From Oceanispirochaeta sp. (lineage in GTDB: Bacteria; Spirochaetota; Spirochaetia; DSM-2461), in NCBI GenBank assembly GCA_963663385.2, contig CAXXXD010000003.1, forward strand, positions 256,001 through 320,000: a DNA stretch of 64,000 nucleotides, read 5' to 3'. Of this stretch, positions 1 through 64,000 are shown one piece after another. The notes beneath the pieces were generated by a model that was not told where the DNA came from, searched no databases, and saw only the letters and a list, made by a program, of their open reading frames with translations. Made by a program: the position numbers and the translations under genes. Numbering within the stretch: position 1 is the first letter of the stretch; each line of letters starts with the position of its first letter.

Positions 1-1208
1 TGGAAGGGTACGACTCCTCGGGAGCTGTGCTGGGGAACTTTCTGGCATCCTATCTGATGTACGGCAGCCTGGCCGGTTTTTTTAACTCCTGGTATACCTC
101 CCGTTACATTAATAACGGGATTGCCCGGAAAGTTTTCAGGGGGGAACATGTTTTTACCCTGAAAAAAGGCCGTTCCCTGAATCTGACGACCCGGATGCTG
201 CTCCTGATTTTTTCCTTGGGAATGATACCCCTGATTTTGAGTGTATATATTCCAGTGGTTTTCAATTTCTGGCTGTTTGAAGCCCTTTCCTCCAATCAGC
301 CGGTAGATGTCATGGATGTGGGACGGATTGTGGGACCCGTACTTATTGTTGCACTGGTAAACTCCTTTTTTCTGCTCTGTCTGATTGCAGCGGTTTTCTC
401 TTTCAAAAAGAATATCCAGTGGCCTCTGAACATTCTTATAGAAAGGATGCAGCAGGTTGCGAAAGGGGATTTTTCCTGTCGTTCGTCCGTTCTCTCTTCA
501 GATGAAATAGGGAATATGAAAGGGCACTTTAATAACATGGTGGAAGGACTGGAAGAGAGGGAGAAACTGAGGGATACATTCGGGAAGTTTGTTTCAATCG
601 AGATCGCCAAAAAACTGACGGAAACCCAGGGGATTGATCTGGCGGGGGAGGAGATAGAGACCACCGTCATGTTTGCGGATATCCGCAGTTTTACCTCCTT
701 AAGCGAGGGGTACTCTCCCAGGGAGCTTATCGAATTCCTCAATGAATATTTTTCCTTCATGGTGAAACCGATTATGGAGAATGAAGGGGTTATCAATAAG
801 TTTATAGGGGATTGCATAATGGCCGTATTCTCTCCGGTTTTCGGGTTGGAGAATCATGCGGAAGCGGCTGTTAAGGCCTCTCTGGCCATGCGGGAAGTAT
901 TAAAGGAGTTTAACCGCTCCGGGAAATACCCTGCCATCCGGCACGGCATCGGGATTCATACGGGTCTTCTGATAGCCGGGAATGTGGGCGCGGAAAGCCG
1001 GAAGGAATATACTGTTATTGGAGACACCGTTAATGTGGCTTCCCGTATAGAGAGTCAGACAAAGGTTTACAACACGGATATTCTAATCAGTGAATCCACC
1101 TGTGATCTGTTAAGTCCGGACTTTCTGGGAAATATAAAAACCATGCGGAACGAACCGGTTATCGTCAGGGGAAAATCCAGGCCGATCACCCTCTATTCTC
1201 TGGGGTGA
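1..1208 (+). CDS. Membrane-bound class III adenylate/guanylate cyclase with HAMP domain (5'-truncated by window edge)
   Basis: TM segments, HAMP (DEIGNM..FNNM), cyclase motifs FADIRSFT, KFIGDCIMAVF, GIGIHTG, YTVIGDTVNVASRIE; frame is open to the window start. Confidence 0.9.
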   Translation, partial: EGYDSSGAVLGNFLASYLMYGSLAGFFNSWYTSRYINNGIARKVFRGEHVFTLKKGRSLNLTTRMLLLIFSLGMIPLILSVYIPVVFNFWLFEALSSNQPVDVMDVGRIVGPVLIVALVNSFFLLCLIAAVFSFKKNIQWPLNILIERMQQVAKGDFSCRSSVLSSDEIGNMKGHFNNMVEGLEEREKLRDTFGKFVSIEIAKKLTETQGIDLAGEEIETTVMFADIRSFTSLSEGYSPRELIEFLNEYFSFMVKPIMENEGVINKFIGDCIMAVFSPVFGLENHAEAAVKASLAMREVLKEFNRSGKYPAIRHGIGIHTGLLIAGNVGAESRKEYTVIGDTVNVASRIESQTKVYNTDILISESTCDLLSPDFLGNIKTMRNEPVIVRGKSRPITLYSLG

Positions 1209-1218
1209 AAGGTCCGCC

Positions 1219-1247
1219 TTGTCACCATGGACAAAGAATTATATGAT
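1219..1247 (+). promoter_or_regulatory. Sigma70-type promoter of murC (probably leaderless)
   Basis: TTGTCA-17bp-TATGAT, 6 nt before ATG 1254. Confidence 0.55.
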
Positions 1248-1253
1248 CCTTCT

Positions 1254-2687
1254 ATGACTCAGAATCCAACTCCAGTTATCAAAGCCGGTCAGAAGGTCTG
1301 GCTTATCGGAATAAAGGGCACCGGAATGTGCGCCCTGGCAGAAATCCTTCAGTCCCGGGGAGTGGAGGTGTCCGGTTCGGATGTCCCCGAAGAGTTTTAT
1401 ACGGACACCGTATTAAAAAGCCTCGGCATCCCCTATAAAACGGAATTCAAGGCCTCTCATATAACTGATGATCTGGACTTCGTGGTCCGTTCCGCCGCCT
1501 ACGGTGAGGGGCATCCCGAGGTGGACGCCGCCGGGAAACAGGGCCTTCCGCTTCTGCTCTATCCCGAAGCGCTGGGACTGCTTTCGGAAAATGTTCCGGC
1601 GGGAGCCGTAAGCGGCGTGCATGGCAAGACAACCACAACGGCCATAACCGGCTGCCTTGTTCAGGCCCTGAACCTGCCCGGTGAAGTGCTGGTGGGCAGC
1701 GCGGTTCCCTCCTTCGGGAACCGTTCCACCCTGATTCAGGGGGGCGATTTCTTTATTGCCGAAACCTGCGAGTACCGCCGCCATTTTATGCATTTTTTTC
1801 CGGACCGTATGATCCTTACCAGTGTGGAGCCGGATCATCTTGATTATTTTAAGGATATGGACGATATCAGCGAAGCCTTTGTCTCCTTTATAGAAAAACT
1901 ACCGCAGGGGGGCACTCTGATATATTGCGGGGATGATCCCGGGGCAGCGGCCGCTGCAGAAGAAGCCCGTGTGAAGCGGAAGGACCTGAACTGTATTCCC
2001 TACGGTTTTTCCGTTGACGGGGCATGGGGTATTTCAAAGGAAGAAGCCGGAGAAGGGGAAAACCGGTTCCGGATTAACGCTCTGGATAAAACCTTTCGTA
2101 TACGGATTCCGGGAGATCATGTGATTCAGGATGCCGCCGCCGCTCTGGCTTTGGTATGTGATCAACTCAAATCCATGGGTATGGAGATCAATTCAAATGT
2201 TGCGGATCAGCTGGCTGAAGGAATCTATAATTTTACAGGAAGCCGCCGCCGCAGCGAGATCGTGGGAGAAAGGAAGGGTATCCTGATAATGGACGATTAC
2301 GGGCATCACCCTTCGGCGGTGCGAAAAACCCTGGAAGGGATCCGGGAGTTTTATCCGGGCAGGCGGATTGTTGTGGATTTTATGTCCCATACCTATACCC
2401 GTACAGCAGCTCTTCTGGATGATTTTGCCGCCTCCTTCGGGGCTGCCGACCAGGTTATCCTTCATAAAATCTATGCTTCCGCCAGAGAGGAGTATAGTGG
2501 TGCCATAACAGGCAAAGATCTGTATAATAAAACCTGCGGGCACCACAGGAATGTCCGCTATTTTGATGAGCCGGAGGAAGCTCTGCCTTATCTGAAGAAG
2601 GAGCTCCGTCCGGGTGACCTTTTTATTACCATGGGAGCCGGTAACAACTGGCCCCTGGGACGCAGTTTGTATAATGCACTATCCTAG
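1254..2687 (+). CDS. murC: UDP-N-acetylmuramate--L-alanine ligase
   Basis: GIKGTGM, GSD, GVHGKTTTT, DHLDYF, DDYGHHP, HTYTRT, TMGAGN motifs; start 1254 preferred over 1227. Confidence 0.95.
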   Translation: MTQNPTPVIKAGQKVWLIGIKGTGMCALAEILQSRGVEVSGSDVPEEFYTDTVLKSLGIPYKTEFKASHITDDLDFVVRSAAYGEGHPEVDAAGKQGLPLLLYPEALGLLSENVPAGAVSGVHGKTTTTAITGCLVQALNLPGEVLVGSAVPSFGNRSTLIQGGDFFIAETCEYRRHFMHFFPDRMILTSVEPDHLDYFKDMDDISEAFVSFIEKLPQGGTLIYCGDDPGAAAAAEEARVKRKDLNCIPYGFSVDGAWGISKEEAGEGENRFRINALDKTFRIRIPGDHVIQDAAAALALVCDQLKSMGMEINSNVADQLAEGIYNFTGSRRRSEIVGERKGILIMDDYGHHPSAVRKTLEGIREFYPGRRIVVDFMSHTYTRTAALLDDFAASFGAADQVILHKIYASAREEYSGAITGKDLYNKTCGHHRNVRYFDEPEEALPYLKKELRPGDLFITMGAGNNWPLGRSLYNALS

Positions 2688-2698
2688 GAGAAGAATAT

Positions 2699-3565
2699 AT
2701 GATCAGCATGACCGGATACGGTTACAGGGAATTTCAGAATGAAAGAGTACGATTCACCCTTGAAATCAAGACCTATAACAACAGATACCTTGATCTGATA
2801 CTGAATATGCCTGCCCCCCTTTCTCCCCTGGAAGCCAGGGTACGGAGCCTGATGAATGAAACACTGAAGAGAGGGCGTGTGGAAGTTTATCTCCGGATGA
2901 AGGAACTGGAGGAGGATCTTTCTCTTATAGTTGATCCGGCTGCTGTAAAAAGCTATGCGGAAACTCTCAGAGAGATTCAGGGTATAGCCGGTATTGACGG
3001 GGCTCTTTCTCTGGGGCACATCCTTTCCATGGACGGCGTTATAAAAACGGAAAAGAACCGGGATCTGGAACTTTACTGGGAGATCCTGAAGCCCCTGTTT
3101 GAGGATGTTCTGGAGCAGCTGATGGAAGACCGCCGCAGGGAAGGCGCCAGCACGGAGAAGGATATAATGGGACAGGTCGCTTTTCTGGAGGACCGGGTAG
3201 GCAACATTGCTAAACTGGCACCGGAGATGGAAAAGAACATTGACAAGTCCCTGCGGGATAAATTTGCGGAACTGCTGGAGGGACAGGTGGATGAAACCCG
3301 TCTCCTCTCGGAGATTGCGGTTCAGCTGGTCCGCTTTGATATCAACGAAGAGGTTGTCCGGCTGAAGACACATTTCGCCAGCTTCCGGGAAGTGGCGGGG
3401 CTGGACGAACCAGTGGGGAAAAAACTGGATTTTCTGTGTCAGGAGATCAACCGGGAAATCAATACGATCGGATCAAAGAGTACCCTGGTGGAGATAAACC
3501 GCTATGTGGTGGATATGAAGGATTCTCTGGAAAAAGTAAGGGAGCAGCTGCGTAATGTCGAGTAA
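2699..3565 (+). CDS. yicC: YicC/YloC family endoribonuclease
   Basis: SMTGYG N-terminus, NNRYLD, GKKLDFLCQEINREINTIGSK, REQLRNVE C-terminus. Confidence 0.93.
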   Translation: MISMTGYGYREFQNERVRFTLEIKTYNNRYLDLILNMPAPLSPLEARVRSLMNETLKRGRVEVYLRMKELEEDLSLIVDPAAVKSYAETLREIQGIAGIDGALSLGHILSMDGVIKTEKNRDLELYWEILKPLFEDVLEQLMEDRRREGASTEKDIMGQVAFLEDRVGNIAKLAPEMEKNIDKSLRDKFAELLEGQVDETRLLSEIAVQLVRFDINEEVVRLKTHFASFREVAGLDEPVGKKLDFLCQEINREINTIGSKSTLVEINRYVVDMKDSLEKVREQLRNVE

Positions 3566-4106
3566 TAAACCATTCAGGATAGCCATCTCCGGTAAAAGCG
3601 GATGCGGGAATACGACAGTTACGGGTATTCTGGCCAAACGGCTGCAGATAAAGATGATTAATTACACCTTTCATAATATTGCGGAGGACCGGGGGATCGA
3701 CTTCAGGGAACTCTGCCGCATGGCCGAGGAGGATCCCCAGTGGGACTACTTTGTAGATGAAAACCAGGTGAAACTGGCTATGGAAGGCTCCTCCGTTCTG
3801 GGGTCCCGGCTGGCTATCTGGATGCTGAAAGAAGCGGATCTTAAGGTCTTTCTGACAGCTTCATCCGAAACAAGGGCCGCCCGGATCCAGCACAGGGAGG
3901 GTGGCACTCTGGAGCAGCGGGCGGAAGAAACGGCCCTGCGGGACAGGCGGGACAACGGCCGTTACAAAAAGCTGTACCATATCGATAATGACGATTACAG
4001 TTTTGCCGACCTGATTATCAATACGGACCGTCTGGATCAGTATCACGTGGCCGATATTATAGAGGCTGCGGCGCTGGCTCTGATGTCTGAACGGAAAGAG
4101 GAATAA
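3555..4106 (+). CDS. cmk: Cytidylate kinase, short archaeal/spirochaetal type
   Basis: ISGKSGCGNTT P-loop variant, GSRLAIW, RAARIQHREG, RYKKLYHID..DLIINTD. Confidence 0.85.
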   Translation: MSSNKPFRIAISGKSGCGNTTVTGILAKRLQIKMINYTFHNIAEDRGIDFRELCRMAEEDPQWDYFVDENQVKLAMEGSSVLGSRLAIWMLKEADLKVFLTASSETRAARIQHREGGTLEQRAEETALRDRRDNGRYKKLYHIDNDDYSFADLIINTDRLDQYHVADIIEAAALALMSERKEE

Positions 4107-4111
4107 TATAT

Positions 4112-4164
4112 GAAAAGGGTTGTTGCAATGGGGGATTCCAGTTACTGTTGTAACAACCCTTTTC
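4112..4164 (+). terminator. Inverted repeat/terminator after cmk
   Basis: GAAAAGGGTTGTTGCAA...TTGTAACAACCCTTTTC. Confidence 0.6.
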
Positions 4165-4443
4165 TTGATAGATAAGTATATCTTCTGTTTAATAAACGTT
4201 TGAAAAATAATCAGTTTATATCTATTCCTGAATGGATTATATTCTTTTTGTGAAATTGTTAAGACCGTAAAATTATAATTAATTCATATAAATCCCGATA
4301 AATCAGATTTTTGATTCTATTCTCATTGATAAGAATAATTTAGCTAATATCTTTTAATATAATGATATAAGACTATTAAAAAGAGAATCCCGCTTTTTAG
4401 GCAAATTTATAACTTTACAAACAGGGATTTGTGTGATCATAAT

Positions 4444-4459
4444 ATGCATACGTATGCAT
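4444..4459. promoter_or_regulatory. LacI-type operator, copy 1
   Basis: Perfect palindrome ATGCATACGTATGCAT directly downstream of TTTACA-18-CATAAT. Confidence 0.8.
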
Positions 4460-4502
4460 GTAAATTGAATTGTTTAATTAAAGTATCAAGAGGAATCATG
4501 AA

Positions 4503-5558
4503 ATGAGTGAGCAGATCAGGTTTTCACCGCAAAAGATGGAAGCCTTTATCTTTGAAATTTATCAAAAGGCAGGTATGAGCGATGACGATGCCCATACCTG
4601 TGCGGAATGTACCGTAAAAACAAATTTGTGGGGAGTTGACTCCCATGGAGTGTTGAGGACTCCAGCCTATGTTGACCGGATCCTGAAAGGTGCTGTCAAT
4701 GCTAAAGCATCGGTTCGTTTTCTGAAGGGTGAAGACGGTCCGCTGTCCCTGATGGACGGCGATGCCGGCATGGGGTATGTGGTCGGACAGAAAGCCATGG
4801 AGACTGCCATCTCCAAGGCCAAGACGTTCGGAATCGGCATGGTTATCGTAAAAAACAGCAACCATTTCGGTGCCGCCTCCCTTTTTGCCAGACAGGCGGC
4901 GGAAGTCGGGATGCTTGGACTGGTAACTACCAATGTTATTCCCAATATCGGGATGCCCGGCAACAAAAAATCCGTTACCGGAAACAACCCGATTGCCATG
5001 GCGGCTCCCATGGGCAAAGAGTATCCCTTCTCTCTGGATATCTCCATGAGTGCTGTAGCTGGCGGGAAAATCCTTCTGGCCCAGAAAAAGAATGAGAAGA
5101 TTCCCACAACCTGGGCGATTGATAAGGAAGGAAACCCCACGGACGATCCCATTGCCGGATTTGCGGGAATTCTGCTTCCCGCGGGAATGCATAAAGGACT
5201 GGGGATGTCCCTGTTTATCGACATTCTCACTGGTGTTTTAAGCGGAGGCCCTTTTCTGCAGAACCTGAAGAGCATGTATAAAAACCCGGATGATCCCAGT
5301 GAAACATCCCACCTGTTTATGGTCATGGACCCCGGTTTTTTCCTGGAAAAGGAAGAATTCGATGTCAGGATGAAAGAGTGGGCCCGTATGATCAAGGCCA
5401 CTCCCATGGCCGAAGAAGGGGCGGAGCAGATTATCCCCGGAGAGATCGAATATAACTGCGAGCAGCAGAGAAGGAAAGAGGGACTCCCCATTCCGTCAGA
5501 ACTGGTAAAGGATCTGAATGAACTTTCAGAGAAATTGGGAATGACCGCAAAGCTCTAG
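4503..5558 (+). CDS. Ldh_2 family NAD(P)-dependent oxidoreductase (YiaK/AllD/ComC-like)
   Basis: DSHGV, NSNHFGAA, GNNPIAMAAP, LDISMS, HKGLG motifs. Confidence 0.9.
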   Translation: MSEQIRFSPQKMEAFIFEIYQKAGMSDDDAHTCAECTVKTNLWGVDSHGVLRTPAYVDRILKGAVNAKASVRFLKGEDGPLSLMDGDAGMGYVVGQKAMETAISKAKTFGIGMVIVKNSNHFGAASLFARQAAEVGMLGLVTTNVIPNIGMPGNKKSVTGNNPIAMAAPMGKEYPFSLDISMSAVAGGKILLAQKKNEKIPTTWAIDKEGNPTDDPIAGFAGILLPAGMHKGLGMSLFIDILTGVLSGGPFLQNLKSMYKNPDDPSETSHLFMVMDPGFFLEKEEFDVRMKEWARMIKATPMAEEGAEQIIPGEIEYNCEQQRRKEGLPIPSELVKDLNELSEKLGMTAKL

Positions 5559-5612
5559 GAAGCTGAAGCGATCCAGATAGTAATTTTTTTACAAATAGTG
5601 AGGTTTATAAAA

Positions 5613-6527
5613 ATGAAAAAGCAGACTAAATTCAAGTTAGACAAAAGAGACTCCATCTGGTTTCACGAGAACAGTGCGCCTGTTTGTGTCAATTATGCAA
5701 AAGAAGTATGTGACGTGGCCATTCTGCCCATCGGTGCCATTGAACAGCACGCTATTCATGCTCCCACCGGTATGGATACCTTCAATGCTATCGGTATCGC
5801 CGAAAGGGTTGCCAAAAAAACAGGCGCCATGATTCTGCCTTGTCCCATGTACGGATCACACCCCCACCACCACTGGGGAATGCCCGGTACCATTCCCCTG
5901 ACATATGAAACACACATCGGCCTGCTGATGGATATTGTTCGCGGTGCTGCTGTTGCCGGTTACAACAAGTTTATCATCATTTCCGCTCACGGACAGGTTT
6001 CTTCCATGATCGTAGCAACCCACAAACTGGGCATTGAAGGTTTCTTTACCATCTCTTCCACCTGGTATGACTTTCTAAGAGATGACAAAACCGAACTGGA
6101 AGATTATATGTGGCACGCAGACGAAGCGGAAACTTCCGTTGGTCTTTACATGTACCCCGAATGGATCAATATGGATCTGGTAGAAGACGGCGGCGGAACA
6201 GCTCTGGTTGATTCCAAATGGAAAATCGCCCCCGGTCAGGCTGCCGGTGCCGGTATGATGTATCACTTCGAAGGAACCTTCGGTCTCCCCGAAAAAGATG
6301 ACCTGGCTACGGGTGTAATCGGTAATCCCACCAAAGCTACCTACGAAAAGGGAAAAGCCTGTATCGACAAGGTTGTTGATCATTACGCGGAATTCATTGA
6401 AGAAGTAAAATCCAAATACCCCTGTGGAATCAATCCTCTGGGATTCAGAAACCCTATGGGATCCAACAACTCTCATAACATTGTGTACGATAGTGACCAC
6501 GATAGCAAAGGACAGCTGAAAAAATGA
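5613..6527 (+). CDS. Creatininase-family hydrolase, IolN (3-dehydro-scyllo-inosose hydrolase)-like
   Basis: PIGAIEQH..HAPTGMDT, YGSHPHHHWGMPGTIP, HGQ, HADEAETS metal motifs. Confidence 0.8.
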   Translation: MKKQTKFKLDKRDSIWFHENSAPVCVNYAKEVCDVAILPIGAIEQHAIHAPTGMDTFNAIGIAERVAKKTGAMILPCPMYGSHPHHHWGMPGTIPLTYETHIGLLMDIVRGAAVAGYNKFIIISAHGQVSSMIVATHKLGIEGFFTISSTWYDFLRDDKTELEDYMWHADEAETSVGLYMYPEWINMDLVEDGGGTALVDSKWKIAPGQAAGAGMMYHFEGTFGLPEKDDLATGVIGNPTKATYEKGKACIDKVVDHYAEFIEEVKSKYPCGINPLGFRNPMGSNNSHNIVYDSDHDSKGQLKK

Positions 6528-7351
6528 AATTGAAGGGTAAAGTTGCCGTTATTACCGGCGGTACCAAAGGAATAGGCCTCGGGATAGCTGAGGAATTCAT
6601 TAAGGAAGGTGCCAAAGTATGTATCGGCGGACGGGACCCTGAAACCGGCGCGGAGGGACTGAAAATTCTTCAGGACCTCGGCGGCGAGGCCATGTTCGTA
6701 CCCTGTGACGTGGCTAAGGTCTCTGATCTGCAGAATATACTGGATAAAACAGTGGAAGCTTTCGGCCGGCTGGATATTTACGTGGCCAATGCGGGAATCA
6801 ACGATTCCAATAAAACACACTTTCTGGATATTACCGAAGAGTCCTATGACAGAATCATGGACGTAAACCTCCGGGGAATGTTTTTCGGCGGACAGAGAGC
6901 CGCCCGTATTATGAAAGCCCAGGGCGAGGGGGGGGCCATTATCAATATGTCCTCCGTTAACGCTCACCTGGCGCTCGATTCCCAGATGGTGTATACCGCC
7001 AGTAAGGGAGGCGTTCAGCAGCTTACAAAAGTACAGGCTGTTGCCCTGGCCCCCTACGGGATCAAGGTTAATGCTATGGCTCCCGGTCCAATCGAAACGG
7101 ATCTCATGAGACGGGTTGGTTCGGACAAGCAGCTGATGGATACGATTATTTCCCGGACCCCAATCGGTCGTATCGGCACCACCAAAGAGTGCGGAAGACT
7201 GGCTGTATTCCTGGCCTGTGAAGACTCGGATTTTATCTTTGGTCAGTCTATCTACAACGATGGCGGTCGCGGTTTTCAGGCTTTTCCTAATCCCGGGTAT
7301 AAGACAGTAACCGATGAAGACTATGAAATCCTGATGCAGGCCAAAGGCTGA
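6524..7351 (+). CDS. Short-chain dehydrogenase/reductase (sugar/polyol dehydrogenase type)
   Basis: TGGTKGIG, NAG, SS, YTASK. Confidence 0.92.
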   Translation: MKLKGKVAVITGGTKGIGLGIAEEFIKEGAKVCIGGRDPETGAEGLKILQDLGGEAMFVPCDVAKVSDLQNILDKTVEAFGRLDIYVANAGINDSNKTHFLDITEESYDRIMDVNLRGMFFGGQRAARIMKAQGEGGAIINMSSVNAHLALDSQMVYTASKGGVQQLTKVQAVALAPYGIKVNAMAPGPIETDLMRRVGSDKQLMDTIISRTPIGRIGTTKECGRLAVFLACEDSDFIFGQSIYNDGGRGFQAFPNPGYKTVTDEDYEILMQAKG

Positions 7352-7362
7352 TTCTTATCTAA

Positions 7363-7447
7363 CCCTCACTCCCGGCCTCTCTCAATCTCCCCAAAAGGGG
7401 AGAAGGCAGTATTGATACCCCTCCCTTTGGAGGGGCCGGGAGAGGGG
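7363..7447. repeat. BoxC/REP-like GC-rich palindromic intergenic element
   Basis: CCCTCACTCCCGGCCTCTC...TCTCCCCAAAAGGGGAGA...CCCCTCCCTTTGGAGGGGCCGGGAGAGGG. Confidence 0.6.
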
Positions 7448-7616
7448 AGAATTGTTTTAATCAGATTTTTCTTCCCTTCGCCATCCGGGCTGGTCGGAAG
7501 CAGGTTTTCTGCTTTGGTCATAAACCCAGTTTATTGCTTGAGTATGCATAAGACTCGCCCTTGTATTCGGAGAAGAGGGGGGGAAGGGTATCAATTCAAA
7601 AAAAGGTGGTATTGTT

Positions 7617-8660
7617 ATGTCTACTTTAAGAGAGAGAAATTTCAGACGTCTCCAGGAAAGTATCGACGGAGTCAAGTCGGATGCCCACGCGGTATTCAAT
7701 TACTATACATTCCCGTTTTTTCAATCTGTTACAGGTGTTAACCTGGATGACTTTTTTCATAAACCCGAAGTAGCCCTGAAATGTCAGATAGAGGCGCTTG
7801 ACCAGCTTGAAGGAATCGGTAATCCTGTTCCGGATATGGGTTCGGTTGCCGTATCAAGCGGTTTGGGGGGTATCGTCGGATTTGATGATGCCGGGTTTAT
7901 TCATGTTCAGCCCAATCCGGAAATTGCCGCTGCAACAACGGTGGATGATCTGGACTGGCTGGAGCCGGGAGATCCCTATGCTGACAACTATATGACCAGG
8001 GCTCTTGAAACCCTGCAGTACATGGTGGATAACTGCCCCGATAGGTATAGAGTTAATGCCCATCCCATTATGGGGCCCTATACGGTTGGAGCCAATATCA
8101 GGGGAATAAGTGATTTCTGCGCGGATACCCTGGTAGAGCCGGATCTGGTTAAGAAAATTCTGGATGTGGTTATAGAAACAGAGATACGGTTTTTAAAGGC
8201 CCAGGAAAAAATTCTGGGTAAACTCCATCATGTTCTGGTGGGAGATGACCTCTCAGCTTTTCTGAGCGAACCTGTTTACAGGGAATTTATTCTTCCGGGA
8301 TATCAAAGGATTTTTGCGGAATTTCCTGATACCCAACCCTGGCTGCATAATGATTCTACAGCACGTCATGTGGCACCGGCTATCGGTGATTCCGGAATGG
8401 CAGTCTGGCAGTATCATCCCGGTATATCTCCCCGGGATGCCTTTGAATTAACCAAAGGAAATGTTACTCTGCTGGGTGGATTGAGTCCTCTGGATCTGCA
8501 GAAATGGACCGTAGAAGAGACTTATGATAAGTGTATCGAAGTGCTGAAATCTTTTAACGGAAACAGTAAGTTTGTGCTGGCTGCGGGCGGATCAGTCAAT
8601 CAGGTGCCCAATGCAAACCTGATGGCCATGTTTAAAGCAGCGGACGATTTTAAAATCTGA
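7617..8660 (+). CDS. Uroporphyrinogen decarboxylase (URO-D/MtaA-CmuA) family protein of unknown function
   Basis: GPYTVGANIRG, VGDD, Y..FILP, LLGGLSP, FVLAAG..VP..NL TIM-barrel pattern; lacks the HemE RQAGR motif. Confidence 0.8.
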   Translation: MSTLRERNFRRLQESIDGVKSDAHAVFNYYTFPFFQSVTGVNLDDFFHKPEVALKCQIEALDQLEGIGNPVPDMGSVAVSSGLGGIVGFDDAGFIHVQPNPEIAAATTVDDLDWLEPGDPYADNYMTRALETLQYMVDNCPDRYRVNAHPIMGPYTVGANIRGISDFCADTLVEPDLVKKILDVVIETEIRFLKAQEKILGKLHHVLVGDDLSAFLSEPVYREFILPGYQRIFAEFPDTQPWLHNDSTARHVAPAIGDSGMAVWQYHPGISPRDAFELTKGNVTLLGGLSPLDLQKWTVEETYDKCIEVLKSFNGNSKFVLAAGGSVNQVPNANLMAMFKAADDFKI

Positions 8661-8684
8661 CAGATATAGCAAACAGGAAGGACT

Positions 8685-8724
8685 CCGCCGGACCGTGATT
8701 GATCAAAGGTCTGGCGGTATTTTT
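8685..8724 (+). terminator. Rho-independent terminator
   Basis: CCGCCGGACC..GGTCTGGCGG stem followed by TATTTTT. Confidence 0.55.
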
Positions 8725-8977
8725 GTGTCCGTAAAAAGGTCTCATATCATTTTGAGGGAAAAGGTGAGGCCTGAGATCATTCAGTGAAAATGGATTTTTT
8801 CCAAACAACAGTAATAAAAAAGCTGCCGTAACGGTCAAGGAGTTGAATACCGGTACAGCAGCCAGGTTGTTTTTTTCATGCAGAGGCCTGGGCCTCTCCC
8901 CGGATCGCCGAACCGGGATATGACCGGATGACAGCACCCCCTTCCGTCCGGGGGGGGGCGGGGGAGCTCAGGGGGGG

Positions 8978-9667
8978 TTAAAAAATAGTCATAAGATGAA
9001 GTACAGTGGTCAGGATATTCTGGAGATGATGAGTCATATAACCCTCCGCTTCCTCGACCTTGTTGTTCAATATCATCTCACCCAGAATAAGGTGTTCTTC
9101 CGCATTTTTCTGGGTTCTGTCGCCCATGGCGGTAACACCTGTCCGGATGCGGGTCCATTTTATATCAATGTCATCGATCAGTTTTTTAAGATAGGGAGAT
9201 TTTGTCATCTCACTGATTGTATTATGAAACCGGGTATCAAGGTTTTCCCAGATTCTGTTCAGTTCCGGATTGATGCCAAAACTGCTGAAGTCTGATTTCA
9301 GGAACAGCTCAATTTCCTCCAGAACCTTCCTGAACTCCTGCTCATCCCCTTCTGTTTTTCGTTCAATGGCCAGACGGACAGTGGTGCACTGCAGGCTGAT
9401 TTTTGCGTCAAAGTACTGAACCAGTTCTTCCGAAGTCGGGCGGTAAATCGTCTTTTTTCCATTATGGTTGATAATCAGACCTTCCTGTTCCAGGACATTG
9501 ATAGCCATGGTCACAGGCGTCCGGCTTACACGCAGTTCCTTCGCAATTTCAATTTCAGAAATTATTTCATCCGGTTTGTATTTGTTATCACAGAAATTCT
9601 GCCTGATCTTTCTGTAAACATGCTCCCATACTTTCTCTTTAACAGGAGTTAACATCTGTTCGTTCAT
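8978..9667 (-). CDS. GntR family regulator with FCD domain
   Basis: HTH ISEIEIAKELRVSRTPV; FCD DTRFH...EEH. Confidence 0.9.
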   Translation of the reverse strand: MNEQMLTPVKEKVWEHVYRKIRQNFCDNKYKPDEIISEIEIAKELRVSRTPVTMAINVLEQEGLIINHNGKKTIYRPTSEELVQYFDAKISLQCTTVRLAIERKTEGDEQEFRKVLEEIELFLKSDFSSFGINPELNRIWENLDTRFHNTISEMTKSPYLKKLIDDIDIKWTRIRTGVTAMGDRTQKNAEEHLILGEMILNNKVEEAEGYMTHHLQNILTTVLHLMTIF

Positions 9668-9884
9668 AGTTACAGCATAATATGCTAAATAGAATTTGAC
9701 AACAGTAATTATGGAAATGTTTGATAATAATTATGATAGAATATTAAAATTATTATATAAGGCATTGCATAAAATCTTATTCAAGCAGTTTTTTTAAGTT
9801 GAATATCGATATAAGTCTGTTAGAACGATGTTAGAAGTCCTCATGTGCTGCATTAATAATAATTATATTAATGCAAAATATAAT

Positions 9885-9944
9885 TTGACACAGAGGATAT
9901 CTCATGCTACTATTTATTAAGCATTCAAATGCATACGTATTCAA
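9885..9944 (+). promoter_or_regulatory. TRAP operon promoter with LacI-type operator copy 2
   Basis: TTGACA-17-(TG)cTACTAT; ATGCATACGTATTCAA at 9929-9944 downstream of the -10. Confidence 0.8.
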
Positions 9945-9979
9945 GAAAGTTCCATAATTACAAATAGAGGAGGACGTAA

Positions 9980-10597
9980 TTGTTTAAAAAGATTTTTAAA
10001 TGGTTGGATATTAATTTTGAACCAACGGTTATGACGGTTCTTTTTTATGCTATTACCATGCTGATTACCCTTCAGGTTATTCTGAGATTTGTCTTTTCCA
10101 CCGGTTTTTCCTGGGGAGAGGAAGTGGCGCGATTTCTGTTCGTCTGGCTGATGAACTTCAGTATTGCCTATGCAACCCGGAATCAGCGGCATATAAAAAT
10201 TACATATATCATTAATATGTTCAGCGTAAAGGTTCAGAAGATTTTTCTGATACTGTCGGATATGGTATTTCTGATATTTTCCAGCCTGATATTTATGGCT
10301 GCCATAAGGGTCTGTCAGGCGGCAATCAAATATGCCGATATGGCAGTTACCATTGAGGTTTCTCTGAATGTTGTCTATGGCGCGGGAGTTGTCGGATACG
10401 CCCTGATTGTTATCCGCCTGATTCAGACTCTCATATGGAAAATCAGGAATTTTGATGCAGAGATGGACCGCTATGAGAATCGAGGCGGTTCCTATACCGG
10501 TGCAGATAAGATTTTCTTTCTGCCGGAATCAGAAAAAAAAGGCATTGAGAAAGCTGAAAATGCCTGTACGGCAGGAATAAAGGGGGCTGAGGCATGA
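9980..10597 (+). CDS. dctQ: TRAP transporter small permease
   Basis: 4 TM segments, QVILRF..WGEEVARFLFVW, HIKI; AGGAGG RBS before TTG. Confidence 0.9.
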   Translation: MFKKIFKWLDINFEPTVMTVLFYAITMLITLQVILRFVFSTGFSWGEEVARFLFVWLMNFSIAYATRNQRHIKITYIINMFSVKVQKIFLILSDMVFLIFSSLIFMAAIRVCQAAIKYADMAVTIEVSLNVVYGAGVVGYALIVIRLIQTLIWKIRNFDAEMDRYENRGGSYTGADKIFFLPESEKKGIEKAENACTAGIKGAEA

Positions 10598-11880
10598 CAT
10601 TTGTATTATTCGGTTCTCTTGTGCTGTTGCTTCTGGCAGCGGTTCCCATTGGTATTGCTCTGGGAACCGCATCAATCCTTACGATTTTCACATCCGATCC
10701 CATCAGTATAGAGTCTTTTACGCAGACAATGATCCAGGGGTTGAATTCCTTCCCCCTGATGGCGGTTCCCCTTTTTACTTTTGCCGGTGATATTATGGGG
10801 CGGGGCGGAATATCCAAACGTCTGTTGAATGTTACCGGTGTAATGTTCGGCCGCTTTAAGGGCGGTTTGGGTGTTGTCTCTATTGTTGCCTGTCTGTTTT
10901 TTGCGGCCATTTCCGGAACCGGATCCGCAACTGTTGCGGCTATCGGTCTGATAATGATCCCCGAGATGGTCCGTATGGGATATAATAAAGACTTTTCCGG
11001 TGCTCTGGTGGCAACTGCCGGTACGGTTGGGGTTATCATTCCCCCCAGTATCTGCATGGTTATCTATGCGGTAGCTGCAGGAACTTCTGTAACCGGTATG
11101 TTTATGGCCGGAATAGGCCCCGGACTGCTGGTGGGACTGGCTCTATCCATCTATACAGTTTTCTATTCTGCAAAGAAAGGGTATGAAGGGGATCAGACCC
11201 GCTACACCATGAAAGAAGTAGGGGCTATCTTTCTGGATGCCATTCCAGCACTTCTGGTTCCCGTAATTATTCTGGGCGGAATCTACGGCGGTGTATTTAC
11301 CCCGACAGAAGCGGCAGCCGTTGCGGCGGTATATGGTATTTTTGTCAGTGTTTTTGTCTATAAAGAGGTAAAACTGTCGGAGCTGCCGTTTATCGGATTC
11401 AATTCGGCACTGCTTTGCGCCGCGGTACTGGTTATTATCGGTATTTCATCCGGTTTCGGCCGGATACTGACTATCGCCAATATCCCTACAGCCATAGCCA
11501 ATTTTATTCTGGATATTACAACCAGCAAGTTTCTGATCCTGCTGTTTATCAATATTCTGCTGCTGATTGTGGGAACTTTTATGGAAACAAATGCGTCCAT
11601 AATTATTCTGGTGCCGATTCTGCTGCCTGTTGTTACTTCCCTGGGAGTTAATCCGGTACACTTTGGTGTCATGATGGTATTGAACCTTGCTATCGGTTTT
11701 GTGACACCGCCACTGGGTGCCAACCTTTTTATGGCCTGTCAGATTAGCGATATCAGGTTTGATGACATTGCCAAGGCAATTGTACCCTGGATTCTGGTTA
11801 TGGTAATCGTTCTGATGCTTGTAACCTATATCCCGGCAATTACGATGTGGCTGCCCAAGGTTATGGGTATCCCTATTTAG
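10594..11880 (+). CDS. dctM: TRAP transporter large permease
   Basis: AVPLF, FAAISG, IIPPS, FTPTEAA, TPPLGANL. Confidence 0.95.
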   Translation: MTFVLFGSLVLLLLAAVPIGIALGTASILTIFTSDPISIESFTQTMIQGLNSFPLMAVPLFTFAGDIMGRGGISKRLLNVTGVMFGRFKGGLGVVSIVACLFFAAISGTGSATVAAIGLIMIPEMVRMGYNKDFSGALVATAGTVGVIIPPSICMVIYAVAAGTSVTGMFMAGIGPGLLVGLALSIYTVFYSAKKGYEGDQTRYTMKEVGAIFLDAIPALLVPVIILGGIYGGVFTPTEAAAVAAVYGIFVSVFVYKEVKLSELPFIGFNSALLCAAVLVIIGISSGFGRILTIANIPTAIANFILDITTSKFLILLFINILLLIVGTFMETNASIIILVPILLPVVTSLGVNPVHFGVMMVLNLAIGFVTPPLGANLFMACQISDIRFDDIAKAIVPWILVMVIVLMLVTYIPAITMWLPKVMGIPI

Positions 11881-11940
11881 ACTGAATGACGGCCGGCTCT
11901 TAAGGGGGGGCGGCTGTAAAAAAATTGTTATTTACCCGGC

Positions 11941-11957
11941 ATGCATACGTATTCAAG
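11941..11957. promoter_or_regulatory. LacI-type operator, copy 3 (upstream of dctP)
   Basis: ATGCATACGTATTCAAG, identical to copy 2. Confidence 0.75.
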
Positions 11958-11995
11958 CCGGATGTAAATATGTTAAAGTAATTATTGAAGGAGAA

Positions 11996-13024
11996 ATGGA
12001 GGAAATTATGAAGAAAATGATGACAGTTATGATGGCATTACTGATGGTGATCGGGCTTTCGACAGCAGTTGCAGAAGGGCAGAAGGAAGGACCTGAAAAA
12101 GTAACAATCAAACTGGCGCATGATAATAATGTCCAGGCTGAAGGGCATCTGGCTTTTATGGAGTTCAAGAAAATCGTTGAAGCCGAATCCGATGGAAGAA
12201 TTGAAGTTCAGATCTACCCCGGCGGACAGCTCGGCAGTGTTCAGGATATGTTTGAACAGACAAGGCGCGGTGATATTCAGATGAGTGTCGGTGCAACAAC
12301 CCTGTTTACACAGACAATTCCCGAGTTTGCTGTATGGGACTCTTTCTATATGTTTGAAGATGCGGCTCATGCCCACAGAGTCCTTGATGGTAAAGCCGGT
12401 CAGGAGCTGATGAAACCCCTGGATAAAATGAATCTGGAAGGAATCGGTTATATGGAGATCGGTTTCAGAAACTTTTCCAACAGCAAAAGAGCCATTGTTG
12501 ATCCTTCGGATGTTGAGGGTCTTAAAATCAGAGGTTACAGCCCCATGCAGATCAAAGCCTGGGAATCAGTCGGATGTTCTCTGACAAACCTTTCCTGGTC
12601 TGAAGTATTTACATCCCTCCAGCAGAATCTGATTGATGGACAGGAATGTGCTACATCCAGTTTCTACAATGCCAAGTTCTACGAAGCTCAGAAATACTGG
12701 TCTTTAACAAGACACATCTATACCAACTGGCTGTGGTATGCCAATAAGGATTTTATGGCAGAACTGTCTGATACTGACAGAGCCCTTATTATGGATGCAG
12801 CCCAAAAGGCCATTGCTCTGGACAGAAAACTGGTTAGTGAAGCGGAAGAGAAAACTCTGGCCATGCTGCCCGGTAACGGTGTAGACGTTAACGAAGTTCC
12901 CCTTGAAACCCGTCTTGCCATGGGTGAAAGAATGAACGGTGCCGTAAGCGCTGAAATCATTGCCAAATGCGGTATTGAAATCTACGATATGGTTCAGGCC
13001 GAAATCGTAGCTGAAAGAAAATAG
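11996..13024 (+). CDS. dctP: TRAP substrate-binding protein
   Basis: Signal peptide, YPGGQLG, GFRNFSN, GLKIR (carboxylate-binding Arg), DGQE. Confidence 0.93.
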   Translation: MEEIMKKMMTVMMALLMVIGLSTAVAEGQKEGPEKVTIKLAHDNNVQAEGHLAFMEFKKIVEAESDGRIEVQIYPGGQLGSVQDMFEQTRRGDIQMSVGATTLFTQTIPEFAVWDSFYMFEDAAHAHRVLDGKAGQELMKPLDKMNLEGIGYMEIGFRNFSNSKRAIVDPSDVEGLKIRGYSPMQIKAWESVGCSLTNLSWSEVFTSLQQNLIDGQECATSSFYNAKFYEAQKYWSLTRHIYTNWLWYANKDFMAELSDTDRALIMDAAQKAIALDRKLVSEAEEKTLAMLPGNGVDVNEVPLETRLAMGERMNGAVSAEIIAKCGIEIYDMVQAEIVAERK

Positions 13025-13030
13025 TAATAA

Positions 13031-13240
13031 AACCCCTTTCCTCAGGGAGAGGGGTGGATTAAGGGAGAAGTGTTCTTACCAACCAGCTCTTCCGGGTGAT
13101 TGATTAAAAAACCTTCCCCCCGACCCCTCCAAAAAGGGGAAATTGTCCAGTTGCAGCGCTAACTGTAGGATTATATGCCCCAGCACTCCTTCGATGGGGG
13201 AGACTGGGAAAAAGGAATTAATAGAGAAGGGTTAGGGAAC
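13031..13240. repeat. BoxC/REP-like GC-rich palindromic elements downstream of dctP
   Basis: CCCCTTTCCTCAGGGAGAGGGG; CCTTCCCCCCGACCCCTCCAAAAAGGGG; AGAAGGGTTAGGG. Confidence 0.5.
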
Positions 13241-13278
13241 CGGTAATCTATGGAGTTAATAAGGGATATCTGATATTA

Positions 13279-14346
13279 TTGTTATATCCCTCAATGGATG
13301 ATGTGATGATGAAAAACCTTGATGTTAAACAGAAAAAGAAACGAATATCCTCCGTAGATGTCGCCAGAGAAGCCGGTGTTTCCCAGTCTACTGTTTCGAG
13401 GGTATTTAATAATTCCAAAGGGGTGAATGTTTCTCCAGATACATTTAAAAGGATTATGGCTGCTGCGGAAAAGCTGAATTATCGGCCCAGTATCCTGGCC
13501 CGGGGGCTGCAGCAGCAGGCTACCAACATTATTGGTATTGTTACTCATAACTTCGAAAGTCCATTTCAGACTGAATCACTTAACTGTTTTTCAAGGGAAT
13601 TGCAAAAAATCGGGTATACAACCCTGCTGCTGAACCTCTCTTCCGATGCTCATCTGGATGATGTGCTGCCCAGAGCTCTGGAATATCAGGTGGATGGCAT
13701 CGTGCTGACTTCTGTTTTTCTGACTTCCCATCTGGCTGATGACTGTCGGGATTATAATACACCGGTGATTCAGTATAACCGCTATTCAGAGAATCAGAAC
13801 GTAGATTCGGTTTGTCTGGATAACCGGATGGCTGGCGAGGATGTCGCCCGTTATCTTGTGGAAACAGGGCATCGGAGGATTGCCTATATATCCGGTTCCA
13901 ATGCATCTTCTACAAGCCGGGATCGGCGGGAAGGGCTGACCCTGGGACTGGAGAAAAATGGTCTTGTATTATTTGATGAGTTTGCCGGCGGTTTCGGGTA
14001 TGATACAGGTATGAAGGCGTCGGATAAGCTATTGGCCGGGAAGGAACAGATCCCCGATGCGGTTTTCTGCATTACAGATAAAGTGGCCGCGGGTTTTATT
14101 GACCGGGCACAGAGTGCTTATGGTATCCGGATTCCCGATGATATATCTGTTGTCGGATTTGATGACATTGAAATTGCGTCCTGGCCGCGCTATGACCTGA
14201 CAACAGTTGCCCAGCCGATAGAGAAGATGGTTAAAGAAACAATCGGAATTCTTATGGATTCCATTAAATATGAGAAGCGGAAGGTCTCCAGAAAACTGAT
14301 ACCCGGTCCGCTGGTAAAGAGATCTACAGTAAAAGACAGACGCTGA
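13279..14346 (+). CDS. LacI family transcriptional regulator (true start probably an internal ATG, 13294-13309)
   Basis: DVAREAGVSQSTVSRV HTH, LNYRPS..ARGL hinge, IPDDISVVGFDD. Confidence 0.95.
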   Translation: MLYPSMDDVMMKNLDVKQKKKRISSVDVAREAGVSQSTVSRVFNNSKGVNVSPDTFKRIMAAAEKLNYRPSILARGLQQQATNIIGIVTHNFESPFQTESLNCFSRELQKIGYTTLLLNLSSDAHLDDVLPRALEYQVDGIVLTSVFLTSHLADDCRDYNTPVIQYNRYSENQNVDSVCLDNRMAGEDVARYLVETGHRRIAYISGSNASSTSRDRREGLTLGLEKNGLVLFDEFAGGFGYDTGMKASDKLLAGKEQIPDAVFCITDKVAAGFIDRAQSAYGIRIPDDISVVGFDDIEIASWPRYDLTTVAQPIEKMVKETIGILMDSIKYEKRKVSRKLIPGPLVKRSTVKDRR

Positions 14347-14386
14347 TACAGTATTTTTTACTGACTATGGAGTAGTTGAATACATA

Positions 14387-14406
14387 TTGTGCATACGTAT
14401 GCACAA
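14387..14406. promoter_or_regulatory. LacI-type operator, copy 4
   Basis: Perfect 20-bp palindrome TTGTGCATACGTATGCACAA upstream of the transaldolase-like gene. Confidence 0.85.
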
Positions 14407-14479
14407 ATTAGTAAGTAAGGTAATAGGATTCGAAAACCGGATCATCAGATAGAAGAGATTAATTTAGGAGAGTAATACA

Positions 14480-15520
14480 ATGAAAAAAGGTTATTTTCAC
14501 AGAGTCAACAAGCAGACACCCACCCGTTTCTGGATAAATAATGTAACAAGAGAAGAAGCGGATATTGCATTGGAAGCCGGTGCAGTCGGCTGTACCCAGA
14601 ACCCTTCCTATGTTTACAAGATGCTGACCAATAATCAGGAGAAATCCTTCGCCTTTGAAAAACTGGATGCCATTCTGAAGGATAGACCCGGCGATGAGGA
14701 TATGGTTCAGGAGATCCTGCAGCAGCAGCTGGTCGGGAATATAGCCAAGCACTTTATGCCCCTGTATGAAGCCAGCCAGGGTAAAGCCGGTTACGTCAGT
14801 GTTCAGGGTAATCCCTTTAAGGAAGATATGGAAAATATCATCCGCAACGCCCGATTCAACCGGGAAGCCGGTCCCAACATTATGGCCAAGGTACCCGCTA
14901 CAGAAGAAGGTCTTGAAGCAATTGAAGTTCTTCTGGCAGAGGGAACCCCCATTAACGCTACAGAAGTTATGGGTGTAAGACAGGCCATGGATGTTTGTGA
15001 CGTATATGACCGGGTGGCTAAAAAAGTAAAAGATATGCCAGTTGTTTACTTCTCTCACATTACCGGTATTTACGATGAATACCTTCAGAACTATGTTAAA
15101 GAGAAGGGGATAGAAATCAGTCAGGATACACTCTGGCAGGCCGGTATGGTCATTGCCAAGAAAACGCATCGTCTGGTGAAAGAGCGGAACAGCGCTGTCG
15201 GATTTATCGGGGGCGGTGCCAGAGGGCTGCACCACTTTACCGAAATGGTTGGAGCTGATGCCTGCATCACAATCAACTGGACAGGTACTGCGGATAAGCT
15301 GATTGAACAGGATGCACCAGTAATAGACCGCTTCCATGCTCCTGTAGCGGAATCCGTTCTGGATGAATGTCTGGAGAAAATGGAAGATTTCAGCCGCGGC
15401 TGGTACGTTAACGGTCTGAAACCTGCCGAGTATGAAGAGTTCGGTCCGGTCGTCTTGTTCCGTGAATCCTTTGAAAAAGCCTGGGGCGAAGCCAGAAAGC
15501 TTATAAAGGACAGAATGTAA
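14480..15520 (+). CDS. Divergent transaldolase/FSA-family Schiff-base aldolase
   Basis: GCTQNPS, GYVSVQGNP, NIMAKVPATEEG (catalytic Lys), INATEV. Confidence 0.85.
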   Translation: MKKGYFHRVNKQTPTRFWINNVTREEADIALEAGAVGCTQNPSYVYKMLTNNQEKSFAFEKLDAILKDRPGDEDMVQEILQQQLVGNIAKHFMPLYEASQGKAGYVSVQGNPFKEDMENIIRNARFNREAGPNIMAKVPATEEGLEAIEVLLAEGTPINATEVMGVRQAMDVCDVYDRVAKKVKDMPVVYFSHITGIYDEYLQNYVKEKGIEISQDTLWQAGMVIAKKTHRLVKERNSAVGFIGGGARGLHHFTEMVGADACITINWTGTADKLIEQDAPVIDRFHAPVAESVLDECLEKMEDFSRGWYVNGLKPAEYEEFGPVVLFRESFEKAWGEARKLIKDRM

Positions 15521-15585
15521 TTGTCAGGGGCCGGCCTGAAAGGCGCTGTATCAGGCCAGCCCATCTGAGGATTTAGGAAAATGCT

Positions 15586-16476
15586 GTGATGAGAAACAAA
15601 AGAAATCTGGAATGGGAAAGTTTTGATCCCCGCATGGATGAATATACGGGAAAGAGAGCCTCTCTGGAGACATTGGCGGATGGGTTCCGTTTTCTGGAAG
15701 GTCCCGCCTGGAACCGGAAAGAACAGAAGCTCTATTTCAGTGATATTCCGGGTAACGGAATCTATACCTGGTCCGAAAAGGCAGGTGTGGAGCTCTACAA
15801 GCCCAACAGCTATCTGGCCAACGGCAATACTCTGGTTAATGATCGCTATCTGCTGACTTGTGAACACGGGACAAGCCGTGTAACAAAGACGGATTTGACA
15901 GACGGAACCTATACGGTCCTGGCCGATCGTTACGAAGGAAAAGAGCTGAACAGCCCCAACGATGTAGTGGCTGATGCGGGGGGACATGTCTATTTCACCG
16001 ATCCCGAAGCCGGAAGGGCTCACCGGGTGGGGATTCCCCGCCCCAGGCCGCTGGATTTTATGGGTGTATTCAGGATTGACCGGTTGACAGGCGCGGTCAC
16101 CCTGCTGGAAAAAGAGATGGAATTTCCCAACGGTTTATGTTTTTCACCGGATGGAAAAACCCTCTATGTCAATGACAGCCGGAAAGCTAATATCCTGGCT
16201 TTTGATGTGGATGAAAAGGGCGGTTTGGAAAACCGGCGGATTTTTTCCGAGTTTCAGTATGACGGTCCCGGTTGTCTGGACGGTATGAAATGTATGAAGG
16301 ACGGAACAATCCTCTGTACAGCTCCGAAAGGGATCTATGTTCTGGATAAAACGGGTGTAAAACTGGGAAGAATGTTCGTCCCGGAGGTTGCTGCCAATTT
16401 CACATGCGGTGATTCAGAAGAAGAGCTGTATCTGACGGCGACATCCTCCGTATACAGGATTCTGTTAAAAAGTTAG
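15586..16476 (+). CDS. SMP-30/gluconolactonase family lactonase
   Basis: EGP, FSDI, NSPND, FTDP, PNG, DGM motifs. Confidence 0.92.
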   Translation: MMRNKRNLEWESFDPRMDEYTGKRASLETLADGFRFLEGPAWNRKEQKLYFSDIPGNGIYTWSEKAGVELYKPNSYLANGNTLVNDRYLLTCEHGTSRVTKTDLTDGTYTVLADRYEGKELNSPNDVVADAGGHVYFTDPEAGRAHRVGIPRPRPLDFMGVFRIDRLTGAVTLLEKEMEFPNGLCFSPDGKTLYVNDSRKANILAFDVDEKGGLENRRIFSEFQYDGPGCLDGMKCMKDGTILCTAPKGIYVLDKTGVKLGRMFVPEVAANFTCGDSEEELYLTATSSVYRILLKS

Positions 16477-16504
16477 ACGAATTGATAATGATGGAGAAAG
16501 TAAA

Positions 16505-17932
16505 ATGATTAAATCAGAAAAACCGAGGGTTGGATTTATCACATTTGGTGACCACCGCCCTGATATGTGGGAGAAGGTCTTCTCTCATAAAACTATCCCC
16601 CTGCATACCAAAGCGCTGGAACTGATGGGGAAGATGGATATTGAACTGATTGTTGCCGAGGACTTTGTCAGAACCCGGGATCAGATTAATGAAGCCATTG
16701 ACGCCTTGAAGGGTAAGGATATTGATGTTCTTGTAGCTCATATTCCCTGCTGGACCAGTCCCAACCTGGTTGTACACGGTATTCAGAGAATGGGTATTTA
16801 TACCATCCTCCTGGGGAACCGGGATCCCGGTACTCACGGCTGTGTGGGACTGCTTGGTGCCGCCGGTGCTCTGGGACAGATTGACTTTCCCCACCGCTGT
16901 ATACGGGAAGAGTACGATGTAGACGTATACAATGAAAAAGTGCTGCCTCTTATTAAAGCAGTATCTGTTAAGGAAAAACTGAAAGGTTCCGTGATGGGGC
17001 TGTTCGGCGGCCGTTCCATCGGTATCGACACCAGTCAGTTTGACCCCATGCAGTGGAAGGCCAAATTCGGCATCGACAGCGAACACCTGGATCAGGTGGA
17101 AATTATCCGTCTGGCTAAAGAGATTCCCCGGGAAAGAATCGACAAAATGCGGACCTGGATCGAAAAGAGCGCCAAAGAGGTCCGGTACAATGATGATAAG
17201 CTGACAAAAGAAAAATTTGATTTTCAGCTCGCCTGCTACCTGGCCACCAAGGATATGGTAAAAGAGTGGGGCATGGACTATGTGTCCCTCAAATGTATGC
17301 ATGAACTGTCGAATTCCTATGTTCCCCAGTGTATGACCCAGGCATTCCTGGCCAACCACGAAGATGCGGAAGGACCGAAAACTCCCACACCCATCGCCTG
17401 TGAAGCCGATGCGGACGGAGCTCTTACACAACAGATACTGCGTATCCTTTCCGGCGGAAAACCCACTTTTTTTGCGGATGTCAGCCACATCGATAACGAA
17501 AAGAACATTATGTACTGTGTGAACTGCGGAGCCATCTGCGTCTACTATGCCGGCCGCAGTCAGAATACAGAAGAGAATCTGAAAAATATCGTTATCAATC
17601 AGTCTGTCCGTCCCGGCGGTGGAGGAATTACATACTTCAATGCTTCAACTGGTCCCATGCAGCTGGCCCGCCTCTACCGGAAGGGCGGAAAGTACAAAAT
17701 GGCCATTATCCCCTGTGATGCGGTACAGCCGACTCAGGAAATGCTGGATGAGTTTATAGAAGCCCGCGGTCCCCACCAGCTGCCGACCCTTTTTGCCAAG
17801 TGCAACCTGGATATAGAGAGGTTTATCAATGAGTATGGTTCCAATCATATTTCAGGTGTTGAAGGAATGTATCTGAACGAACTGCTGGAAGTTTGTAATG
17901 TTCTGGATATCGAAGCGGAAGTTTTTGCATAA
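16505..17932 (+). CDS. L-fucose/L-arabinose isomerase family aldose-ketose isomerase
   Basis: GGRSIGIDT, KFGID, ACEADADGALT, FADV, NHIS; shorter than canonical FucI. Confidence 0.85.
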   Translation: MIKSEKPRVGFITFGDHRPDMWEKVFSHKTIPLHTKALELMGKMDIELIVAEDFVRTRDQINEAIDALKGKDIDVLVAHIPCWTSPNLVVHGIQRMGIYTILLGNRDPGTHGCVGLLGAAGALGQIDFPHRCIREEYDVDVYNEKVLPLIKAVSVKEKLKGSVMGLFGGRSIGIDTSQFDPMQWKAKFGIDSEHLDQVEIIRLAKEIPRERIDKMRTWIEKSAKEVRYNDDKLTKEKFDFQLACYLATKDMVKEWGMDYVSLKCMHELSNSYVPQCMTQAFLANHEDAEGPKTPTPIACEADADGALTQQILRILSGGKPTFFADVSHIDNEKNIMYCVNCGAICVYYAGRSQNTEENLKNIVINQSVRPGGGGITYFNASTGPMQLARLYRKGGKYKMAIIPCDAVQPTQEMLDEFIEARGPHQLPTLFAKCNLDIERFINEYGSNHISGVEGMYLNELLEVCNVLDIEAEVFA

Positions 17933-17946
17933 AAAGAGGTAAACAA

Positions 17947-18726
17947 ATGTTAGACAAGAATAAAAACCGGGTAAAAGACATATTGAAAAAAGGCGGGAAA
18001 GTTTCATCAGGCTGGCTGCAGGCCGGCAGCCCTGTAACCGCTGAAGTTATGGCGGAAGCTGGATTTGATGTACTTATGATCGATCTGGAACACGGTCCGG
18101 GGAATATAATGACAACGATCAACCAGATTATGGCTATGAAAAACGAGAAAGCGGTCCCTTTCTGCCGGGCTCCCTGGAATGATTTTGTACAGTTGAAAAA
18201 AATCCTGGATGCCGGTGTATACGGCATGCTGGTTCCCTATGTTAACACTAAAGAAGAAGTGGAAGCGGCTGTTGCGGCTGTAACCTATCCCACGGAAGGA
18301 ATCCGCGGTGTCGCGGGAAGTCCCCGGGCCGCCCACTACGGCAATAATTCCATGGACTATCTGAAATCAGCCAACGATGAGGTATTCCTGATGACAGCGG
18401 TGGAAACACCGGAAGCGGTAAAAAATATTGATGAAATTCTGTCCGTTGACAGGCTGGACGGTATCTTTATCGGCCCCATGGACCTGGCCACCAATATGGG
18501 ATTTTTCGGTAATCCCAAAGCTCCCGAAGTACAGGAAGCGATTAAGAAAGTGGAAGAGAAGGTATTTGCCTCCGGTAAAATCCTGGCTACCGTTGCCGGA
18601 ACCTGGGATGATGCCAAAGCAAAGTATGAAAGGGGTTACAGTCTGATCAACTTCTTTTCCGATACGACCACCCTTGGAGCTGTCGCCCGGGAACGGGTTA
18701 AACTGTTTAACGAATTCAACAAATAA
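17947..18726 (+). CDS. HpcH/HpaI family pyruvate aldolase (2-keto-3-deoxy acid aldolase)
   Basis: IDLEHG, R.PWND, LDAG, GIRG, VET, FIGPMDL. Confidence 0.92.
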   Translation: MLDKNKNRVKDILKKGGKVSSGWLQAGSPVTAEVMAEAGFDVLMIDLEHGPGNIMTTINQIMAMKNEKAVPFCRAPWNDFVQLKKILDAGVYGMLVPYVNTKEEVEAAVAAVTYPTEGIRGVAGSPRAAHYGNNSMDYLKSANDEVFLMTAVETPEAVKNIDEILSVDRLDGIFIGPMDLATNMGFFGNPKAPEVQEAIKKVEEKVFASGKILATVAGTWDDAKAKYERGYSLINFFSDTTTLGAVARERVKLFNEFNK

Positions 18727-18739
18727 GGATCCTCCTTTT

Positions 18740-18777
18740 CCGGGGGAGGTATTATAATCTGCCTCTCCCGGTTTTTT
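18740..18777 (+). terminator. Rho-independent terminator/attenuating hairpin
   Basis: CCGGGGGAGGTA..TGCCTCTCCCGG followed by TTTTTT. Confidence 0.55.
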
Positions 18778-18785
18778 AATAAGCT

Positions 18786-19388
18786 ATGAATATAAAAGAT
18801 TTAAAAGAACAGGTACTGGAAGTGTGTCGGATGCTGCCTGAATGCCGTTTGGTTACCGGTATGGCCGGAGAGGTCAGCGCAAGGGATCCCTTCAGCGGCC
18901 GGATTATCATGCAGCCGGAGGGAGTTCCCTATCAAAATATGCGTGTTGAAGATATCCTTGTTCTCAATCCCGACGGGTCTGTTTTTGAAGGGGATCCCGA
19001 CAGATCTCCCCGTGTTGAAGCATCTACTCATCTTGAGCTGTACAAGTGCTATCCGTGTATTAATGGGATCGTCCATACTCATGCCAAATATGTCAATATT
19101 CTCTCAAGTCAAATGGCTGTCATTCCCTGCGGTATAACATCCCTGGGGCGGAAACTGCTTCTCAGAGGGGTGGAAGTTCTGGAATATGTGGATAACGGTA
19201 CCCGGGAACTGGCGGAAAACATCGTCCCCGCTTTTAAAAAAGGGGTAGCTGCCGCTGTTCGGAACCACGGTCCCTTTACAGCGGGGGAAACCCTCCAGCT
19301 GGCCCTGGACCGGGCCATTATTCTGGAGGAAATTTGCGAAATCTATTATAAATCCTCCCTGCTGGGGATACCTTCTCTTCTGGATTAG
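18786..19388 (+). CDS. Class II aldolase/adducin family protein (FucA/AraD-like, divergent)
   Basis: GEVSARD, E..H..LY, HTH, NHG Zn ligands. Confidence 0.85.
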   Translation: MNIKDLKEQVLEVCRMLPECRLVTGMAGEVSARDPFSGRIIMQPEGVPYQNMRVEDILVLNPDGSVFEGDPDRSPRVEASTHLELYKCYPCINGIVHTHAKYVNILSSQMAVIPCGITSLGRKLLLRGVEVLEYVDNGTRELAENIVPAFKKGVAAAVRNHGPFTAGETLQLALDRAIILEEICEIYYKSSLLGIPSLLD

Positions 19389-19446
19389 GAATACCCTCAG
19401 GTCGACTTATCTGCCTGAATCCTGGTTCTGAACCTGTATAAGAAGA

Positions 19447-19520
19447 TTACTCAAAAAACTCAATCAGATCACTCCCCGGAAAGGAGAATTCCGCCGCTTC
19501 CGGTTTCAGCTCGTAGGCTT
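19447..19520 (-). pseudogene. Remnant copy of the 3' end of the 20359-22518 gene
   Basis: 19447-19476 identical to 20359-20388; minus strand reads AYELKPEAAEFSFPGSDLIEFFE* versus AYELKPDAAVEFAF...GSDLIEFFE*. Confidence 0.75.
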
Positions 19521-19575
19521 ACTACAAGCGCAATTCGGATTTTAAGAAACTCAATAAATAAGGAGGGGAACTAAG

Positions 19576-19613
19576 TTGCTATACGTGTGAAATGTGATAT
19601 AATTATACGTATA
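19576..19613 (+). promoter_or_regulatory. TA promoter with autoregulatory palindrome
   Basis: TTGCTA-16-(TG)aTATAAT followed by TATACGTATA; second ATACGT at 19581. Confidence 0.55.
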
Positions 19614-19622
19614 GGGGCGTGT

Positions 19623-19883
19623 ATGGAAACCAAATTAACATTAAGCCTTGATAAGGAAGTAATAAACAGGGCGAAAGACTATGCCAAAATCCGGAAAACC
19701 AGTCTTTCCCATCTGGTGGAGGATTATTTCTGCCTGCTTACGGCAGAATCCCCGGTAAATATTCAGGAAGATAACAGAAAATCTCCTATAACTGATAAAC
19801 TGCTCGGTTCTGTTAAAGTTGAAGACCCTGATGCGGAAAAACTGAAGAGTGACTACCTGATGGATAAATATATCAATGCATAA
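19623..19883 (+). CDS. DUF6364-like ribbon-helix-helix antitoxin
   Basis: METKLTLSLDKEVINRAKDYAK..SLSHLVEDYF; overlaps the PIN gene. Confidence 0.8.
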   Translation: METKLTLSLDKEVINRAKDYAKIRKTSLSHLVEDYFCLLTAESPVNIQEDNRKSPITDKLLGSVKVEDPDAEKLKSDYLMDKYINA

Positions 19884-20307
19884 GGTCTTTGTTGATACTG
19901 ATGTGATTCTGGATCTGCTTCTGGAGAGAGAGCCTTTTAAAGAGGCTGCCTATGAGCTGTTTCGCAGAATCGAACTGAAGAAGATCAAAGGCTATACCTC
20001 TCCCCTGGTTATGGCCAATCTGCACTATATACTTACAAAAATTCTGGGCAAATCAAAAAGTATTCAGCTTCTCAGGAATCTGCTGCAGATCCTTTCCATT
20101 ACGAAGATTGACTCGGATACAATTTTACAGGCATTTGCCGAAGAGAAGCTTAAAGACCTGGAAGACCTGATACAGCTGTATTCTGCTCTTGACTGGGAAA
20201 TTGACATATTAACCACCAGAAATATCAAAGATTATCCTGAAAAGGATGGTATCAGGGTTGTGATGCCGGGGCAGTTGATATCCATGATTGATGCGGTTGA
20301 GTTGTAG
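19876..20307 (+). CDS. PIN-domain (VapC-like) toxin
   Basis: VFVDTDVILD, DLEDLIQ, LTTRNIKDY. Confidence 0.88.
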   Translation: MHKVFVDTDVILDLLLEREPFKEAAYELFRRIELKKIKGYTSPLVMANLHYILTKILGKSKSIQLLRNLLQILSITKIDSDTILQAFAEEKLKDLEDLIQLYSALDWEIDILTTRNIKDYPEKDGIRVVMPGQLISMIDAVEL

Positions 20308-20358
20308 ATGGAAAAAATATGCCGGTTGTTGATACCGGCCCGGCATAAGAGAAGTTAA

Positions 20359-22518
20359 TTACTCAAAAAACTCAATCAGATCACTCCCGGCTTCCGCCGC
20401 CCTGACCTTGTCAGAACCGGTGCCGAGAAAGGCGAATTCCACCGCCGCATCCGGTTTCAGTTCATAGGCTTTCTGATAGTATACCTCTGCTTCCTCATGT
20501 TCTCCCAGGGCATGACCCGCTTTGCTGATATTCAGATAGAGGCTGAGCCGGCTGTTATCCCTGAGCTTATCCCCCTGTGACTTCTCTATTTTTTTGAACT
20601 GGGTTAAGGCGGCTCCGTATTTCTCCTGGGTGTAGTAGAGGGATCCCAGATTCAACTGGGCCCTGGCATTGTCAGGGCGCATCCGGATCATCTCCTTTAT
20701 GGCTTTTTCGGCAATATCATAGGCCCCTATTTTGGAAGCGGCCACAGCCAGCGCGTTCCAGCTCCCCAGGCTTCCCTTACTGTAGGCTTCCTGCTGAAAG
20801 GACTGGAGAATGGTGTTGTTCAGCCAACTCAGATCATCCCGGAAGGCCGACTGGATTTCCTCTGAATCGCCGTACTGCAGGCCAAGGTCCGTTTCCCGCA
20901 AAACTATGGAACGGTAGAGGGACTGGGACTCTCCTGTCCGGTAGACTCCGCGGACTTCAGGCTGCGCCTCCCATTTGCTGAATTCGGATATGCCGATCCG
21001 CCAGGCATCGGAAAATTTCTTCAATCCTATCAGGGTTATTTCAACGGGAACCCAGAGCTCCCCGTCCATAGCCAGGCTCATGGAGCGGTCGGGGTTGATC
21101 ATGGCGTAATCCCCTGAGGGGACCCCCGTGTTGAAGGCGCAGTAGATGTGGCCGGGGACCGTTACCAGAGCCGTTTCGATCCCCACTGATTCCAGGAGGG
21201 TACAGAACAGAACCGTCAGATCGTCGCAGTCGCCGGTTTTCCGGATCAGGGTTTCCCGGGGGAGGCTGATGGAGTCCACCAGCAGGGCATCTTCCTGGGC
21301 CTGCGTAAAGGGGGACCCGGGATCCACCTGGTACATCAATCCCAGTTCTCCCAGGGCGTTGAACACCTGCATGGCATACTGCAGGCTGCCGTTAAGGTAG
21401 GGATTCACCTCCTCCTTATGGATCTGCCGGATATGGCTGGCGTAATTTCTTAACGCGCTGTCCTGGGGTGTAATAAAGGCCGCTGCCTTGCGGTCGTCGT
21501 CCCAGGTCAGGGCATTCCTGTCGTACAGATCGTAGGAGACGGACTGACGCTGTTCCACTTCCCGGCCTTTTATGGTGTAAGTTGTAATAACTTCCCCTGT
21601 AAGAGGAGTGACTCCCTGGGTGGAAAAAACTTCATTGTTAAAAGTTATATAGAGGGGAATCTCAAGATTTCCTCCCCCTTCCAGATTAAGATTCTGGGCA
21701 ACCGGACTGGGAGAGTCCATAAATCCCGGCTGCAGAAAACTGACAGAGAGATCTTCCAGGGGAGCTTTCTCCTTGTTGCTGATATTGAGTGTTCCTGCAG
21801 GATTTTTCACATAGTAGCTCTGCATGGCAGAAAAGAGGGGGGGGACGCTTATATCCTCAAAGCGGATGGCCTTGATAGCGTTCTGCGTCCGGTCCGGGTC
21901 TTTTCCGAAGCGGTAGGCTGCTGAGAATCCGACACCGAAGGTAAACCCGTCATAGTCGTCCATTATCCCCAGGGCCCGGGAGTAGTTCAGGGCGGGGCTG
22001 ACGGAAATGCTGACATTATAGGAGGGGTTCAGGGCCAGGCGACCCGTAACACGTCCCATGGCTTCCAGCTGCCCCAGATCTTCATCCAATCCGTTTTCGC
22101 TGAGCTCCGTATAATAGCTCTGGGATACTCCTCCCACAAGATCCACTCCCAGCTCGAATTCCCCGGATATCCGGTTGATATAACCCAGGCCGGCTGCGGC
22201 AAAATAGTGCTGATGGGTCCAGTCCTGATGGAACTCATCCATATCCCCGTCAAAAATGTAGCTGGTCATTCCCAGGCGCAGCATGGGCTGCAGGGTGGGG
22301 GCATTCCGGAAGGGAATGCGGATATCTCCCGACACTTCGCTGATGGTAAAATCTGAGAGGGAGCTTTTACCTATGGTCCCCAGAGTCAGGTACTGAATGC
22401 CCATGGAGAAGGGGTAGGCGTAGTGGGTGTTGTAGTTGATTTTCTCTGATTCTCCAGGGAGATTCAGGCTCAGAGTCATCAGTGCAATAGTTGTCAGGAT
22501 GTATTTCATTTTTTTCAT
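20359..22518 (-). CDS. Exported protein: putative N-terminal beta-barrel + transglutaminase-like domain + TPR repeats
   Basis: Signal peptide; alternating beta-strands ending GVGFSAAYRF; TGDCDD..VPGHIY..VPVEIT triad; C-terminal TPRs (AQLNLGSLYY, YLNISKA). Confidence 0.65.
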   Translation of the reverse strand: MKKMKYILTTIALMTLSLNLPGESEKINYNTHYAYPFSMGIQYLTLGTIGKSSLSDFTISEVSGDIRIPFRNAPTLQPMLRLGMTSYIFDGDMDEFHQDWTHQHYFAAAGLGYINRISGEFELGVDLVGGVSQSYYTELSENGLDEDLGQLEAMGRVTGRLALNPSYNVSISVSPALNYSRALGIMDDYDGFTFGVGFSAAYRFGKDPDRTQNAIKAIRFEDISVPPLFSAMQSYYVKNPAGTLNISNKEKAPLEDLSVSFLQPGFMDSPSPVAQNLNLEGGGNLEIPLYITFNNEVFSTQGVTPLTGEVITTYTIKGREVEQRQSVSYDLYDRNALTWDDDRKAAAFITPQDSALRNYASHIRQIHKEEVNPYLNGSLQYAMQVFNALGELGLMYQVDPGSPFTQAQEDALLVDSISLPRETLIRKTGDCDDLTVLFCTLLESVGIETALVTVPGHIYCAFNTGVPSGDYAMINPDRSMSLAMDGELWVPVEITLIGLKKFSDAWRIGISEFSKWEAQPEVRGVYRTGESQSLYRSIVLRETDLGLQYGDSEEIQSAFRDDLSWLNNTILQSFQQEAYSKGSLGSWNALAVAASKIGAYDIAEKAIKEMIRMRPDNARAQLNLGSLYYTQEKYGAALTQFKKIEKSQGDKLRDNSRLSLYLNISKAGHALGEHEEAEVYYQKAYELKPDAAVEFAFLGTGSDKVRAAEAGSDLIEFFE

Positions 22519-25500
22519 TATTCGTCTCCCAGGAGGGGGATGACAGCCAGTCCGGCTGTTCCGTCCGCCACATAGGCATAGCTGCCTGAAACAGCTACAT
22601 CATAACCATAGGAGGCCGTATCTCGGTAGATGGGTGTCCCGGGATTCTGAGGGTCTCGAATATCTACAATAGCGATACCGTCATTTTTTACAGAAATAAA
22701 AGCAAAATTACCCGAAATTTCTATATTGAAAGGAGGTTTGCTTAAAGGTATATAAACGGGGGATCCAAGAGATGTCGGATCGGATATGTCAACAATGGCA
22801 AATTCTGCTGTGGAAAAGGACAGATAGGCATAATTTCCGGAAACTGTTACGTTAGAGGGATGTTTGGATGGTGTATTTAAATGATCTAATAGCACGGGAT
22901 TCTCCGGATCGTATATATCGATACTGGCCATACCATCCCCATCGATAACGAAAGCATAATGATCTCCTATTGCAACATCAATCGTAGCTGCCCCGGTGTT
23001 GATGGATACAGGTACACCTGGATTCTCTGATTCTGTAAAATCGTAGATTATTAAATTGTTCGGCGCCGGGATATAAAGGTTGTTGCCAAAGACCTCATAA
23101 GAATTTTTAGATTCAGGTATTGTTATTAGTTCTATGGGGTGAGCGATATCGGAAATATTCAGGACTTTTATTCCTACTCCAGATTCATGAATAAAAGCAT
23201 AATTGGAATAAATCTTGACCATTTGTATGTTAGATGAGGTATAAAAGTAGTTTGGTGAACCTGGTTGCTTCGGGTTGGATATATCAATAGCTGCCAAACC
23301 ATCCTGGTAATCTAAAGCAATAACAGTGCTACCCAATATTTCAATATTAGTGAATTCCCCGCTGGTGGGGATATTGGTTGGCGATCCGGGATTGGTTGGA
23401 TTGGCAATATCGAATACGAACAGTCCATTGTAAGAATTTGATATAAAAGCGTATTTACCGTAAATAGCTATACCACTTAAGAGCGCAGCTGAAAATGCCA
23501 TAGTTTCTGAATATAATGGATTTGAAGGATCCGACAGATCTACGATAAAAACTTGATTAGAAGCAACAAGGTAGGCATAGCATCCAGAGAGAATCAATTT
23601 GTTTGTTGATTTAGGGGTCGCAGCATAAATGGGAACACCTGCATCTGTTGGATTGGTGATATCAATAAGGGCCAGGCCATATTTTGTGGTTAAATCGGCT
23701 TCAGTAAACTGACCTGCCAGATAGGCCGTGTTATCCTTAATTACAATGCTATTTATTATATCAAGTGATCCATGATCTTCTAACGATACAGTATCTTTCA
23801 GAATTGGGCTTCCTGGAGTAGTGGAAATATCCAGAATGTAAAAAGTTGTGTCGGATCCTAAATACAAATAATCATCAGTAGAAGCCAGGCATTTTACATA
23901 TCCATAGTGTGTTAAAAAACTTTCCGATCCCGGATTTGATTTATTTGTGATATCTATAATCCCCAAACCATCTCTATCAGCTGCAATATAAGCATAGTTT
24001 CCTGACACGGTTACACCTTTGGCGTAATCGCCCAATTCGACATAAACAGGATCCGCTGGATATTGAGGCGTAATCAATTGCATGATGGCCAGCTTTAAGT
24101 TGTTCAAGTCACCCAAAATAACAAAAGCATAATCGTCCGCTACCACACCATCATAAGTTTTCTCTCCTTCCAGTATTGTAATCGGAGAACTTATCTGTTC
24201 CGGATCCGTAATATCAAGTATATTCAACCCACCGTATGAACTCTGACAGAGATAGGCATAATTCCCGGATATGATAATATTGCTCGGGGCATGTGGTAAA
24301 TTGACAGAAGATACTTGTTTTGTTCCAAATCGTCCAGGTTTGGAAACTGCATAATTACTTGGGATCTCCGAACATTCTGCAGGAATAATACGGTAGTAGT
24401 AATCAGTGTCAAATTCTACATTGTAGTCAGTAAATTCTGTAGTTGCCAGATTCTGCCGTTTTCTCCAGGGACCGGAAGCAGAGATGCTCCGTTCTATCGT
24501 ATAATAGGTAACCTGTGACAAAGCTTGCCACTCCAGCGAAATCGACCCATACCCGGTCGCGCTTATCTGCGGTGTAAGAGTCAACGGACTCAACGGCATC
24601 TTGGAAATAGAACTTAAGTACGCATTCCCCCCGGAATCCGCTGGAATATTAGCCGTCAGGGTAAAATTGTATATTTCTCCATTATCCAGCCCGTCCCACA
24701 CATAGGGACTGGTCACATTCTCCCGGGTTACCCCGAAGTTTGTTTCGAAAAGGGTATAGGATTCCGCAAATAATACATCATCCCAGGAGATTGTTACCTG
24801 TTTATTCCCGGGTACAACGGAAAATCCGGAAATGTCCCCGCCTTCGGCCGGCTTGGTAATGGTACAGACAAGGGTTGTCTCATTTCCATTCAGGTCCAGT
24901 GCCGTTACCTCTATTGTTCTGGAACCTTCCAGCGCGGAAACATCCAGAACAGTAGAGAAGGTTCCGTTTTCTTCGCTCAGGGTCAGTTCCCCGCTGATAT
25001 CGGTTCCGGGAAGGGCATAGCTTATCTTTGTGTTCACCTCGGTAAATAATTCCGTTTCCAGTGAGTTTGTTACATACCCCGAAAGGATAACCGCTGTGGC
25101 GTATTCCGAGTAGTCCACAGGAGAAGTCAAAACAAGATTGGGGCCGTCCGTGTCTGGATCGACTATAACCGTTGCCTCCACTTCGTTATCGTTGATATCC
25201 ACCGCTGTAATCTGGATGGTTATCTGCTTATCGTATTCCGCTGTAGGAACGGAAAAGAAGAAGCTGCCGTCTGTTCCCACAGTAATGGCTGTGGAATTGC
25301 TTTCCTGGTTTTTAATAATAAAAGAGGCACTGCCAATATACTGGTCGGCGTCCTCCGCTCCACGGCTGTCTCCGTCGCTGTCCACATCAATAATCGTCCC
25401 GCTTACCGTTAGGGATGATTCAAATAGGGAACCCTGAGAAGGGGAGTTGATGGTGATAACCGGAGGGTTCAGGTCCTGCAGGGTCAGGAGCTTGTCTTTG

Positions 25501-25580
25501 TCAAAGGGGGTGGGACAGCTGATAAAGAGGCAAACGGTTATTATGGAAAGAATTAACGATCTAATGCGTCCTGGAGTCAT
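22518..25580 (-). CDS. Large lipoprotein with Ig-like, fibronectin III and LVIVD repeats
   Basis: Lipobox CLFISC after ATG 25580; P..TINSP Ig domains; PGNKQVTISW FN3; many SGNYAY..GL.IIDI.NP repeats. Confidence 0.8.
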   Translation of the reverse strand: MTPGRIRSLILSIITVCLFISCPTPFDKDKLLTLQDLNPPVITINSPSQGSLFESSLTVSGTIIDVDSDGDSRGAEDADQYIGSASFIIKNQESNSTAITVGTDGSFFFSVPTAEYDKQITIQITAVDINDNEVEATVIVDPDTDGPNLVLTSPVDYSEYATAVILSGYVTNSLETELFTEVNTKISYALPGTDISGELTLSEENGTFSTVLDVSALEGSRTIEVTALDLNGNETTLVCTITKPAEGGDISGFSVVPGNKQVTISWDDVLFAESYTLFETNFGVTRENVTSPYVWDGLDNGEIYNFTLTANIPADSGGNAYLSSISKMPLSPLTLTPQISATGYGSISLEWQALSQVTYYTIERSISASGPWRKRQNLATTEFTDYNVEFDTDYYYRIIPAECSEIPSNYAVSKPGRFGTKQVSSVNLPHAPSNIIISGNYAYLCQSSYGGLNILDITDPEQISSPITILEGEKTYDGVVADDYAFVILGDLNNLKLAIMQLITPQYPADPVYVELGDYAKGVTVSGNYAYIAADRDGLGIIDITNKSNPGSESFLTHYGYVKCLASTDDYLYLGSDTTFYILDISTTPGSPILKDTVSLEDHGSLDIINSIVIKDNTAYLAGQFTEADLTTKYGLALIDITNPTDAGVPIYAATPKSTNKLILSGCYAYLVASNQVFIVDLSDPSNPLYSETMAFSAALLSGIAIYGKYAFISNSYNGLFVFDIANPTNPGSPTNIPTSGEFTNIEILGSTVIALDYQDGLAAIDISNPKQPGSPNYFYTSSNIQMVKIYSNYAFIHESGVGIKVLNISDIAHPIELITIPESKNSYEVFGNNLYIPAPNNLIIYDFTESENPGVPVSINTGAATIDVAIGDHYAFVIDGDGMASIDIYDPENPVLLDHLNTPSKHPSNVTVSGNYAYLSFSTAEFAIVDISDPTSLGSPVYIPLSKPPFNIEISGNFAFISVKNDGIAIVDIRDPQNPGTPIYRDTASYGYDVAVSGSYAYVADGTAGLAVIPLLGDE

Positions 25581-25938
25581 ACCGCCGTCTCCTGTCTTAA
25601 TAGTGCGGACAGGTAAATCCGGAAGGAGTTCATAAATGTACCTCAAAAACTTATTGTAATTTAAATAATATATCACGGTTATTCTGCTATTTCCAGAAAG
25701 ATATAGGTATGTGGAAGCAGCATAATTGGGAGTCTCAATACCGGCAGGTCTTGTCGTGCTGCCGTTTTCCAATAGGCACTAGTCGGTTCAAGGAACTACG
25801 ATTTTGTTCAGGGGAGAGATGATAATACAGGGAAAACTTGACAATTCGCTCATTCCCCTTAATTATGAATGTATATATTGTCTGATTATCGGATTTAAGT
25901 AGAGATATATTCATACAAGCAATACAGGAGTGAAGCAT

Positions 25939-26958
25939 ATGGCAAAGGTAAAAGTAGGAGTAGCCGGTTATGGCGTAATCGGTCAGAGGTTGGCGGACGG
26001 TGTTGCACTGCAGGGGGATATGGAGCTGGTTGGAGTAGCCGATGTGGCTCCCACTCTTCCCGTAAGAGCCCTTTATGAAAAAGGCATGCCCTATAAGCTG
26101 TTTACAGCAGCACCGGAAAAGAAGAATCTGCTGACAGATCTGAACATTCCTGTTTCCGGTACTCTGGAAGAGATGGTGCAGGAGTGTGATCTGATTCTGG
26201 ACGCCACCAGCGCCGGTATCGGAGCTGAAAATAAGAAACTCTATAAAAAATACAATACCAAAGCTGTTTTTCAGGGCGGTGAAACGAACGATGTGGCCGA
26301 TGTTTTCTTTCATGGGTATGCCAACTACGAAAAAGGTGTCGGGGCGGATTACCTTAAGCTGACCAGCTGTAATACAACCGGTCTGATCCGGGCCATGGAC
26401 TGTATTGACAGAGCTGTGGGCGTGGTGAAAACAGCCATTACCATTATCCGTCGTGTGGCCGATCCCGGGGATTATCACAGAGGATTGACCAATGCCCTGC
26501 AGGTGGATAAGGCGCCCAGCCATCAGGCTCTGGACCTGATGACCATTATGCCCCATGTAAATGCAACAGGTATTCTTGTGCATACTCCAGTCACTCACGG
26601 ACATATTATTACCTCTGTGGTTTCCCCCGGGGCTAAAATCAGCAAAAAAGAGCTGCTGGACCTGTTTCATGCCCATCCCAGAATCCGGGTGGTAAGACTG
26701 GAAGACGGTTTCCTCGGAAACGCTTCCCTGTTTAAATATGCCAGAGACCTGGGTAATCCCAGAGGCGATATGTATGAAATCGCCGTTTGGGAAGAGTCCA
26801 TTGTAGAGTCCGGTGACGATGTCATGTTCGCCATCAATATCCCACAGGAAGCTGTTGTTATTCCCGAAAATATCGATGCTGTCAGAGCTGCCACCGGAAT
26901 GCAGACCACCCGGGAAGAAGGTACGGCCGCAACCAATAAATATCTGAATATGAAATAA
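25939..26958 (+). CDS. Type II (archaeal-type) glyceraldehyde-3-phosphate dehydrogenase homolog
   Basis: GYGVIGQRLAD, FQGGE, SCNTTG (catalytic Cys), IRRVADP, QEAVVIPENIDAVRA; AGGAG RBS. Confidence 0.88.
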   Translation: MAKVKVGVAGYGVIGQRLADGVALQGDMELVGVADVAPTLPVRALYEKGMPYKLFTAAPEKKNLLTDLNIPVSGTLEEMVQECDLILDATSAGIGAENKKLYKKYNTKAVFQGGETNDVADVFFHGYANYEKGVGADYLKLTSCNTTGLIRAMDCIDRAVGVVKTAITIIRRVADPGDYHRGLTNALQVDKAPSHQALDLMTIMPHVNATGILVHTPVTHGHIITSVVSPGAKISKKELLDLFHAHPRIRVVRLEDGFLGNASLFKYARDLGNPRGDMYEIAVWEESIVESGDDVMFAINIPQEAVVIPENIDAVRAATGMQTTREEGTAATNKYLNMK

Positions 26959-26994
26959 GCAAAGGGAGTTTTATGAATCTGAAGAGGAGTACAT

Positions 26995-28248
26995 ATGAGC
27001 AGGGGCAAACCCGGTTTTAAACCGATGGAAGATTTTGATGTAAAAGGGAAAAGGGTTCTTTTAAGGGTGGATATCAACTCTCCCTTAGATCCGGTTTCAA
27101 AAAAAATTGTAAACGAAAACAGGATAAACAAGAGTCTTCCTGCAGTGGAATGGCTGCTGGAACAGGGAGCCAGACTGGCCATTATCGCCCATCAGGGGGA
27201 TACCCTGGATTATCAGAATCTGATCCCTCTGGCGGAGCATGCCGGGAAACTGTCAGAAAAGCTGAACCGGACTGTATCCTATATTGACGATGTCTGCGGA
27301 CCCGCCGCTCAGGGTGCCGTGAAAAACCTTAAAGAGGGAGAAGCGGTTCTTCTGGGAAACCTGCGCTACCTCTGCGAAGAGATCTCCACCTTTGAGGATG
27401 CGGTAAAACTGACTGCTCCCGAAATGGTCAACACCTGGCTGGTCAGAAGCCTGGCCCCCCTGTTTGACCTCTATATTAACGATGCCTTTGCAGCGGCACA
27501 CAGGAACTGTCCCAGTATGGTGGCGTTTCAGGAACTTCTCCCCAGTGCTGCCGGTCCCCTGTTATTCAATGAAGTATCTGCTTTGACCAAAGTCCTGCAG
27601 GCGCCGGAACACCCTGCCGTCTTCCTCCTGGGAGGAGCCAAAATCTCCGATGCCTTTGGTATGATGGAGCAGGTTCTTGCCAGCGGTACAGCCGATAAAA
27701 TTCTCACCTCAGGTGTAACCGGGCAGGTATTCCGGATTGCCTCCGGTCTGGATCTGGGGCCTTCAATGGCGAAATTCCTGAAGGACCGTTCCCTGGATGT
27801 ATTTATTGAAGAGGCCGCCGGATACCTGAAAACCTACCCTGAAAAGATTCTGATGCCCGTCGATGCGGCTTATAAAAAGGAGGGCCGGCGCATGGAAGTT
27901 TCCATTGACAACCTTCCCGGGGATGAAATGTATATGGATATCGGCAAAAAAACCATCGCCATTTATCTGGAAGAGATTCAAAACGCGGGGACTGTTTTCG
28001 TCAACGGGCCCTCCGGTGTATTCGAAGAGGAGATTTTTGAAGACGGGACACGGGACCTCTGGAGGGGGATTGCCGAAGCGCCCGGTTATACCGTAATCGG
28101 CGGAGGGGACAGCGTCAGTGCGGCAGGCCGTTTTACGGATCCTGCCAGAATGAACTATATCTGCACAGCCGGAGGGGCTATGGTCAGGTTCCTGTCCGGC
28201 AGGAAACTGCCCCTGATTGAAGCGATGGAAAAGGCCGGCCGTAAATGA
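26995..28248 (+). CDS. Phosphoglycerate kinase homolog, archaeal-like
   Basis: RVDINSP, AHQG, NLRY, NDAFAAAHR, GGAKISD, NGP.GVFE, GGGDS, TAGGA. Confidence 0.9.
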   Translation: MSRGKPGFKPMEDFDVKGKRVLLRVDINSPLDPVSKKIVNENRINKSLPAVEWLLEQGARLAIIAHQGDTLDYQNLIPLAEHAGKLSEKLNRTVSYIDDVCGPAAQGAVKNLKEGEAVLLGNLRYLCEEISTFEDAVKLTAPEMVNTWLVRSLAPLFDLYINDAFAAAHRNCPSMVAFQELLPSAAGPLLFNEVSALTKVLQAPEHPAVFLLGGAKISDAFGMMEQVLASGTADKILTSGVTGQVFRIASGLDLGPSMAKFLKDRSLDVFIEEAAGYLKTYPEKILMPVDAAYKKEGRRMEVSIDNLPGDEMYMDIGKKTIAIYLEEIQNAGTVFVNGPSGVFEEEIFEDGTRDLWRGIAEAPGYTVIGGGDSVSAAGRFTDPARMNYICTAGGAMVRFLSGRKLPLIEAMEKAGRK

Positions 28249-28317
28249 CACCGAATCTTCCCTGTCAAACCTTCCTGATGCTTGTATTTTTCCCCGAATC
28301 ATAGAACTATTAATCCT

Positions 28318-28911
28318 ATGGCAAAAAGCAGAAAAAAGAAGACATCCCGGGATAAACAGGCGGAACTCTCAAAAAAACGAATTTATGAAACAGGTCTGGA
28401 CCTGTTTTCCCGGCAGGGGATCGATCAGACCAGCATCGCCGAAATCTGCCGGGAGGCGAATTGTTCGGTAGGCGCTTTCTATCATCATTTTTCTTCCAAA
28501 GAGAGTATATTGGAAGAAACGTTCCGTCTGGCCGATGACGATTTCAGCGTATGGAATATCGCGGAGGATCTGAATCTGAAAGGACGGGAAGTGGTTTTAA
28601 AATATATGCAGGTATACGCGGAGCTTGTTGAGAATACCGGTCTGGAATTCACCAAGCGGTTTTATACATGGAAGAATAAAATCTTTATTAAAAAAGGCCG
28701 TCCCATGCAGACCAGGCTGATTGATCTGATTCAGGCGGAGCTGGAAGCGGGGAATCTTGCATTGACTGTAACACCGGAAGAAGCCTGTGAATGGCTTTTC
28801 GTCTGTGCCCGGGGGGTAGTTTTCCACTGGTGCCTTTATGAGGGGGATTTTGATTTGAAAGAGAAAATGGTGGAATCCGCAGACCGGGCGTTGCGGGGGA
28901 TCGAACAATAA
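28318..28911 (+). CDS. TetR/AcrR family regulator
   Basis: LFSRQGIDQTSIAEICREANCSVGAFYHHFSSKE. Confidence 0.92.
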   Translation: MAKSRKKKTSRDKQAELSKKRIYETGLDLFSRQGIDQTSIAEICREANCSVGAFYHHFSSKESILEETFRLADDDFSVWNIAEDLNLKGREVVLKYMQVYAELVENTGLEFTKRFYTWKNKIFIKKGRPMQTRLIDLIQAELEAGNLALTVTPEEACEWLFVCARGVVFHWCLYEGDFDLKEKMVESADRALRGIEQ

Positions 28912-28942
28912 AAAGGCTGTCCGGAAAACCGGACAGCCTTTT
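28911..28942. terminator. Bidirectional terminator between convergent genes
   Basis: AAAAGGCTGTCCGG-AAAA-CCGGACAGCCTTTT perfect hairpin. Confidence 0.85.
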
Positions 28943-28962
28943 ACAGAAAGCAGATAGCCTGA

Positions 28963-30738
28963 TTACTCAGCTGCTGCATTTTCTCCGGCAATTTTACCGA
29001 ATACATTGATATCGGGAAGTGCATTTCCCCCAAGGCGGTTGGTACCGTGGATCCCGCCGGTAGTTTCTCCGGCTGCGTACAGACCGGGAATAACGTTTCC
29101 GTCTTTATCCAGGGCCTGGGCTTTTTCATTGATTCTGATACCGCCCATCGTGTGGTGTACCGTAGGCATTCTTGCTCCGGCGAAGTAGGGAGGTGTATCG
29201 ATTTTGTGCTGAAACAGGGTCCTGCCGAAAGCGTCGGGTCCTCCGTTTTCTACGGCAGTGTTGAATTCGTCTACAGCTGCCTTCAGGTTGGCGGGATCAA
29301 CGTTGATCTGGGCTGCCAGGTCTTCCAGGGTATCCGCCATAAACGCGCGATTCTGATCAACCAGTTCCTTAATGGACTCGTTAAAGTTGTTTTTCGTATC
29401 CATCGTCGGATAGTTGTGAGAATCCAGAACAATCCACATATAGGAATCTTCCTGTTCGAAAAGAGCTTTGGTCATAACATCGCGTCTTTCCCCTTCGTCA
29501 ACAAACCGGTTGCCGTCCTTGTTGACGAATATTCTGTTTTCTACACCCTGCTCAATATTTCCGGAGAGGCTTCCCGTGTCGGGGTCACCCATGGGCAGGA
29601 GCTGGATATACTCCATCCCGACAAGATCCGCGCCAATCTTTTCAGCCATTACAATACCGTCACCGGTAGCTCCCGGATGGTTGGTGGATTTGATGCTTTC
29701 ATCAAGGGTTCCCCATAGTTTGTCGTATTTCTGACGCATCTCAACATTGTTTCCAAATCCACCGGCAGCAATAATTACAGCCTTATGGCCCTGAGCAACA
29801 ACTGTTCCTTTTAAACCTTCGGCTTTTACAACACTGGCTCTTCCTTCTTCCAGGTAAATCTCAGTTGCCTTTGTATCTGTCAGAACAGTTATATCATCAT
29901 GAGAATTTATATAGTTCATATAGGTTTCGATAAAACCGGTTCCCAGAGGTTTCACAGGTTTGTGAGCACGGGGCCAGAGTCCTCCCAGAACGGTAAAGAT
30001 ATGATCTTTGAACTCCATTCCCATACCTTCCAGCCATTTGAGGGTGGGAAGGCCGTTTTCAACCAGGGTTCGGATCAGAACCGGATTTCCCATCTGATCA
30101 CCGCCGTTATAGGTCTGTTCATAATGCTTGTCAACAGAGTCTTCTACACCGAATTTTGCCTGGAATTCCGGGTCCGCACAGTTATAGGCCGCTCCGGAAA
30201 TTATGGTATTACCACCCACCTGGGGCATTTTTTCCAGTACGATGACAGAAGCGCCGTTCTGGTTGGCGGATACAGCGGCTGCCAGACCGGCTCCGCCGGC
30301 ACCTATCACAACAATATCCGCATTAAAGACTTCAGTTGCCGCCGAAACAGCATCAGCCTCTGTTTTTCCCTCCGAGAGGGCCGCTATGTCGGCTCCTGCC
30401 GCTGTCAGGGCTTCTGTAACAGCTCCGATAATAGCCCGGCTGGAGTAGGTTGCACCGGAAACCGTATCAACATTCAGAGTCTGACCTTCGATAATGGCTG
30501 CAGGGATTCTTTCGAATGCCACATCAGATACACCGGGTGTTTCATGGTTTTCAATGATTTTGATCTCTTTAATCTCTTTTTTGTCTACAGTAACTTCGAG
30601 AACAACATCCTCTCCATGGATACCGGGCGCTCCTCCCGTGTAGGTTCCAGGTTCGAAGACGGCTTTGCTGCCGCATCCGGAAATGAATACAGACAGTGCT
30701 GCAATCATGAGCATGGGTTTGAGTTTCTTCATGATCAT
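28963..30738 (-). CDS. Lipoprotein flavocytochrome c-type reductase (FMN_bind + FAD_binding_2; FccA/UrdA family)
   Basis: Lipobox FISGC; flavinylation motif DTVSGATYSS; IGAGGAG, GGNT, TGDG, HHTMGG, NRLGGNA. Confidence 0.9.
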   Translation of the reverse strand: MIMKKLKPMLMIAALSVFISGCGSKAVFEPGTYTGGAPGIHGEDVVLEVTVDKKEIKEIKIIENHETPGVSDVAFERIPAAIIEGQTLNVDTVSGATYSSRAIIGAVTEALTAAGADIAALSEGKTEADAVSAATEVFNADIVVIGAGGAGLAAAVSANQNGASVIVLEKMPQVGGNTIISGAAYNCADPEFQAKFGVEDSVDKHYEQTYNGGDQMGNPVLIRTLVENGLPTLKWLEGMGMEFKDHIFTVLGGLWPRAHKPVKPLGTGFIETYMNYINSHDDITVLTDTKATEIYLEEGRASVVKAEGLKGTVVAQGHKAVIIAAGGFGNNVEMRQKYDKLWGTLDESIKSTNHPGATGDGIVMAEKIGADLVGMEYIQLLPMGDPDTGSLSGNIEQGVENRIFVNKDGNRFVDEGERRDVMTKALFEQEDSYMWIVLDSHNYPTMDTKNNFNESIKELVDQNRAFMADTLEDLAAQINVDPANLKAAVDEFNTAVENGGPDAFGRTLFQHKIDTPPYFAGARMPTVHHTMGGIRINEKAQALDKDGNVIPGLYAAGETTGGIHGTNRLGGNALPDINVFGKIAGENAAAE

Positions 30739-30764
30739 TCCTTTCCTATTATTGAATAAAATTG

Positions 30765-30801
30765 TTTTACCGAATATATTCGCAGAATGTATTCGGTAAA
30801 A
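30765..30801. promoter_or_regulatory. 37-bp inverted repeat upstream of the reductase (candidate TetR operator)
   Basis: TTTTACCGAATATATTC-GCA-GAATGTATTCGGTAAAA (one mismatch). Confidence 0.6.
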
Positions 30802-30942
30802 ATTGAAATCAGTATACAGCCGGATAAAAGGAAAATCAATTAAATCGATAAAAAAATCCTGAATTTCTCAGGGGAACAGATTTGAACCCGATGAAAGACG
30901 TCAGGACAGGAAATGAAATTCGAAAAGGGAGGGAAACGGGGA

Positions 30943-31620
30943 ATGAATATTCTAATTGCAGAAAGTAACCCGATAGATGGCATTCTCAATAGTTATTATG
31001 CTGAGCAGCTATCCTTTGTGGATACCGTTCAGGTTGTTAAATCATTGGAGTCTGCCAGGGAGAAACTGGAAAAGGAAAATTTTGATCTGCTTCTTCTTGG
31101 AATGAACTTCCCTTCCGGTCATGGACTGGATTTTATGCAGCAGATCAGAAACCATGCTCTGTCTCCGGATATCATCGTTATTTCGGCAGATAGCAGTTTT
31201 GATACTGTAGAGAGGGCGTTTCAAACGGGGGCGGCAGACTACCTTGTGAAACCCTGTATATTCCAGAGGTTTCAGTTTTCACTTAATACAATACATACAC
31301 GTCTTGTCTCCCGTAAAAGTAAAAATATTCTGGATCAGGAGTCTCTGGATGCCCTGTTCGGGAAGCAGGATCTGCCAAAGCCTGTTTTCTTTGCAGAAAA
31401 TCTGGATAAGGGTTTAAGTTCTATTACCTACAGCAGGGTTTATAAAGAAGTCATGAAGTCAAAAGATGCCTTTACGGCCGGACACCTGGGGGACCAATTG
31501 GGTATTGCAAGAATTACTATCCGCCGGTATCTGGATTTTATGGAGAAACAGGGTTTTCTGAAAGTTGAACAGGTGTATGGAAAAGTCGGCCGGCCCCGGC
31601 ATTATTACCGGCTCAGGTGA
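30943..31620 (+). CDS. CitB/DcuR/MalR-like response regulator with degenerate receiver
   Basis: DYLVKP..F.RF, QESLD, KGLS..T, GIARITIRRYL, YGKVGRP; phospho-Asp position reads G (LLLLGMNFP). Confidence 0.8.
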   Translation: MNILIAESNPIDGILNSYYAEQLSFVDTVQVVKSLESAREKLEKENFDLLLLGMNFPSGHGLDFMQQIRNHALSPDIIVISADSSFDTVERAFQTGAADYLVKPCIFQRFQFSLNTIHTRLVSRKSKNILDQESLDALFGKQDLPKPVFFAENLDKGLSSITYSRVYKEVMKSKDAFTAGHLGDQLGIARITIRRYLDFMEKQGFLKVEQVYGKVGRPRHYYRLR

Positions 31621-31669
31621 GACATAATTTAAAATCCGCTTATGTGTCTGGATAGATTATGAGGATGTT

Positions 31670-33460
31670 GAGACTGTAGAAAAAGTCACCTTTTCTACAG
31701 CTCTCAGCCAAAACATGGTAAAATTCTATAAAAGTGAGGTTTTCAATAATGGCCAGATATAAAGAGTATTCTTATACCCAGACAATGATGATCCCCGTAA
31801 GCTTTAAAAAACAGATTTTACCTGGAACATTCGAATATACATTATGCCATCTGATAGACAATCAAATTGATATGTCAGTTTTTGAAAACCACTACGAAAA
31901 TGATGAAACCGGAGCTCCCGCCTACGACCCTGCCATCCTCTTAAAAATAGTTCTTTACGCCTATTCAAAAGGCATAAACAGCAGCAGAAAAATTGAACAG
32001 TTATGCCGGGAGAATATCGTCTGTATGGCACTGGCTGCCGATTCCAGACCCCACTTTACAACCATTGCCGATTTTATCTCTTCCCGTCATAAAGAGTGCC
32101 AATCCCTCTTTACCATGATACTCTCTGTTTGCTACTCCCAGGGGCTGATCGGCAAAAACATGTTTGCCATTGACGGCTGCAAGATCTCCTCAAACTGTTC
32201 AAAGGAATGGAGCGGAACCAAAGCGGAACTATTTGCCAAAACAAAGAAAATAGAGAAATCCGTAAACTATCTGATTGAGAAACACAAAAGCACGGATGCC
32301 AGTTGGGATGATAAGAATCAGCGGAAAAAAGAAAAGCAGGCCATCAAAAAGTTAAAGGCTAAAACAGATAAAATCTACAAATGGCTGGATACCCATTATG
32401 ACCGGTTCGGCAGTCAGGATCAGCCCATTAAAAGCAATATTGTAGATAACGAAAGCGCCAAAATGTCTACCGGACACGGTGTTATACAGGGTTACAACGG
32501 CATTGCCGCCGTAGATGACAAACATCAGCTGATCATATTTGCCGACACCTACGGCGATGCAAACGAATCAGGACACCTAACAGAGATACTTGAGGGGATT
32601 GATAAGAGCTGCAAAGAATCTCACATAGATGACCACATCTATAATAATGTCACCATAACTGCTGATACAGGATTCCATAATAAAAAGAACATGCAGATGA
32701 TCAGCGAGAAAAAAATTGATGCCTATATCCCGGACAATCAGTTCAGAAAAAGGCACGTAGCCTTTCAGGATGCCGGCAGATACAAAAAGAAAGTCGCCAA
32801 CTGGAAACCGGAAAAAGGAAAACACTATTTTAGTCCGGAAGACTTTTATATGGATACGGCAACCAACCAGCTTATCTGCCCTGCCGGTCATGCCATGTGG
32901 CTGAAATCCCCCAACTTCAGAAGCAATGACGGTCGGTATACCGGAAAGTCCTATCAAGGGCATATACGCAATTGTCGTGACTGTAAACTTCGTTCAAAAT
33001 GTATAAGAAAGGAAACGACAAAGGCCCGTCAGGTTGCCATACTGAAGGAAGTGCCGGATGGAAAAGGGAGCAATCCCGTGGCCGATATGAAGGAGAAAAT
33101 TGATACGCCCTATGGACGATCAGTTTATGCAAAACGGATGAGTACGGTAGAACCTGTATTCGGACATATTGCCGGAATGAAAAAGCTGAATCGCTTTACT
33201 TTACGGGGTACGGAAAAGGTCCGGACACAGTGGTTGTTGTACTGTATGGTGCATAATATCGGGAAAATCCAGCAGTATAGTGCGTAGGAATACGGAAAAG
33301 TGCTAAAGAATGGGTATAGCGTTGGATAAAACCAATTGTAGTTGAATATAGCCGGTTTTAATCGGATTGAATATTGAAATTAATGAGATGAATGATTTTT
33401 AGGAATGAGTGCTTTCAGGGGAGCCTTGAAAATACCCAGTTTGAGTTTTTCTACAGTCTC
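31670..33460 (+). mobile_element. IS1182 family insertion sequence, apparently intact
   Basis: Terminal IRs GAGACTGTAGAAAAAGTCA / GAGACTGTAGAAAAACTCA (18/19); GTT on both flanks. Confidence 0.9.
31749..33287 (+). CDS. IS1182 family DDE transposase
   Basis: GAPAYDP..LLKIVLYAY..SSRKIE, PHFTTIADF, IDGCK, GYN, ADTGF, CPAG, R..TVEPVFG. Confidence 0.93.
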   Translation: MARYKEYSYTQTMMIPVSFKKQILPGTFEYTLCHLIDNQIDMSVFENHYENDETGAPAYDPAILLKIVLYAYSKGINSSRKIEQLCRENIVCMALAADSRPHFTTIADFISSRHKECQSLFTMILSVCYSQGLIGKNMFAIDGCKISSNCSKEWSGTKAELFAKTKKIEKSVNYLIEKHKSTDASWDDKNQRKKEKQAIKKLKAKTDKIYKWLDTHYDRFGSQDQPIKSNIVDNESAKMSTGHGVIQGYNGIAAVDDKHQLIIFADTYGDANESGHLTEILEGIDKSCKESHIDDHIYNNVTITADTGFHNKKNMQMISEKKIDAYIPDNQFRKRHVAFQDAGRYKKKVANWKPEKGKHYFSPEDFYMDTATNQLICPAGHAMWLKSPNFRSNDGRYTGKSYQGHIRNCRDCKLRSKCIRKETTKARQVAILKEVPDGKGSNPVADMKEKIDTPYGRSVYAKRMSTVEPVFGHIAGMKKLNRFTLRGTEKVRTQWLLYCMVHNIGKIQQYSA

Positions 33461-34015
33461 GTTATTACAGGAAGGCCCGAACACTTGAAAACAATGGATT
33501 TTATTATGGAGTATGACGGAACTGTTTTTTGAAAAGAATACGACAATTCCTGAAAGCGATAATGAATATATAATAAAACTGACATTTTTCAGATAATAAA
33601 AAAACAGCCAGTAAAATTCGGAAGTGTTTTATGTCCTGACTGGATATCAATCGGTTTGTAAGGGGTAATTTATATCAGTAAACAAAGTTTACTTTTTGTT
33701 GTTTTAAGCTTTTATGTATAGTCATTTTTTTTATTGACAAAGGTATTTGAGCTTGTAAGTATTACTACGATAAAGCCCATTTATAAAACCGATGGTTTTT
33801 CGTTACTCTTGAAGTATTTTTCTATTTGGTTTGCGGAACTTTCAGCTTAATCTCATTTGATAATTTAGCCGGAGGATAATATTCCTCGGATTTCTGGTTC
33901 TTAGAAATGTTATGTTTCAGTATTTCTTAGTGTTTATTTATTCATTGACTAAAATCAAATGATCATTATTATGTTTTAACTAGGACATAATCTTTCTGAA
34001 AGACTAGGAGACATC

Positions 34016-34825
34016 ATGCTTGTATTATTTCTATTTCTTAGCTTTTTATTTACAAGTTGTAGATCACTTTATCTTCCCGCTTTCTACAGTAGTGATGATG
34101 TTTATACACCAATTGAGATTAAGGAAAATGAAAAAAAAAGTAATACTGTATCAATTACTGTCGAGGCAGATTCTCGTAGTTCGTCATCTTTATTTTTACT
34201 GACACGGTTTCCTGTTCATCTTGATACATATCAATTTGCATTTAATATTGGTATGCAGAGAAGGTTGGGGGAAATAATCTATATAAATAATATATTATCC
34301 CCCTCATTACTTGGCGGAATTGCCGAAGTTAAAGAAGATTCTGAAAATCAGCACTATTATAGTTTTGGCGGAGCAATGCAATTACAATCCAGTATATCTA
34401 TATATCCAAAGAATTGGGGTATTACCAGCGGCTTTGCATATACAGTTTCTTATGAAGCATTAGGAGATTATAGAGAGTATAGGAAAGAAATAGAGTCAGA
34501 AGACTTTTTTCTTGAAAGTTATAACAATCTGGGAGAAACAGGCTTGTGTTCGAATATGAATATTTTTATAGATGTAACAGATTGGAGTCATCCAGAAAAA
34601 CTGGCAATGTTTACCAGAGTCGCGATAGGATCCGCTATGTATGACAGCTATCTTCCATTTGCACTTCATGACGAAGAATATGTAAGCGGAGATGAACCCT
34701 ATCGATTTTACCTTATACCTTATTCGGCTATATATTGTGGAGTGCATAAAAAGAATTTCTATTATATAAAGATAAAGATTGATGAAATGCAAGCAACCAC
34801 TTTATCCATCGGATGTAATTTCTAA
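34016..34825 (+). CDS. AT-rich hypothetical lipoprotein/outer-membrane protein
   Basis: AGGAG RBS, lipobox-like LFTSC, beta-strand-rich, C-terminal Phe; no family recognised. Confidence 0.6.
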   Translation: MLVLFLFLSFLFTSCRSLYLPAFYSSDDVYTPIEIKENEKKSNTVSITVEADSRSSSSLFLLTRFPVHLDTYQFAFNIGMQRRLGEIIYINNILSPSLLGGIAEVKEDSENQHYYSFGGAMQLQSSISIYPKNWGITSGFAYTVSYEALGDYREYRKEIESEDFFLESYNNLGETGLCSNMNIFIDVTDWSHPEKLAMFTRVAIGSAMYDSYLPFALHDEEYVSGDEPYRFYLIPYSAIYCGVHKKNFYYIKIKIDEMQATTLSIGCNF

Positions 34826-34858
34826 ACTATTATATTCTGTATCAAAGATTAAAATGCT

Positions 34859-34886
34859 TCTTCTGATAACAACTGTTATGTTATAC
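34859..34886 (+). other. dif-like (XerC/XerD) recombination site candidate
   Basis: TCTTCTGATAA-CAACTG-TTATGTTATAC: 11-6-11 layout, right arm 9/11 to TTATGTTAAAT. Confidence 0.4.
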
Positions 34887-35046
34887 TACTAAATCTATAC
34901 TAGGGAAACGATTATTTTTTGGAATTTACTCAGTACCTGTTTGTAGAGTAAACCGGGATATCAGGAGATTTCGTATAAAATGTCGTAAGCGGTAATTCTC
35001 TCCATCTTGCGTGATTTCGAAATGATTATATACTCCATGAAAAATC

Positions 35047-35343
35047 ATGGAGGAACCTAATATGACCAACTGGAATTGGCCTGAATTAATCGAAGAACAA
35101 AAACAGAGCGGGAAAACAATTTCTGAGTTCTGCGCAGATAAAGGAGTTCACTATACATCTTTCTACAAGAATCGAAAAAAATTAAAGAAAAGCAGTTTTA
35201 TTGAAATCAAACAGAAAGCCCCGGTATTACAGCCACAAAACCCCACAATGATACTCAGATACAAGGATTTCTCATTGGATCTGGCATCAGGTTATAACAG
35301 GCAATCCCTGATAGATCTTCTGAAGATTCTGAGAGAGTTGTAA
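35047..35343 (+). CDS. tnpA: IS66 accessory protein TnpA
   Basis: W..LIEEQKQSGKTISEFC...FY..RKKL HTH. Confidence 0.85.
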   Translation: MEEPNMTNWNWPELIEEQKQSGKTISEFCADKGVHYTSFYKNRKKLKKSSFIEIKQKAPVLQPQNPTMILRYKDFSLDLASGYNRQSLIDLLKILREL

Positions 35344-35687
35344 TGTTTGTTGACCTGAACGAATACCGGATCTTTCTGAGACCCGGCACGACAGACTTAA
35401 GAAAAGCGATCAACGGATTATCTCTGTTTATCCAGAATGAAATGAATCATGATTTATTCGCCAAATCGCTATTCCTCTTTTGTAACCGGCAGAGAAAACT
35501 TCTGAAAATTGTCTACTGGGATAATACCGGTTTTTGTCTCTGGCAGAAGAGACTGGAAGAGAACAGATATCCCTGGCCGGAAACAGATGAAGATGCTAAA
35601 GAGATCAGCATGGATGAATTGAAAATGCTCCTGACGGGAATAGACTTTTTCAAAGCGCATAAAAAATTATCATATTCCCGTATTTAG
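35343..35687 (+). CDS. tnpB: IS66 accessory protein TnpB
   Basis: TDLRKAINGL, LFLFCNR, WDNTGFCLWQKRLE. Confidence 0.93.
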   Translation: MFVDLNEYRIFLRPGTTDLRKAINGLSLFIQNEMNHDLFAKSLFLFCNRQRKLLKIVYWDNTGFCLWQKRLEENRYPWPETDEDAKEISMDELKMLLTGIDFFKAHKKLSYSRI

Positions 35688-35726
35688 AGATTTTATAATT
35701 ATAGAAACTTTGATAGAATTCCCCGT

Positions 35727-37289
35727 ATGGAGAATGAAGAACAGCATTTAAGAGAACAACTTGATGCACAAAAAATAGAAATTGCTGAACTGAAAAGACT
35801 TAATGCCATTCTCCAGGAGCAAGTAGCAAAACTGAACCTCCTGCACTTTGGAACAAAATCAGAGAAGATAACTGCCGAAGATAAGAAACAAGCTTCTCTC
35901 TTCAATGAAGCGGAAGATAGTGCTTTTGCTCAGAATGATGAAGAGCAGGAGAAAAATGTTATTGAAACGGTTGAGGTCGGTTCCTACAAGAAAAATATTA
36001 AAAAATCCGGCCGGAAACCTCTGCCGGCAGATCTGCCGAGAGAGATCGTGGAATATGATATTCCGGATAAAGATAAGATCTGTGCCTGCGGAACAGAAAA
36101 GACCTGTATCGGTGAAGATGTTTCCGAGAGAGCAAAAATTATTCCGTCAAAAGTCGTTGTTATTCAGGAACGTAGAAAAAAGTACTCCTGCAAGAATTGT
36201 GAAGGGACGACTCTTGATGAAGCTGCTGTACAGACCGCAGAAGGAGCAAAGCATCTGGTCGCGGGCAGTATTGCCGATGAAAGCCTGCTCGCTTGGAGTA
36301 TAAGCGAAAAGTTTGAGTTCGCTCTTCCTTTCTACAGGCAATCAAAACGGTTAAACCAGATAGGCATACCGATCCCCCGGGCGACATTGAGCAATCTTAC
36401 GATAAAATCGGCAACGGCATGTAAGCCTCTATATGATTTGCTGAAAGAAAACATTAAATCCGGTTCCATTATTAATGCCGATGAGACGAGAGTTCAGGTT
36501 CTAAAGGAACCGAAACGAAAAGCTTCAGATAAATCATGGATGTGGGTCTTTCTCAGAGGAGATCCCGATAAAAAATGTGTCATATTTCAGTATGAGCAAG
36601 GCCGATCCCATGCAATTCCGTTGGATTTCTTGGAAAATTACTCTGGCTGGGTTCAAACTGATGATTTTGAGGCCTACCATACTGCCCGAAAAAAAGTTGA
36701 TGGAGATATAAAGCATGTCTTATGCTGGGCCCATGCCAGAAGAAAGTTCTTCCAATATTGGGAATCAACCAAGAAAAAAGATGCAGAAGCAAAGCAAATT
36801 CTCGACCTGATAAAGGATCTGTTTGAACTGGAATCATTACGGGATAATTATTCGCTAAAAGGGTTTCATAAACAGCGACAAAATAGAGCAGAACCGATAC
36901 TAGATAAGTTACAGAAAAAACTGACGAAGCTTTATCCTCAAGTACCTCCTTCTTTAGAGTTCGGTAAGGCGATGAAGTATACATTGAGCAACTGGGAGCA
37001 GTTGGTTCTATATCTGAAAAATCCTGTTTTGACTCCTTCGAACAATAGCGCTGAAAATGCAATCAGACCCTTCGTAATCGGGAGAAAAAACTGGCTTTTT
37101 GCCGGAAGCCCGAAAGGTGCTGAATCATCGGCAATTCTGTACAGTCTCGTTGAATCTGCGAAGATGAACAATCTTCCAGTTTATGCTTACTTGTACTTTA
37201 TCTTCCGGGAATTGCCCTGCTGTGAAAAACAGAGTGATTATGAAAAATTACTTCCCTATAACTTAACTGCTGAAGATATTGCAATCTGA
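35727..37289 (+). CDS. tnpC: IS66 transposase TnpC
   Basis: FGTKSEK, zinc finger, LPFYRQ, ADET, CWAHARRKF, NNSAENAIRP..GRKNWLF. Confidence 0.95.
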   Translation: MENEEQHLREQLDAQKIEIAELKRLNAILQEQVAKLNLLHFGTKSEKITAEDKKQASLFNEAEDSAFAQNDEEQEKNVIETVEVGSYKKNIKKSGRKPLPADLPREIVEYDIPDKDKICACGTEKTCIGEDVSERAKIIPSKVVVIQERRKKYSCKNCEGTTLDEAAVQTAEGAKHLVAGSIADESLLAWSISEKFEFALPFYRQSKRLNQIGIPIPRATLSNLTIKSATACKPLYDLLKENIKSGSIINADETRVQVLKEPKRKASDKSWMWVFLRGDPDKKCVIFQYEQGRSHAIPLDFLENYSGWVQTDDFEAYHTARKKVDGDIKHVLCWAHARRKFFQYWESTKKKDAEAKQILDLIKDLFELESLRDNYSLKGFHKQRQNRAEPILDKLQKKLTKLYPQVPPSLEFGKAMKYTLSNWEQLVLYLKNPVLTPSNNSAENAIRPFVIGRKNWLFAGSPKGAESSAILYSLVESAKMNNLPVYAYLYFIFRELPCCEKQSDYEKLLPYNLTAEDIAI

Positions 37290-37433
37290 TCCATCAGTCC
37301 TAAAATGCTGTCAATGTGGGAAGAATTACCGCTTACAAAATGTCCCGGATAATCCTTTGTACGAAGTGTGTAAAATACAGATGTAAAAAGATGATATTAT
37401 ATAAACGCTTACTTTGAAGTGGAGATAATAAAT

Positions 37434-38213
37434 ATGCAGGTCATAAGCCTTTCTGTAATTATTGATACTGTAGAAGATAATGAGATTGAGATCATTGCCG
37501 TAAATGATACTGATCATGTCCGGTTTTCCTATCTCCCCGACAGCAGGACAATTCAATTCGATCAGAAGAATTCCGTTTCGAATGTTCTTGAAAAGAATCA
37601 ATTGCAGTTTAACAAAGTGATTCAATCCACTCTTAAGAGAAGGGTCACTCCCGGTCAGAGAATCGATTGCGTTTTTATTGAGGGATTTCAGTTTTTAAAG
37701 GATACCGATTTCAAGAACTATATTATGATGGACAGGCGCCGGGGACAGCTGGATATCTCTGTAGGCGACAAGGAAATCGGTTCCATCAGCAGGATTTATG
37801 CTGACGGGTCATTTCGTGAAGGCACGGGGCTGTCCGGGTATGGAGGATTTATTGAAGATCCCCGGGGAAACCGGGAGTTTTTCTCCTTTTCGTGCAGAGG
37901 CGGGAGCAGCAATCTTATGGAACTGCTGGCAGTAACGGAGGGCCTGGAGAAACTGAAGGAAACCGAAAAAATTCAGATCAATTCGGACAGCCGCTTCGTT
38001 ATCAGGGGGCTGATTCAATGGGTTCACTTCTGGAAGCATAATAACTGGCAGACCGCCTACGGTAGCAAGGTGAAATTTGAAAAGCAGTGGCAGCAGCTGG
38101 ATCGGCTCTGTGAGGGAAAGCTGCTGGAGTTTCACTGGATAAAAGGGCACTCGGGGCATGAGAAGCAGGAGCTTTCGCATAGATTGGCTCAGCTGGGAAA
38201 TCATCTTCTTTAA
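37434..38213 (+). CDS. Ribonuclease HI domain protein with uncharacterised N-terminal domain
   Basis: YADGS, NLMELLAV, NSDSRFV, WK.NNW, WIKGHSG in the C-terminal half. Confidence 0.82.
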   Translation: MQVISLSVIIDTVEDNEIEIIAVNDTDHVRFSYLPDSRTIQFDQKNSVSNVLEKNQLQFNKVIQSTLKRRVTPGQRIDCVFIEGFQFLKDTDFKNYIMMDRRRGQLDISVGDKEIGSISRIYADGSFREGTGLSGYGGFIEDPRGNREFFSFSCRGGSSNLMELLAVTEGLEKLKETEKIQINSDSRFVIRGLIQWVHFWKHNNWQTAYGSKVKFEKQWQQLDRLCEGKLLEFHWIKGHSGHEKQELSHRLAQLGNHLL

Positions 38214-38285
38214 TGCATCGGTTTTGTATATCCTGAATTCTTAATCTCCTTGTCAAAAATCACCCTCTCCCCTTATGATTACCCC

Positions 38286-40175
38286 ATGAAGATCCGCTAT
38301 CAGCTTATAATTCTGATGTTCTTTTATATATTCGGTATTACCCTCCTGGCTACTATGTCCATTCAAAGCCGTCTGAAAGCTGAGGAAATACAGAACTCCA
38401 TCAATCTCGGCTCCGAACTGCAGCTCAAATCCCGGGAAGTTCAGAGTCATATGAAGGATATCGTCTTTAATCTTTTTGCGCCCAAAATGTACAACCAGCT
38501 CAGGTCTCTTACTTTTTCTCCCCGTTCCGCCGTTACAATCCGGCAGTGGCAGGAGGCTGTTCATGAATACAATAAGACATTTGATGAGTTTATGAAGCTG
38601 GATCATTTTTTCCGGGAAGACGAGGACCTTATCCGGGACCAGTATTTTACGGCCATAACCATGAATAACCGGGCCATGGAGATGCTCTCCAATATGGAAG
38701 AAACCCTGATTATCCTTAAAAGCCAGTATCGGACTGCGGACAACCTGTACAATGAGATGCAGAAGGAAGATTCCCTAATACCTTTCTTCAATGAATTTCA
38801 GGAGACATCCTACTATTTTAAAAACAGTTTTGAGAGTTTTATGAACTATTTTATAGAATCCATCCGGGAGGAGGGGGGACGGATCCAAAGGCGATTAAGC
38901 ATAGTGTTCGGTATTTCCTCCCTGTCCATTCTATTGATCTCCCTTTTTTTTACCCTGTTCCTTTCCCGCAGTCTGGTAAACAAACTGAAACTGGTGGAAA
39001 ATTCCTTCCGCATGGTTTCCAGGGGAAATTTCTCCACACACATGGATATTCATTCCAGGGATGAATTCGGCGCCTTTGCCAAAACATTCAACGAGCTTAT
39101 TTCCGATTTGAAGGAGAATGTGGAAAGCATCCTGAACCTGACCCGGGATGTGGGAGGGTTTATTTCCGATAAGTCTGATGTAAACTCCCTGTATGAACTG
39201 GTTGCCATGGCTGTGGTGCAGGATACCACCGCCGAAACAGCGGCTGTCTACCGTAATGACAAAGACGGATTTACCAGGGAAGCGGAAAAAGGAGAGCCCC
39301 TGAGCAGCGAGGAAGAACAGAAAATCATCGGCAGCATCAGCGCTCAGATTATGCACCATAACAAGCAGATTTCTATAAAGGACGCTTCAGTTCTCCTGGA
39401 TCTCCCGCGTATCAGCGCCGTTCTGGCGGTTCCTCTTGTGGTGGAGGGAAAATCATTCGGCTACCTGATCTCCATTCTCCGGAAAGAGGGGGAATCCTTC
39501 TCGGATCTGGGAATAACGAGACTGGCAACCTTTGCCGAGTACGCCTCTCTTACAATCGACAATTTCTTTAAGTACCAGGAGATTCTGGAGAGGCGGGATG
39601 CCCGGTATCAGGCCCTTCAGTCCCAGGTTCAGCCCCACTTCCTCTATAATATCCTGAGTGTTATTCTGGGACAGAACAGGGAGGGGGCATCCGAAAAAAT
39701 CAGCGCTACCGTAACAGCCCTGAAGGAGATGCTCCGGTATATTCAGTCCCAGAACAGCTGGACATCTTTGGAGGAGGAGTGTCAGTTTATTGAACAGTAC
39801 TGCCTTCTGCAGAAAACCCGGTTCGGCGAGAGGTTCAGTTATACTATTTCCGTGGATGATAAAGCCCGGCACTTTCAGATCCCCAGGCTCCTGTTTCAGC
39901 CCCTGGTGGAGAACTCGATTATCCATGGCATAGAGCCCCTTGAGGAAGGCGGTCTTCTGGAAATTACGGCCTCTTCCACCAGAATAAGGGGCGAAAAGGG
40001 GCTCAATCTGACCATCCGGGATAATGGAATCGGGTTTGATTCAGAGAATATGGACCGTAAAATGAATATCGGGCTCCTGAATGTTCAGCAGAGGCTGAAG
40101 ATCGCCTATCCCGAATCGATCTTTAATATTGCAAGCCGCCCCGGAGAGGGGACAGTGGTGAAAATAGAGATATGA
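38286..40175 (+). CDS. Sensor histidine kinase (YesM-like; HAMP, GAF-like, His_kinase)
   Basis: 2 TM segments, DEFG HAMP, ALQSQVQPHFLYNIL, QPLVENSIIHG, DNGIG, IGLLNV. Confidence 0.9.
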   Translation: MKIRYQLIILMFFYIFGITLLATMSIQSRLKAEEIQNSINLGSELQLKSREVQSHMKDIVFNLFAPKMYNQLRSLTFSPRSAVTIRQWQEAVHEYNKTFDEFMKLDHFFREDEDLIRDQYFTAITMNNRAMEMLSNMEETLIILKSQYRTADNLYNEMQKEDSLIPFFNEFQETSYYFKNSFESFMNYFIESIREEGGRIQRRLSIVFGISSLSILLISLFFTLFLSRSLVNKLKLVENSFRMVSRGNFSTHMDIHSRDEFGAFAKTFNELISDLKENVESILNLTRDVGGFISDKSDVNSLYELVAMAVVQDTTAETAAVYRNDKDGFTREAEKGEPLSSEEEQKIIGSISAQIMHHNKQISIKDASVLLDLPRISAVLAVPLVVEGKSFGYLISILRKEGESFSDLGITRLATFAEYASLTIDNFFKYQEILERRDARYQALQSQVQPHFLYNILSVILGQNREGASEKISATVTALKEMLRYIQSQNSWTSLEEECQFIEQYCLLQKTRFGERFSYTISVDDKARHFQIPRLLFQPLVENSIIHGIEPLEEGGLLEITASSTRIRGEKGLNLTIRDNGIGFDSENMDRKMNIGLLNVQQRLKIAYPESIFNIASRPGEGTVVKIEI

Positions 40176-40885
40176 ATATACTTATAGCGGATGACGAACA
40201 TTATGTACGCCTGGAGCTGCGGTCCCTCCTTGAAGAGCTGCTTCCCCAGGCTGAGATTGAGGAAGCGGAAAACGGGTCTCAGCTGAAGGAGAAACTTGAC
40301 AAGGGCTGTTTTCATATGGCCTTTGTGGATATCAGGATGCCCGGGCGTTCCGGCCTGGAAATCCTGAAAGAGTACGACCTGCCTAACCATGAAACCATAG
40401 TTATTATCCTATCGGGGTATTCCGAGTTCAGTTATGCCCGGCAGGCCATTACCCTGGGGGTTTCCGAATATATGCTGAAACCGGTAACCAGGGATGAACT
40501 GCTGGAGGTTATTAAAAAACTCCTGCCTTCTGTACCGCTTCGAACCAGTGAGAGTGAGAATGACAGCAATCTGGTACACGATGCGGAAAAAGTCATATAT
40601 AAACGGTATAAAGAGCAGATCGGGGTAGCCCAGATTGCGGAGGAGCTTAATGTGTCCCCCAACTATCTGAGTTCCCAGTTTAAAAAATACAGGAATCAGA
40701 CTCTCACGAGCTTTATTACAGACCTGCGTCTGAATACGGGAAAAGAGATGCTTCAGCTGCCCGGAGCCAATGTAAAGCATATTGCCGAAAGCCTGGGGTA
40801 TCAGAGCAGCCGGCATTTTGCCCGTCTCTTTCGGGAGAAATTCAACAAGTCTCCCTCGGAATACATTAAAGAGAGTAGAATTTGA
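40172..40885 (+). CDS. Response regulator with AraC output domain (YesN-like)
   Basis: ADDE, DIRMP, KP; SPNYLS..FKK, YQSSRHFARLF. Confidence 0.92.
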   Translation: MNILIADDEHYVRLELRSLLEELLPQAEIEEAENGSQLKEKLDKGCFHMAFVDIRMPGRSGLEILKEYDLPNHETIVIILSGYSEFSYARQAITLGVSEYMLKPVTRDELLEVIKKLLPSVPLRTSESENDSNLVHDAEKVIYKRYKEQIGVAQIAEELNVSPNYLSSQFKKYRNQTLTSFITDLRLNTGKEMLQLPGANVKHIAESLGYQSSRHFARLFREKFNKSPSEYIKESRI

Positions 40886-40969
40886 CCCCTTTCCATAGTT
40901 TCTCGTCCTAACACCATTTGAAAAAGGGCTGGTACCATAAATTTAACAATCAAACAAAGAGAGGAAAAA

Positions 40970-41980
40970 ATGAAAAAGCTACTAACAGTTTTATTGGTAC
41001 TTACTCTAGCTGCCGGTCTGTTTGCCGGTGGACAGCAGGAAGCAACAGGTGATCAGCCCCTGAAAATCGTACTGCTTGTAAAGAGTCTTGGAAACGGTTT
41101 TTTTGAAGCAGTGGCAGACGGTGGAGTAGAAGCAGCCGAAGAGCTCGGCAATGTGGAATCCATCTATATGGGTCCCAGTTCTTCAACTGCAGAAGGTCAG
41201 ATTGAAATAATCGAAACCCTGATTGCCCAGAGAGTCGATGGAATCGCCATCTCCGCCAATGACAGGGATGCTCTTATCCCCGTAACCAAAAAAGCCATGG
41301 CTGCCGGAATCAAGGTTATATCCTTTGACTCTGGTATCGCAAAGGGCGGCAGAATTGTAGATCTTATCCCTTCCGTTTCAGAACTGATCGGCAGACAGCA
41401 GGTTCAGCTTATTGCCGAACTGACTGACTATAAAGGTCAGATAGGTATCGTCTCCGCCACTTCCCAGGCAACCAATCAGAATGAGTGGATCGAATGGATG
41501 TATGAAGAAATCAAAGATCCCAAATATAAAGATATGGAACTTGTAGAAGTTGTATACGGTGATGATGCAGCGGATAAGAGCTACAGGGAAGCCGTAGGAC
41601 TTATGCAGAAATACCCTGAACTGACAGGAATTATCTCTCCCACAACCATCGGTGTCCTGGCTGCTTCAAAAGCTATCGAAGATGAAGGGATGAAAGGGAA
41701 AGTCCAGATCACCGGTCTCGGTCTGCCTTCCGAAATGCAGCATTATATTGAAAACGGTACCTGCGGTCAGATGGCTCTGTGGAATCCCGTTGATCTCGGT
41801 TATACCTCCACCATGATTCTTGAAGCCCTGATTACAGAAAAAGTACAGGGTAACGAAGGCGAAGCTATCAAGGTCGGCAGAATGGGTGAAGTTACTATCG
41901 GTAAAGACGGCGTATCAGTCATGAGCACTCCCTTTGTATTCAACAAAGACAACATCGCCAAATACGCAGCCATGTTCTAA
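40970..41980 (+). CDS. L-rhamnose ABC transporter substrate-binding protein
   Basis: KSLGNGFF, SATSQATNQN.W, YGDD, TGLGLPSEM, LWNP.DLGY; context of rhaM/rhaA. Confidence 0.85.
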   Translation: MKKLLTVLLVLTLAAGLFAGGQQEATGDQPLKIVLLVKSLGNGFFEAVADGGVEAAEELGNVESIYMGPSSSTAEGQIEIIETLIAQRVDGIAISANDRDALIPVTKKAMAAGIKVISFDSGIAKGGRIVDLIPSVSELIGRQQVQLIAELTDYKGQIGIVSATSQATNQNEWIEWMYEEIKDPKYKDMELVEVVYGDDAADKSYREAVGLMQKYPELTGIISPTTIGVLAASKAIEDEGMKGKVQITGLGLPSEMQHYIENGTCGQMALWNPVDLGYTSTMILEALITEKVQGNEGEAIKVGRMGEVTIGKDGVSVMSTPFVFNKDNIAKYAAMF

Positions 41981-42143
41981 CCCCTCTCTGATCTCCCCTC
42001 AGGGGAGAAGTAATAAAAAACTTATTCCCCTCCTAAGGAGGGGGCAGGATGAGGCCTGTTTCCGGACCCCTTTCGATTTCCCCTCATGGGAGAAGTCATA
42101 CGAAACTTATTCCCCTCCTGAGGAGGGGGCAGGGGAGGTCCGG
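41981..42143. repeat. Tandem pair of BoxC/REP-like palindromic elements
   Basis: Units 41981-42054 and 42067-42138 share TCCCCTCA.GGGAGAAGT.ATA..AAACTTATTCCCCTCCT.AGGAGGGGGCAGG. Confidence 0.8.
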
Positions 42144-42223
42144 GGCTTCTTATTTCTAACAATTAAACAAAATATGTCACATCACACATACAGTAGAGAT
42201 CTGTCCTGAGAGGAGTCTTCATT

Positions 42224-43726
42224 TTGTCAGATAAAATATTGGAATTACAGAACATAACCAAATACTTCCCCGGTATTAGAGCTCTCGATGGGATAAATCT
42301 GAATATCAGGGAGGGTGAAGTCCATGCCCTGATCGGAGAAAACGGAGCGGGGAAATCCACCCTGGTTAAAATCCTGACCGGAGTTTATATTCCGACTTCA
42401 GGAAAGATCCTGTACCGGGGTGAAGAACTGAAATTCAAGAATGCGATTGAGGCCCAGGAAGCCGGGATTACGGCAATCCATCAGGAGGCTTCCATGTTTC
42501 CCGAATTATCGGTGGTGGAAAATATATTTATGGGGCACCACCTGAAAAAAAACGGGGTCCTGGACTGGAAGGGAATGAGAGCCCGGACCAGGGAACTCCT
42601 TCATAAAATGGAAATTGATATCAACCCGGATACGCCGGTTAAAAATCTGGGAGTTGCCCAGAGGCATATGGTGGAGATTGCCAAAGCCCTCTCCATTGAT
42701 GCCAAGGTCGTTATCATGGACGAACCGACTTCCGCCCTTACCCTGCGGGAGGTTGAAGAGCTGTATAAAATAGTCCGGCAGCTGAAAAAGGAGAATAAAG
42801 CCATAATCTTTATCTCTCATAAATTTGAAGAGATTCAGGAAATCTGTGACTGTTTCACAGTTCTCCGGGATGGACAATATATCGGAGAAGGCCGTGTCGC
42901 CGAGACAGGAATCGATCAGATCGTCAATATGATGGTCGGCCGAAGCCTTGATAAGATGTTTCCCAAAGCAGAAGTGAATATCGGCGAAACCGTTCTTGAG
43001 GTAAAAGGACTCTCCAAAGCCGGTTCCTTCAGGGATATTTCCTTTGAACTGAAGAAGGGTGAGATTTTAGGTTTCTTCGGTCTGGTGGGAGCCGGACGGA
43101 GTGAGGTGATGCGGGCCATTTTCGGAATCGACAGCCTTGATGAAGGGACCATCCGGCTTAAGGGTAAGGATGTATCGATTAAGAGCGCCAAAGAGGCGAT
43201 GGCCAGAGGACTGGCCTATGTTCCCGAAGACAGACAGACCCAGGGGGTCATTCTTGAACAGAGTCTGACCAGCAATATCACTCTGCCCATCATTGATAAG
43301 ATCAGCCGTTTCGGGAAAGTCAGTACAAGAGAGGAAAAAGAAAGAACGGCCCGATTCGGCAGAATGATGGAAATCAAAGCCGCCGGCTGGCATGTCAATG
43401 CGGAAACACTCTCCGGAGGAAATCAGCAGAAGGTTGTACTGGCCAAATGGCTGGCAACGGAGCCGGAAATTCTTATTCTGGATGAACCCACCAAGGGTAT
43501 TGATGTGGGAACCAAGGCCGCTGTTCATGAGTTCATTTCTGAAATGGCTTCCAGGGGGCTTGCTGTTATTATGGTTTCATCGGAACTGCCTGAGATCCTG
43601 GGCATGAGCGACCGGGTGGTTGTCATGCATGAAGGAAGAAAAACCAGAGAGTTCAGCAGGGAGGAAGCAGATTCCGACAGGATTATCAGGGCTGCAACCG
43701 GACATATCGTGGAGGCAAATAAATAA
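42224..43726 (+). CDS. Sugar (rhamnose) ABC transporter ATP-binding protein
   Basis: GENGAGKST, DEPT, LSGGNQQK; fused double ABC domain. Confidence 0.95.
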   Translation: MSDKILELQNITKYFPGIRALDGINLNIREGEVHALIGENGAGKSTLVKILTGVYIPTSGKILYRGEELKFKNAIEAQEAGITAIHQEASMFPELSVVENIFMGHHLKKNGVLDWKGMRARTRELLHKMEIDINPDTPVKNLGVAQRHMVEIAKALSIDAKVVIMDEPTSALTLREVEELYKIVRQLKKENKAIIFISHKFEEIQEICDCFTVLRDGQYIGEGRVAETGIDQIVNMMVGRSLDKMFPKAEVNIGETVLEVKGLSKAGSFRDISFELKKGEILGFFGLVGAGRSEVMRAIFGIDSLDEGTIRLKGKDVSIKSAKEAMARGLAYVPEDRQTQGVILEQSLTSNITLPIIDKISRFGKVSTREEKERTARFGRMMEIKAAGWHVNAETLSGGNQQKVVLAKWLATEPEILILDEPTKGIDVGTKAAVHEFISEMASRGLAVIMVSSELPEILGMSDRVVVMHEGRKTREFSREEADSDRIIRAATGHIVEANK

Positions 43727-44710
43727 ATGAATACTCTAAAAGAAATTCTGAAAAGAAGAGAGATAACCCTCGTATTGCTGGTACTCATTCTGACTCTTGC
43801 CGTCAATATGAGAGCCCCGGGGTTTGTATCAGGAGAGAATATCGGACGGATTATCAACGATTCATCCATATTGATCATGGTAGCCATAGGTCAGTTTTTT
43901 GTTATTCTTACAGGAGGGATAGATCTTTCTGTGGGATCCATTATTGCTTTTTCCGGAATGGCGGCTTCCATGCTCAATCAGTATCATCCGGCAATCCCGG
44001 TTTTATATGTACTATTAATAGGTATTGCTATCGGGCTGGTTCTGGGAGCGATTAACGGTCTCCTTGTCGCTCTCGGAAAGGTTCCTCCCATTATTGCCAC
44101 ACTTGGTAACATGAGTATCTACAGAGGGTTTACCTTCGTTCTCAGCAAGGGGCAATGGGTAACGGCCCATGAAATGACAGAGCACTATATGAACCTTCCC
44201 AAAGGAACATTCCTGGGCATAACCAACCTGATCTGGATGGCGGTTCTGGTTTCTGCTGTAATGATCTATTTCAGCCGGTATACCAGAAGCGGACGTGAAG
44301 TGTACGCCATCGGAGGAAATAAAACGGCTGCCCACTTTGTGGGGGTCAGCGAAACCAAGGTCAATCTGATGATTTTTACCATCAGCGGCGCCCTCTGCGG
44401 AATTGCCGGCGTTATGTGGACCGCCCGTTATGCCGCCGCAGTGAATGAAACGGCCATAGGATTTGAACTGATGACTGTAGCCGCCTGTGTTCTGGGGGGA
44501 GTCAATATTGCCGGCGGTTCCGGTGCAATCCCCGGGGTTATTATAGGCGCCCTCTTTCTGGGAATCATTAATAACGCCCTTCCGGTTGTAAACTTCTCGC
44601 CCTTTCTTCAGATGTTTATACAGGGACTGATTGTTCTGGGAGCCATGTTTATCAATACCATGATGGACAATCGCAAAGAGAAGCAGTTGCTGAAGGGGAG
44701 ATCACAATGA
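43727..44710 (+). CDS. Sugar (rhamnose) ABC permease
   Basis: GGIDLSVG, YAIGGN, ACVLGGV. Confidence 0.93.
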   Translation: MNTLKEILKRREITLVLLVLILTLAVNMRAPGFVSGENIGRIINDSSILIMVAIGQFFVILTGGIDLSVGSIIAFSGMAASMLNQYHPAIPVLYVLLIGIAIGLVLGAINGLLVALGKVPPIIATLGNMSIYRGFTFVLSKGQWVTAHEMTEHYMNLPKGTFLGITNLIWMAVLVSAVMIYFSRYTRSGREVYAIGGNKTAAHFVGVSETKVNLMIFTISGALCGIAGVMWTARYAAAVNETAIGFELMTVAACVLGGVNIAGGSGAIPGVIIGALFLGIINNALPVVNFSPFLQMFIQGLIVLGAMFINTMMDNRKEKQLLKGRSQ

Positions 44711-45750
44711 CAGAAACAAGTAAAACCCTGGCGAACGAGTCCAGGCTCATAGACGAAAATAAAGGGTTCAGGGATAAAATAATTACCCTTGTCACAAGAT
44801 GGGAGGGGATGCTGGCACTGATTTTTATCGGAATGGTTCTTATCTTCTCCAATGTTTCTCCCTATTTCCTGGATTATTTTAATCTGATGAACGCTACCTT
44901 TACGTTTATGGAGAAAGCTGTACTGGCTCTGCCTATGATCTTTATCATTCTCTGCGGCGATATTGATATTTCCGTTGCAGCCATTATTGCGTTATCTTCT
45001 TTTGCCATGGGCTTTGCGTCATCCCTGGGAATGGGAACTACCGAGATAATTATGATCGGTGTGCTTGTAGGAGCTCTGGCTGGGGCTTTTAACGCTTTGT
45101 TTATTATCCGATTCAGGATTCCCGCCATTGCGGTTACACTGGCATCCCTGTCCCTTTTCAGGGGGATTTCCCAGGCCGTACTGGAAGATCAGGCTTACAC
45201 GGAATACCCCGAAGGACTGAGTTATTTTGGCCAGGGATATATCAAAGGGACAATTATTCCCTTTGAACTTATCTTCTTTCTGGTTCTTGCCATGGGATTT
45301 GCCTATGTACTCCATTTTACAACATACGGCAGAAAGCTGTATGCCATAGGGAACAGCTCGACTGCCGCCAGATTCTCAGGTGTCGAAGTTGACCGGATCC
45401 GTTTTACCAATTTTGTTCTGAATGGAATCTTTGCGGGTGTGGTGGCGGTCCTTCTCACATCCCGGATCGGGAGTACCAGGCCGAATATCGCAACAGGCTG
45501 GGAACTGGAAGCGATAACCCTGGTTGTTCTGGGGGGAGTGTCCATTACCGGCGGAAAGGGGAATATTGTGGGTGTTCTGCTGTCGGTTTTTCTTATCGGA
45601 TACCTCAAATTCGGTATGGGGCTGATTAATATGTCTGCCAAAGTCATGGTTATTACAACCGGATTTCTGCTTATTCTGGCCGTACTTCTTCCTGTGATCG
45701 TGGATAATGTGAAAAAGTATTATAAACTCAGGGTACAGAAGAGGGGATGA
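44707..45750 (+). CDS. Sugar (rhamnose) ABC permease
   Basis: DIDISV, YAIGNS..AARFSG, VVLGGVSITGG. Confidence 0.93.
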   Translation: MTETSKTLANESRLIDENKGFRDKIITLVTRWEGMLALIFIGMVLIFSNVSPYFLDYFNLMNATFTFMEKAVLALPMIFIILCGDIDISVAAIIALSSFAMGFASSLGMGTTEIIMIGVLVGALAGAFNALFIIRFRIPAIAVTLASLSLFRGISQAVLEDQAYTEYPEGLSYFGQGYIKGTIIPFELIFFLVLAMGFAYVLHFTTYGRKLYAIGNSSTAARFSGVEVDRIRFTNFVLNGIFAGVVAVLLTSRIGSTRPNIATGWELEAITLVVLGGVSITGGKGNIVGVLLSVFLIGYLKFGMGLINMSAKVMVITTGFLLILAVLLPVIVDNVKKYYKLRVQKRG

Positions 45751-45751
45751 C

Positions 45752-46066
45752 ATGGATAAAGTAGCCTTCAGGATGCAGCTGAAAAAAGGATTTGAAGAGG
45801 AATACAGAAAAAGGCATGATGAGATCTGGCCGGAGCTCGTGGTCCTGTTGAAGGGGCAGGGGATTTCCGACTATTCCATATTCCTGGATGAGGAGACCGG
45901 AGTCCTTTTCGGAGTACAGACGGTCAGGGGGGATTCCGGATCTCAGGATATGGGGCAGAACCCTGTGGTTCAGAAGTGGTGGGAGTATATGGCGGATATC
46001 ATGGAAGTGAATGAGGATAACTCGCCTGTGACCATCCCCCTCAGGGAAGTGTTCTTCCTGAAATAA
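45752..46066 (+). CDS. rhaM: L-rhamnose mutarotase
   Basis: EY..RHDEIWPEL, DYSIFLD, KWW.YMADIM. Confidence 0.93.
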   Translation: MDKVAFRMQLKKGFEEEYRKRHDEIWPELVVLLKGQGISDYSIFLDEETGVLFGVQTVRGDSGSQDMGQNPVVQKWWEYMADIMEVNEDNSPVTIPLREVFFLK

Positions 46067-46096
46067 ATCCCTTTTTTTTAAAATTGTGTAATACCC

Positions 46097-46125
46097 GGCC
46101 GGATTTGCGGAATCCGGCCTTTTTT
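46097..46125. terminator. Rho-independent terminator
   Basis: GGCCGGATT-TGCGG-AATCCGGCC followed by TTTTTT. Confidence 0.75.
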
Positions 46126-47041
46126 AAATTTCACTTTCCCCCGTTCGGTCTTTGAATCTGTTTCTGTAGGCTGAAGGGGTGCAGCCGAACGCTTCCCGGA
46201 AAAAGCGGTTGAAACGGGATATGTCGGAGAAACCGCATTCATGGCTGATGGTGAGAATCTTGTCGTTTCCGGATCTCAGTTTCTGAACAGCCGCTGCCAG
46301 GCGCTTCTGTTTCAGATAATTTCCGGTACTCATTCCGGTGTGTTCTTTAAATCTTCGGCAGAGATTGGCGGAATTCAGACCGCTGATACGGCATAATTCC
46401 TCCAGGCGGACAGTTCCGGCATAGTTTTTTTCCAGGAAAGTACAGACTTTTTCGATTCTTGAGCTGTAGACTGAGGAGAACAGGTCTTTCCTGGCCGGAG
46501 CCGCCCGGCACAGCTCAATAAGAAGAAGCTGCAGCAGGGACTGTATGGCTGCTTCCTGACCGGGTTCTCTTTTATTCTGTTCTTCAAAAAGCATCAATAA
46601 CAGGTTCTCCATCTTTTTTCTGTCCGGCACAGTCAGGTGTCTGATACTGTTGAGCCGGTTTCCCAGCTGCGGGTGGAGAGGAATCAGGTCGTACAGACGC
46701 CCGGCAAGGGGTTCCGGAAGCCCGGGGAGGGGATAGAGCGCCGGTTTCAGATAGATATTCATAAGTTCAACCGGACCATCAGGTGTCCTGAGAGAGTGGT
46801 ATTGCCTATCGTTGATGATTGTCAGACTCCCCGCGGTTTCATCATAACTGTTGTCTGCCGTAACATGCCTGAAGCTTCCCCGGAATACAAAGAGTATCTC
46901 TATAAAGTCATGGCCGTGAAAGTCATGTTTTTCCTGTTCAAAGGCTGGGAAGTACTCCAGGGCCAGACCTGTTTTTTCCAGACGGTCTTCAATCGCTCTT
47001 ATATTGGGTTTCTTTATTCCCTGTAAAGATCTGCCAGACAT
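46124..47041 (-). CDS. AraC family regulator (RhaS/RhaR-like)
   Basis: Cupin HGHDFIE; C-terminal double HTH CGFSDISRFNRFF. Confidence 0.88.
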   Translation of the reverse strand: MSGRSLQGIKKPNIRAIEDRLEKTGLALEYFPAFEQEKHDFHGHDFIEILFVFRGSFRHVTADNSYDETAGSLTIINDRQYHSLRTPDGPVELMNIYLKPALYPLPGLPEPLAGRLYDLIPLHPQLGNRLNSIRHLTVPDRKKMENLLLMLFEEQNKREPGQEAAIQSLLQLLLIELCRAAPARKDLFSSVYSSRIEKVCTFLEKNYAGTVRLEELCRISGLNSANLCRRFKEHTGMSTGNYLKQKRLAAAVQKLRSGNDKILTISHECGFSDISRFNRFFREAFGCTPSAYRNRFKDRTGESEI

Positions 47042-47108
47042 AATGTAAATATAGACCAAGATTTGAGAGAAATAAAGGTTTATCTTATACAAATCAAGGA
47101 GGCATTGC

Positions 47109-48164
47109 ATGAATGCAAGGGAAAGAGTCTTAGCTGTTTTAAACAGGGAAACACCGGATCGAACTCCTGTAGATATATGGCTGGTTCCCGAACTGGTTGA
47201 ACAGTTAAAAAAAGAACTGAATGTGGAAGATGAACTGGATATCTACCGTAAACTGGATGTGGATAAGATCGTCTGGCTCGGAATACCCTATAAAGGGGTT
47301 ATTCTTAAGGATCCCAATGAGCATCAGGAGACCAACCACTGGGGTGTCAAGTTTGAAGCGGTTCAGGCCAATCAGGGAGTGGAATACGGTGAGGTCTGCT
47401 TCAATCCTCTCAAGGAGATGAATGCGCCGGAAGAGCTGGATGCCTATCCCTGGCCCGATCCCGACGATTTTGATTATGTTACTGCTGCGGCGGAGGCAAA
47501 AGTTCTGGCGAAGGAGTTTGTTACTCTGGGACCCTGGGTCTCCCTCTTTGAGGTTTACTGCCAGATGCGCAGCCTGGAAGAAGCTCTGATGGATACGGTG
47601 ATGAATCCGGAATTCCTCCACAGGGCGCTGGATTATATTGCGGAATCCCAGGGGGAGATGGTGCGCCGCTTTCTGGAAGCTGCCGACGGGGCCATAGACC
47701 TGGTTTTTCTCAGCGATGATATGGGTTCTCAGAACAGCCTTCTGATGTCGCCTGATTCTTTTGATGAATTCCTCTTTCCCCGGATAAAAAAGTGGTGCGA
47801 TATGATTCACTCCTACGGAGCGAAAGTCCTGTTCCATACGGACGGAGCCTGCGAACCTGTTATTCCCCGTCTGATCGAAGCGGGTGTGGATGTGTTGAAT
47901 CCGATTCAGCATGTCTGTGACGGGATGGATTGTCAGTCGATCAAGGCGAAATATGGAGACCAGCTGATTTTTCACGGGGGAGTGGAGAACCAGAAGGTCC
48001 TGCCCTTTGGAACAGCTGCCGATGTGGCTGCCGAAACAAAAATGTGTCTGGATGAACTGGGGCCTGCGGGATATCTGCCCTGTTCCTGCCATTTCGCTCA
48101 GGCGGGAACTCCTGTTGAGAATATTATGGCTTTGATTGAGACGGTTCAGAATTACAGAGTGTAA
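47109..48164 (+). CDS. Uroporphyrinogen decarboxylase (URO-D/MtaA-CmuA) family protein of unknown function
   Basis: MNARERV...PDRTP, WPDP, SDDMGSQ, FHTDG, LNPIQ, FHGGV, TPVENI. Confidence 0.85.
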   Translation: MNARERVLAVLNRETPDRTPVDIWLVPELVEQLKKELNVEDELDIYRKLDVDKIVWLGIPYKGVILKDPNEHQETNHWGVKFEAVQANQGVEYGEVCFNPLKEMNAPEELDAYPWPDPDDFDYVTAAAEAKVLAKEFVTLGPWVSLFEVYCQMRSLEEALMDTVMNPEFLHRALDYIAESQGEMVRRFLEAADGAIDLVFLSDDMGSQNSLLMSPDSFDEFLFPRIKKWCDMIHSYGAKVLFHTDGACEPVIPRLIEAGVDVLNPIQHVCDGMDCQSIKAKYGDQLIFHGGVENQKVLPFGTAADVAAETKMCLDELGPAGYLPCSCHFAQAGTPVENIMALIETVQNYRV

Positions 48165-49027
48165 TTTCTCCTTCTGTACTCCCGGGGAGTCTCCCCCATA
48201 ACCCGTTTAAACTGCCGGGAAAAGTAGTTGCTGTCTGTAAATCCCAGATCGTAGGCAATGGTTGTGATGGGGGCCTCAGAAACTTCCAGCCGGGAGCAGG
48301 CCCTGTCTATCCGCTTCCTCAGGTGGTAATCCAGAGGGGATGTGCCTGTTATCTTCTTGAAGGCCCGGAGCAGGCTGCTTTCGGACATAGGGGCAATTTC
48401 CAGCAGTTCGGCGATGCTGATACTTCTGTCCAGGTTATTTTCCATAAAACTGATGGCTTCTCCCAGGTTGTAGAGATTGGATTTTCCGGACCTGGAATTC
48501 TCGGAACATACCCGGGACAGATAGGTAATCATCTGCATAAAGTAGGCGGCTGTCTGGTAACTGTAACCCTCTTTCTGCAGGGACTGTTCCCTCTCCATCT
48601 TCAGTATAATCTGCTTGATCTCTTCTATCTGTCTTTCATTAAGCTTCAGACGGCTGGAGAATCTGGCATCCTCCCGCATAAGGGGTTCAATGGTAAAAAG
48701 AGTATGAAACCCCGGTGACTGATGAATATCGTAATCGGGGAGATGGAGTTTTTTCAGATCGAAGAGAATATTGATCAGTACAAGATTGTCCAGGTCCTGA
48801 TACCCGTGGGCCCTGTCTCCGTTAATGACGAAAAGGTCTCCCCGTCCCACCTGAAACGTATGCTTTCTTGTAAAGTGTGTTCCATGACCATTTAATACTA
48901 AAACAAGCTCGGAGAAATCATGGGTATGGATAGGATAGGGGGGCTGCGGATTTCTGTGGAGGATCTTTATCCTGATTTCATTGGGTTTAAAGAAGTCTTT
49001 TCCCATTAAATGATGTTTTTCATACAT
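48152..49027 (-). CDS. AraC family regulator (RhaR-like)
   Basis: HTHDFSELVLV..G.GTH; GFTDSNYFSRQF. Confidence 0.9.
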   Translation of the reverse strand: MYEKHHLMGKDFFKPNEIRIKILHRNPQPPYPIHTHDFSELVLVLNGHGTHFTRKHTFQVGRGDLFVINGDRAHGYQDLDNLVLINILFDLKKLHLPDYDIHQSPGFHTLFTIEPLMREDARFSSRLKLNERQIEEIKQIILKMEREQSLQKEGYSYQTAAYFMQMITYLSRVCSENSRSGKSNLYNLGEAISFMENNLDRSISIAELLEIAPMSESSLLRAFKKITGTSPLDYHLRKRIDRACSRLEVSEAPITTIAYDLGFTDSNYFSRQFKRVMGETPREYRRRNYTL

Positions 49028-49113
49028 GACTGTATTGTGCTATTAATTGAAGGAAATCTCAAGGTTGAATCCCTGTTCTACGGGTAATCTATTAATCAAT
49101 AGGAGATTAAACC

Positions 49114-50367
49114 ATGAGTAATATGTATGAATATGCCAAAGAACAGTATGCGGAAATCGGCGTTGATGTTGATAAAGCCATAGATAAACTGAAAAAGATT
49201 TCTCTATCAGTACACTGCTGGCAGGGGGATGATGTAGGCGGATTTGAATCCCCCGATGCCACCCTTTCGGGCGGTGGTATTCAGGTTACAGGAAACTACC
49301 CGGGAAAAGCCCGTAATCTGGGTGAGCTGAAAAAAGATCTGGGGAAGATGTACAGCCTTATTCCCGGTCAGCACAGACTGAATCTGCATACCATCTACGG
49401 GGATTTTCAGGGAGAAAAAGTAGAGAGAAACAAGATAGATGTGAAGCATTTTCATTCCTGGGCGGACTGGGGAAAGGAAAACGGGATTAAACTGGACTTT
49501 AACGGCAGTTTCTTTTCCCACCCTCTTGCGGAAGACGGTTTTACCCTGAGCAGCAAAGATAAAAACATAAGGGATTACTGGATTGAGCATGCCAAACAGG
49601 CCAGAAAAATTACCGCTTATCTGGGAAACGAGCAGGGTTCTCCCTCTGTTCATAACCTGTGGGTTCCCGATGGAGCCAAAGACAATGTGGTGTGTCGAAT
49701 GGATCACCGGACCATACTGAAGGATGCACTGGATGAGATCTATTCCGTTGAATACAGCGATAAAGAGATTAAGGATGCGGTTGAGTGCAAACTCTTCGGT
49801 ATTGGAAGTGAATCTTATGTTGTAGGATCCCACGAGTTCTATATGGGGTATGCTCTTACAAGAAACAAACTCCTCTGTATGGATATGGGACATTTTCATC
49901 CCACAGAATCCGTAGCTGACAAAATTTCTTCTGTTTACCAGTTCCTGGACGAAGTTCTTCTTCACGTATCACGGCCTGTACGCTGGGATTCTGATCATGT
50001 GGTTACCCTGAACGACGAAGTATACGCCCTTATGCAGGAACTGGTACGATCCGGAAAAATTGACAGCACCTATATCGGGCTGGACTTTTTTGACGCTACC
50101 CTGAACCGTCTGGGTGCCTGGGTTGTCGGCGCCAGAGCCTCTCTGAAGGCTCTCCTTTTTGCTCTCCTCGAACCCTATTCACAGCTTAAAACCTATGAAG
50201 AAGCTAATAATAACTTTGGCCGTCTGGCTCTTCTGGAAGAAGTAAAAACAAAACCCTTCGGAGTTATCTGGGATCAGTACTGTCTGGAATCCGGAACGCT
50301 GACAGATCGGGAAATGCTTCAGGAAGTTCTCTCCTACGAAGAATCAGAAATGTCAGGGAGAAACTAG
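49114..50367 (+). CDS. rhaA: L-rhamnose isomerase
   Basis: SVHCWQGDDV, TGNYPGKAR, DAVECKLFGIGSESY, DMGHFHPTE, HVSRPVRWDSDHV, LDFFDA. Confidence 0.97.
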   Translation: MSNMYEYAKEQYAEIGVDVDKAIDKLKKISLSVHCWQGDDVGGFESPDATLSGGGIQVTGNYPGKARNLGELKKDLGKMYSLIPGQHRLNLHTIYGDFQGEKVERNKIDVKHFHSWADWGKENGIKLDFNGSFFSHPLAEDGFTLSSKDKNIRDYWIEHAKQARKITAYLGNEQGSPSVHNLWVPDGAKDNVVCRMDHRTILKDALDEIYSVEYSDKEIKDAVECKLFGIGSESYVVGSHEFYMGYALTRNKLLCMDMGHFHPTESVADKISSVYQFLDEVLLHVSRPVRWDSDHVVTLNDEVYALMQELVRSGKIDSTYIGLDFFDATLNRLGAWVVGARASLKALLFALLEPYSQLKTYEEANNNFGRLALLEEVKTKPFGVIWDQYCLESGTLTDREMLQEVLSYEESEMSGRN

Positions 50368-51474
50368 ATGAGTCTGGAAAAACTGATAAGCCTGTCCAAT
50401 GTATATGGGGCAGATCCGGAATATGTTATTGCCGGCGGGGGTAATACCTCCTGGAAGAATGATGTGTATATGTTTGTAAAAGGTTCCGGGACAGAGCTGG
50501 CTTCCATTAAAGAAGAGGGTTTTGTAAAGGTTGACCTGGCCAAACTGGACCAGATCTGGTCTAAATCCTATTCCAGTGATTCCGACCGGAGAGAGGAGGA
50601 GGTTCTGGCCGATCTGATGGCTTCCCGTTACCCTTCGGAAGGTTCCAAAAGACCCAGTGTAGAAACTCTTCTGCACGCTCTTCTGCCGTTCAACTATGTG
50701 GTTCATACCCATCCGGCCCTGGTAAACGGTATTACCTGCAGCAGAAAAGGAGCGGAAGCTGTAAAGAATCTATTTGGAGATTCAGCCATATGGGTTCCCA
50801 TTACAAATCCCGGTTATATCCTGGCCAAAGAGGTTAAGGATGAAATTGAAAAGCATAGGACCGCGGGGCATGATTTCCCCCAGATGATTTTTCTGCAGAA
50901 CCATGGGGTTTTTGTATCGGGAAATACAGAGCAGGAGATTGATTCCATCTATACAGATATGTTTCAGGCCATTAAAAAAGAGATTAAAACCTTTCCCGTT
51001 ACAGAAGAAATTCCTGTGGCAGAAAGGACTGCCGAAACTGTCTCTCTATCTGTTCAAGCCGTTCTTGATGGTGATCTGATGGTTAAGTCTTTTGCCAACA
51101 GGGATATCCTGTCCCTGTCTGAATCCCGGGAGGCTTTTGCACCTCTGGAACTGGCCATGACCCCGGACCATATTGTGTATTACGGATTTAAACCGGCTTA
51201 TGCAGAGGGGCTTGAAACTTTGGAAGATGCACTCTCCGCCTTTGTCGAAGAGAATGGAATGAATCCCCGTCTGCTTGTTGTCAAAGGGGTGGGGGCTTTT
51301 GCCATTAACAGCAGTGAATCCCTTACGGAGAAGGCACGGATGCTCTTTCTGGATGATGTGAAGGTAGCTGTTTACGCAGAGAGTTTCGGCGGGTATCAGT
51401 TTATGCCGCAGGATCAGATCGACTTTATACGAAACTGGGAAGTGGAGAAATACCGCGTTTCCCTGTCAAAATAA
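50368..51474 (+). CDS. Rhamnulose-1-phosphate aldolase, RhaE-type class II aldolase (no fused SDR domain)
   Basis: GGGNTS.K, KGSG, RPSVETLLH, HTH, NHG, TPDH, WEVEKYR. Confidence 0.82.
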   Translation: MSLEKLISLSNVYGADPEYVIAGGGNTSWKNDVYMFVKGSGTELASIKEEGFVKVDLAKLDQIWSKSYSSDSDRREEEVLADLMASRYPSEGSKRPSVETLLHALLPFNYVVHTHPALVNGITCSRKGAEAVKNLFGDSAIWVPITNPGYILAKEVKDEIEKHRTAGHDFPQMIFLQNHGVFVSGNTEQEIDSIYTDMFQAIKKEIKTFPVTEEIPVAERTAETVSLSVQAVLDGDLMVKSFANRDILSLSESREAFAPLELAMTPDHIVYYGFKPAYAEGLETLEDALSAFVEENGMNPRLLVVKGVGAFAINSSESLTEKARMLFLDDVKVAVYAESFGGYQFMPQDQIDFIRNWEVEKYRVSLSK

Positions 51475-51498
51475 GAGAAACAGGATAAGAGAGTCATT

Positions 51499-52992
51499 AT
51501 GGAATATGCCATTGCCGTACTGGATATTGGAAAGACCAACAAAAAAATCGTTATATATGATGAGAAGCTTAATCAGATAGATTCTGTTTACAAGTCCATC
51601 CCGACTATTCAATTTGAAGAACTGGATGTGGAAAATACTCAAAGGATTGAGGACTGGTTCTATGAAAATCTGAAGGCTCTGAGTCAGAAATATGATATTC
51701 GCAGCCTTTCCGTTTCTGCTCATGGAGCAACCTGTGCCTGTGTAGATAAAGCGGGCGAATTGGCTGTTCCTGTTGTGGCTTATACCAATGAAGTTCCCGA
51801 GGATTTTCATGATAAGTTCTATGAGCTGGTCGGCAATTGTCATACTCTGCAGAGAGAAACCGGTACGGCCCAGGTCAAACCCCTGATTAACCTGGCCCAG
51901 CTGATCTATTTTCTGCAGAAACGATTTCCCTCGGACTATGAGAAAACGGACAGGATTCTCCCTTACGCCCAGTTTTTCGGGTACAAACTGACCGGTAAGG
52001 CCGCAGCCGATTATACCTATACGGGCTGTCATACCTACCTGTGGGATTTTGATAAGTGGCAGTGGTCTTCTGTAGCCGAAAAGCTGGGTATACTGCCTAA
52101 GCTGCCGGAAAAATTGAAGAATCCGGCGGATATTCTGGGCACCATAAGTCCCGAAATGGCTTTGCGCACTGGCCTTAAACCTGAAACTATCGTGACGGTG
52201 GGGCTCCATGATTCGAATTCCTCCCTCATACCCTATCTGGTTAAAGGAGAAAAGGACTTTATCCTTAACTCCACCGGTACCTGGTGTGTGGTAATGCATC
52301 CTACAAGGGAGTATTCCTTTAGTGAGGAAGAGATAGGGAAAACAGTCTTTTATAATATTTCTGCCCGGCAGGAACTGGTTAAAACGGCCATTTTTATGGG
52401 TGGGCTGGAATTTGAAAACTATATGACAATTCTTCAGAACTTGAATAATACGGATGAATACCCCGGCTTCAACAGGGATATTGTACAGTCTGTTCTGGAT
52501 AAAAACTGCGATTTCATTGTTCCCGGAGTTGTACGGGGGGCTGGTCAGTTTCCCGATTCAAAACCCGGCGTGTACGAAGGGGAGAGGTTTTATTCCCTGA
52601 AAGATATACGAAACGGTCAGGTTCCTGCCTTCTTTTCAGATTTCAGATACGCCCATGCTGTTCTGAATCTTTCTCTGTTAATGCAGACATCTGTAGCTCT
52701 GGACAGGGTTTCTGCTCAAGCTGGAACTCCCATCTATATAGAGGGGGGATTTCGTAAAAACGATGTGTACAAACGGCTGATTGCTTCTTTGTATCCGGAT
52801 TCTCCTGTGTATACCACCAGTATTAAAGAGGCTTCCTCCTATGGGGCCGCCATAGCGGGTAAGGCGGCGTATGATGATGTGGAGCTGGAAGACCTGGCGG
52901 ATCTGGTAAGAATTGATATGAATCCGGTTGAAGCTGTGGGGTTGGAAGGGTTGAAGGATTATAGAACAGCGTTTATGAAGAAAATAAGATAA
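51499..52992 (+). CDS. FGGY-family carbohydrate kinase (putative rhamnulokinase)
   Basis: VLDIGKTNKK, HGA, GCHTYLW, GLHDSN, STGTW, FMGGLEF. Confidence 0.85.
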   Translation: MEYAIAVLDIGKTNKKIVIYDEKLNQIDSVYKSIPTIQFEELDVENTQRIEDWFYENLKALSQKYDIRSLSVSAHGATCACVDKAGELAVPVVAYTNEVPEDFHDKFYELVGNCHTLQRETGTAQVKPLINLAQLIYFLQKRFPSDYEKTDRILPYAQFFGYKLTGKAAADYTYTGCHTYLWDFDKWQWSSVAEKLGILPKLPEKLKNPADILGTISPEMALRTGLKPETIVTVGLHDSNSSLIPYLVKGEKDFILNSTGTWCVVMHPTREYSFSEEEIGKTVFYNISARQELVKTAIFMGGLEFENYMTILQNLNNTDEYPGFNRDIVQSVLDKNCDFIVPGVVRGAGQFPDSKPGVYEGERFYSLKDIRNGQVPAFFSDFRYAHAVLNLSLLMQTSVALDRVSAQAGTPIYIEGGFRKNDVYKRLIASLYPDSPVYTTSIKEASSYGAAIAGKAAYDDVELEDLADLVRIDMNPVEAVGLEGLKDYRTAFMKKIR

Positions 52993-53090
52993 CAGCTCAA
53001 ACAGGAAAGAAGAGAATCCCGGAGGACAGAATCCAGTCAATCTCTGTAGTAGGTTGATAACTGAAAGATTGAACGTCCTCCGGAGAGTCC

Positions 53091-53119
53091 AAAAAAACCG
53101 GATTCACAAAGAATCCGGT
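53091..53119 (-). terminator. Terminator of the minus-strand sulfatase-rhaM operon
   Basis: ACCGGATTC-ACAAA-GAATCCGGT with an A-run on the + strand (U-tract on -). Confidence 0.7.
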
Positions 53120-53141
53120 ACTAATTCCTGTAGTTTTGATT

Positions 53142-53468
53142 TCAACTATCGAAGTAGAATATTTCCTTCAGGGGGATGGTAACCGGTGAGTTATCCTCAT
53201 TAACTTCCATAATATCGGCCATATACCTCCACCACTTCTGAACAACAGGATTCTTACCGAGATCCTGACTGCCGGAATCACCAGCTATTTTCTGGACTCC
53301 GAAAAGGGTTCCTGACTCTTCATCCAGAAATATGGCGTAATCAGAAATTCCCTGTTCCTTTAATAGAACCAGGAGTTCAGGCCAGATCTCATCATGGCGA
53401 TTTTTATACTCCATTTCATTCCCCTTCTTCAGCTGCATTTTAAAGGCGGCCCTATTCCCATTACTCAT
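53142..53468 (-). CDS. rhaM: L-rhamnose mutarotase, second copy
   Basis: RHDEIWPEL, KWWRYMADIM; GAGAGG RBS before ATG 53468. Confidence 0.9.
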   Translation of the reverse strand: MSNGNRAAFKMQLKKGNEMEYKNRHDEIWPELLVLLKEQGISDYAIFLDEESGTLFGVQKIAGDSGSQDLGKNPVVQKWWRYMADIMEVNEDNSPVTIPLKEIFYFDS

Positions 53469-53575
53469 TTTACAACCTCTCCCCATCACCTGGATTTCAA
53501 TTTTTTGGTCCTTTTTTATTCTACCCATAATTACAGGTGGAATGGCTTCCAATCCCTTTTCATTCTGATTTATAA

Positions 53576-55102
53576 CTATTCCGTAGCATTAGGCAGAGCC
53601 TCGCTGATAAAGGCTTTTCCAGATGGGACAATATAGTCTGTAACCCCTCTCGAAAAGGCAAACTGATGCAGCCTGCCAAGAGGCCGGGCGATAAAGGGAT
53701 ACTTCACCAGATCGTCGTCCTGAACCATACTCTGCAGATCTGTTTCAGTCCCGCACTTTTTTGCGGCCTGAAAGCGCAGACGTTCCGCTATATCTTTTTC
53801 CCGGACGATAAGATTTTCCATTTCAGCCGGATCCTCGTTCAGGTTGAAAAGCTGTTCCCTGCCGCCGTTGGCCATATAGATATACTTCCACTGTTTATGG
53901 CGCACCATCAGCTTGAACTGACGGGTCTCGGGTCTGCCGTGAAAGGAGAAAAGGAAATCCCTTTTATCCTCCAGGATATCGATACCGTCCCGTACATCCT
54001 TTTTGCCGCCCAGCTTGGTAGCCAGGCCAAACAGATCAGTCAGGCTGACAAGATCATCGGATTTGGTGTTACCTTTCAGCAGGGCCGGATAGCTTACAAT
54101 GAAGGGGATTTTAACAGAGGGTTCATAAAAACACTCCTTCTGCCAGGCGTGATGATCTCCCAGCATATCCCCGTGATCCGTAAAAAAGCAGATCATCGTG
54201 TTGTCCGCATCGGGGTGTTTCTCAACTTCATCCAGAATGCGTCCTATGCAGGAGTCGATATAGGAGATCTCCCCGTAGTAGCGGGTTCTGAGATTCCGGG
54301 CCCAGGCATCATTAATCTCATCCGAATAGACGATATAGTTCATCCAGGGGATCTGCTCGTCGTAGTGGTCGTCCGCCAGATCGCCCTTGATCGGATCGGG
54401 CATACCGTCAGGGTCATACATTCTGTTGTAGGGAATGGGCGGTGCACAGGGAGGATGGGGGCCTATAAAGGAAACCAGCCCGAAGTACGGCCGCTCATCC
54501 TGAACTTTCAGCTGCTCGATTGTTCTGTCTGCCACAAAGCTTTCTACAGTCAGTTCTTCAGGCAGAGGGCTGACCTGGGGAGCATAGTACATATTGGTCC
54601 GCTCCCCGTGGAGCTGTTCCAGATGTCCGTATTCGGGGTGTTCCTGCTCTATGTAGCCGGCAAAACCGTCCCGGCTTCTCAGTTCGGGGCTGTCCCACAT
54701 CTCTTCCGTGTGGATATGGGTTTCATACCCGAGCTCTTCGTACTGGTCCGGAAAGGTATGGAATTTGCCTATACCGAAGGTCCGGTATCCCAGTTTCCCC
54801 ATAACCCGGGGGAGGTAGGGTCCCGACCAGTTCTCCATACCTTCCTCCCCGGTTTTCTGGGGATTCTGAGGCTCTTCATTGCAGTAGCAGCCCATTGTAC
54901 AGGAGTCCCGCCCCGTCCGTATGCTGTAACGGGCGGGTATACAGACCGGGCAGGAGGAGTAGGCATTGGTATAGGTTACACCCCTTTCGACAAGACGGTC
55001 CAGATTCGGTGTCTGAATTGTTGAATTCCCCAGGGAGGAGATGCAGTCATAGCGGAACTGGTCGCACATGAGATAGAGTATATTTGGTTTCTTCCTATTC
55101 AT
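53576..55102 (-). CDS. Cytoplasmic formylglycine-dependent (S1) sulfatase
   Basis: PNILYLMCDQ, CIPAR..TG (CxPxR), GKFH, PHPP, DHG, K; no signal peptide. Confidence 0.92.
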   Translation of the reverse strand: MNRKKPNILYLMCDQFRYDCISSLGNSTIQTPNLDRLVERGVTYTNAYSSCPVCIPARYSIRTGRDSCTMGCYCNEEPQNPQKTGEEGMENWSGPYLPRVMGKLGYRTFGIGKFHTFPDQYEELGYETHIHTEEMWDSPELRSRDGFAGYIEQEHPEYGHLEQLHGERTNMYYAPQVSPLPEELTVESFVADRTIEQLKVQDERPYFGLVSFIGPHPPCAPPIPYNRMYDPDGMPDPIKGDLADDHYDEQIPWMNYIVYSDEINDAWARNLRTRYYGEISYIDSCIGRILDEVEKHPDADNTMICFFTDHGDMLGDHHAWQKECFYEPSVKIPFIVSYPALLKGNTKSDDLVSLTDLFGLATKLGGKKDVRDGIDILEDKRDFLFSFHGRPETRQFKLMVRHKQWKYIYMANGGREQLFNLNEDPAEMENLIVREKDIAERLRFQAAKKCGTETDLQSMVQDDDLVKYPFIARPLGRLHQFAFSRGVTDYIVPSGKAFISEALPNATE

Positions 55103-55105
55103 AAC

Positions 55106-55846
55106 TTACCACCATTTAATCAGATCTGTTACCTGATTCCTTAAATCCACAAAATCCTGACTGGACACCTTACGGGGACGGGGCAGATCATTCATCAATT
55201 CTGTTTTAATTTTGGTTGGTTTATTGGTCATAACCAGAATTCTGTCGCTCAGGTAGACGGCCTCTTCAATATTATGAGTAATAAAAACAATGGTTGTTTT
55301 TGTCTTTTCCCACAGGTTCAGCAGTTCGTCCTCCAGTTTGTACTTTAAATTTAAATCCAGCTGTCCGTAGGGTTCATCCATTAACAGAAGATCCGGCTTT
55401 GTCGCAAAAGCCCTGGCGATCACCACCCTCTGCAGCATACTGGCAGACAGTTCGCCGGGGTAGTACTTTCTGTGGCTTTCCAGGTTTACCATGGCAATGG
55501 CTTCTTCTACCCTTTCGTCTATCGTATTTTGATCATATCCCTTGATCTTCAGGCCGTAGGCGATGTTCTGCTCCACATTCAGCCAGGGGAAGGTGGAATA
55601 TTCCTGAAGGATATAGGCCAGATGGTGTTTTCTGGGGTCCACATCTTCACCATCCAGTTTGATTGATCCGCTGTTGATATCGATAATCTTTGTCAGACTG
55701 TTCAGAAAGGTTGTTTTTCCGCACCCGGTCGGTCCGACGATGACAAGGAATTCACTCTCTTTGACGGAAAAAGAGATATTATCCAGTACAAGAAGATCAC
55801 CATAGCTCTTGGTCAGGTTTTGAACCTGTACTTTTTCTTTGACCAT
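55106..55846 (-). CDS. NitT/TauT/SsuB-type ABC ATP-binding protein
   Basis: GPTGCGKTT, LSASMLQR, MDEPYG, FITHNIEEA. Confidence 0.9.
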   Translation of the reverse strand: MVKEKVQVQNLTKSYGDLLVLDNISFSVKESEFLVIVGPTGCGKTTFLNSLTKIIDINSGSIKLDGEDVDPRKHHLAYILQEYSTFPWLNVEQNIAYGLKIKGYDQNTIDERVEEAIAMVNLESHRKYYPGELSASMLQRVVIARAFATKPDLLLMDEPYGQLDLNLKYKLEDELLNLWEKTKTTIVFITHNIEEAVYLSDRILVMTNKPTKIKTELMNDLPRPRKVSSQDFVDLRNQVTDLIKWW

Positions 55847-56638
55847 TTATACACCCTCCCTTAAATCAACCAGGGAACTGATCTCTTCTCTCAGTTCAAG
55901 AAATTCCGGTGCAACCAGACTGCGGGGGCGGGGAAGGTCTATTATATACTCTTTCAGGATTTTTGCCGGACACTCTGTTAAGATGACGATTCTGTCTGCC
56001 AGATAAAGGGCTTCTTCTATGTTGTTCGTTACAAAGATGACCGTTCTTTTCTCTTTTTCCCAGATCTTTTCAACTTCCTCTTCCATCATGTAGCGGGTCT
56101 GGGCATCCAGGTGGCCGAAAGGCTCATCCATCAGGATAATTTCAGGATCGTCGCAGTAGGCGCGGGCGATTCCCACCCTCTGCTGCATGCCTCCGGACAG
56201 CATAACCGGATAGTGCTTTTCAAAACCCTTCAGACCAACCAGATCGATATAGTACCGGGCCTTCTCCTGTCTCTCTTTTCTGGAGATCCCCTTTGCTTTG
56301 GGGCCGAACTCGACATTTCCCATAACCGAAAGCCAGGGGAAAAGGGCTGTTGTCTGGTAAACCATCCCGACCCGTGAATCAAAACCTGTCATAGGTTTGT
56401 CTTCGATGGATATCTGACCTTTCGTAACCGATTCCAGCCCGGCCAGCATTTTCAGCAGGGTCGTTTTTCCGCACTGCCCGGCGCCGAACAGAACCAGGAA
56501 TTCATTCTCTTTTATATCCAGGGATATATCATCAAGAATCAGGGCTTCTCCCCCTTCGGTCTGGAAGGATTTGGATGCATTCTCCAGATTGATGATATTC
56601 TTTGTATTATTTAGCGGCTTCGTACTGACCATCTGCAC
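55847..56638 (-). CDS. NitT/TauT/SsuB-type ABC ATP-binding protein
   Basis: GAGQCGKTT, LSGGMQQR, MDEPFG. Confidence 0.9.
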   Translation of the reverse strand: MQMVSTKPLNNTKNIINLENASKSFQTEGGEALILDDISLDIKENEFLVLFGAGQCGKTTLLKMLAGLESVTKGQISIEDKPMTGFDSRVGMVYQTTALFPWLSVMGNVEFGPKAKGISRKERQEKARYYIDLVGLKGFEKHYPVMLSGGMQQRVGIARAYCDDPEIILMDEPFGHLDAQTRYMMEEEVEKIWEKEKRTVIFVTNNIEEALYLADRIVILTECPAKILKEYIIDLPRPRSLVAPEFLELREEISSLVDLREGV

Positions 56639-57405
56639 AACCTCCTCTCAATCTCTCTTAAAACAGAAGCCAGAATCAGTCCGACGGCTCCGATGGCAAT
56701 CATGCCGATTACGTTATTTTCAATTCTTCCCGTCTGCATTCCTGCCAGGATCAGCCATCCGGCTCCTTCTCTTGCGGTAATCATTTCGGCAGCCAGAACG
56801 GCCATCCAGCTTGTGGAAAGAGAGGTCTGCAGACCTGTAAAAATATAGGGGACGCTGTAGGGAAGTACGATTTTTCTGAATATCTGGTTTTCTCTGGCCC
56901 CCAGCACTTTGGCTACCCCGATCAGTTCCCTGCTGACATGCTGGGCCCCATCCATGGTATTCATAACCATCTGGGAGAAACCTCCCATAAAGATAATGAA
57001 ATAGATCGTGGGTTCTCCGATACCAATCCATAGAATAGCCAGAGGTATCCAGGCGATTCCGGGAATAGGGCGGATTATACTGAACAGGGGATAGATAATG
57101 GCATGAGCCATTTTTGAATGCCCCATGGCCAGACCGATCAGAATTCCGGTAAGGGATGAGAGAATGTATCCGACCAGAACCCTCTTTAAACTGACCAGTA
57201 TATGTCCCAGCAGGGTATATTTACCAATCGGATTAATAAAGGCTGAAAAAAATGCCTTAAAGGAAAATACGGGAGTAGGAAAGATTTTCCCGAAATTGGT
57301 AAAAAGGCAGGCTATATGCCAGAGAAACAGGAATATAAGGATTCCCAGGAATCCGTACATCCAGGTATCCCTGGAATCTTTTGTCAAAACTATTTTAGGC
57401 ATCAT
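56611..57405 (-). CDS. NitT/TauT/SsuC-type ABC permease
   Basis: SLKRV..G, RPIPGIAWIP, LGA, VLAAEM. Confidence 0.9.
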   Translation of the reverse strand: MMPKIVLTKDSRDTWMYGFLGILIFLFLWHIACLFTNFGKIFPTPVFSFKAFFSAFINPIGKYTLLGHILVSLKRVLVGYILSSLTGILIGLAMGHSKMAHAIIYPLFSIIRPIPGIAWIPLAILWIGIGEPTIYFIIFMGGFSQMVMNTMDGAQHVSRELIGVAKVLGARENQIFRKIVLPYSVPYIFTGLQTSLSTSWMAVLAAEMITAREGAGWLILAGMQTGRIENNVIGMIAIGAVGLILASVLREIERRLCRWSVRSR

Positions 57406-58175
57406 CTTCGGCCTCCTTTTACAAACTTCCTTTCCAGAAAGCTTAGGGTTTCCATCATTACAGCTCCGAAAACTCCGATAACCAGAACACCCACGAATAC
57501 AACGTCAATTCTTCCGACCAGGCGGGCCATCTGAATCATAAAGCCGAGGCCTTTGGTTGAGGCAATCAGTTCGGCTGCAACAAGGGATACCCATGACCCG
57601 TTTAAGGCTACTCTGGCACCGGTAAAAATCATGGGAGCTGCCGAAGGGATGGCCGTTGTAAACAGAACCTGACGATTGGATGCTCCAAAGGTGAGAGCTA
57701 CCCATTTATGTACATCCTTCGTCTGTTTTATCCCGCTGTAGGAATTGATAACAGCCGGTATAAAGGAAGCAATAAAGATTACCGAAACCTTGGACATGAT
57801 TCCTATTCCAAAAAAGGTGATCATAATGGGAACCCAGCCGACAGGCGGGATGGGTTTAATCAAATCGAACAGAGGCCGGAAGAATTTGTCGAACTTATCG
57901 AACCAGGCCATGCTTATACCCAGGGGGACTCCAATAACGATTCCAAAAAAGAATCCGATCAATGCTTCTTTCAGGCTGGTCCAGATATGAATGCCCAATA
58001 CATTCCCGTCGGGATTTTTATTGCTCAGCTTATATATGAACGTATCAAACAGTTTGATCGGAGTAGGCAGTTTTTTGGCTGATATTATTCCTGCTGTCGA
58101 TATGAGCTGCCAGAGGAATATAAATACCAGTAATGAAGCTATTGAAATCAGTATGTATTTTGTTTTCTCTTTCAA
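57402..58175 (-). CDS. NitT/TauT/SsuC-type ABC permease
   Basis: LPTP, KPIPPVGWVP, FGAS, LVAAELI..GLG. Confidence 0.9.
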   Translation of the reverse strand: MKEKTKYILISIASLLVFIFLWQLISTAGIISAKKLPTPIKLFDTFIYKLSNKNPDGNVLGIHIWTSLKEALIGFFFGIVIGVPLGISMAWFDKFDKFFRPLFDLIKPIPPVGWVPIMITFFGIGIMSKVSVIFIASFIPAVINSYSGIKQTKDVHKWVALTFGASNRQVLFTTAIPSAAPMIFTGARVALNGSWVSLVAAELIASTKGLGFMIQMARLVGRIDVVFVGVLVIGVFGAVMMETLSFLERKFVKGGRR

Positions 58176-58200
58176 TTTCTTATCCTTGTAATAATACTTT

Positions 58201-58341
58201 CACCCCCTCCCTCATCCCCGGCCCTTCTCCCAGAGGGAGAAAGGATAATAGCCATATGTTTTTTTTAAAATAAAGGTATTTTACCCCCTCTCCCCTCTGA
58301 TCCCTGAGCGGAGCCGAAGGGGGAGAGGGCGGGGTGAGGGC
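58201..58341. repeat. BoxC/REP-like element with nested CCCTGAGCGGAGCCGAAGGG motif
   Basis: CCCTCATCCCCGGCCCTTCTCCCAGAGGGAGAAAGG...CCCCTCTCCCC...GGGGAGAGGGCGGGGTGAGGG. Confidence 0.7.
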
Positions 58342-58416
58342 TGGATGAAAGCTGTCGAATTGCTACATCAATTCATATGTTATAGTCTTTGCTATATGGA
58401 AATCGAATCAATGCTT

Positions 58417-59457
58417 TCAGTCAGCGAGTACGTCTTTCCAGAGGTCGTCAACCACATTCTTTTTGAACATTTCAGCCTGTTCGGGTTCAATGTTTCCAAT
58501 GTAGGCATAGAAGTCGGCAATGGCGGATTCGGGTTTACCGTATTCCATGGATTTCTGTACTTCAGGGGTAATCAGAATTCTCAGTTTGGCTTCCTGCAGG
58601 GCCGCTGTCAGATCACCTTCCCGGCCGTTTTCTTCATACCACTTAACAAGCATTTTGGCTTTCAGGTTATGATCGGCTTCCAGTTCTTCCGCGGCACGGT
58701 AGACAAGACTCATATAGGTTTTGATAGCTTCCTGTTTGCTTTCGTAAGCTTCTCTGGAAACAATCAGGTCTCCCGTGGACATGACAAAGTCAGACAGGGT
58801 AGCGATGGGGACCCATCCGTATTTGTCTTCAACAGTCAGTGACCAGGGAGTGGGGAAAGCAGCTATATCGCCTTCGCCAGTTGCAAAAACCTGCTCTCCC
58901 GTCTGATAGTCCATGGGGACTGTGTTCACATCATCTACAGCTACACCAATTCGTTCCAGGTACTCAATAACCAGCTGATGCAGGGAGGTTCCCGGGGCAT
59001 ATATGATGGTTTTGTCTTTAACTGTTTCAGGGCTGCCGAAAACACCGGGATAGGTTGGATTAAAACCTTTATCTTTCAGTATATCGCTGTCGGCCCTTAC
59101 AAAAAGAGTGTCACCGCGGGTTTCTTCATAGTTTCCCACAAGTTTTGCATCCGTATTGATTACTCCGAATACATAAGCGGCTCCCTGGAACCCGATATCC
59201 CACAGGCCGGCAGCCAGAGCTTCGTTGGCTGTTGAACCGTTGGAATAAACCTGAAGGTCAATATCAAGCCCTGCTTCTTCCGCCCATCCTTTGTCTCTGA
59301 TATACATGGCTACCACACCGTTGAAATAGGGCTGGACCATAACGCCTAACCTGGCTTTTGCTTCAGTACTCGCGGATTCTCCGTCTTCCTGTGTGCCATT
59401 GGCGAAAAGGGGAACAAATATGGCAAATGCCAACAGAACTGCTAATAGTTTTTTCAT
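58417..59457 (-). CDS. SsuA/TauA-like ABC substrate-binding protein
   Basis: Signal peptide, KGWAEEAGLDI, EALAAG..D, GTS.H, P.PW. Confidence 0.85.
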   Translation of the reverse strand: MKKLLAVLLAFAIFVPLFANGTQEDGESASTEAKARLGVMVQPYFNGVVAMYIRDKGWAEEAGLDIDLQVYSNGSTANEALAAGLWDIGFQGAAYVFGVINTDAKLVGNYEETRGDTLFVRADSDILKDKGFNPTYPGVFGSPETVKDKTIIYAPGTSLHQLVIEYLERIGVAVDDVNTVPMDYQTGEQVFATGEGDIAAFPTPWSLTVEDKYGWVPIATLSDFVMSTGDLIVSREAYESKQEAIKTYMSLVYRAAEELEADHNLKAKMLVKWYEENGREGDLTAALQEAKLRILITPEVQKSMEYGKPESAIADFYAYIGNIEPEQAEMFKKNVVDDLWKDVLAD

Positions 59458-59706
59458 AGTAACTCCTTAATCGTTTTGTAATATTATCTGTTCAGCTTTT
59501 CCCTAAAAGATAGTAAGAATGAAGCCCTCTTTTTTCCCTATTCAGTATGCCGTAAAATTCCGGTTCGGGATGTTTGTATAATTCCGGTGACGGATTATAA
59601 CGATTCCGTAAGTTATCCTTCAACGGGCAGCAATTTTCAGTCAATTTCAGCATCCTTCCTTGCTCTTTCGGGTATCGGTGTTAGAATGGAATCACGATAA
59701 GGCGCT

Positions 59707-61485
59707 GTGGTGAAAAGAAAAAACAAACTGAAACTTCATACCATTCTATCCATTTTCATCTCTTTAATCCTGCTATGCATTATCCCCGGATTGGGTCAGC
59801 TGTCTCTGTCTCTGTTTAAAAACAGAACAATTGAAAGCTTTGCCGACAGCCGACAGGATACGTTATTGCAGATAAGCGAAAGCGTTACGGATTACTGCCG
59901 GAAAATCGAACTCCTTTCCTCTTCCTATTCCAGTATAGATTATATACGGGATCAGGCCGCCCTTCCTGAAGATCGTATAGACATCAGTGAGTTCCGGGGG
60001 CGCATCGACAGCTTGAAAACCGATATTGACAGGTCTTTCTTCTTTCCGGAAATTGAATACGAACTGCAGATCCTGTGCATGAACGGATTATCCTACTCAT
60101 CCAATATGGATCATATGTCCACCCTTATGGGCCTGCCTCGTACAATCTGGTTTTATCGTGCCATGAAAAATAATGAGGATACCCTCTGGCAGTCAAATAT
60201 CCTGTTTAAGGCAGATGACAAAAAGACAAATGTCATTTCTCTTGTCAAGTTAATCAGGGATTCTGAAGGGAGCACCAATGGAGCTATTTTAATTAATCTG
60301 GATGAACGGCAGCTTCACCGGATTTACTCCCAGATAATCGGATTCCAGAGTACCATATATCTGGTTGATAAAAACGGACAGATCGTCTCGCATCCGACTC
60401 TTTCAATGGTTGGCCGTTTTTTCTATGATATGGAAATATTTAATGCATTCTTCCAGGAGAAGGACTGGGCTCAAATCACTAAATCAGAAAAGGAGTACCT
60501 TTTTTCCCGGTTCTCATCCGGGGACAACCCCTGGATCGTTGTAGAAGAGATCCCTCTGGCTGTTCTGACCAATCCGCTTGTTGATATTACAAAGACAATT
60601 AACTTTATGACGGTTATTCTGCTTCTCCTCACCCTTATTATTGCTGTGTTTTTTTCCAGAATGGTGTCCCGTCCTTTTGAAAGGCTGGCGGATACGATGG
60701 AATCGGCCGGCAAGGGGGACATTTCGGTTAGTTTCAGTCAATCCGGATGTCAGGAATCATGCCTGATGGCTGAGAGCAGCCAGAATTTTGTTATCCGGAT
60801 TCAATCCCTTATTGATGAGGTCAAGAAGATTCAGCAGGAAAAGCAGAACAGTGAGCTTGAATTCCTGCAGATGCAGATAAACCCCCACTTCATCTATAAT
60901 ACCCTGTTTTCCATCCGCTGTATGGTAGATATGGGAGGTAATGAGAAAGCCAGTGAAATGACAACGCGTTTTTCCAGTATGCTTCAGAAAGTTCTGCGTA
61001 TTAAATCACCCATGATAACAATCATGGATAATATTGATTATCTGGAAGACTACAGTTTTATTTTATCCCAGAGGTTTGGTTCCCTCTCTCTGGATTACGA
61101 GGTTGAAAAGGGGATAGAAAAGGAAAGAATATTGAAGTTTATTCTGCAACCCCTGGTTGAAAACAGTGTATTTCATGGTTTTTCTGACGGGTTCAGGGAA
61201 GATTCATTTATAAGGATCTCTTTTCACAGGTGCGGATCGGATTTTCTGGAGATTACTGTAAGTGATAACGGCTGCGGGATGTCGGAGGATCTGATTGGAA
61301 GTATCCTGAATTCCAGGGAAGTTAAAAGAGAGAACCATATCGGTCTGCTGAATGTCCATAAAAAACTTCAGCTCTATTATGAAGGCCGTGCTTCATTGAA
61401 GATAGAATCCCAAAAAGGGGAAGGTACAGATATACATATCATTGTTCCCAGAACTCTGGAGGAATATGAAAATACTGATTGTTGA
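59707..61485 (+). CDS. Sensor histidine kinase (YesM-like; Cache/HAMP)
   Basis: 2 TM segments, LQMQINPHFIYNTL, QPLVENSVFHG, DNGCG, HIGLLNV. Confidence 0.9.
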   Translation: MVKRKNKLKLHTILSIFISLILLCIIPGLGQLSLSLFKNRTIESFADSRQDTLLQISESVTDYCRKIELLSSSYSSIDYIRDQAALPEDRIDISEFRGRIDSLKTDIDRSFFFPEIEYELQILCMNGLSYSSNMDHMSTLMGLPRTIWFYRAMKNNEDTLWQSNILFKADDKKTNVISLVKLIRDSEGSTNGAILINLDERQLHRIYSQIIGFQSTIYLVDKNGQIVSHPTLSMVGRFFYDMEIFNAFFQEKDWAQITKSEKEYLFSRFSSGDNPWIVVEEIPLAVLTNPLVDITKTINFMTVILLLLTLIIAVFFSRMVSRPFERLADTMESAGKGDISVSFSQSGCQESCLMAESSQNFVIRIQSLIDEVKKIQQEKQNSELEFLQMQINPHFIYNTLFSIRCMVDMGGNEKASEMTTRFSSMLQKVLRIKSPMITIMDNIDYLEDYSFILSQRFGSLSLDYEVEKGIEKERILKFILQPLVENSVFHGFSDGFREDSFIRISFHRCGSDFLEITVSDNGCGMSEDLIGSILNSREVKRENHIGLLNVHKKLQLYYEGRASLKIESQKGEGTDIHIIVPRTLEEYENTDC

Positions 61486-62959
61486 TGATGAAATGATGAT
61501 CAGGGAGTGGTTGAAATATACGATAGAAACACTTGAGTTTGAAATCACCCGAATAGAAACGGCATCCAATGGTATGGAAGCTCTGGAAAAGGTTAAAAGT
61601 TGCCGGTATGATCTGATCTTTATTGATATCACCATGCCTAAAATGGATGGGATTGAACTTTTGAAAAGAATATACGAACAGGCTGTCGATTCAATGCTGA
61701 TTGTTTTAAGCAGTCACGATGAATTCCGGTTTGCCAGAGAAGCTATAAAATACAACATAAAAGAGTACGTACTGAAAAATGAGTGTTCAAAAGAAAAACT
61801 AACTGAGATCCTGGCTTCCTGCCGGGAGAAGATAGGTAATCGGCAACCGGGCGAAAGTCTGACACAGGAGTTTATGGAGCGTGTTCTGAATAATCATGCG
61901 CCGGCAAAGGGTTTAAGCCTGATTCAGGCGATGTTTCCGGCAATTCAGGGAAAGCTGTTCTTTACCGTGGCTATTCAGATAGACCCGAAGGACCTGCAGA
62001 GGAAATATGGTGCAGGTAGTTTTTCTTTAGACCTGGAAGGCCTTATCGGCAATAACGGAAAGCTTTCATTCTATCTGTTCAGTATCGAAAGTCGTGATAA
62101 GTCAGGTAATTACAACTACGATTATGCCCGGCTTTTATCCGAAAGTCTGGATAAAAAGGTTTCCTGCGGCAGGCTGTGCAGGACCGCGGATGATATCCTT
62201 CCTGAATGCCGGAACAGCTGGGTTGGGTATCAAAGCCTTTTCTACAGTGGCAAACAATACTGTTCAGGACATAATGAGTTCCGGGATTTTAATACAACGG
62301 CTGTTGATAACCTTTGTGAAACAGTTATTTCTGATATAAGATCCTATCTAAAAGAGAAAACCCTGAGGAATTTTCAGGACTTAAACCGGTTCTTTTCCGG
62401 TTCCTGTCCCTCAGATGTAGAGTCGGTTATTAATATTTATCAGGCTTTGTTAAATACATTCTTTATATACAATAATACCCAATCCCGTACTATTACAAAA
62501 GAATTGAATACAATCAGAGCGACAATCAGCGGCTTTGAAGATTTCGGAAGTTTATCCGGATGGGTTATCCGAACAATAGAAAACAGTACGGATCTGGTAG
62601 ACCGGGTAAAATACTCTCCTGCAGTAGAGAATGCTATTGAATTTATTGAATTGAATTTTCAGACAATTTCCAGTGTGAATGAAATAGCCGATCATGTGAA
62701 TTTGAGTCTGGACTACTTCTCCCGCCTTTTTAAAAAAGAGGTGGGGGATACATTGAATTCCTATCTGATCAATTTCCGGCTGAATAAGGCATCAATGATC
62801 CTGATTTCCAGTAACCTGTCCATACAGGAGGTGGCAGAACGTGTCGGCATTGAAAACGGAAGTTATTTTTCCAAGTGTTTTAAAAAGAAATTTCATACAC
62901 AGCCTATACAGTTCAGGATTCAGACAAAGCAGACTGGAGGGGATATCGAATCTCAATAA
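61466..62959 (+). CDS. Response regulator with AraC output (YesN-like)
   Basis: VDDE, DITMP, LK; YFSRLFKKE, YFSKCFKK. Confidence 0.92.
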   Translation: MKILIVDDEMMIREWLKYTIETLEFEITRIETASNGMEALEKVKSCRYDLIFIDITMPKMDGIELLKRIYEQAVDSMLIVLSSHDEFRFAREAIKYNIKEYVLKNECSKEKLTEILASCREKIGNRQPGESLTQEFMERVLNNHAPAKGLSLIQAMFPAIQGKLFFTVAIQIDPKDLQRKYGAGSFSLDLEGLIGNNGKLSFYLFSIESRDKSGNYNYDYARLLSESLDKKVSCGRLCRTADDILPECRNSWVGYQSLFYSGKQYCSGHNEFRDFNTTAVDNLCETVISDIRSYLKEKTLRNFQDLNRFFSGSCPSDVESVINIYQALLNTFFIYNNTQSRTITKELNTIRATISGFEDFGSLSGWVIRTIENSTDLVDRVKYSPAVENAIEFIELNFQTISSVNEIADHVNLSLDYFSRLFKKEVGDTLNSYLINFRLNKASMILISSNLSIQEVAERVGIENGSYFSKCFKKKFHTQPIQFRIQTKQTGGDIESQ

Positions 62960-63060
62960 CATCCTAAAATTAAAGGCTTGGTTGTAGAAGGGCAGTTTTT
63001 TTGTATTTTCCTGTTCTGGTAAAGGGGCGGATATTGTTCTATGTAAAATAGGCCTTCTTG

Positions 63061-63375
63061 CCAGGGAGGAAAGAAAAGGTAATATATCCTTTTAATGCTC
63101 TGGAGGCTGATATTGTGATTCAGGCCAGAAAAGGAGGCGAAGGATATAAGGCTCTATAGCTGTTGTTCTATCATTCAGGGATAAAGAGCCTTCCCTTTGA
63201 TTCAGCCATGTATACTCTGGTTTTTGAAGCATGGTTGAAATACGGTAAGGGAGGTCATCCAGCTGCTTTGAATATGGGTGGCTGCTGTGCTTATGCTCAA
63301 GCTGCGTATCTGAAAGAGCCTTTGCTGTTTAAGGGGGATGATTTTACGCAGACTGATATTATTGTCTGCAAGTAA
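63061..63375 (+). pseudogene. VapC (PIN) toxin pseudogene
   Basis: YGKGGHPAALNMGGCCAYA..EPLLFKGDDF.QTDI VapC C-terminus; in-frame TAG at 63157-63159; no intact start; catalytic Asp of NxGDC reads G. Confidence 0.7.
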
Positions 63376-63608
63376 ATGCTCCCGGAAATTATCTGTCAGT
63401 CGAATCCCTGAATATTCAGATTTAGATCTATAAACGGCTTTTCTGATTTTAATAACTTTCCGGGATTGATTCGGATCCTCCTGCAGGAAGGCCATCATCT
63501 TAATAGATTTAACGCGATAATCTGCTGAGGCTGTACAAACAGGATAAAATACGGGTCTTAAAGTCATCTTCCGCAAACCCGTCTGTACAATCCAAAACGT
63601 AAGTCTTC

Positions 63609-64000
63609 TCAGTTCATCCCTTTCCAGAACCGGTAGTTCCGTCTCTGTATCTCTTCGGGAGAGGGCATGGGGAAGAACAGCTCCTGATTCTGGGAGGCAA
63701 ACATAAATCCGTGCCGGATCAGGGCGTAGGATTTCTTGTTCAGATTGCAGTCCAGTCCCATACCCTTCGTTTTTTTATCCTTCCTGGCCTCCAGTTCACG
63801 GATCGCATCCCGCAGTTTTGACGGATGAAGGCTGGGGAGCGGGGGGTGCATCAGGGGATTCTTCTCAAAATCCGCCAGAAAGTCTGCAATATTCAGATCA
63901 AACTGGGTATAGAGGACCTTAGGTGCGCCCTTGGAGTTTCCCGGGGCTGTGATCCATTTGCCGTACTGGCTGAAATCGTATGAGGTCAGCACCAGCATTC
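63609..64000 (-). CDS. Hypothetical protein, C-terminal part (gene starts beyond window)
   Basis: Frame open to the window end, protein-like composition, stop at 63609. Confidence 0.6.
   Translation of the reverse strand, partial: MLVLTSYDFSQYGKWITAPGNSKGAPKVLYTQFDLNIADFLADFEKNPLMHPPLPSLHPSKLRDAIRELEARKDKKTKGMGLDCNLNKKSYALIRHGFMFASQNQELFFPMPSPEEIQRRNYRFWKGMN

Follow-up and report, generated by a model that had tools for sequence, protein, structure and literature searches.

An extra archaeal-type GAPDH and PGK gene pair in Oceanispirochaeta as a candidate ATP-yielding module acting through D-malyl phosphate

What does a second GAPDH-PGK pair of archaeal type do among the accessory genes of a bacterium? 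The question is raised by a 64,000-nucleotide stretch of DNA from an Oceanispirochaeta sp. (the window; contig CAXXXD010000003.1, positions 256,001 to 320,000 of the forward strand), for which an earlier note, made from the letters alone, proposed that such a pair oxidizes an unphosphorylated alpha-hydroxyaldehyde to an acyl phosphate and then to acid plus ATP. The two-gene unit of a type II GAPDH and an archaeal-like PGK, and its position, were confirmed by open reading frames and family scores (Table 1). The GAPDH ORF (25930-26958) has its likely ATG 8 nt past an AGGAG, the PGK gene starts 5 nt past a GAGGAG, and the two genes lie on the plus strand with a gap of 36 nt. A TetR-family gene follows on the same strand 34-70 nt past the PGK stop, with no terminator-like site in the gap, and is probably co-transcribed with the pair; the hairpin beyond it is likely a two-way terminator. 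Since a promoter and terminator scan of the region found sites no commoner than in shuffles (3 found versus 4.4 expected), the promoter match upstream of the GAPDH-like gene is weak evidence.

Table 1. Features of the window that bear on the GAPDH-PGK pair
Feature	Position	Strand	Remarks
Type II (archaeal-type) GAPDH paralogue, 339 aa	25939..26958	+	NF003251 404 bits; proposed phosphorylating D-malate-semialdehyde dehydrogenase
Archaeal-like PGK paralogue, 417 aa	26995..28248	+	Pfam PGK 354 bits; proposed D-malyl-phosphate:ADP phosphotransferase (ATP-forming)
TetR-family regulator	28282..28911	+	Likely ATG 28319
Sigma-70-like promoter match, TTGACA-17-AATTAT	25838..25866	+	About 70 nt upstream of the GAPDH-like gene; 10/12 match
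14-bp GC-rich palindromic hairpin flanked by A/T runs	28911..28942		Between the TetR gene and a convergent flavoprotein gene
L-fucose-isomerase-like sugar isomerase	16505..17932	+	Partner of GAPDH-PGK by synteny in other spirochaetes
HpcH/GarL-type pyruvate aldolase	17947..18726	+	Immediately precedes GAPDH-PGK in related spirochaete loci
Ldh_2-family 2-hydroxyacid dehydrogenase	4503..5558	+	Belongs to conserved spirochaete gene set
Creatininase-family hydrolase resembling IolN (diketo-inositol ring hydrolase)	5598..6527	+	Same conserved spirochaete gene set

Canonical gap (233 bits to Gp_dh_C) and pgk (535 bits) genes, whose presence elsewhere in the genome had been left to check, are neighbours at G000:C3:976824-978512, and C2 carries a third Gp_dh_C gene; the pair in the window is therefore an extra copy, so that the refutation foreseen for a sole gap and pgk does not apply. 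Among the 51 window ORFs scanned there was no tpi and no Aldedh or Fe-ADH family gene, in agreement with the observation that neither tpi nor an aldehyde dehydrogenase or FucO-type reductase is encoded nearby. The pair could still be an ordinary second glycolytic or gluconeogenic GAPDH-PGK of archaeal origin, acting on G3P and 3-PG and recruited to catabolic operons for the triose phosphate of a transketolase or aldolase, and the features of each protein were weighed against this reading.

The GAPDH-like protein scores above two curated type II equivalog cut-offs (NF003251, cut-off 185 bits; TIGR01546, 288 bits against 232.9), has Gp_dh_C and DapB_N as its only Pfam matches, with no Aldedh family, and matches the solved archaeal enzymes 1cf2, 2czc, 2yyy and 1b7g with E-values of 1.9e-72 to 8.7e-62. 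Residue roles were taken from a review (PMC12041015) covering the catalytic Cys140 and the base His219, in which Arg167/Arg168 of type II GAPDH form the site for the GAP phosphate and His193/His194 the other, sulfate-occupied anion site. The SCNTTG and TH(G)H motifs align with Cys140 and His219 of 1cf2, both of which are kept, and among 121 clade sequences (the query and its 120 closest homologues, 79-92% identical) SCNTTG occurs in 120 and PVTHGH in all. The Arg pair stands in IIRRVADP, the counterpart of VRRGADP in 1cf2, and 120 of the 121 sequences retain this segment. The PSHQALD segment, aligned with PSHHGPD in 1cf2, 2czc and 2yyy and with PSHHAKD in 1b7g, had been read as a remodelled substrate-phosphate site in which the HG of SHHG contacts G3P. 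A change was indeed found there, the second His (His194) being Gln where all four solved archaeal enzymes have H-H, and H-Q is present in 121/121 clade sequences; the following Gly to Ala, however, occurs also in a bona fide archaeal enzyme (1b7g), leaving only His to Gln as unique, the substrate-phosphate Arg pair is kept, and the supposed G3P contact falls in the sulfate-occupied site. By alignment the His194Gln change would lie in the Pi (inorganic-phosphate)-type site rather than in the substrate-phosphate Arg pair, and, because it is the sole consistent active-site change, the GAPDH sequence alone is no proof of altered specificity. A published assay bears on this point: in PMC6543838, CDQ83_07070, a type II GAPDH of P. 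thermosuccinogenes, gave no G3P activity with NAD+ or NADP+ and two type I GAPDHs were active on G3P, the assay having been run in E. coli extract, so that the negative could mean inactive protein. The primers given there for CDQ83_07070 encode VKVGV... and ...MGKWK-stop, termini typical of Firmicute members of the clade, and these, together with a PGK homologue in the same species, make it a probable clade member.

The PGK-like protein matches Pfam PGK over model positions 1-379 of 379 and has P. horikoshii 2cun as its closest solved relative (1.3e-79), yet reaches no NCBIfam PGK equivalog, its only match, to NF010569 (bifunctional PGK/TIM), scoring 295 bits where 883 are required. All motifs quoted by the earlier note are present (SCNTTG and PSHQAL in the GAPDH; RVDINSP, NLRY, AHR, GGAK, GGGD and AHQGD in the PGK). 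The AHQGD motif aligns with tHQGK (2cun), SHLGK (4dg5) and SHLGR (1vpe), from which it follows that a basic residue is replaced by Asp, as had been proposed for a 3-phosphate Arg. We take this residue of the H-x-G-R motif to be Arg65 of PGK, going by the position of the motif and the mammalian sequence. The 3-phosphate in PGK is bound by Arg65, Arg122 and Arg170 (PMC7729029). Asp69 of the window protein stands at the Arg65-type position, and the Arg122 and Arg170 equivalents (R124, R170) are retained. HQGD is found in 117 of 120 close homologues; in 58 sampled subfamily members Asp69, the R124/R170 equivalents and D26, N28, R43 and H66 (equivalents of Asp23, Asn25, Arg38 and His62, which bind the carboxyl and 2-OH end) are invariant, and at K216, the equivalent of catalytic Lys215, 55 have Lys and 3 Arg. 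Of the 120 nearest representatives of other PGKs, 104 carry R and 2 carry K at the Arg65-type position; the Asp is rare in them, as the earlier proposal required. The loop past HQG is remodelled (DTLDY.NL versus RPG..DF), a six-residue insertion specific to the subfamily follows NLRY at 133-138, and Gly is replaced by Ala at 177. The subfamily is sharply separate, with one full-length 50%-identity representative at 585 bits and the next full-length sequence outside the clade at 360; incomplete sequences (261-393 aa, 50-65% identical) score 309-374 bits. Loss of the Arg65-type residue alone among the three phosphate arginines fits a shorter, singly charged anion. The type II cut-offs passed by the GAPDH, its intact catalytic residues and Arg pair, the seven 3-PG and catalytic equivalents retained by the PGK, and the need of transketolase for an acceptor such as G3P are all what an ordinary GAPDH-PGK would show, but that reading is very unlikely given an Asp in 58/58 subfamily members against R/K in 106/120 neighbours, the lack of any PGK equivalog match, the reported G3P inactivity of a probable clade member (PMC6543838), a genome already holding gap-pgk with no tpi near the extra pair, and the linkage of the pair to malate-specific enzymes.

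This linkage was seen in 61 related loci, in which genes were called by a crude longest-ORF procedure that missed PGK in 6 of 61 and GAPDH in 8, so that all neighbour counts are lower bounds. The type II GAPDH gene adjoins PGK in at least 53 loci. A split transketolase (ThDP transketolase or E1-like enzyme) lies near the pair in at least 35 loci, LarA in at least 31, malic enzyme in at least 15 and a tartrate/D-malate dehydrogenase family gene, which follows the pair and scores above cut-off, in 3; any of the last three occurs in at least 36. The best PDB match of a LarA representative is the malate racemase Mar2 (6d6z, 3e-65), and among NCBIfam models it scores highest on the LarAH6 malate racemase, yet below cut-off (401 versus 500). 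At least one iol gene (iolG/E/D/B) is present in at least 27 loci and IolD in at least 20; iolG, iolE and iolD of the linked operons and of this genome exceed equivalog cut-offs, and the IolB-like proteins fall below theirs (92-103 versus 205). Neither rha or fuc genes nor, among annotated clusters, a PfkB, aldolase or ALDH cluster recur in the 61 loci. One Spirochaetia genome carries four copies of the pair, in transketolase+iol, transketolase, HpcH and other contexts, with GAPDHs 95.6-98.3% and PGKs 86-94.5% identical; in a quick IQ-TREE phylogeny these form one clade, contexts notwithstanding, which indicates that one enzyme pair serves several feeder routes.

The substrates first put forward were neutral alpha-hydroxyaldehydes (L-/D-lactaldehyde, glycolaldehyde, glyceraldehyde) from rhamnose catabolism or an HpcH aldolase, to be converted to lactate, glycolate or glycerate plus ATP. 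HpcH-family aldolases do release lactaldehyde or glycolaldehyde from deoxy sugar acids, such an aldolase lies directly upstream of the pair in five spirochaete loci, the window has a rhaA, rhaD-like, rhaB cluster with no recognizable aldehyde dehydrogenase or FucO among the 51 ORFs scanned, and an Arg to Asp change could suit an uncharged tail. Neutral substrates are nevertheless highly improbable: two of three PGK phosphate-binding arginines and both GAPDH arginines are strictly kept, linkage of the rhamnose cluster (49-53 kb) to the pair is not conserved in the 61 loci, and the genes that recur beside the pair are those for malate enzymes and transketolase and the iol genes. The concept behind the proposal is supported: the pair probably lies outside glycolysis, as an accessory module in which the oxidation of a non-phosphorylated alpha-hydroxyaldehyde yields ATP via an acyl phosphate.

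The kept GAPDH Arg167/Arg168 and PGK Arg122/Arg170 residues and the conserved malate-enzyme partners together point to an anionic, carboxylate-bearing aldehyde, and we consider it fairly probable that the pair consists of a phosphorylating D-malate-semialdehyde dehydrogenase and a D-malyl-phosphate kinase, yielding D-malate and ATP. The GAPDH-like enzyme would oxidize (R)-3-hydroxy-4-oxobutanoate (D-malate semialdehyde), which is glyceraldehyde-3-phosphate with -CH2-COO- replacing -CH2-O-PO3, using NAD(P)+ and phosphate and the usual Cys thiohemiacetal and then thioester to give D-malyl phosphate. The PGK-like enzyme would move the acyl phosphate onto ADP, the reaction running in the direction of oxidation and ATP formation. 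In most genomes the aldehyde may arise when the split transketolase removes the C2 ketol unit of 5-dehydro-2-deoxy-D-gluconate, the product of IolG, IolE, IolD and IolB, and D-malate could pass to pyruvate through a LarA-type malate racemase and malic enzyme or directly through the tartrate/D-malate dehydrogenase. This genome has an iolG-iolB-iolD-iolE cluster 125 kb from the pair, without iolC or iolA, its inositol genes comprising iolG, iolB-like, iolD (942 bits), iolE and iolG; in the genome as a whole no iolC above cut-off (118 versus 300) and no methylmalonate/malonate-semialdehyde dehydrogenase (IolA; 82 versus a cut-off of 448) was found. Several observations count against D-malate semialdehyde as the substrate. 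An Asp in the PGK anion pocket is no obvious means of binding a carboxylate, 25 of the 61 loci have no LarA, malic enzyme or tartrate dehydrogenase in the DNA covered, and no transketolase, LarA or malic enzyme lies beside the pair in the window, the LarA homologues of this genome being only about 30% identical to the pair-linked type. Its split transketolases are 36-39% identical to the linked type and its Iso_dh match 41%, and the malic enzyme homologue is the only close one in the genome (55%).

In this genome the pair and the TetR regulator would form a unit fed by genes likely scattered over the preceding 21 kb, namely those for the Ldh_2 dehydrogenase, the IolN-like hydrolase, the FucI-like isomerase and the HpcH aldolase. 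Orthologues of the last two lie directly upstream of GAPDH-PGK in L011, L015, L016, L019 and L042, a synteny that upholds the HpcH link suggested by the earlier note. The window aldolase, whose cluster lies about 7 kb upstream of the pair, is 71% identical to the L016 gene abutting the pair and matches the GarL model at 221 bits (cut-off 393), the isomerase matches only the sulfoquinovose isomerase SftI, distantly (66 bits, cut-off 700), the Ldh_2 dehydrogenase is 67% identical to its L019 orthologue, with L-sulfolactate dehydrogenase as best model (269 bits, cut-off 500), and the IolN-like hydrolase is 81% identical to its L016 orthologue (IolN model 157 bits, cut-off 245). No chemically complete route to a C4 aldehyde could be derived from these four genes, and an HpcH aldolase giving pyruvate and a C4 aldehyde needs a C7 substrate, for which no candidate was named; this too is against D-malate semialdehyde. 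Feeder routes considered included quinate/shikimate ring cleavage, hydroxypyruvate as aldolase donor, isomerization of 4-hydroxy-3-oxobutanoate and a decarboxylase role for a neighbour of the Asp/Glu-racemase family. A URO-D-like gene in the window (7617-8660) was rejected as an orthologue of the URO-D-like gene of spirochaete operons (21% identity).

These spirochaete genes bear also on a reading with the same mechanism and another anionic G3P analogue, at least in HpcH-linked spirochaetes, or with promiscuity for the anionic tail. Candidates are 3-sulfolactaldehyde (giving sulfolactate and ATP), tartronate semialdehyde (by GarL-type cleavage) and 2,3-dihydroxy-4-oxobutanoate (giving tartrate). 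Pyruvate and a C3 aldehyde from a C6 precursor fit the aldolase better than a C7 substrate does, and the Ldh_2 enzymes of the window and related loci (269 and 261 bits to the sulfolactate dehydrogenase model), the SftI match of the isomerase, a TAL/FSA-like gene, SMP-30 lactonase, SDR and GarL-like aldolase in the window or related loci, TauE-family permeases following the pair in 3 loci and tartrate dehydrogenase family genes in 3 loci are in keeping with one or other of these anions. The sulfo-related scores are all far under their cut-offs, however, and a search near the sister locus L043 found no sulfoquinovosidase, the GH31 gene there being an alpha-xylosidase (1253 bits), so that sulfoglycolysis was set aside. 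The commonest partners, LarA, malic enzyme and iolGEDB, suit malate but neither sulfolactate nor tartronate, and near-identical copies in HpcH and transketolase/iol contexts of one genome argue for one substrate; another anion thus appears rather unlikely.

Returning to D-malate semialdehyde, a wider reading has about an even chance in our judgement: that duplicated archaeal-type GAPDH/PGK performs a natural substrate-level phosphorylation via D-malyl phosphate, serving as a common ATP-yielding last stage both for an undescribed myo-inositol fermentation that is kinase-free and depends on transketolase and for other cyclitol or sugar-acid routes (HpcH/IolN-like in spirochaetes), and that it has been passed by transfer among Bacillota, Spirochaetota, Lentisphaerota, Thermodesulfobacteriota and other groups. 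The literature searched, with subscription journals and supplements outside its scope, describes neither a transketolase-dependent inositol route nor a natural malyl-phosphate pair; what it holds on malic or malate semialdehyde and malyl phosphate concerns carnitine or synthetic pathways only. Two LarA papers (PMC7583248, PMC11770544) have malic enzyme as context, and transketolase, inositol and PGK are absent from their available portions. If correct, the proposal would add a new energy-conserving reaction to the few known substrate-level phosphorylations and give a first function to bacterial 'archaeal' type II GAPDHs, which a 2019 paper describes as being without functional evidence. It would explain inositol degradation by many anaerobes that have no iolC, iolJ or iolA, by a route that spends no ATP and gains one. 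Thousands of 'type II GAPDH' and 'phosphoglycerate kinase' annotations might then be wrong (4570 and 6263 scored matches), and metabolic models would miscount such proteins as glycolytic. Natural malyl-phosphate enzymes would also be of interest to builders of synthetic dihydroxybutyrate pathways.

Among known systems, the archaeal type II GAPDHs (M. fervidus 1cf2, P. horikoshii 2czc, M. jannaschii 2yyy and S. solfataricus 1b7g) share with the window enzyme their length, SCNTTG, His219 and Arg167/Arg168, whereas the window enzyme is bacterial, an extra copy and has Gln for His194, and its clade stands in catabolic operons beside malate enzymes, with a probable member reported inactive on G3P. 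The archaeal-type PGK 2cun resembles the window PGK in being a full-length member of the fold family, in its nucleotide-side motifs and in most of the 3-PG ligands, and differs from it at the Arg65-type site, in the loop, in the six-residue insertion and at 177 (Ala for Gly in the window PGK). In the L-carnitine pathway of A. baumannii (PMC11353897), malic semialdehyde is converted to D-malate and this to pyruvate by a decarboxylating D-malate dehydrogenase, so that the substrate (3-hydroxy-4-oxobutanoate), product and onward step are those proposed here. The malic semialdehyde dehydrogenase described there is a non-phosphorylating enzyme of the ALDH superfamily (Cys290/Glu256) that conserves no ATP, and the likeness is one of proposed reaction only, the window GAPDH having no ALDH fold match. 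That pathway is aerobic and starts from carnitine, whereas the module described here would store the energy of aldehyde oxidation as ATP.

A synthetic 2,4-dihydroxybutyrate pathway (PMC5481828, PMC12104201) proceeds by way of malyl phosphate, with a malate kinase and a phosphorylating malate semialdehyde dehydrogenase, and so shows that malate can undergo workable acyl-phosphate chemistry. Its enzymes are engineered versions of aspartate kinase and aspartate-semialdehyde dehydrogenase that work reductively, and its authors call the route non-natural. The synthetic route reportedly activates the other carboxyl of L-malate and so leads to the regioisomeric semialdehyde. Canonical myo-inositol catabolism (IolG, E, D, B, C, J, A) shares iolG, iolE, iolD and an IolB-like gene with the linked operons and with this genome; unlike in that pathway, the transketolase and the GAPDH/PGK pair would stand in the stead of IolC and IolA, and by comparison would save one ATP and gain one.

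The type II GAPDH-like and archaeal-like PGK-like genes are separated by 36 nt and are listed below together with the other features of interest. The GAPDH-like protein scored 404 bits against the NCBIfam type II GAPDH equivalog (cut-off 185) and 288 against TIGR01546 (cut-off 232.9), and its nearest solved relatives are all archaeal (M. fervidus, P. horikoshii, M. jannaschii and S. solfataricus). The PGK-like protein matched across the entire Pfam PGK model (354 bits) and reached no PGK equivalog in the NCBIfam profile search; its nearest solved relative is likewise archaeal (P. horikoshii). A scan of 51 window ORFs turned up no member of the tpi, aldehyde dehydrogenase or Fe-ADH families. 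Just 3' of the locus (31734-37289) lie two insertion sequences, one with a DDE_Tnp_1_6/DUF772 transposase and one an IS66 set (TnpB-like orf2 and transposase), both in DNA of low GC content (0.355-0.395 over 32-36 kb).

Features of the window and of its parent genome (G000, contig C3); window coordinates unless stated
Feature	Coordinates	Strand	Remarks
Ldh_2 orthologue	4503-5558		67% identical
IolN-like hydrolase orthologue	5598-6527		81% identical
FucI-like isomerase orthologue	16505-17932		
HpcH aldolase orthologue	17947-18726		71% identical
DUF6364/PIN toxin-antitoxin pair	19587-20307		
LVIVD-repeat protein (1084 aa) and TPR protein (719 aa)	20359-25772	-	upstream of the pair
GAPDH-like gene	25939-26958	+	339 aa; Shine-Dalgarno-like AGGAG ahead
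PGK-like gene	26995-28248	+	417 aa; Shine-Dalgarno-like AGGAG ahead
TetR-family gene	28282-28911	+	downstream of PGK-like gene, same strand
Hairpin, 14 bp	28911-28942		between TetR gene and convergent flavocytochrome-c-type flavoprotein gene
FMN_bind + flavocytochrome-c-type FAD protein	28963-30738	-	fumarate- or urocanate-reductase-like; convergent with GAPDH-PGK-TetR unit
Inositol cluster: ABC transporter, iolG, lacI, iolB-like, iolD (942 bits), iolE, iolG	G000:C3:~439800-449400 (L087:3837-13361)		~125 kb downstream of window

The parent genome (5.3 Mb, 98% complete) also carries a canonical gap (Gp_dh_C 233 bits) followed directly by pgk (535 bits) at C3:976824-978512, so that the pair is not the only set of such genes, which the earlier note had named as a refuting case, and a third Gp_dh_C gene on contig C2. 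Among 40 relatives examined, a window-type PGK was present in 2 of 10 same-genus genomes (73% and 69% identity), in none of 14 genomes from other genera of the family and in 1 of 16 from other families, there merely 43% identical. This patchy occurrence, together with the canonical gap-pgk in the same genome, indicates that the pair is accessory. Bacterial homologues run to thousands (6263 scored hits for PGK, 4570 for GAPDH); the best 120 of each are 58-85% and 79-92% identical, respectively, and those with a taxonomic name come from Spirochaetia, Clostridia, Bacteroidota, Latescibacteria and Spartobacteria.

GAPDH residues were numbered through alignment with 1cf2 (SCNT 139-142, RR 167-168, HH 193-194, catalytic His 219). 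The window protein retains the catalytic Cys, both arginines, His193 and His219, with His194 replaced by Gln, and HQ occupies 193-194 in 121 of 121 sequences of the clade of close homologues, confirming the substitution reported earlier. The S. solfataricus enzyme has PSHHAK, so that the accompanying changes of Gly to Ala and of Pro carry no diagnostic value. The earlier claim that the SHHG site contacts G3P does not agree with an aldehyde dehydrogenase review, which has the phosphate of GAP bound by Arg167 and Arg168 and places His193 and His194, with Ser139, Asn141 and Arg167, in the other, sulfate-occupied site (PMC12041015). As judged from this alignment, the GAPDH has kept its substrate-anion site whole.

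In the PGK-like protein, AHQGD stands at the aligned position of tHQGK, SHLGK and SHLGR in PGKs of known structure, and the basic residue of this H-x-G-R/K motif is, from its position, taken by us to be Arg65. A PGK review describes hydrogen bonding of the 3-phosphate by Arg65, Arg122 and Arg170, of the bridging oxygen by His62 and of the 2-hydroxyl by Asp23/Asn25 (PMC7729029). Of the 120 closest homologues, 117 share the HQGD motif, also reported earlier, and its Asp is uncommon outside the subfamily that these form: across 120 full-length representatives the Arg65-type position is R in 104, K in 2, D in 4, S in 3, Q in 2 and G, A or N in one each, the nearest outgroups also having a non-basic residue. 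In a 50%-identity clustered library a single full-length representative, scoring 585 bits, stands for the subfamily; outside it the best full-length match reaches 360 bits, and fragments of 261-393 aa (50-65% identity) score 309-374. Comparison of 58 subfamily sequences with 106 R/K representatives set the subfamily apart by Asp69, a rebuilt loop (DTLDY.NL vs RPG..DF), an insertion at 133-138 and Ala177 in place of Gly, with the remaining 3-PG ligands (D26, N28, R43, H66, R124, R170 and K216) all retained. In the nearby PGK-like lineages P0245, P0248, P0249, P0250, P0256, P0264, P0332, P0337, P0347 and P0386 the Arg65-type residue is likewise replaced (by D, S, Q, G, A or N), and PGK may have given rise to several kinases that act on something other than 3-PG.

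Retention of the GAPDH Arg pair and of two of the three PGK arginines, with loss of one positive charge, fits an anion that is shorter and singly charged. The earlier note had proposed ATP-yielding oxidation of neutral hydroxyaldehydes (lactaldehyde, glycolaldehyde, glyceraldehyde); this appears right in kind but probably wrong as to substrate, the lost charge being in its favour and the arginines that are kept making neutral aldehydes very improbable. A published measurement bears on a plain G3P/3-PG function. Koendjbiharie et al. (2019) expressed the P. thermosuccinogenes type II GAPDH CDQ83_07070 and detected no activity on G3P with either NAD+ or NADP+, two type I enzymes being active in the same work, and stated that functional evidence for bacterial class II GAPDHs was absent (PMC6543838). 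The CDQ83_07070 primers given there encode VKVGV... and ...MGKWK*, the termini found in Firmicute clade members, and a PGK homologue of 67% identity occurs in P. thermosuccinogenes as well, on which grounds this enzyme probably belongs to the clade; its G3P result, a negative in extract, is weak evidence. A plain G3P/3-PG role would suit the intact GAPDH anion site and the retained PGK ligands; with the Arg65-type residue replaced and this result to hand it seems improbable.

To characterize neighbourhoods, ORFs were called crudely at 61 loci from species-representative genomes, clustered by BLAST and the recurrent clusters annotated. A GAPDH-II gene adjoined the PGK at 53 of the 61. A split transketolase or E1-like ThDP enzyme occurred at 35, a LarA-family protein at 31, malic enzyme at 15 and a tartrate dehydrogenase family member at 3; LarA, malic enzyme or the tartrate dehydrogenase type, singly or together, marked 36 loci. 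One or more of iolG, E, D and B were present at 27, IolD at 20, and a FucI-like isomerase or HpcH aldolase at 6. The top solved-structure match of the LarA representative was malate racemase Mar2 (6d6z, 3e-65) and its top NCBIfam model LarAH6 malate racemase (401 bits, under the cut-off of 500). The tartrate dehydrogenase family genes exceeded the TIGR02089 cut-off (496 and 472 vs 470); this family takes in decarboxylating D-malate dehydrogenases (DmlA; PMC11353897). Equivalog cut-offs were exceeded by iolG, iolE and iolD but not by the IolB-like protein. At L029, L030 and L038 (two Desulfospira, one Lachnospiraceae) a PDH-E1-alpha-like protein replaces the transketolase N-terminal subunit and is paired with a transketolase-C-like subunit beside the GAPDH-PGK module.

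We infer that the substrate is D-malate semialdehyde and consider the pair to be, most likely, an ATP-yielding module for its oxidation. IolG, E, D and B convert myo-inositol to 5-dehydro-2-deoxy-D-gluconate, a ketose similar in size to xylulose 5-phosphate but with a carboxylate in place of the phosphate. Transketolase would take a C2 ketol unit from this, leaving D-malate semialdehyde (OHC-CHOH-CH2-COO-), which is to D-G3P what a carboxylate is to a phosphate ester and from which the GAPDH-type enzyme would form an acyl phosphate and the PGK-type enzyme D-malate plus ATP. D-malate would then need either a racemase with L-malic enzyme or a D-malate dehydrogenase, and enzymes of these types are exactly the recurrent neighbours. 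A different anionic G3P analogue is unlikely beside these neighbours, though less so than a plain G3P/3-PG function.

At five spirochaete loci (L011, L015, L016, L019 and L042) GAPDH-PGK is immediately preceded by genes for a FucI-like isomerase and an HpcH aldolase, with Ldh_2 and an IolN-like hydrolase in four (absent from L015), a URO-D-like gene in three (L011, L016 and L042), and an Asp/Glu-racemase-family gene and LacI downstream in all five. Where the set is most complete it runs Ldh_2, IolN-like hydrolase, FucI-like isomerase, URO-D-like, HpcH aldolase, GAPDH, PGK, Asp/Glu-racemase-family, LacI. The window has unmistakable orthologues of four members (Ldh_2, the IolN-like hydrolase, the FucI-like isomerase and the HpcH aldolase), and there this conserved set is broken into three pieces, between which lie SDR, GntR regulator and TRAP transporter genes; LacI, TAL-like and lactonase genes; a class II aldolase and toxin-antitoxin pair; and two large minus-strand LVIVD-repeat/TPR genes. 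The toxin-antitoxin, TPR and LVIVD-repeat genes occupy the position at which, in related spirochaetes, the HpcH aldolase meets GAPDH-PGK, and this block looks like an insertion that divided the operon. URO-D/MtaA-CmuA-like proteins recur in spirochaete sugar/cyclitol clusters (window 7617-8660 and 47109-48164; L010:1279-2451, L016:4911-6065 and L006:122-1486), raising the question of a decarboxylase or a demethylase of O-methylated sugars/inositols. No complete route to a C4 aldehyde could be derived from the Ldh_2, IolN-like, FucI-like and HpcH enzymes, which is the main gap in the D-malate-semialdehyde reading. One Spirochaetia chromosome carries four recent GAPDH-PGK copies (GAPDHs 95.6-98.3% and PGKs 86-94.5% identical), each on a different catabolic cluster: transketolase and iol (L012), transketolase and PfkB kinase (L010), TRAP/ABC transporter and lactonase (L008) and the HpcH set (L019). 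They group in one clade of a quick maximum-likelihood tree although their contexts differ, which argues that HpcH-linked copies, including that of the window, act on the same aldehyde as those linked to transketolase/iol.

Genome-wide in G000, neither iolC (best 118 vs 300) nor methylmalonate/malonate-semialdehyde dehydrogenase (iolA; best 82 vs 448) exceeded its cut-off. The lower half of the canonical inositol pathway seems to be missing; presence of iolG, D and E without iolC and iolA is as the proposed alternative lower pathway predicts. Against this reading, identity to the enzymes that accompany the pair elsewhere is only ~30% for the LarA homologues of G000 and 36-39% for its split transketolases; its malic enzyme is 55% identical. 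A second odd cluster at G000:C3:~500700-507500 (L088:4702-11542) encodes, besides a split transketolase and an Fe-ADH, a PdxA-like dehydrogenase, a 5-keto-L-gluconate epimerase resembling IolO (265 bits against a cut-off of 300) and a LarA homologue closer to lactate racemase than to malate racemase.

No description of a D-malate-semialdehyde module was found in the searchable literature, and the pair would be a functionally novel form of two very familiar enzymes. A known system with related chemistry is the carnitine pathway of A. baumannii, in which Piskol et al. (2024) showed conversion of malic semialdehyde to D-malate and then pyruvate (PMC11353897). Its aldehyde dehydrogenase is non-phosphorylating; the route provides a precedent for the intermediates proposed here but none for ATP conservation.

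Follow-up and report, generated by a model that had tools for sequence, protein, structure and literature searches.

The window analysed here, a 64,000-nucleotide stretch of Oceanispirochaeta sp. DNA, carries a conserved unit of regulators, ABC importer and sulfatase that appears to be self-contained, mobile and spread horizontally. In our proposed mechanism, a dCache sensor kinase and its AraC-type response regulator would switch on a heterodimeric NitT/TauT-type importer, whose SsuA/TauA-like periplasmic binding protein would capture an organic sulfate ester of small size. Sulfate would then be split off inside the cell by an S1 sulfatase that has no leader and owes its cytoplasmic maturation to the one anaerobic sulfatase-maturing enzyme (anSME) encoded in the genome. 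The cargo is very probably a small sulfate ester and probably a sulfated sugar, most likely a monomer; L-rhamnose sulfate is the best single candidate, with a chance close to even, and the proposal as a whole, with that cargo, stands at just about the same level. Rha3S, for example, could be freed from ulvan-type seaweed glycans by other organisms and then imported, and in the source genome the desulfated product may pass to the appended RhaM2 and on into the adjacent RhaA-aldolase-kinase route. We infer both the identity of the cargo and the direction of cross-feeding.

The minus-strand gene set of the preliminary description is present as claimed: genes for an SsuA/TauA-like binding protein, a pair each of permeases and ATPases, and a sulfatase with no leader are joined by a second rhaM. 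Coordinates and domain matches bear out the divergent two-component system and the convergent rhaA-aldolase-kinase genes (Table 1). Intergenic distances from permease 1 to the sulfatase range from -28 to +3 nt. Contigs from two public studies match positions 51000-56500 without difference and may themselves be the source of the analysed DNA.

Table 1. Features of the locus, with positions in the window
Feature	Position	Strand	Basis or remark
Sensor histidine kinase	59707..61485	+	dCache_1, His_kinase PF06580 and HATPase_c (Pfam)
Response regulator with AraC-type HTH, YesN-like	61442..62959	+	Pfam
Divergent control region	59458..59706		Between kinase gene and binding-protein gene
SsuA/TauA-like solute-binding protein, periplasmic	58417..59457	-	NMT1, E 6e-8
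Spacer, 241 nt, G+C-rich palindromic repeats	58176..58416	-	Read from sequence
Permease 1, TauC-like, BPD_transp_1	57402..58175	-	Pfam and NCBIfam
Permease 2, NtrB/TauC-like	56611..57405	-	4-nt overlap with permease 1
ATPase 1, TauB-like	55847..56638	-	Pfam and NCBIfam
ATPase 2, TauB/NtrCD-like	55106..55846	-	Abuts ATPase 1, zero gap
Putative Cys-type S1 (formylglycine) sulfatase, leaderless	53576..55102	-	PF00884, E 5.7e-41; begins 3 nt past ATPase 2
rhaM2, L-rhamnose mutarotase	53142..53468	-	107 nt 3' of sulfatase
Intrinsic-terminator-like hairpin, 9-bp stem and T run	53097..53119	-	Directly 3' of rhaM2
rhaA, class II aldolase, FGGY kinase	49114..52992	+	Convergent; context, outside the conserved module

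The order of regulators, binding protein, two permeases, two ATPases and sulfatase is kept in all 10 related spirochaete loci with sequence beyond the sulfatase (an eleventh locus stops before it), and the gene arrangement is therefore more than chance. Sulfatase orthologues of 64-81% identity close the operon in each of the 10, while permease 1 is 80-92% identical across related loci. A kinase equivalent (43-76% identity) is found at the corresponding position of 10 related loci, and the response regulator partners the kinase in 10 of 11; L008, in which the dCache ORF is cut, is the exception. The ABC and sulfatase part seems to occur also in gut Lachnospiraceae, as suggested by binding-protein and sulfatase accessions spaced five apart in Clostridium sp. 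D5 and Muricomes sp. OA1.

By its NCBIfam matches and the fold of its binding protein, the transporter is a NitT/TauT family importer. For the permeases the best NCBIfam models are TauC (166 bits), NtrB and SsuC, and for the ATPases TauB (208 bits) and NtrCD, all under equivalog cut-offs. The binding protein has a signal peptide and lacks a lipobox Cys; it matches SsuA_fam at 70 bits, below the cut-off of 163.5, and only 42 relatives were recovered at E<=1e-10 in a word-indexed search. Its AlphaFold2 model (pLDDT 90) has TauA (6SSY) and SsuA (3KSX) as its nearest solved folds (E ~1e-16). The importer described here resembles TauABC/SsuABC in the fold of its binding protein and in the families to which its permeases and ATPases belong, whereas it has heterodimeric membrane and ATPase parts and no component that reaches an equivalog cut-off. 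Sulfonates, moreover, are cleaved by oxygenases rather than sulfatases, and to our knowledge anion-type (NitT/TauT) ABC systems are not known as sugar carriers.

The signal-peptide-less CxPxR sulfatase reported earlier is confirmed: the N-terminus, MNRKKPNILYLMCDQ, has no leader, and the C54-I-P-A-R58 motif is present and invariant in 14/14 aligned homologues. The PF00884 match and this motif assign the putative hydrolase to the S1 formylglycine-dependent class. A single-copy anSME (TIGR03942, 381 bits versus a cut-off of 349; G000:C2:834501-835562) could supply formylglycine in the compartment of the leaderless sulfatase. The genome encodes 14 sulfatases, none of which has a leader, and 11 occupy operon-like positions beside importer genes (eight CUT1 ABC, two TctABC and the window's own ABC). 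Synteny, the leaderless complement, importer adjacency and the one anSME together give good support to the earlier proposal of anion-type ABC import followed by cytoplasmic desulfation.

The nearest solved structure to the sulfatase is BT1918 of Bacteroides thetaiotaomicron (SulfAtlas S1_46, 7OZ8), ranked first by fold (Foldseek E 1.8e-30; sequence E 5e-44), with ~27-33% identity (~27% in the structural alignment) and a common metal-site D-H pair (D309-H310 in our sulfatase). BT1918 is a Ser-type enzyme assumed to be exported in Bacteroides, whereas the sulfatase of the locus is Cys-type. Phosphonate monoester hydrolases also lie among the nearer structures (2VQR, E 5e-33; 4UPH, fold rank 4), the PehA model matches with an E value of 4.7e-49, and the binding protein has a weak, below-cut-off match to Phosphonate-bd (E 6.8e-5). 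One might then envisage a different activity in vivo, in which this member of the superfamily would hydrolyse phosphonate monoesters or phosphodiesters instead of sulfate esters and the ABC system would import an organophosphorus anion. We consider this highly improbable, as true sulfatases rank first in the sequence and the fold comparison alike, the PehA score is 167 bits against a cut-off of 900, the binding-protein fold is closest to sulfonate binders, and the importer-plus-sulfatase pattern is seen among the genome's other 13 paralogues.

BT1918 has been characterized as a 3S-GlcNAc sulfatase with a monosaccharide 3-O-sulfate as substrate (10.1101/2021.07.23.453482; PMC10154620), and is not rhamnose-acting. 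This would suit an alternative in which the same mechanism serves another sulfated sugar monomer (a sulfate of GlcNAc, galactose, fucose or xylose, for example), in which case only rearrangement would have brought rhaM2 and the rha genes next to the module. The tyrosine that binds the N-acetyl group of BT1918 is placed in a 90-105 stretch (10.1101/2021.07.23.453482); against the alternative, our sulfatase matches this stretch poorly, with a 10-residue gap, although the residue numbering of the source is mapped here without certainty. The flanks of the orthologous modules speak for the alternative. Homology to relatives stops exactly at the sulfatase stop codon, and the check set out in the preliminary description, whether homologous ABC and sulfatase operons are co-located with rha genes elsewhere, came out negative in 10/10 orthologous loci: rhaM, rhaA, the aldolase, the kinase and RhaS were not found in fetched flanks of up to 10 kb (best tblastn E value, 0.037; no rha family in 45 flanking ORFs). 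RhaA is present in 8/8 module genomes, but also in 60-100% of genomes in their families and 161/401 in the class, so that genome-level co-occurrence is uninformative either way for the cargo.

In keeping with this distribution, rhaM2 is an add-on specific to the source genome. Its ORF spans 53142-53552 (minus strand), the RhaM profile begins at residue 34, and the probable start is the ATG at 53468, with GGGGAGAGG ahead of it; read from this ATG, the 108-aa product scores 113.2 bits against TIGR02625, above the equivalog cut-off of 99.6. Hence the second rhaM is a RhaM by profile, as described earlier, but with a length of ~108 aa rather than 136 and a spacer separating it from the sulfatase. 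It shares 77% amino acid identity with rhaM1 (45752-46066), and the nucleotide match is confined to the coding region. A contig of run X6, which belongs to another study, lacks 148 bp (53100-53247) in a clean deletion that takes away the last 35 rhaM2 codons and the terminator, implying that rhaM2 is dispensable in this sister strain and again favoring another sugar. Sugar clusters are dense in the genome, and adjacency of the module to one of them is therefore not rare. In the FastTree tree, the sister clade of the sulfatase comes from human-gut Lachnospiraceae; one would not readily expect rhamnose sulfate as a nutrient in that habitat, which counts against the rhamnose reading. On the other side, rhaM2 is co-oriented with the operon and probably co-transcribed with it: no terminator-like hairpin was found between the sulfatase and rhaM2, and a strong one follows rhaM2. 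RhaA itself (49114-50367) matches its profile with an E value of 5e-178.

Gene contexts in the wider sulfatase family independently strengthen the rhamnose reading. PL40 ulvan lyase homologues lie directly upstream of family sulfatases in L036 and L046 (E 7.9e-170 and 6.5e-168 to Uly1040, 9VTK) and, by tblastn, in L068 and L062, with MFS_2 following in two of these four loci; delta-Rha3S is reported as the main product of Uly1040 (PMC12915356). The order in L065 is sulfatase, MFS_2, RhaM (144.9 bits), GH78 and sulfatase, and in L096 it is GH106 and sulfatase. Among haloarchaeal homologues, the one on a Halocatena plasmid (51% identity) has a rhamnosidase fragment 3 kb away, while that on Haloferax pHV3 (42%) adjoins GH28, with GH88, RhaM and rhcB-F 19 kb away. 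This recurrence of rhamnose and ulvan genes in several unrelated lineages argues against the other-sugar alternative, which we regard as rather unlikely.

A sugar cargo in general is indicated by L019, in which a CUT1-ABC and a 55%-identical sulfatase have the same regulator type as the module, by the paralogous module L014, with a LacI regulator and adjoining GH29 and GH2, and by MFS_2 neighbors of family sulfatases (L036, L039, L062, L065 and L088); the fucosidase beside L014 is also consistent with a sugar other than rhamnose. Also in favor of the proposal, the PL40 clade retains 126-130 of the 153 columns that are invariant among the spirochaete and Clostridia sequences, compared with just 71-82 in own-genome paralogues. 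Weighing against rhamnose, relatives with rhamnose or ulvan links have no more than 42-55% identity and fall in other clades of the tree, and the largest clade of the family, from soil, has non-catabolic SAICAR-synthase and methyltransferase neighbors. The rhamnose-sulfate cargo of the preliminary description thus has indirect support only, from more distant family members beside PL40 and MFS_2, RhaM and GH78, GH106 and the Haloferax rhamnose island, and is weakened by the orthologous modules, the truncated rhaM2 of X6 and the gut sister clade.

The locus is a variant on known principles. In Pseudomonas aeruginosa, a NitT/TauT-type importer, AtsRBC, is described as bringing in sulfate esters that the cytoplasmic Cys-type S1 sulfatase AtsA then splits (PMC13015387). 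Binding-protein-dependent import of the NitT/TauT type and a cytoplasmic Cys-type S1 sulfatase are common to both, whereas Ats belongs to a CysB-controlled sulfur-starvation regulon, in place of the dCache/AraC two-component system found here, and the present setting is that of an anSME-dependent anaerobe. The Ats system has one permease and one ATPase, versus two of each at our locus, and AtsA is no more than a distant relative of our sulfatase (1HDH, E 4.5e-16). A search of the 98%-complete genome revealed neither ATP-sulfurylase (PF01747) nor the NIR_SIR sulfite-reductase domain (PF01077), although there are four PAPS_reduct matches; with the dCache kinase and AraC regulator, this does not match an Ats-type CysB/sulfur-source system. 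Choline-sulfatase BetC was likewise rejected, the TIGR03417 match being 174.9 bits in two stretches against a cut-off of 433.45.

Should the module nevertheless be Ats- or BetC-like, it would import a noncarbohydrate ester (aryl or alkyl sulfate or choline-O-sulfate) for sulfur, osmolyte/choline use or detoxification. The AtsRBC/AtsA precedent lends itself to this idea, as do close homologues named 'choline-sulfatase' or 'arylsulfatase' in their sources, the second-nearest structure, an Enterococcus faecium arylsulfatase (9KOQ), and the recurrence of URO-D/MtaA-like methyltransferase genes nearby. We find it improbable given the BetC score, a PRK13759 arylsulfatase score of 278 bits against a cut-off of 481, sugar-type two-component control with no cys-regulon regulator, the failure to find ATP-sulfurylase or the NIR_SIR domain, and sugar importers and glycan enzymes as the neighbors of the sulfatase family.

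For uptake of a sulfated monosaccharide, the closest parallel is Bifidobacterium breve UCC2003, for which import and intracellular desulfation of free GlcNAc-6-sulfate released by other microbes has been reported as cross-feeding (PMC7326374). Import followed by intracellular desulfation is the likeness; sugar and habitat differ. GH88/105 and PL40 were not found in the source genome and GH78/GH106 matches were marginal only, from which it follows that the genome could use only free monomer. The cross-feeding strategy proposed earlier accordingly fits a monomer scavenger, yet its novelty does not hold, the principle being that reported for B. breve. We know of no NitT/TauT ABC importer in the B. 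breve cluster and of no link from it to rhamnose genes. The ulvan sulfatases of Formosa agariphila are weak relatives (S1_7 6HHM, E 1.5e-26; GH78-S1_25 6HR5, E 4.6e-22). Encoded in a Bacteroidota PUL beside rhamnosidase and mutarotase genes, they act on sulfated ulvan units in oligomers outside the cytoplasm, in the periplasm, whereas desulfation by the enzyme described here would be cytoplasmic and follow ABC import.

Much carbon and sulfur is stored in the sulfated glycans of algae and hosts, and in current models primary degraders remove the sulfate before it can reach the cytoplasm, either at the cell surface or in the periplasm. A diderm anaerobe with 14 leaderless sulfatases, most of them 3' of an importer, contrasts with these models. 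If the cargo is rhamnose sulfate, the locus would set a substrate for a widespread sulfatase family that extends from spirochaetes and gut Clostridia to PL40 loci and haloarchaea, add a substrate class to NitT/TauT transporters, and provide a concrete, testable cross-feeding route on ulvan breakdown products. Both the sulfatase and its partner binding protein are small and soluble.

A broader interpretation, which we offer tentatively and hold to be somewhat doubtful, is that the sulfatases form an undescribed S1 subfamily, mostly cytoplasmic, with L-rhamnose sulfate in free form, or else ulvan fragments of the smallest size, as substrate; the subfamily would have joined three importer classes (NitT/TauT, CUT1 and MFS_2) and spread as far as the rhamnose islands of haloarchaea. 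In that case no sugar-sulfate binder of the NitT/TauT type would precede the SsuA-like protein, and spirochaetes would consume leaked monomers. The NitT/TauT pairing would be that of Spirochaetia and Lachnospiraceae, and the MFS_2 pairing that behind PL40 ulvan lyases; the anaerobic spirochaetes would be specialised on sulfated monomers leaked by primary ulvan degraders.

Two noncoding elements were also seen. A sigma-70-like site on the minus strand (59623-59594) agrees with the consensus at 10/12 positions, a consensus match only, such sites being fewer than in shuffles. The palindromic spacer between the binding-protein and permease 1 genes may act as an mRNA stabiliser or partial terminator. 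An element resembling it sits 3' of the rhamnose binding-protein gene, at 41981-42223.

The genes named in the preliminary description are all present, in the orientations it gave. From the first permease gene through the sulfatase, neighboring genes overlap or lie at most 3 nt apart, and the sulfatase has the N terminus MNRKKPNILYLMCDQ, so its catalytic core begins immediately. Divergent from this operon are genes for a sensor (dCache/His_kinase) and a regulator (receiver-AraC). The rhaA, class II aldolase, and FGGY kinase genes are convergent with it, and a RhaS-type ABC importer with one mutarotase gene (rhaM1) lies further upstream of the rhaA genes. Named relatives of the window proteins are spirochaetes (Oceanispirochaeta, Spirochaeta, and Sphaerochaeta). 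At two places, G+C-rich palindromic repeats (CCCCTC...GAGGGG type, two units each) sit between a binding-protein gene and membrane-component genes; these elements may be REP-like mRNA stabilizers or attenuators.

Features of the window, of related loci (L numbers), and of the Oceanispirochaeta sp. genome (contigs C1 to C4)
Feature	Location	Strand	Remarks
SsuA/TauA-like binding protein	58417-59457	-	signal peptide, no lipobox cysteine
Two TauC/NtrB-like permeases	57402-58175, 56611-57405	-	
Two TauB-like ATPases	55847-56638, 55106-55846	-	
S1 sulfatase	53576-55102	-	C54-I-P-A-R58
Aldolase and FGGY kinase region	50368-52992		
Palindromic repeats	41981-42223, 58176-58416		
Transposase genes	31734-33287, 35727-37289		DDE_Tnp_1_6 and IS66 type
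URO-D/MtaA-like genes	window 47109-48164, 7617-8660; L096:7224-9220; L003:3482-4528		
Paralogous cassette	L014 (G026:C3:90000-109999) 4603-11275		LacI, NMT1-like binding protein, 2 permeases, 2 ATPases, sulfatase of another subfamily
PL40 followed by leaderless sulfatase	L036:1492-7050, L046:1110-5211, L068:5133-9104, L062:1360-5777		
Sulfatase loci of the genome (L099-L108)	C4:425000-438000, C2:1627000-1641000, C1:106000-118000, C2:358000-376000, C1:517000-529000, C2:997000-1009000, C2:1205000-1217000, C4:788000-800000 and others		

Eleven related loci were collected: nine, with a binding protein 71 to 86% identical, by scanning a single genome for each species, and two from whole-genome searches. 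The order binding protein, permease, permease, ATPase, ATPase is found in all 11; the sulfatase (64 to 81% identical) comes next in each of the 10 loci reaching that far, and the kinase and regulator are divergent upstream in 10, the eleventh being cut within the kinase. The flanks vary; among other genes they carry hydrogenase, GH2, GH4, TRAP or Tct transporters, and LRR proteins. Similarity to the window at the DNA level ends with the sulfatase stop codon. Co-location of such ABC and sulfatase operons with rha genes in other genomes had been named as a check; it is seen at none of 10 orthologous loci, where neither rhaM nor any other rha gene was detected (best tblastn E value, 0.037). Genome-level co-occurrence with RhaA was discarded as evidence: RhaA is found in 8 of 8 module genomes, but the family background is 60 to 100%, making the count uninformative either way.

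The module is rare and patchy: of 401 genomes drawn from the class, 8 carry it, and these belong to three families. Its binding protein is 80 to 86% identical across these families, whereas RhaA of same-genus genomes is just 60 to 62% identical to that of the window, a disparity that fits horizontal spread of the module. The binding protein has few relatives, 42 at E ≤ 1e-10 in a word-indexed search. They include 53%-identical proteins in Clostridium sp. D5, Muricomes, and Faecalicatena, where the accessions of the binding protein and of a 61%-identical sulfatase differ by exactly five in one direction or the other; from this spacing we infer the same six-gene cassette.

As to the cargo, the nearest solved folds to the binding-protein model (pLDDT 90) are TauA and SsuA, whose ligands are small organosulfonates, which speaks for an anion the size of a monomer. 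By both sequence and fold, the closest solved relative of the sulfatase is the S1_46 3S-GlcNAc sulfatase BT1918, followed by an Enterococcus arylsulfatase and then phosphonate monoester hydrolases. The sulfatase scores below the choline-sulfatase and arylsulfatase equivalog cutoffs. Transfer of the BT1918 specificity residues (Y94, N174, R327, Y408, and Q292) to the sulfatase alignment was dropped, as the numbering was irreconcilable. The paralogous cassette in L014, which has a LacI regulator and a 29%-identical binding protein, lies beside a GH29 fucosidase and a GH2, indicating that the heterodimeric NitT/TauT-plus-sulfatase design serves more than one cargo. At locus L019, a 55%-identical sulfatase follows a CUT1 ABC importer with the same kind of two-component system, and both cassettes point to sugars. 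We consider it very likely that a small sulfate ester is imported and desulfated in the cytoplasm, and probable, if less firmly so, that this ester is a sulfated sugar. The mechanism first proposed is largely right in outline; its specific cargo, L-rhamnose sulfate, is still a candidate.

Cytoplasmic desulfation appears, from gene content and predicted N termini, to be a general habit of this organism. Its genome (5.3 Mb) encodes 14 sulfatases and a single anSME that passes its cutoff. In all 14 sulfatase ORFs, no more than about 30 residues precede the conserved core, and none has a hydrophobic leader. Apart from the window's own sulfatase, eight are operon-like beside CUT1 ABC genes (L099, L100, L102, L103, L105, and L108) and two lie behind TctCBA; the other three have no importer next to them. 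The pairing of a tripartite tricarboxylate transporter with a sulfatase is unusual. Such import could also serve sulfur supply, and four PAPS_reduct matches are present; as neither ATP-sulfurylase nor a NIR_SIR sulfite-reductase domain was found in the genome, which is 98% complete, this purpose seems unlikely.

The strategy was described as distinct from that of Bacteroidota, which holds, although precedents exist elsewhere. Bifidobacterium breve is reported to desulfate imported sulfated monosaccharides intracellularly (PMC7326374), and Pseudomonas has a sulfate-ester importer of the NitT/TauT type that works with a cytoplasmic sulfatase (PMC13015387). The principle is therefore already known, and what is new here is the combination of a heterodimeric NitT/TauT importer, a sugar-type two-component system, and a member of a mostly cytoplasmic sulfatase family. 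Neither the cassette nor a cytoplasmic rhamnose-sulfate sulfatase is described in the literature searched, and papers on Celeribacter (PMC13770419) and Alteromonas 76-1 (PMC6431674) have no bearing on the cassette.

To place the sulfatase in its wider family, we gathered 80 metagenome loci with homologues of 40 to 70% identity. Neighbors were scanned with Pfam at 57 loci, picked for flank length and closeness to the window sulfatase; the remaining loci were compared solely with the window's own proteins. Among 20 N termini, 15 are leaderless and 5 have twin-arginine-like leaders. In the family tree (FastTree, 82 rows, local supports only), a spirochaete clade (support, 98) is nested among Clostridia sequences, a large soil clade has SAICAR synthase and methyltransferases as neighbors, and six sequences form a basal clade (support, 100). 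In basal-clade loci L036 and L046, a homologue of the PL40 ulvan lyase Uly1040 (9VTK; E values, 7.9e-170 and 6.5e-168) lies directly upstream of the sulfatase, as does PL40 in L068 and L062 by tblastn. An MFS_2 gene follows the sulfatase in basal-clade loci L036, L039, L062, and L065, and also adjoins it in L088, outside this clade. The PL40-sulfatase order, with MFS_2 after it in L036 and L062, implies that Gram-negative degraders import ulvan fragments and desulfate them in the cytoplasm. The product of Uly1040 from ulvan is mainly delta-Rha3S (PMC12915356).

Further rhamnose-related genes are found around family members. In L065, MFS_2 is followed by a true RhaM (144.9 bits), a GH78 rhamnosidase, and a second sulfatase; in L096, a GH106 precedes the sulfatase and two URO-D-like genes follow; and in L020 a PcRGLX-like protein is nearby. 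No solved relatives were found for the large neighbors L065:1968-4343 and L020:9536-12208. A search of 72,556 plasmids at E ≤ 1e-60 gave seven records with a sulfatase homologue, all haloarchaeal, and none on Alteromonas ulvan plasmids. The Halocatena homologue has a rhamnosidase fragment 3 kb away, and that of Haloferax volcanii pHV3 adjoins a GH28, with GH88, RhaM, and annotated rhc rhamnose genes 19 kb away. The spirochaete and Clostridia clade has 153 invariant columns; the PL40 clade keeps 126 to 130 of them, and the paralogues of the Oceanispirochaeta genome just 71 to 82. By this measure the family is coherent, which does not in itself prove one substrate.

A closer look at rhaM2, the mutarotase gene 3' of the sulfatase, shows that the ORF as listed has a TTG start and matches the RhaM profile from residue 34. 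Read from the ATG at 53468, preceded by GGGGAGAGG, it encodes 108 amino acids and exceeds the equivalog cutoff. The 107-nt spacer from the sulfatase has no terminator-like hairpin, and 3' of rhaM2 there is a 9-bp G+C-rich hairpin with a T run (53119-53097). This strong hairpin is the sole site we rely on from a promoter and terminator scan that was not enriched overall relative to shuffles (5 versus 10.9 and 12 versus 7.6). A search for operator motifs shared by the spacer and the control regions of the rha genes or the module gave no common word longer than 9 nt. Public data of another study (run X6) hold a 29.6-kb contig of a sister strain with a clean 148-bp deletion (53100-53247), which takes the last 35 rhaM2 codons and the terminator. 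Its rhaM1 copy (45764-46055) is rhaM2-like, with 13 differences in 241 versus 46 in the window's genome. This suggests gene conversion between rhaM1 and rhaM2, which are inverted copies 7 kb apart; rhaM2 can evidently be lost.

Rhamnose sulfate as the cargo is favored by rhaM2, which shares the operon's orientation and has no terminator-like site in front of it, and by the adjacent rha cluster, although the window was picked out for this very adjacency, a selection effect. It is also favored by the recurrence of ulvan and rhamnose genes around the sulfatase family in unrelated lineages, and by a full rhamnose route (with three rhaM genes) in a genome where no GH88/105 or PL40 was found and GH78 and GH106 gave marginal matches only. 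Against it weigh the missing rha link in the orthologous modules, the distance of the ulvan- and rhamnose-linked sulfatase relatives, the gut-dwelling sister clade, and the rhaM2 truncation in X6. On balance, rhamnose sulfate is a good but unproven candidate, at chances just short of even.

Within the rhamnose route, the aldolase is a stand-alone protein of 368 amino acids resembling the N-terminal half of an aldolase/dehydrogenase fusion, and the FGGY kinase matches the rhamnulokinase model weakly (40 bits versus a cutoff of 528). Same-genus relatives keep the araC-rhaA-aldolase order, but no homologue of this kinase was found beside these three genes. URO-D/MtaA-like genes turn up repeatedly at sugar and sulfatase loci; the genome carries about 10 paralogues, and one of them lies within the rha cluster with an AraC regulator on either side. 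The two transposase genes lie in a low-G+C stretch (0.36 to 0.40) immediately upstream of the rhamnose region.
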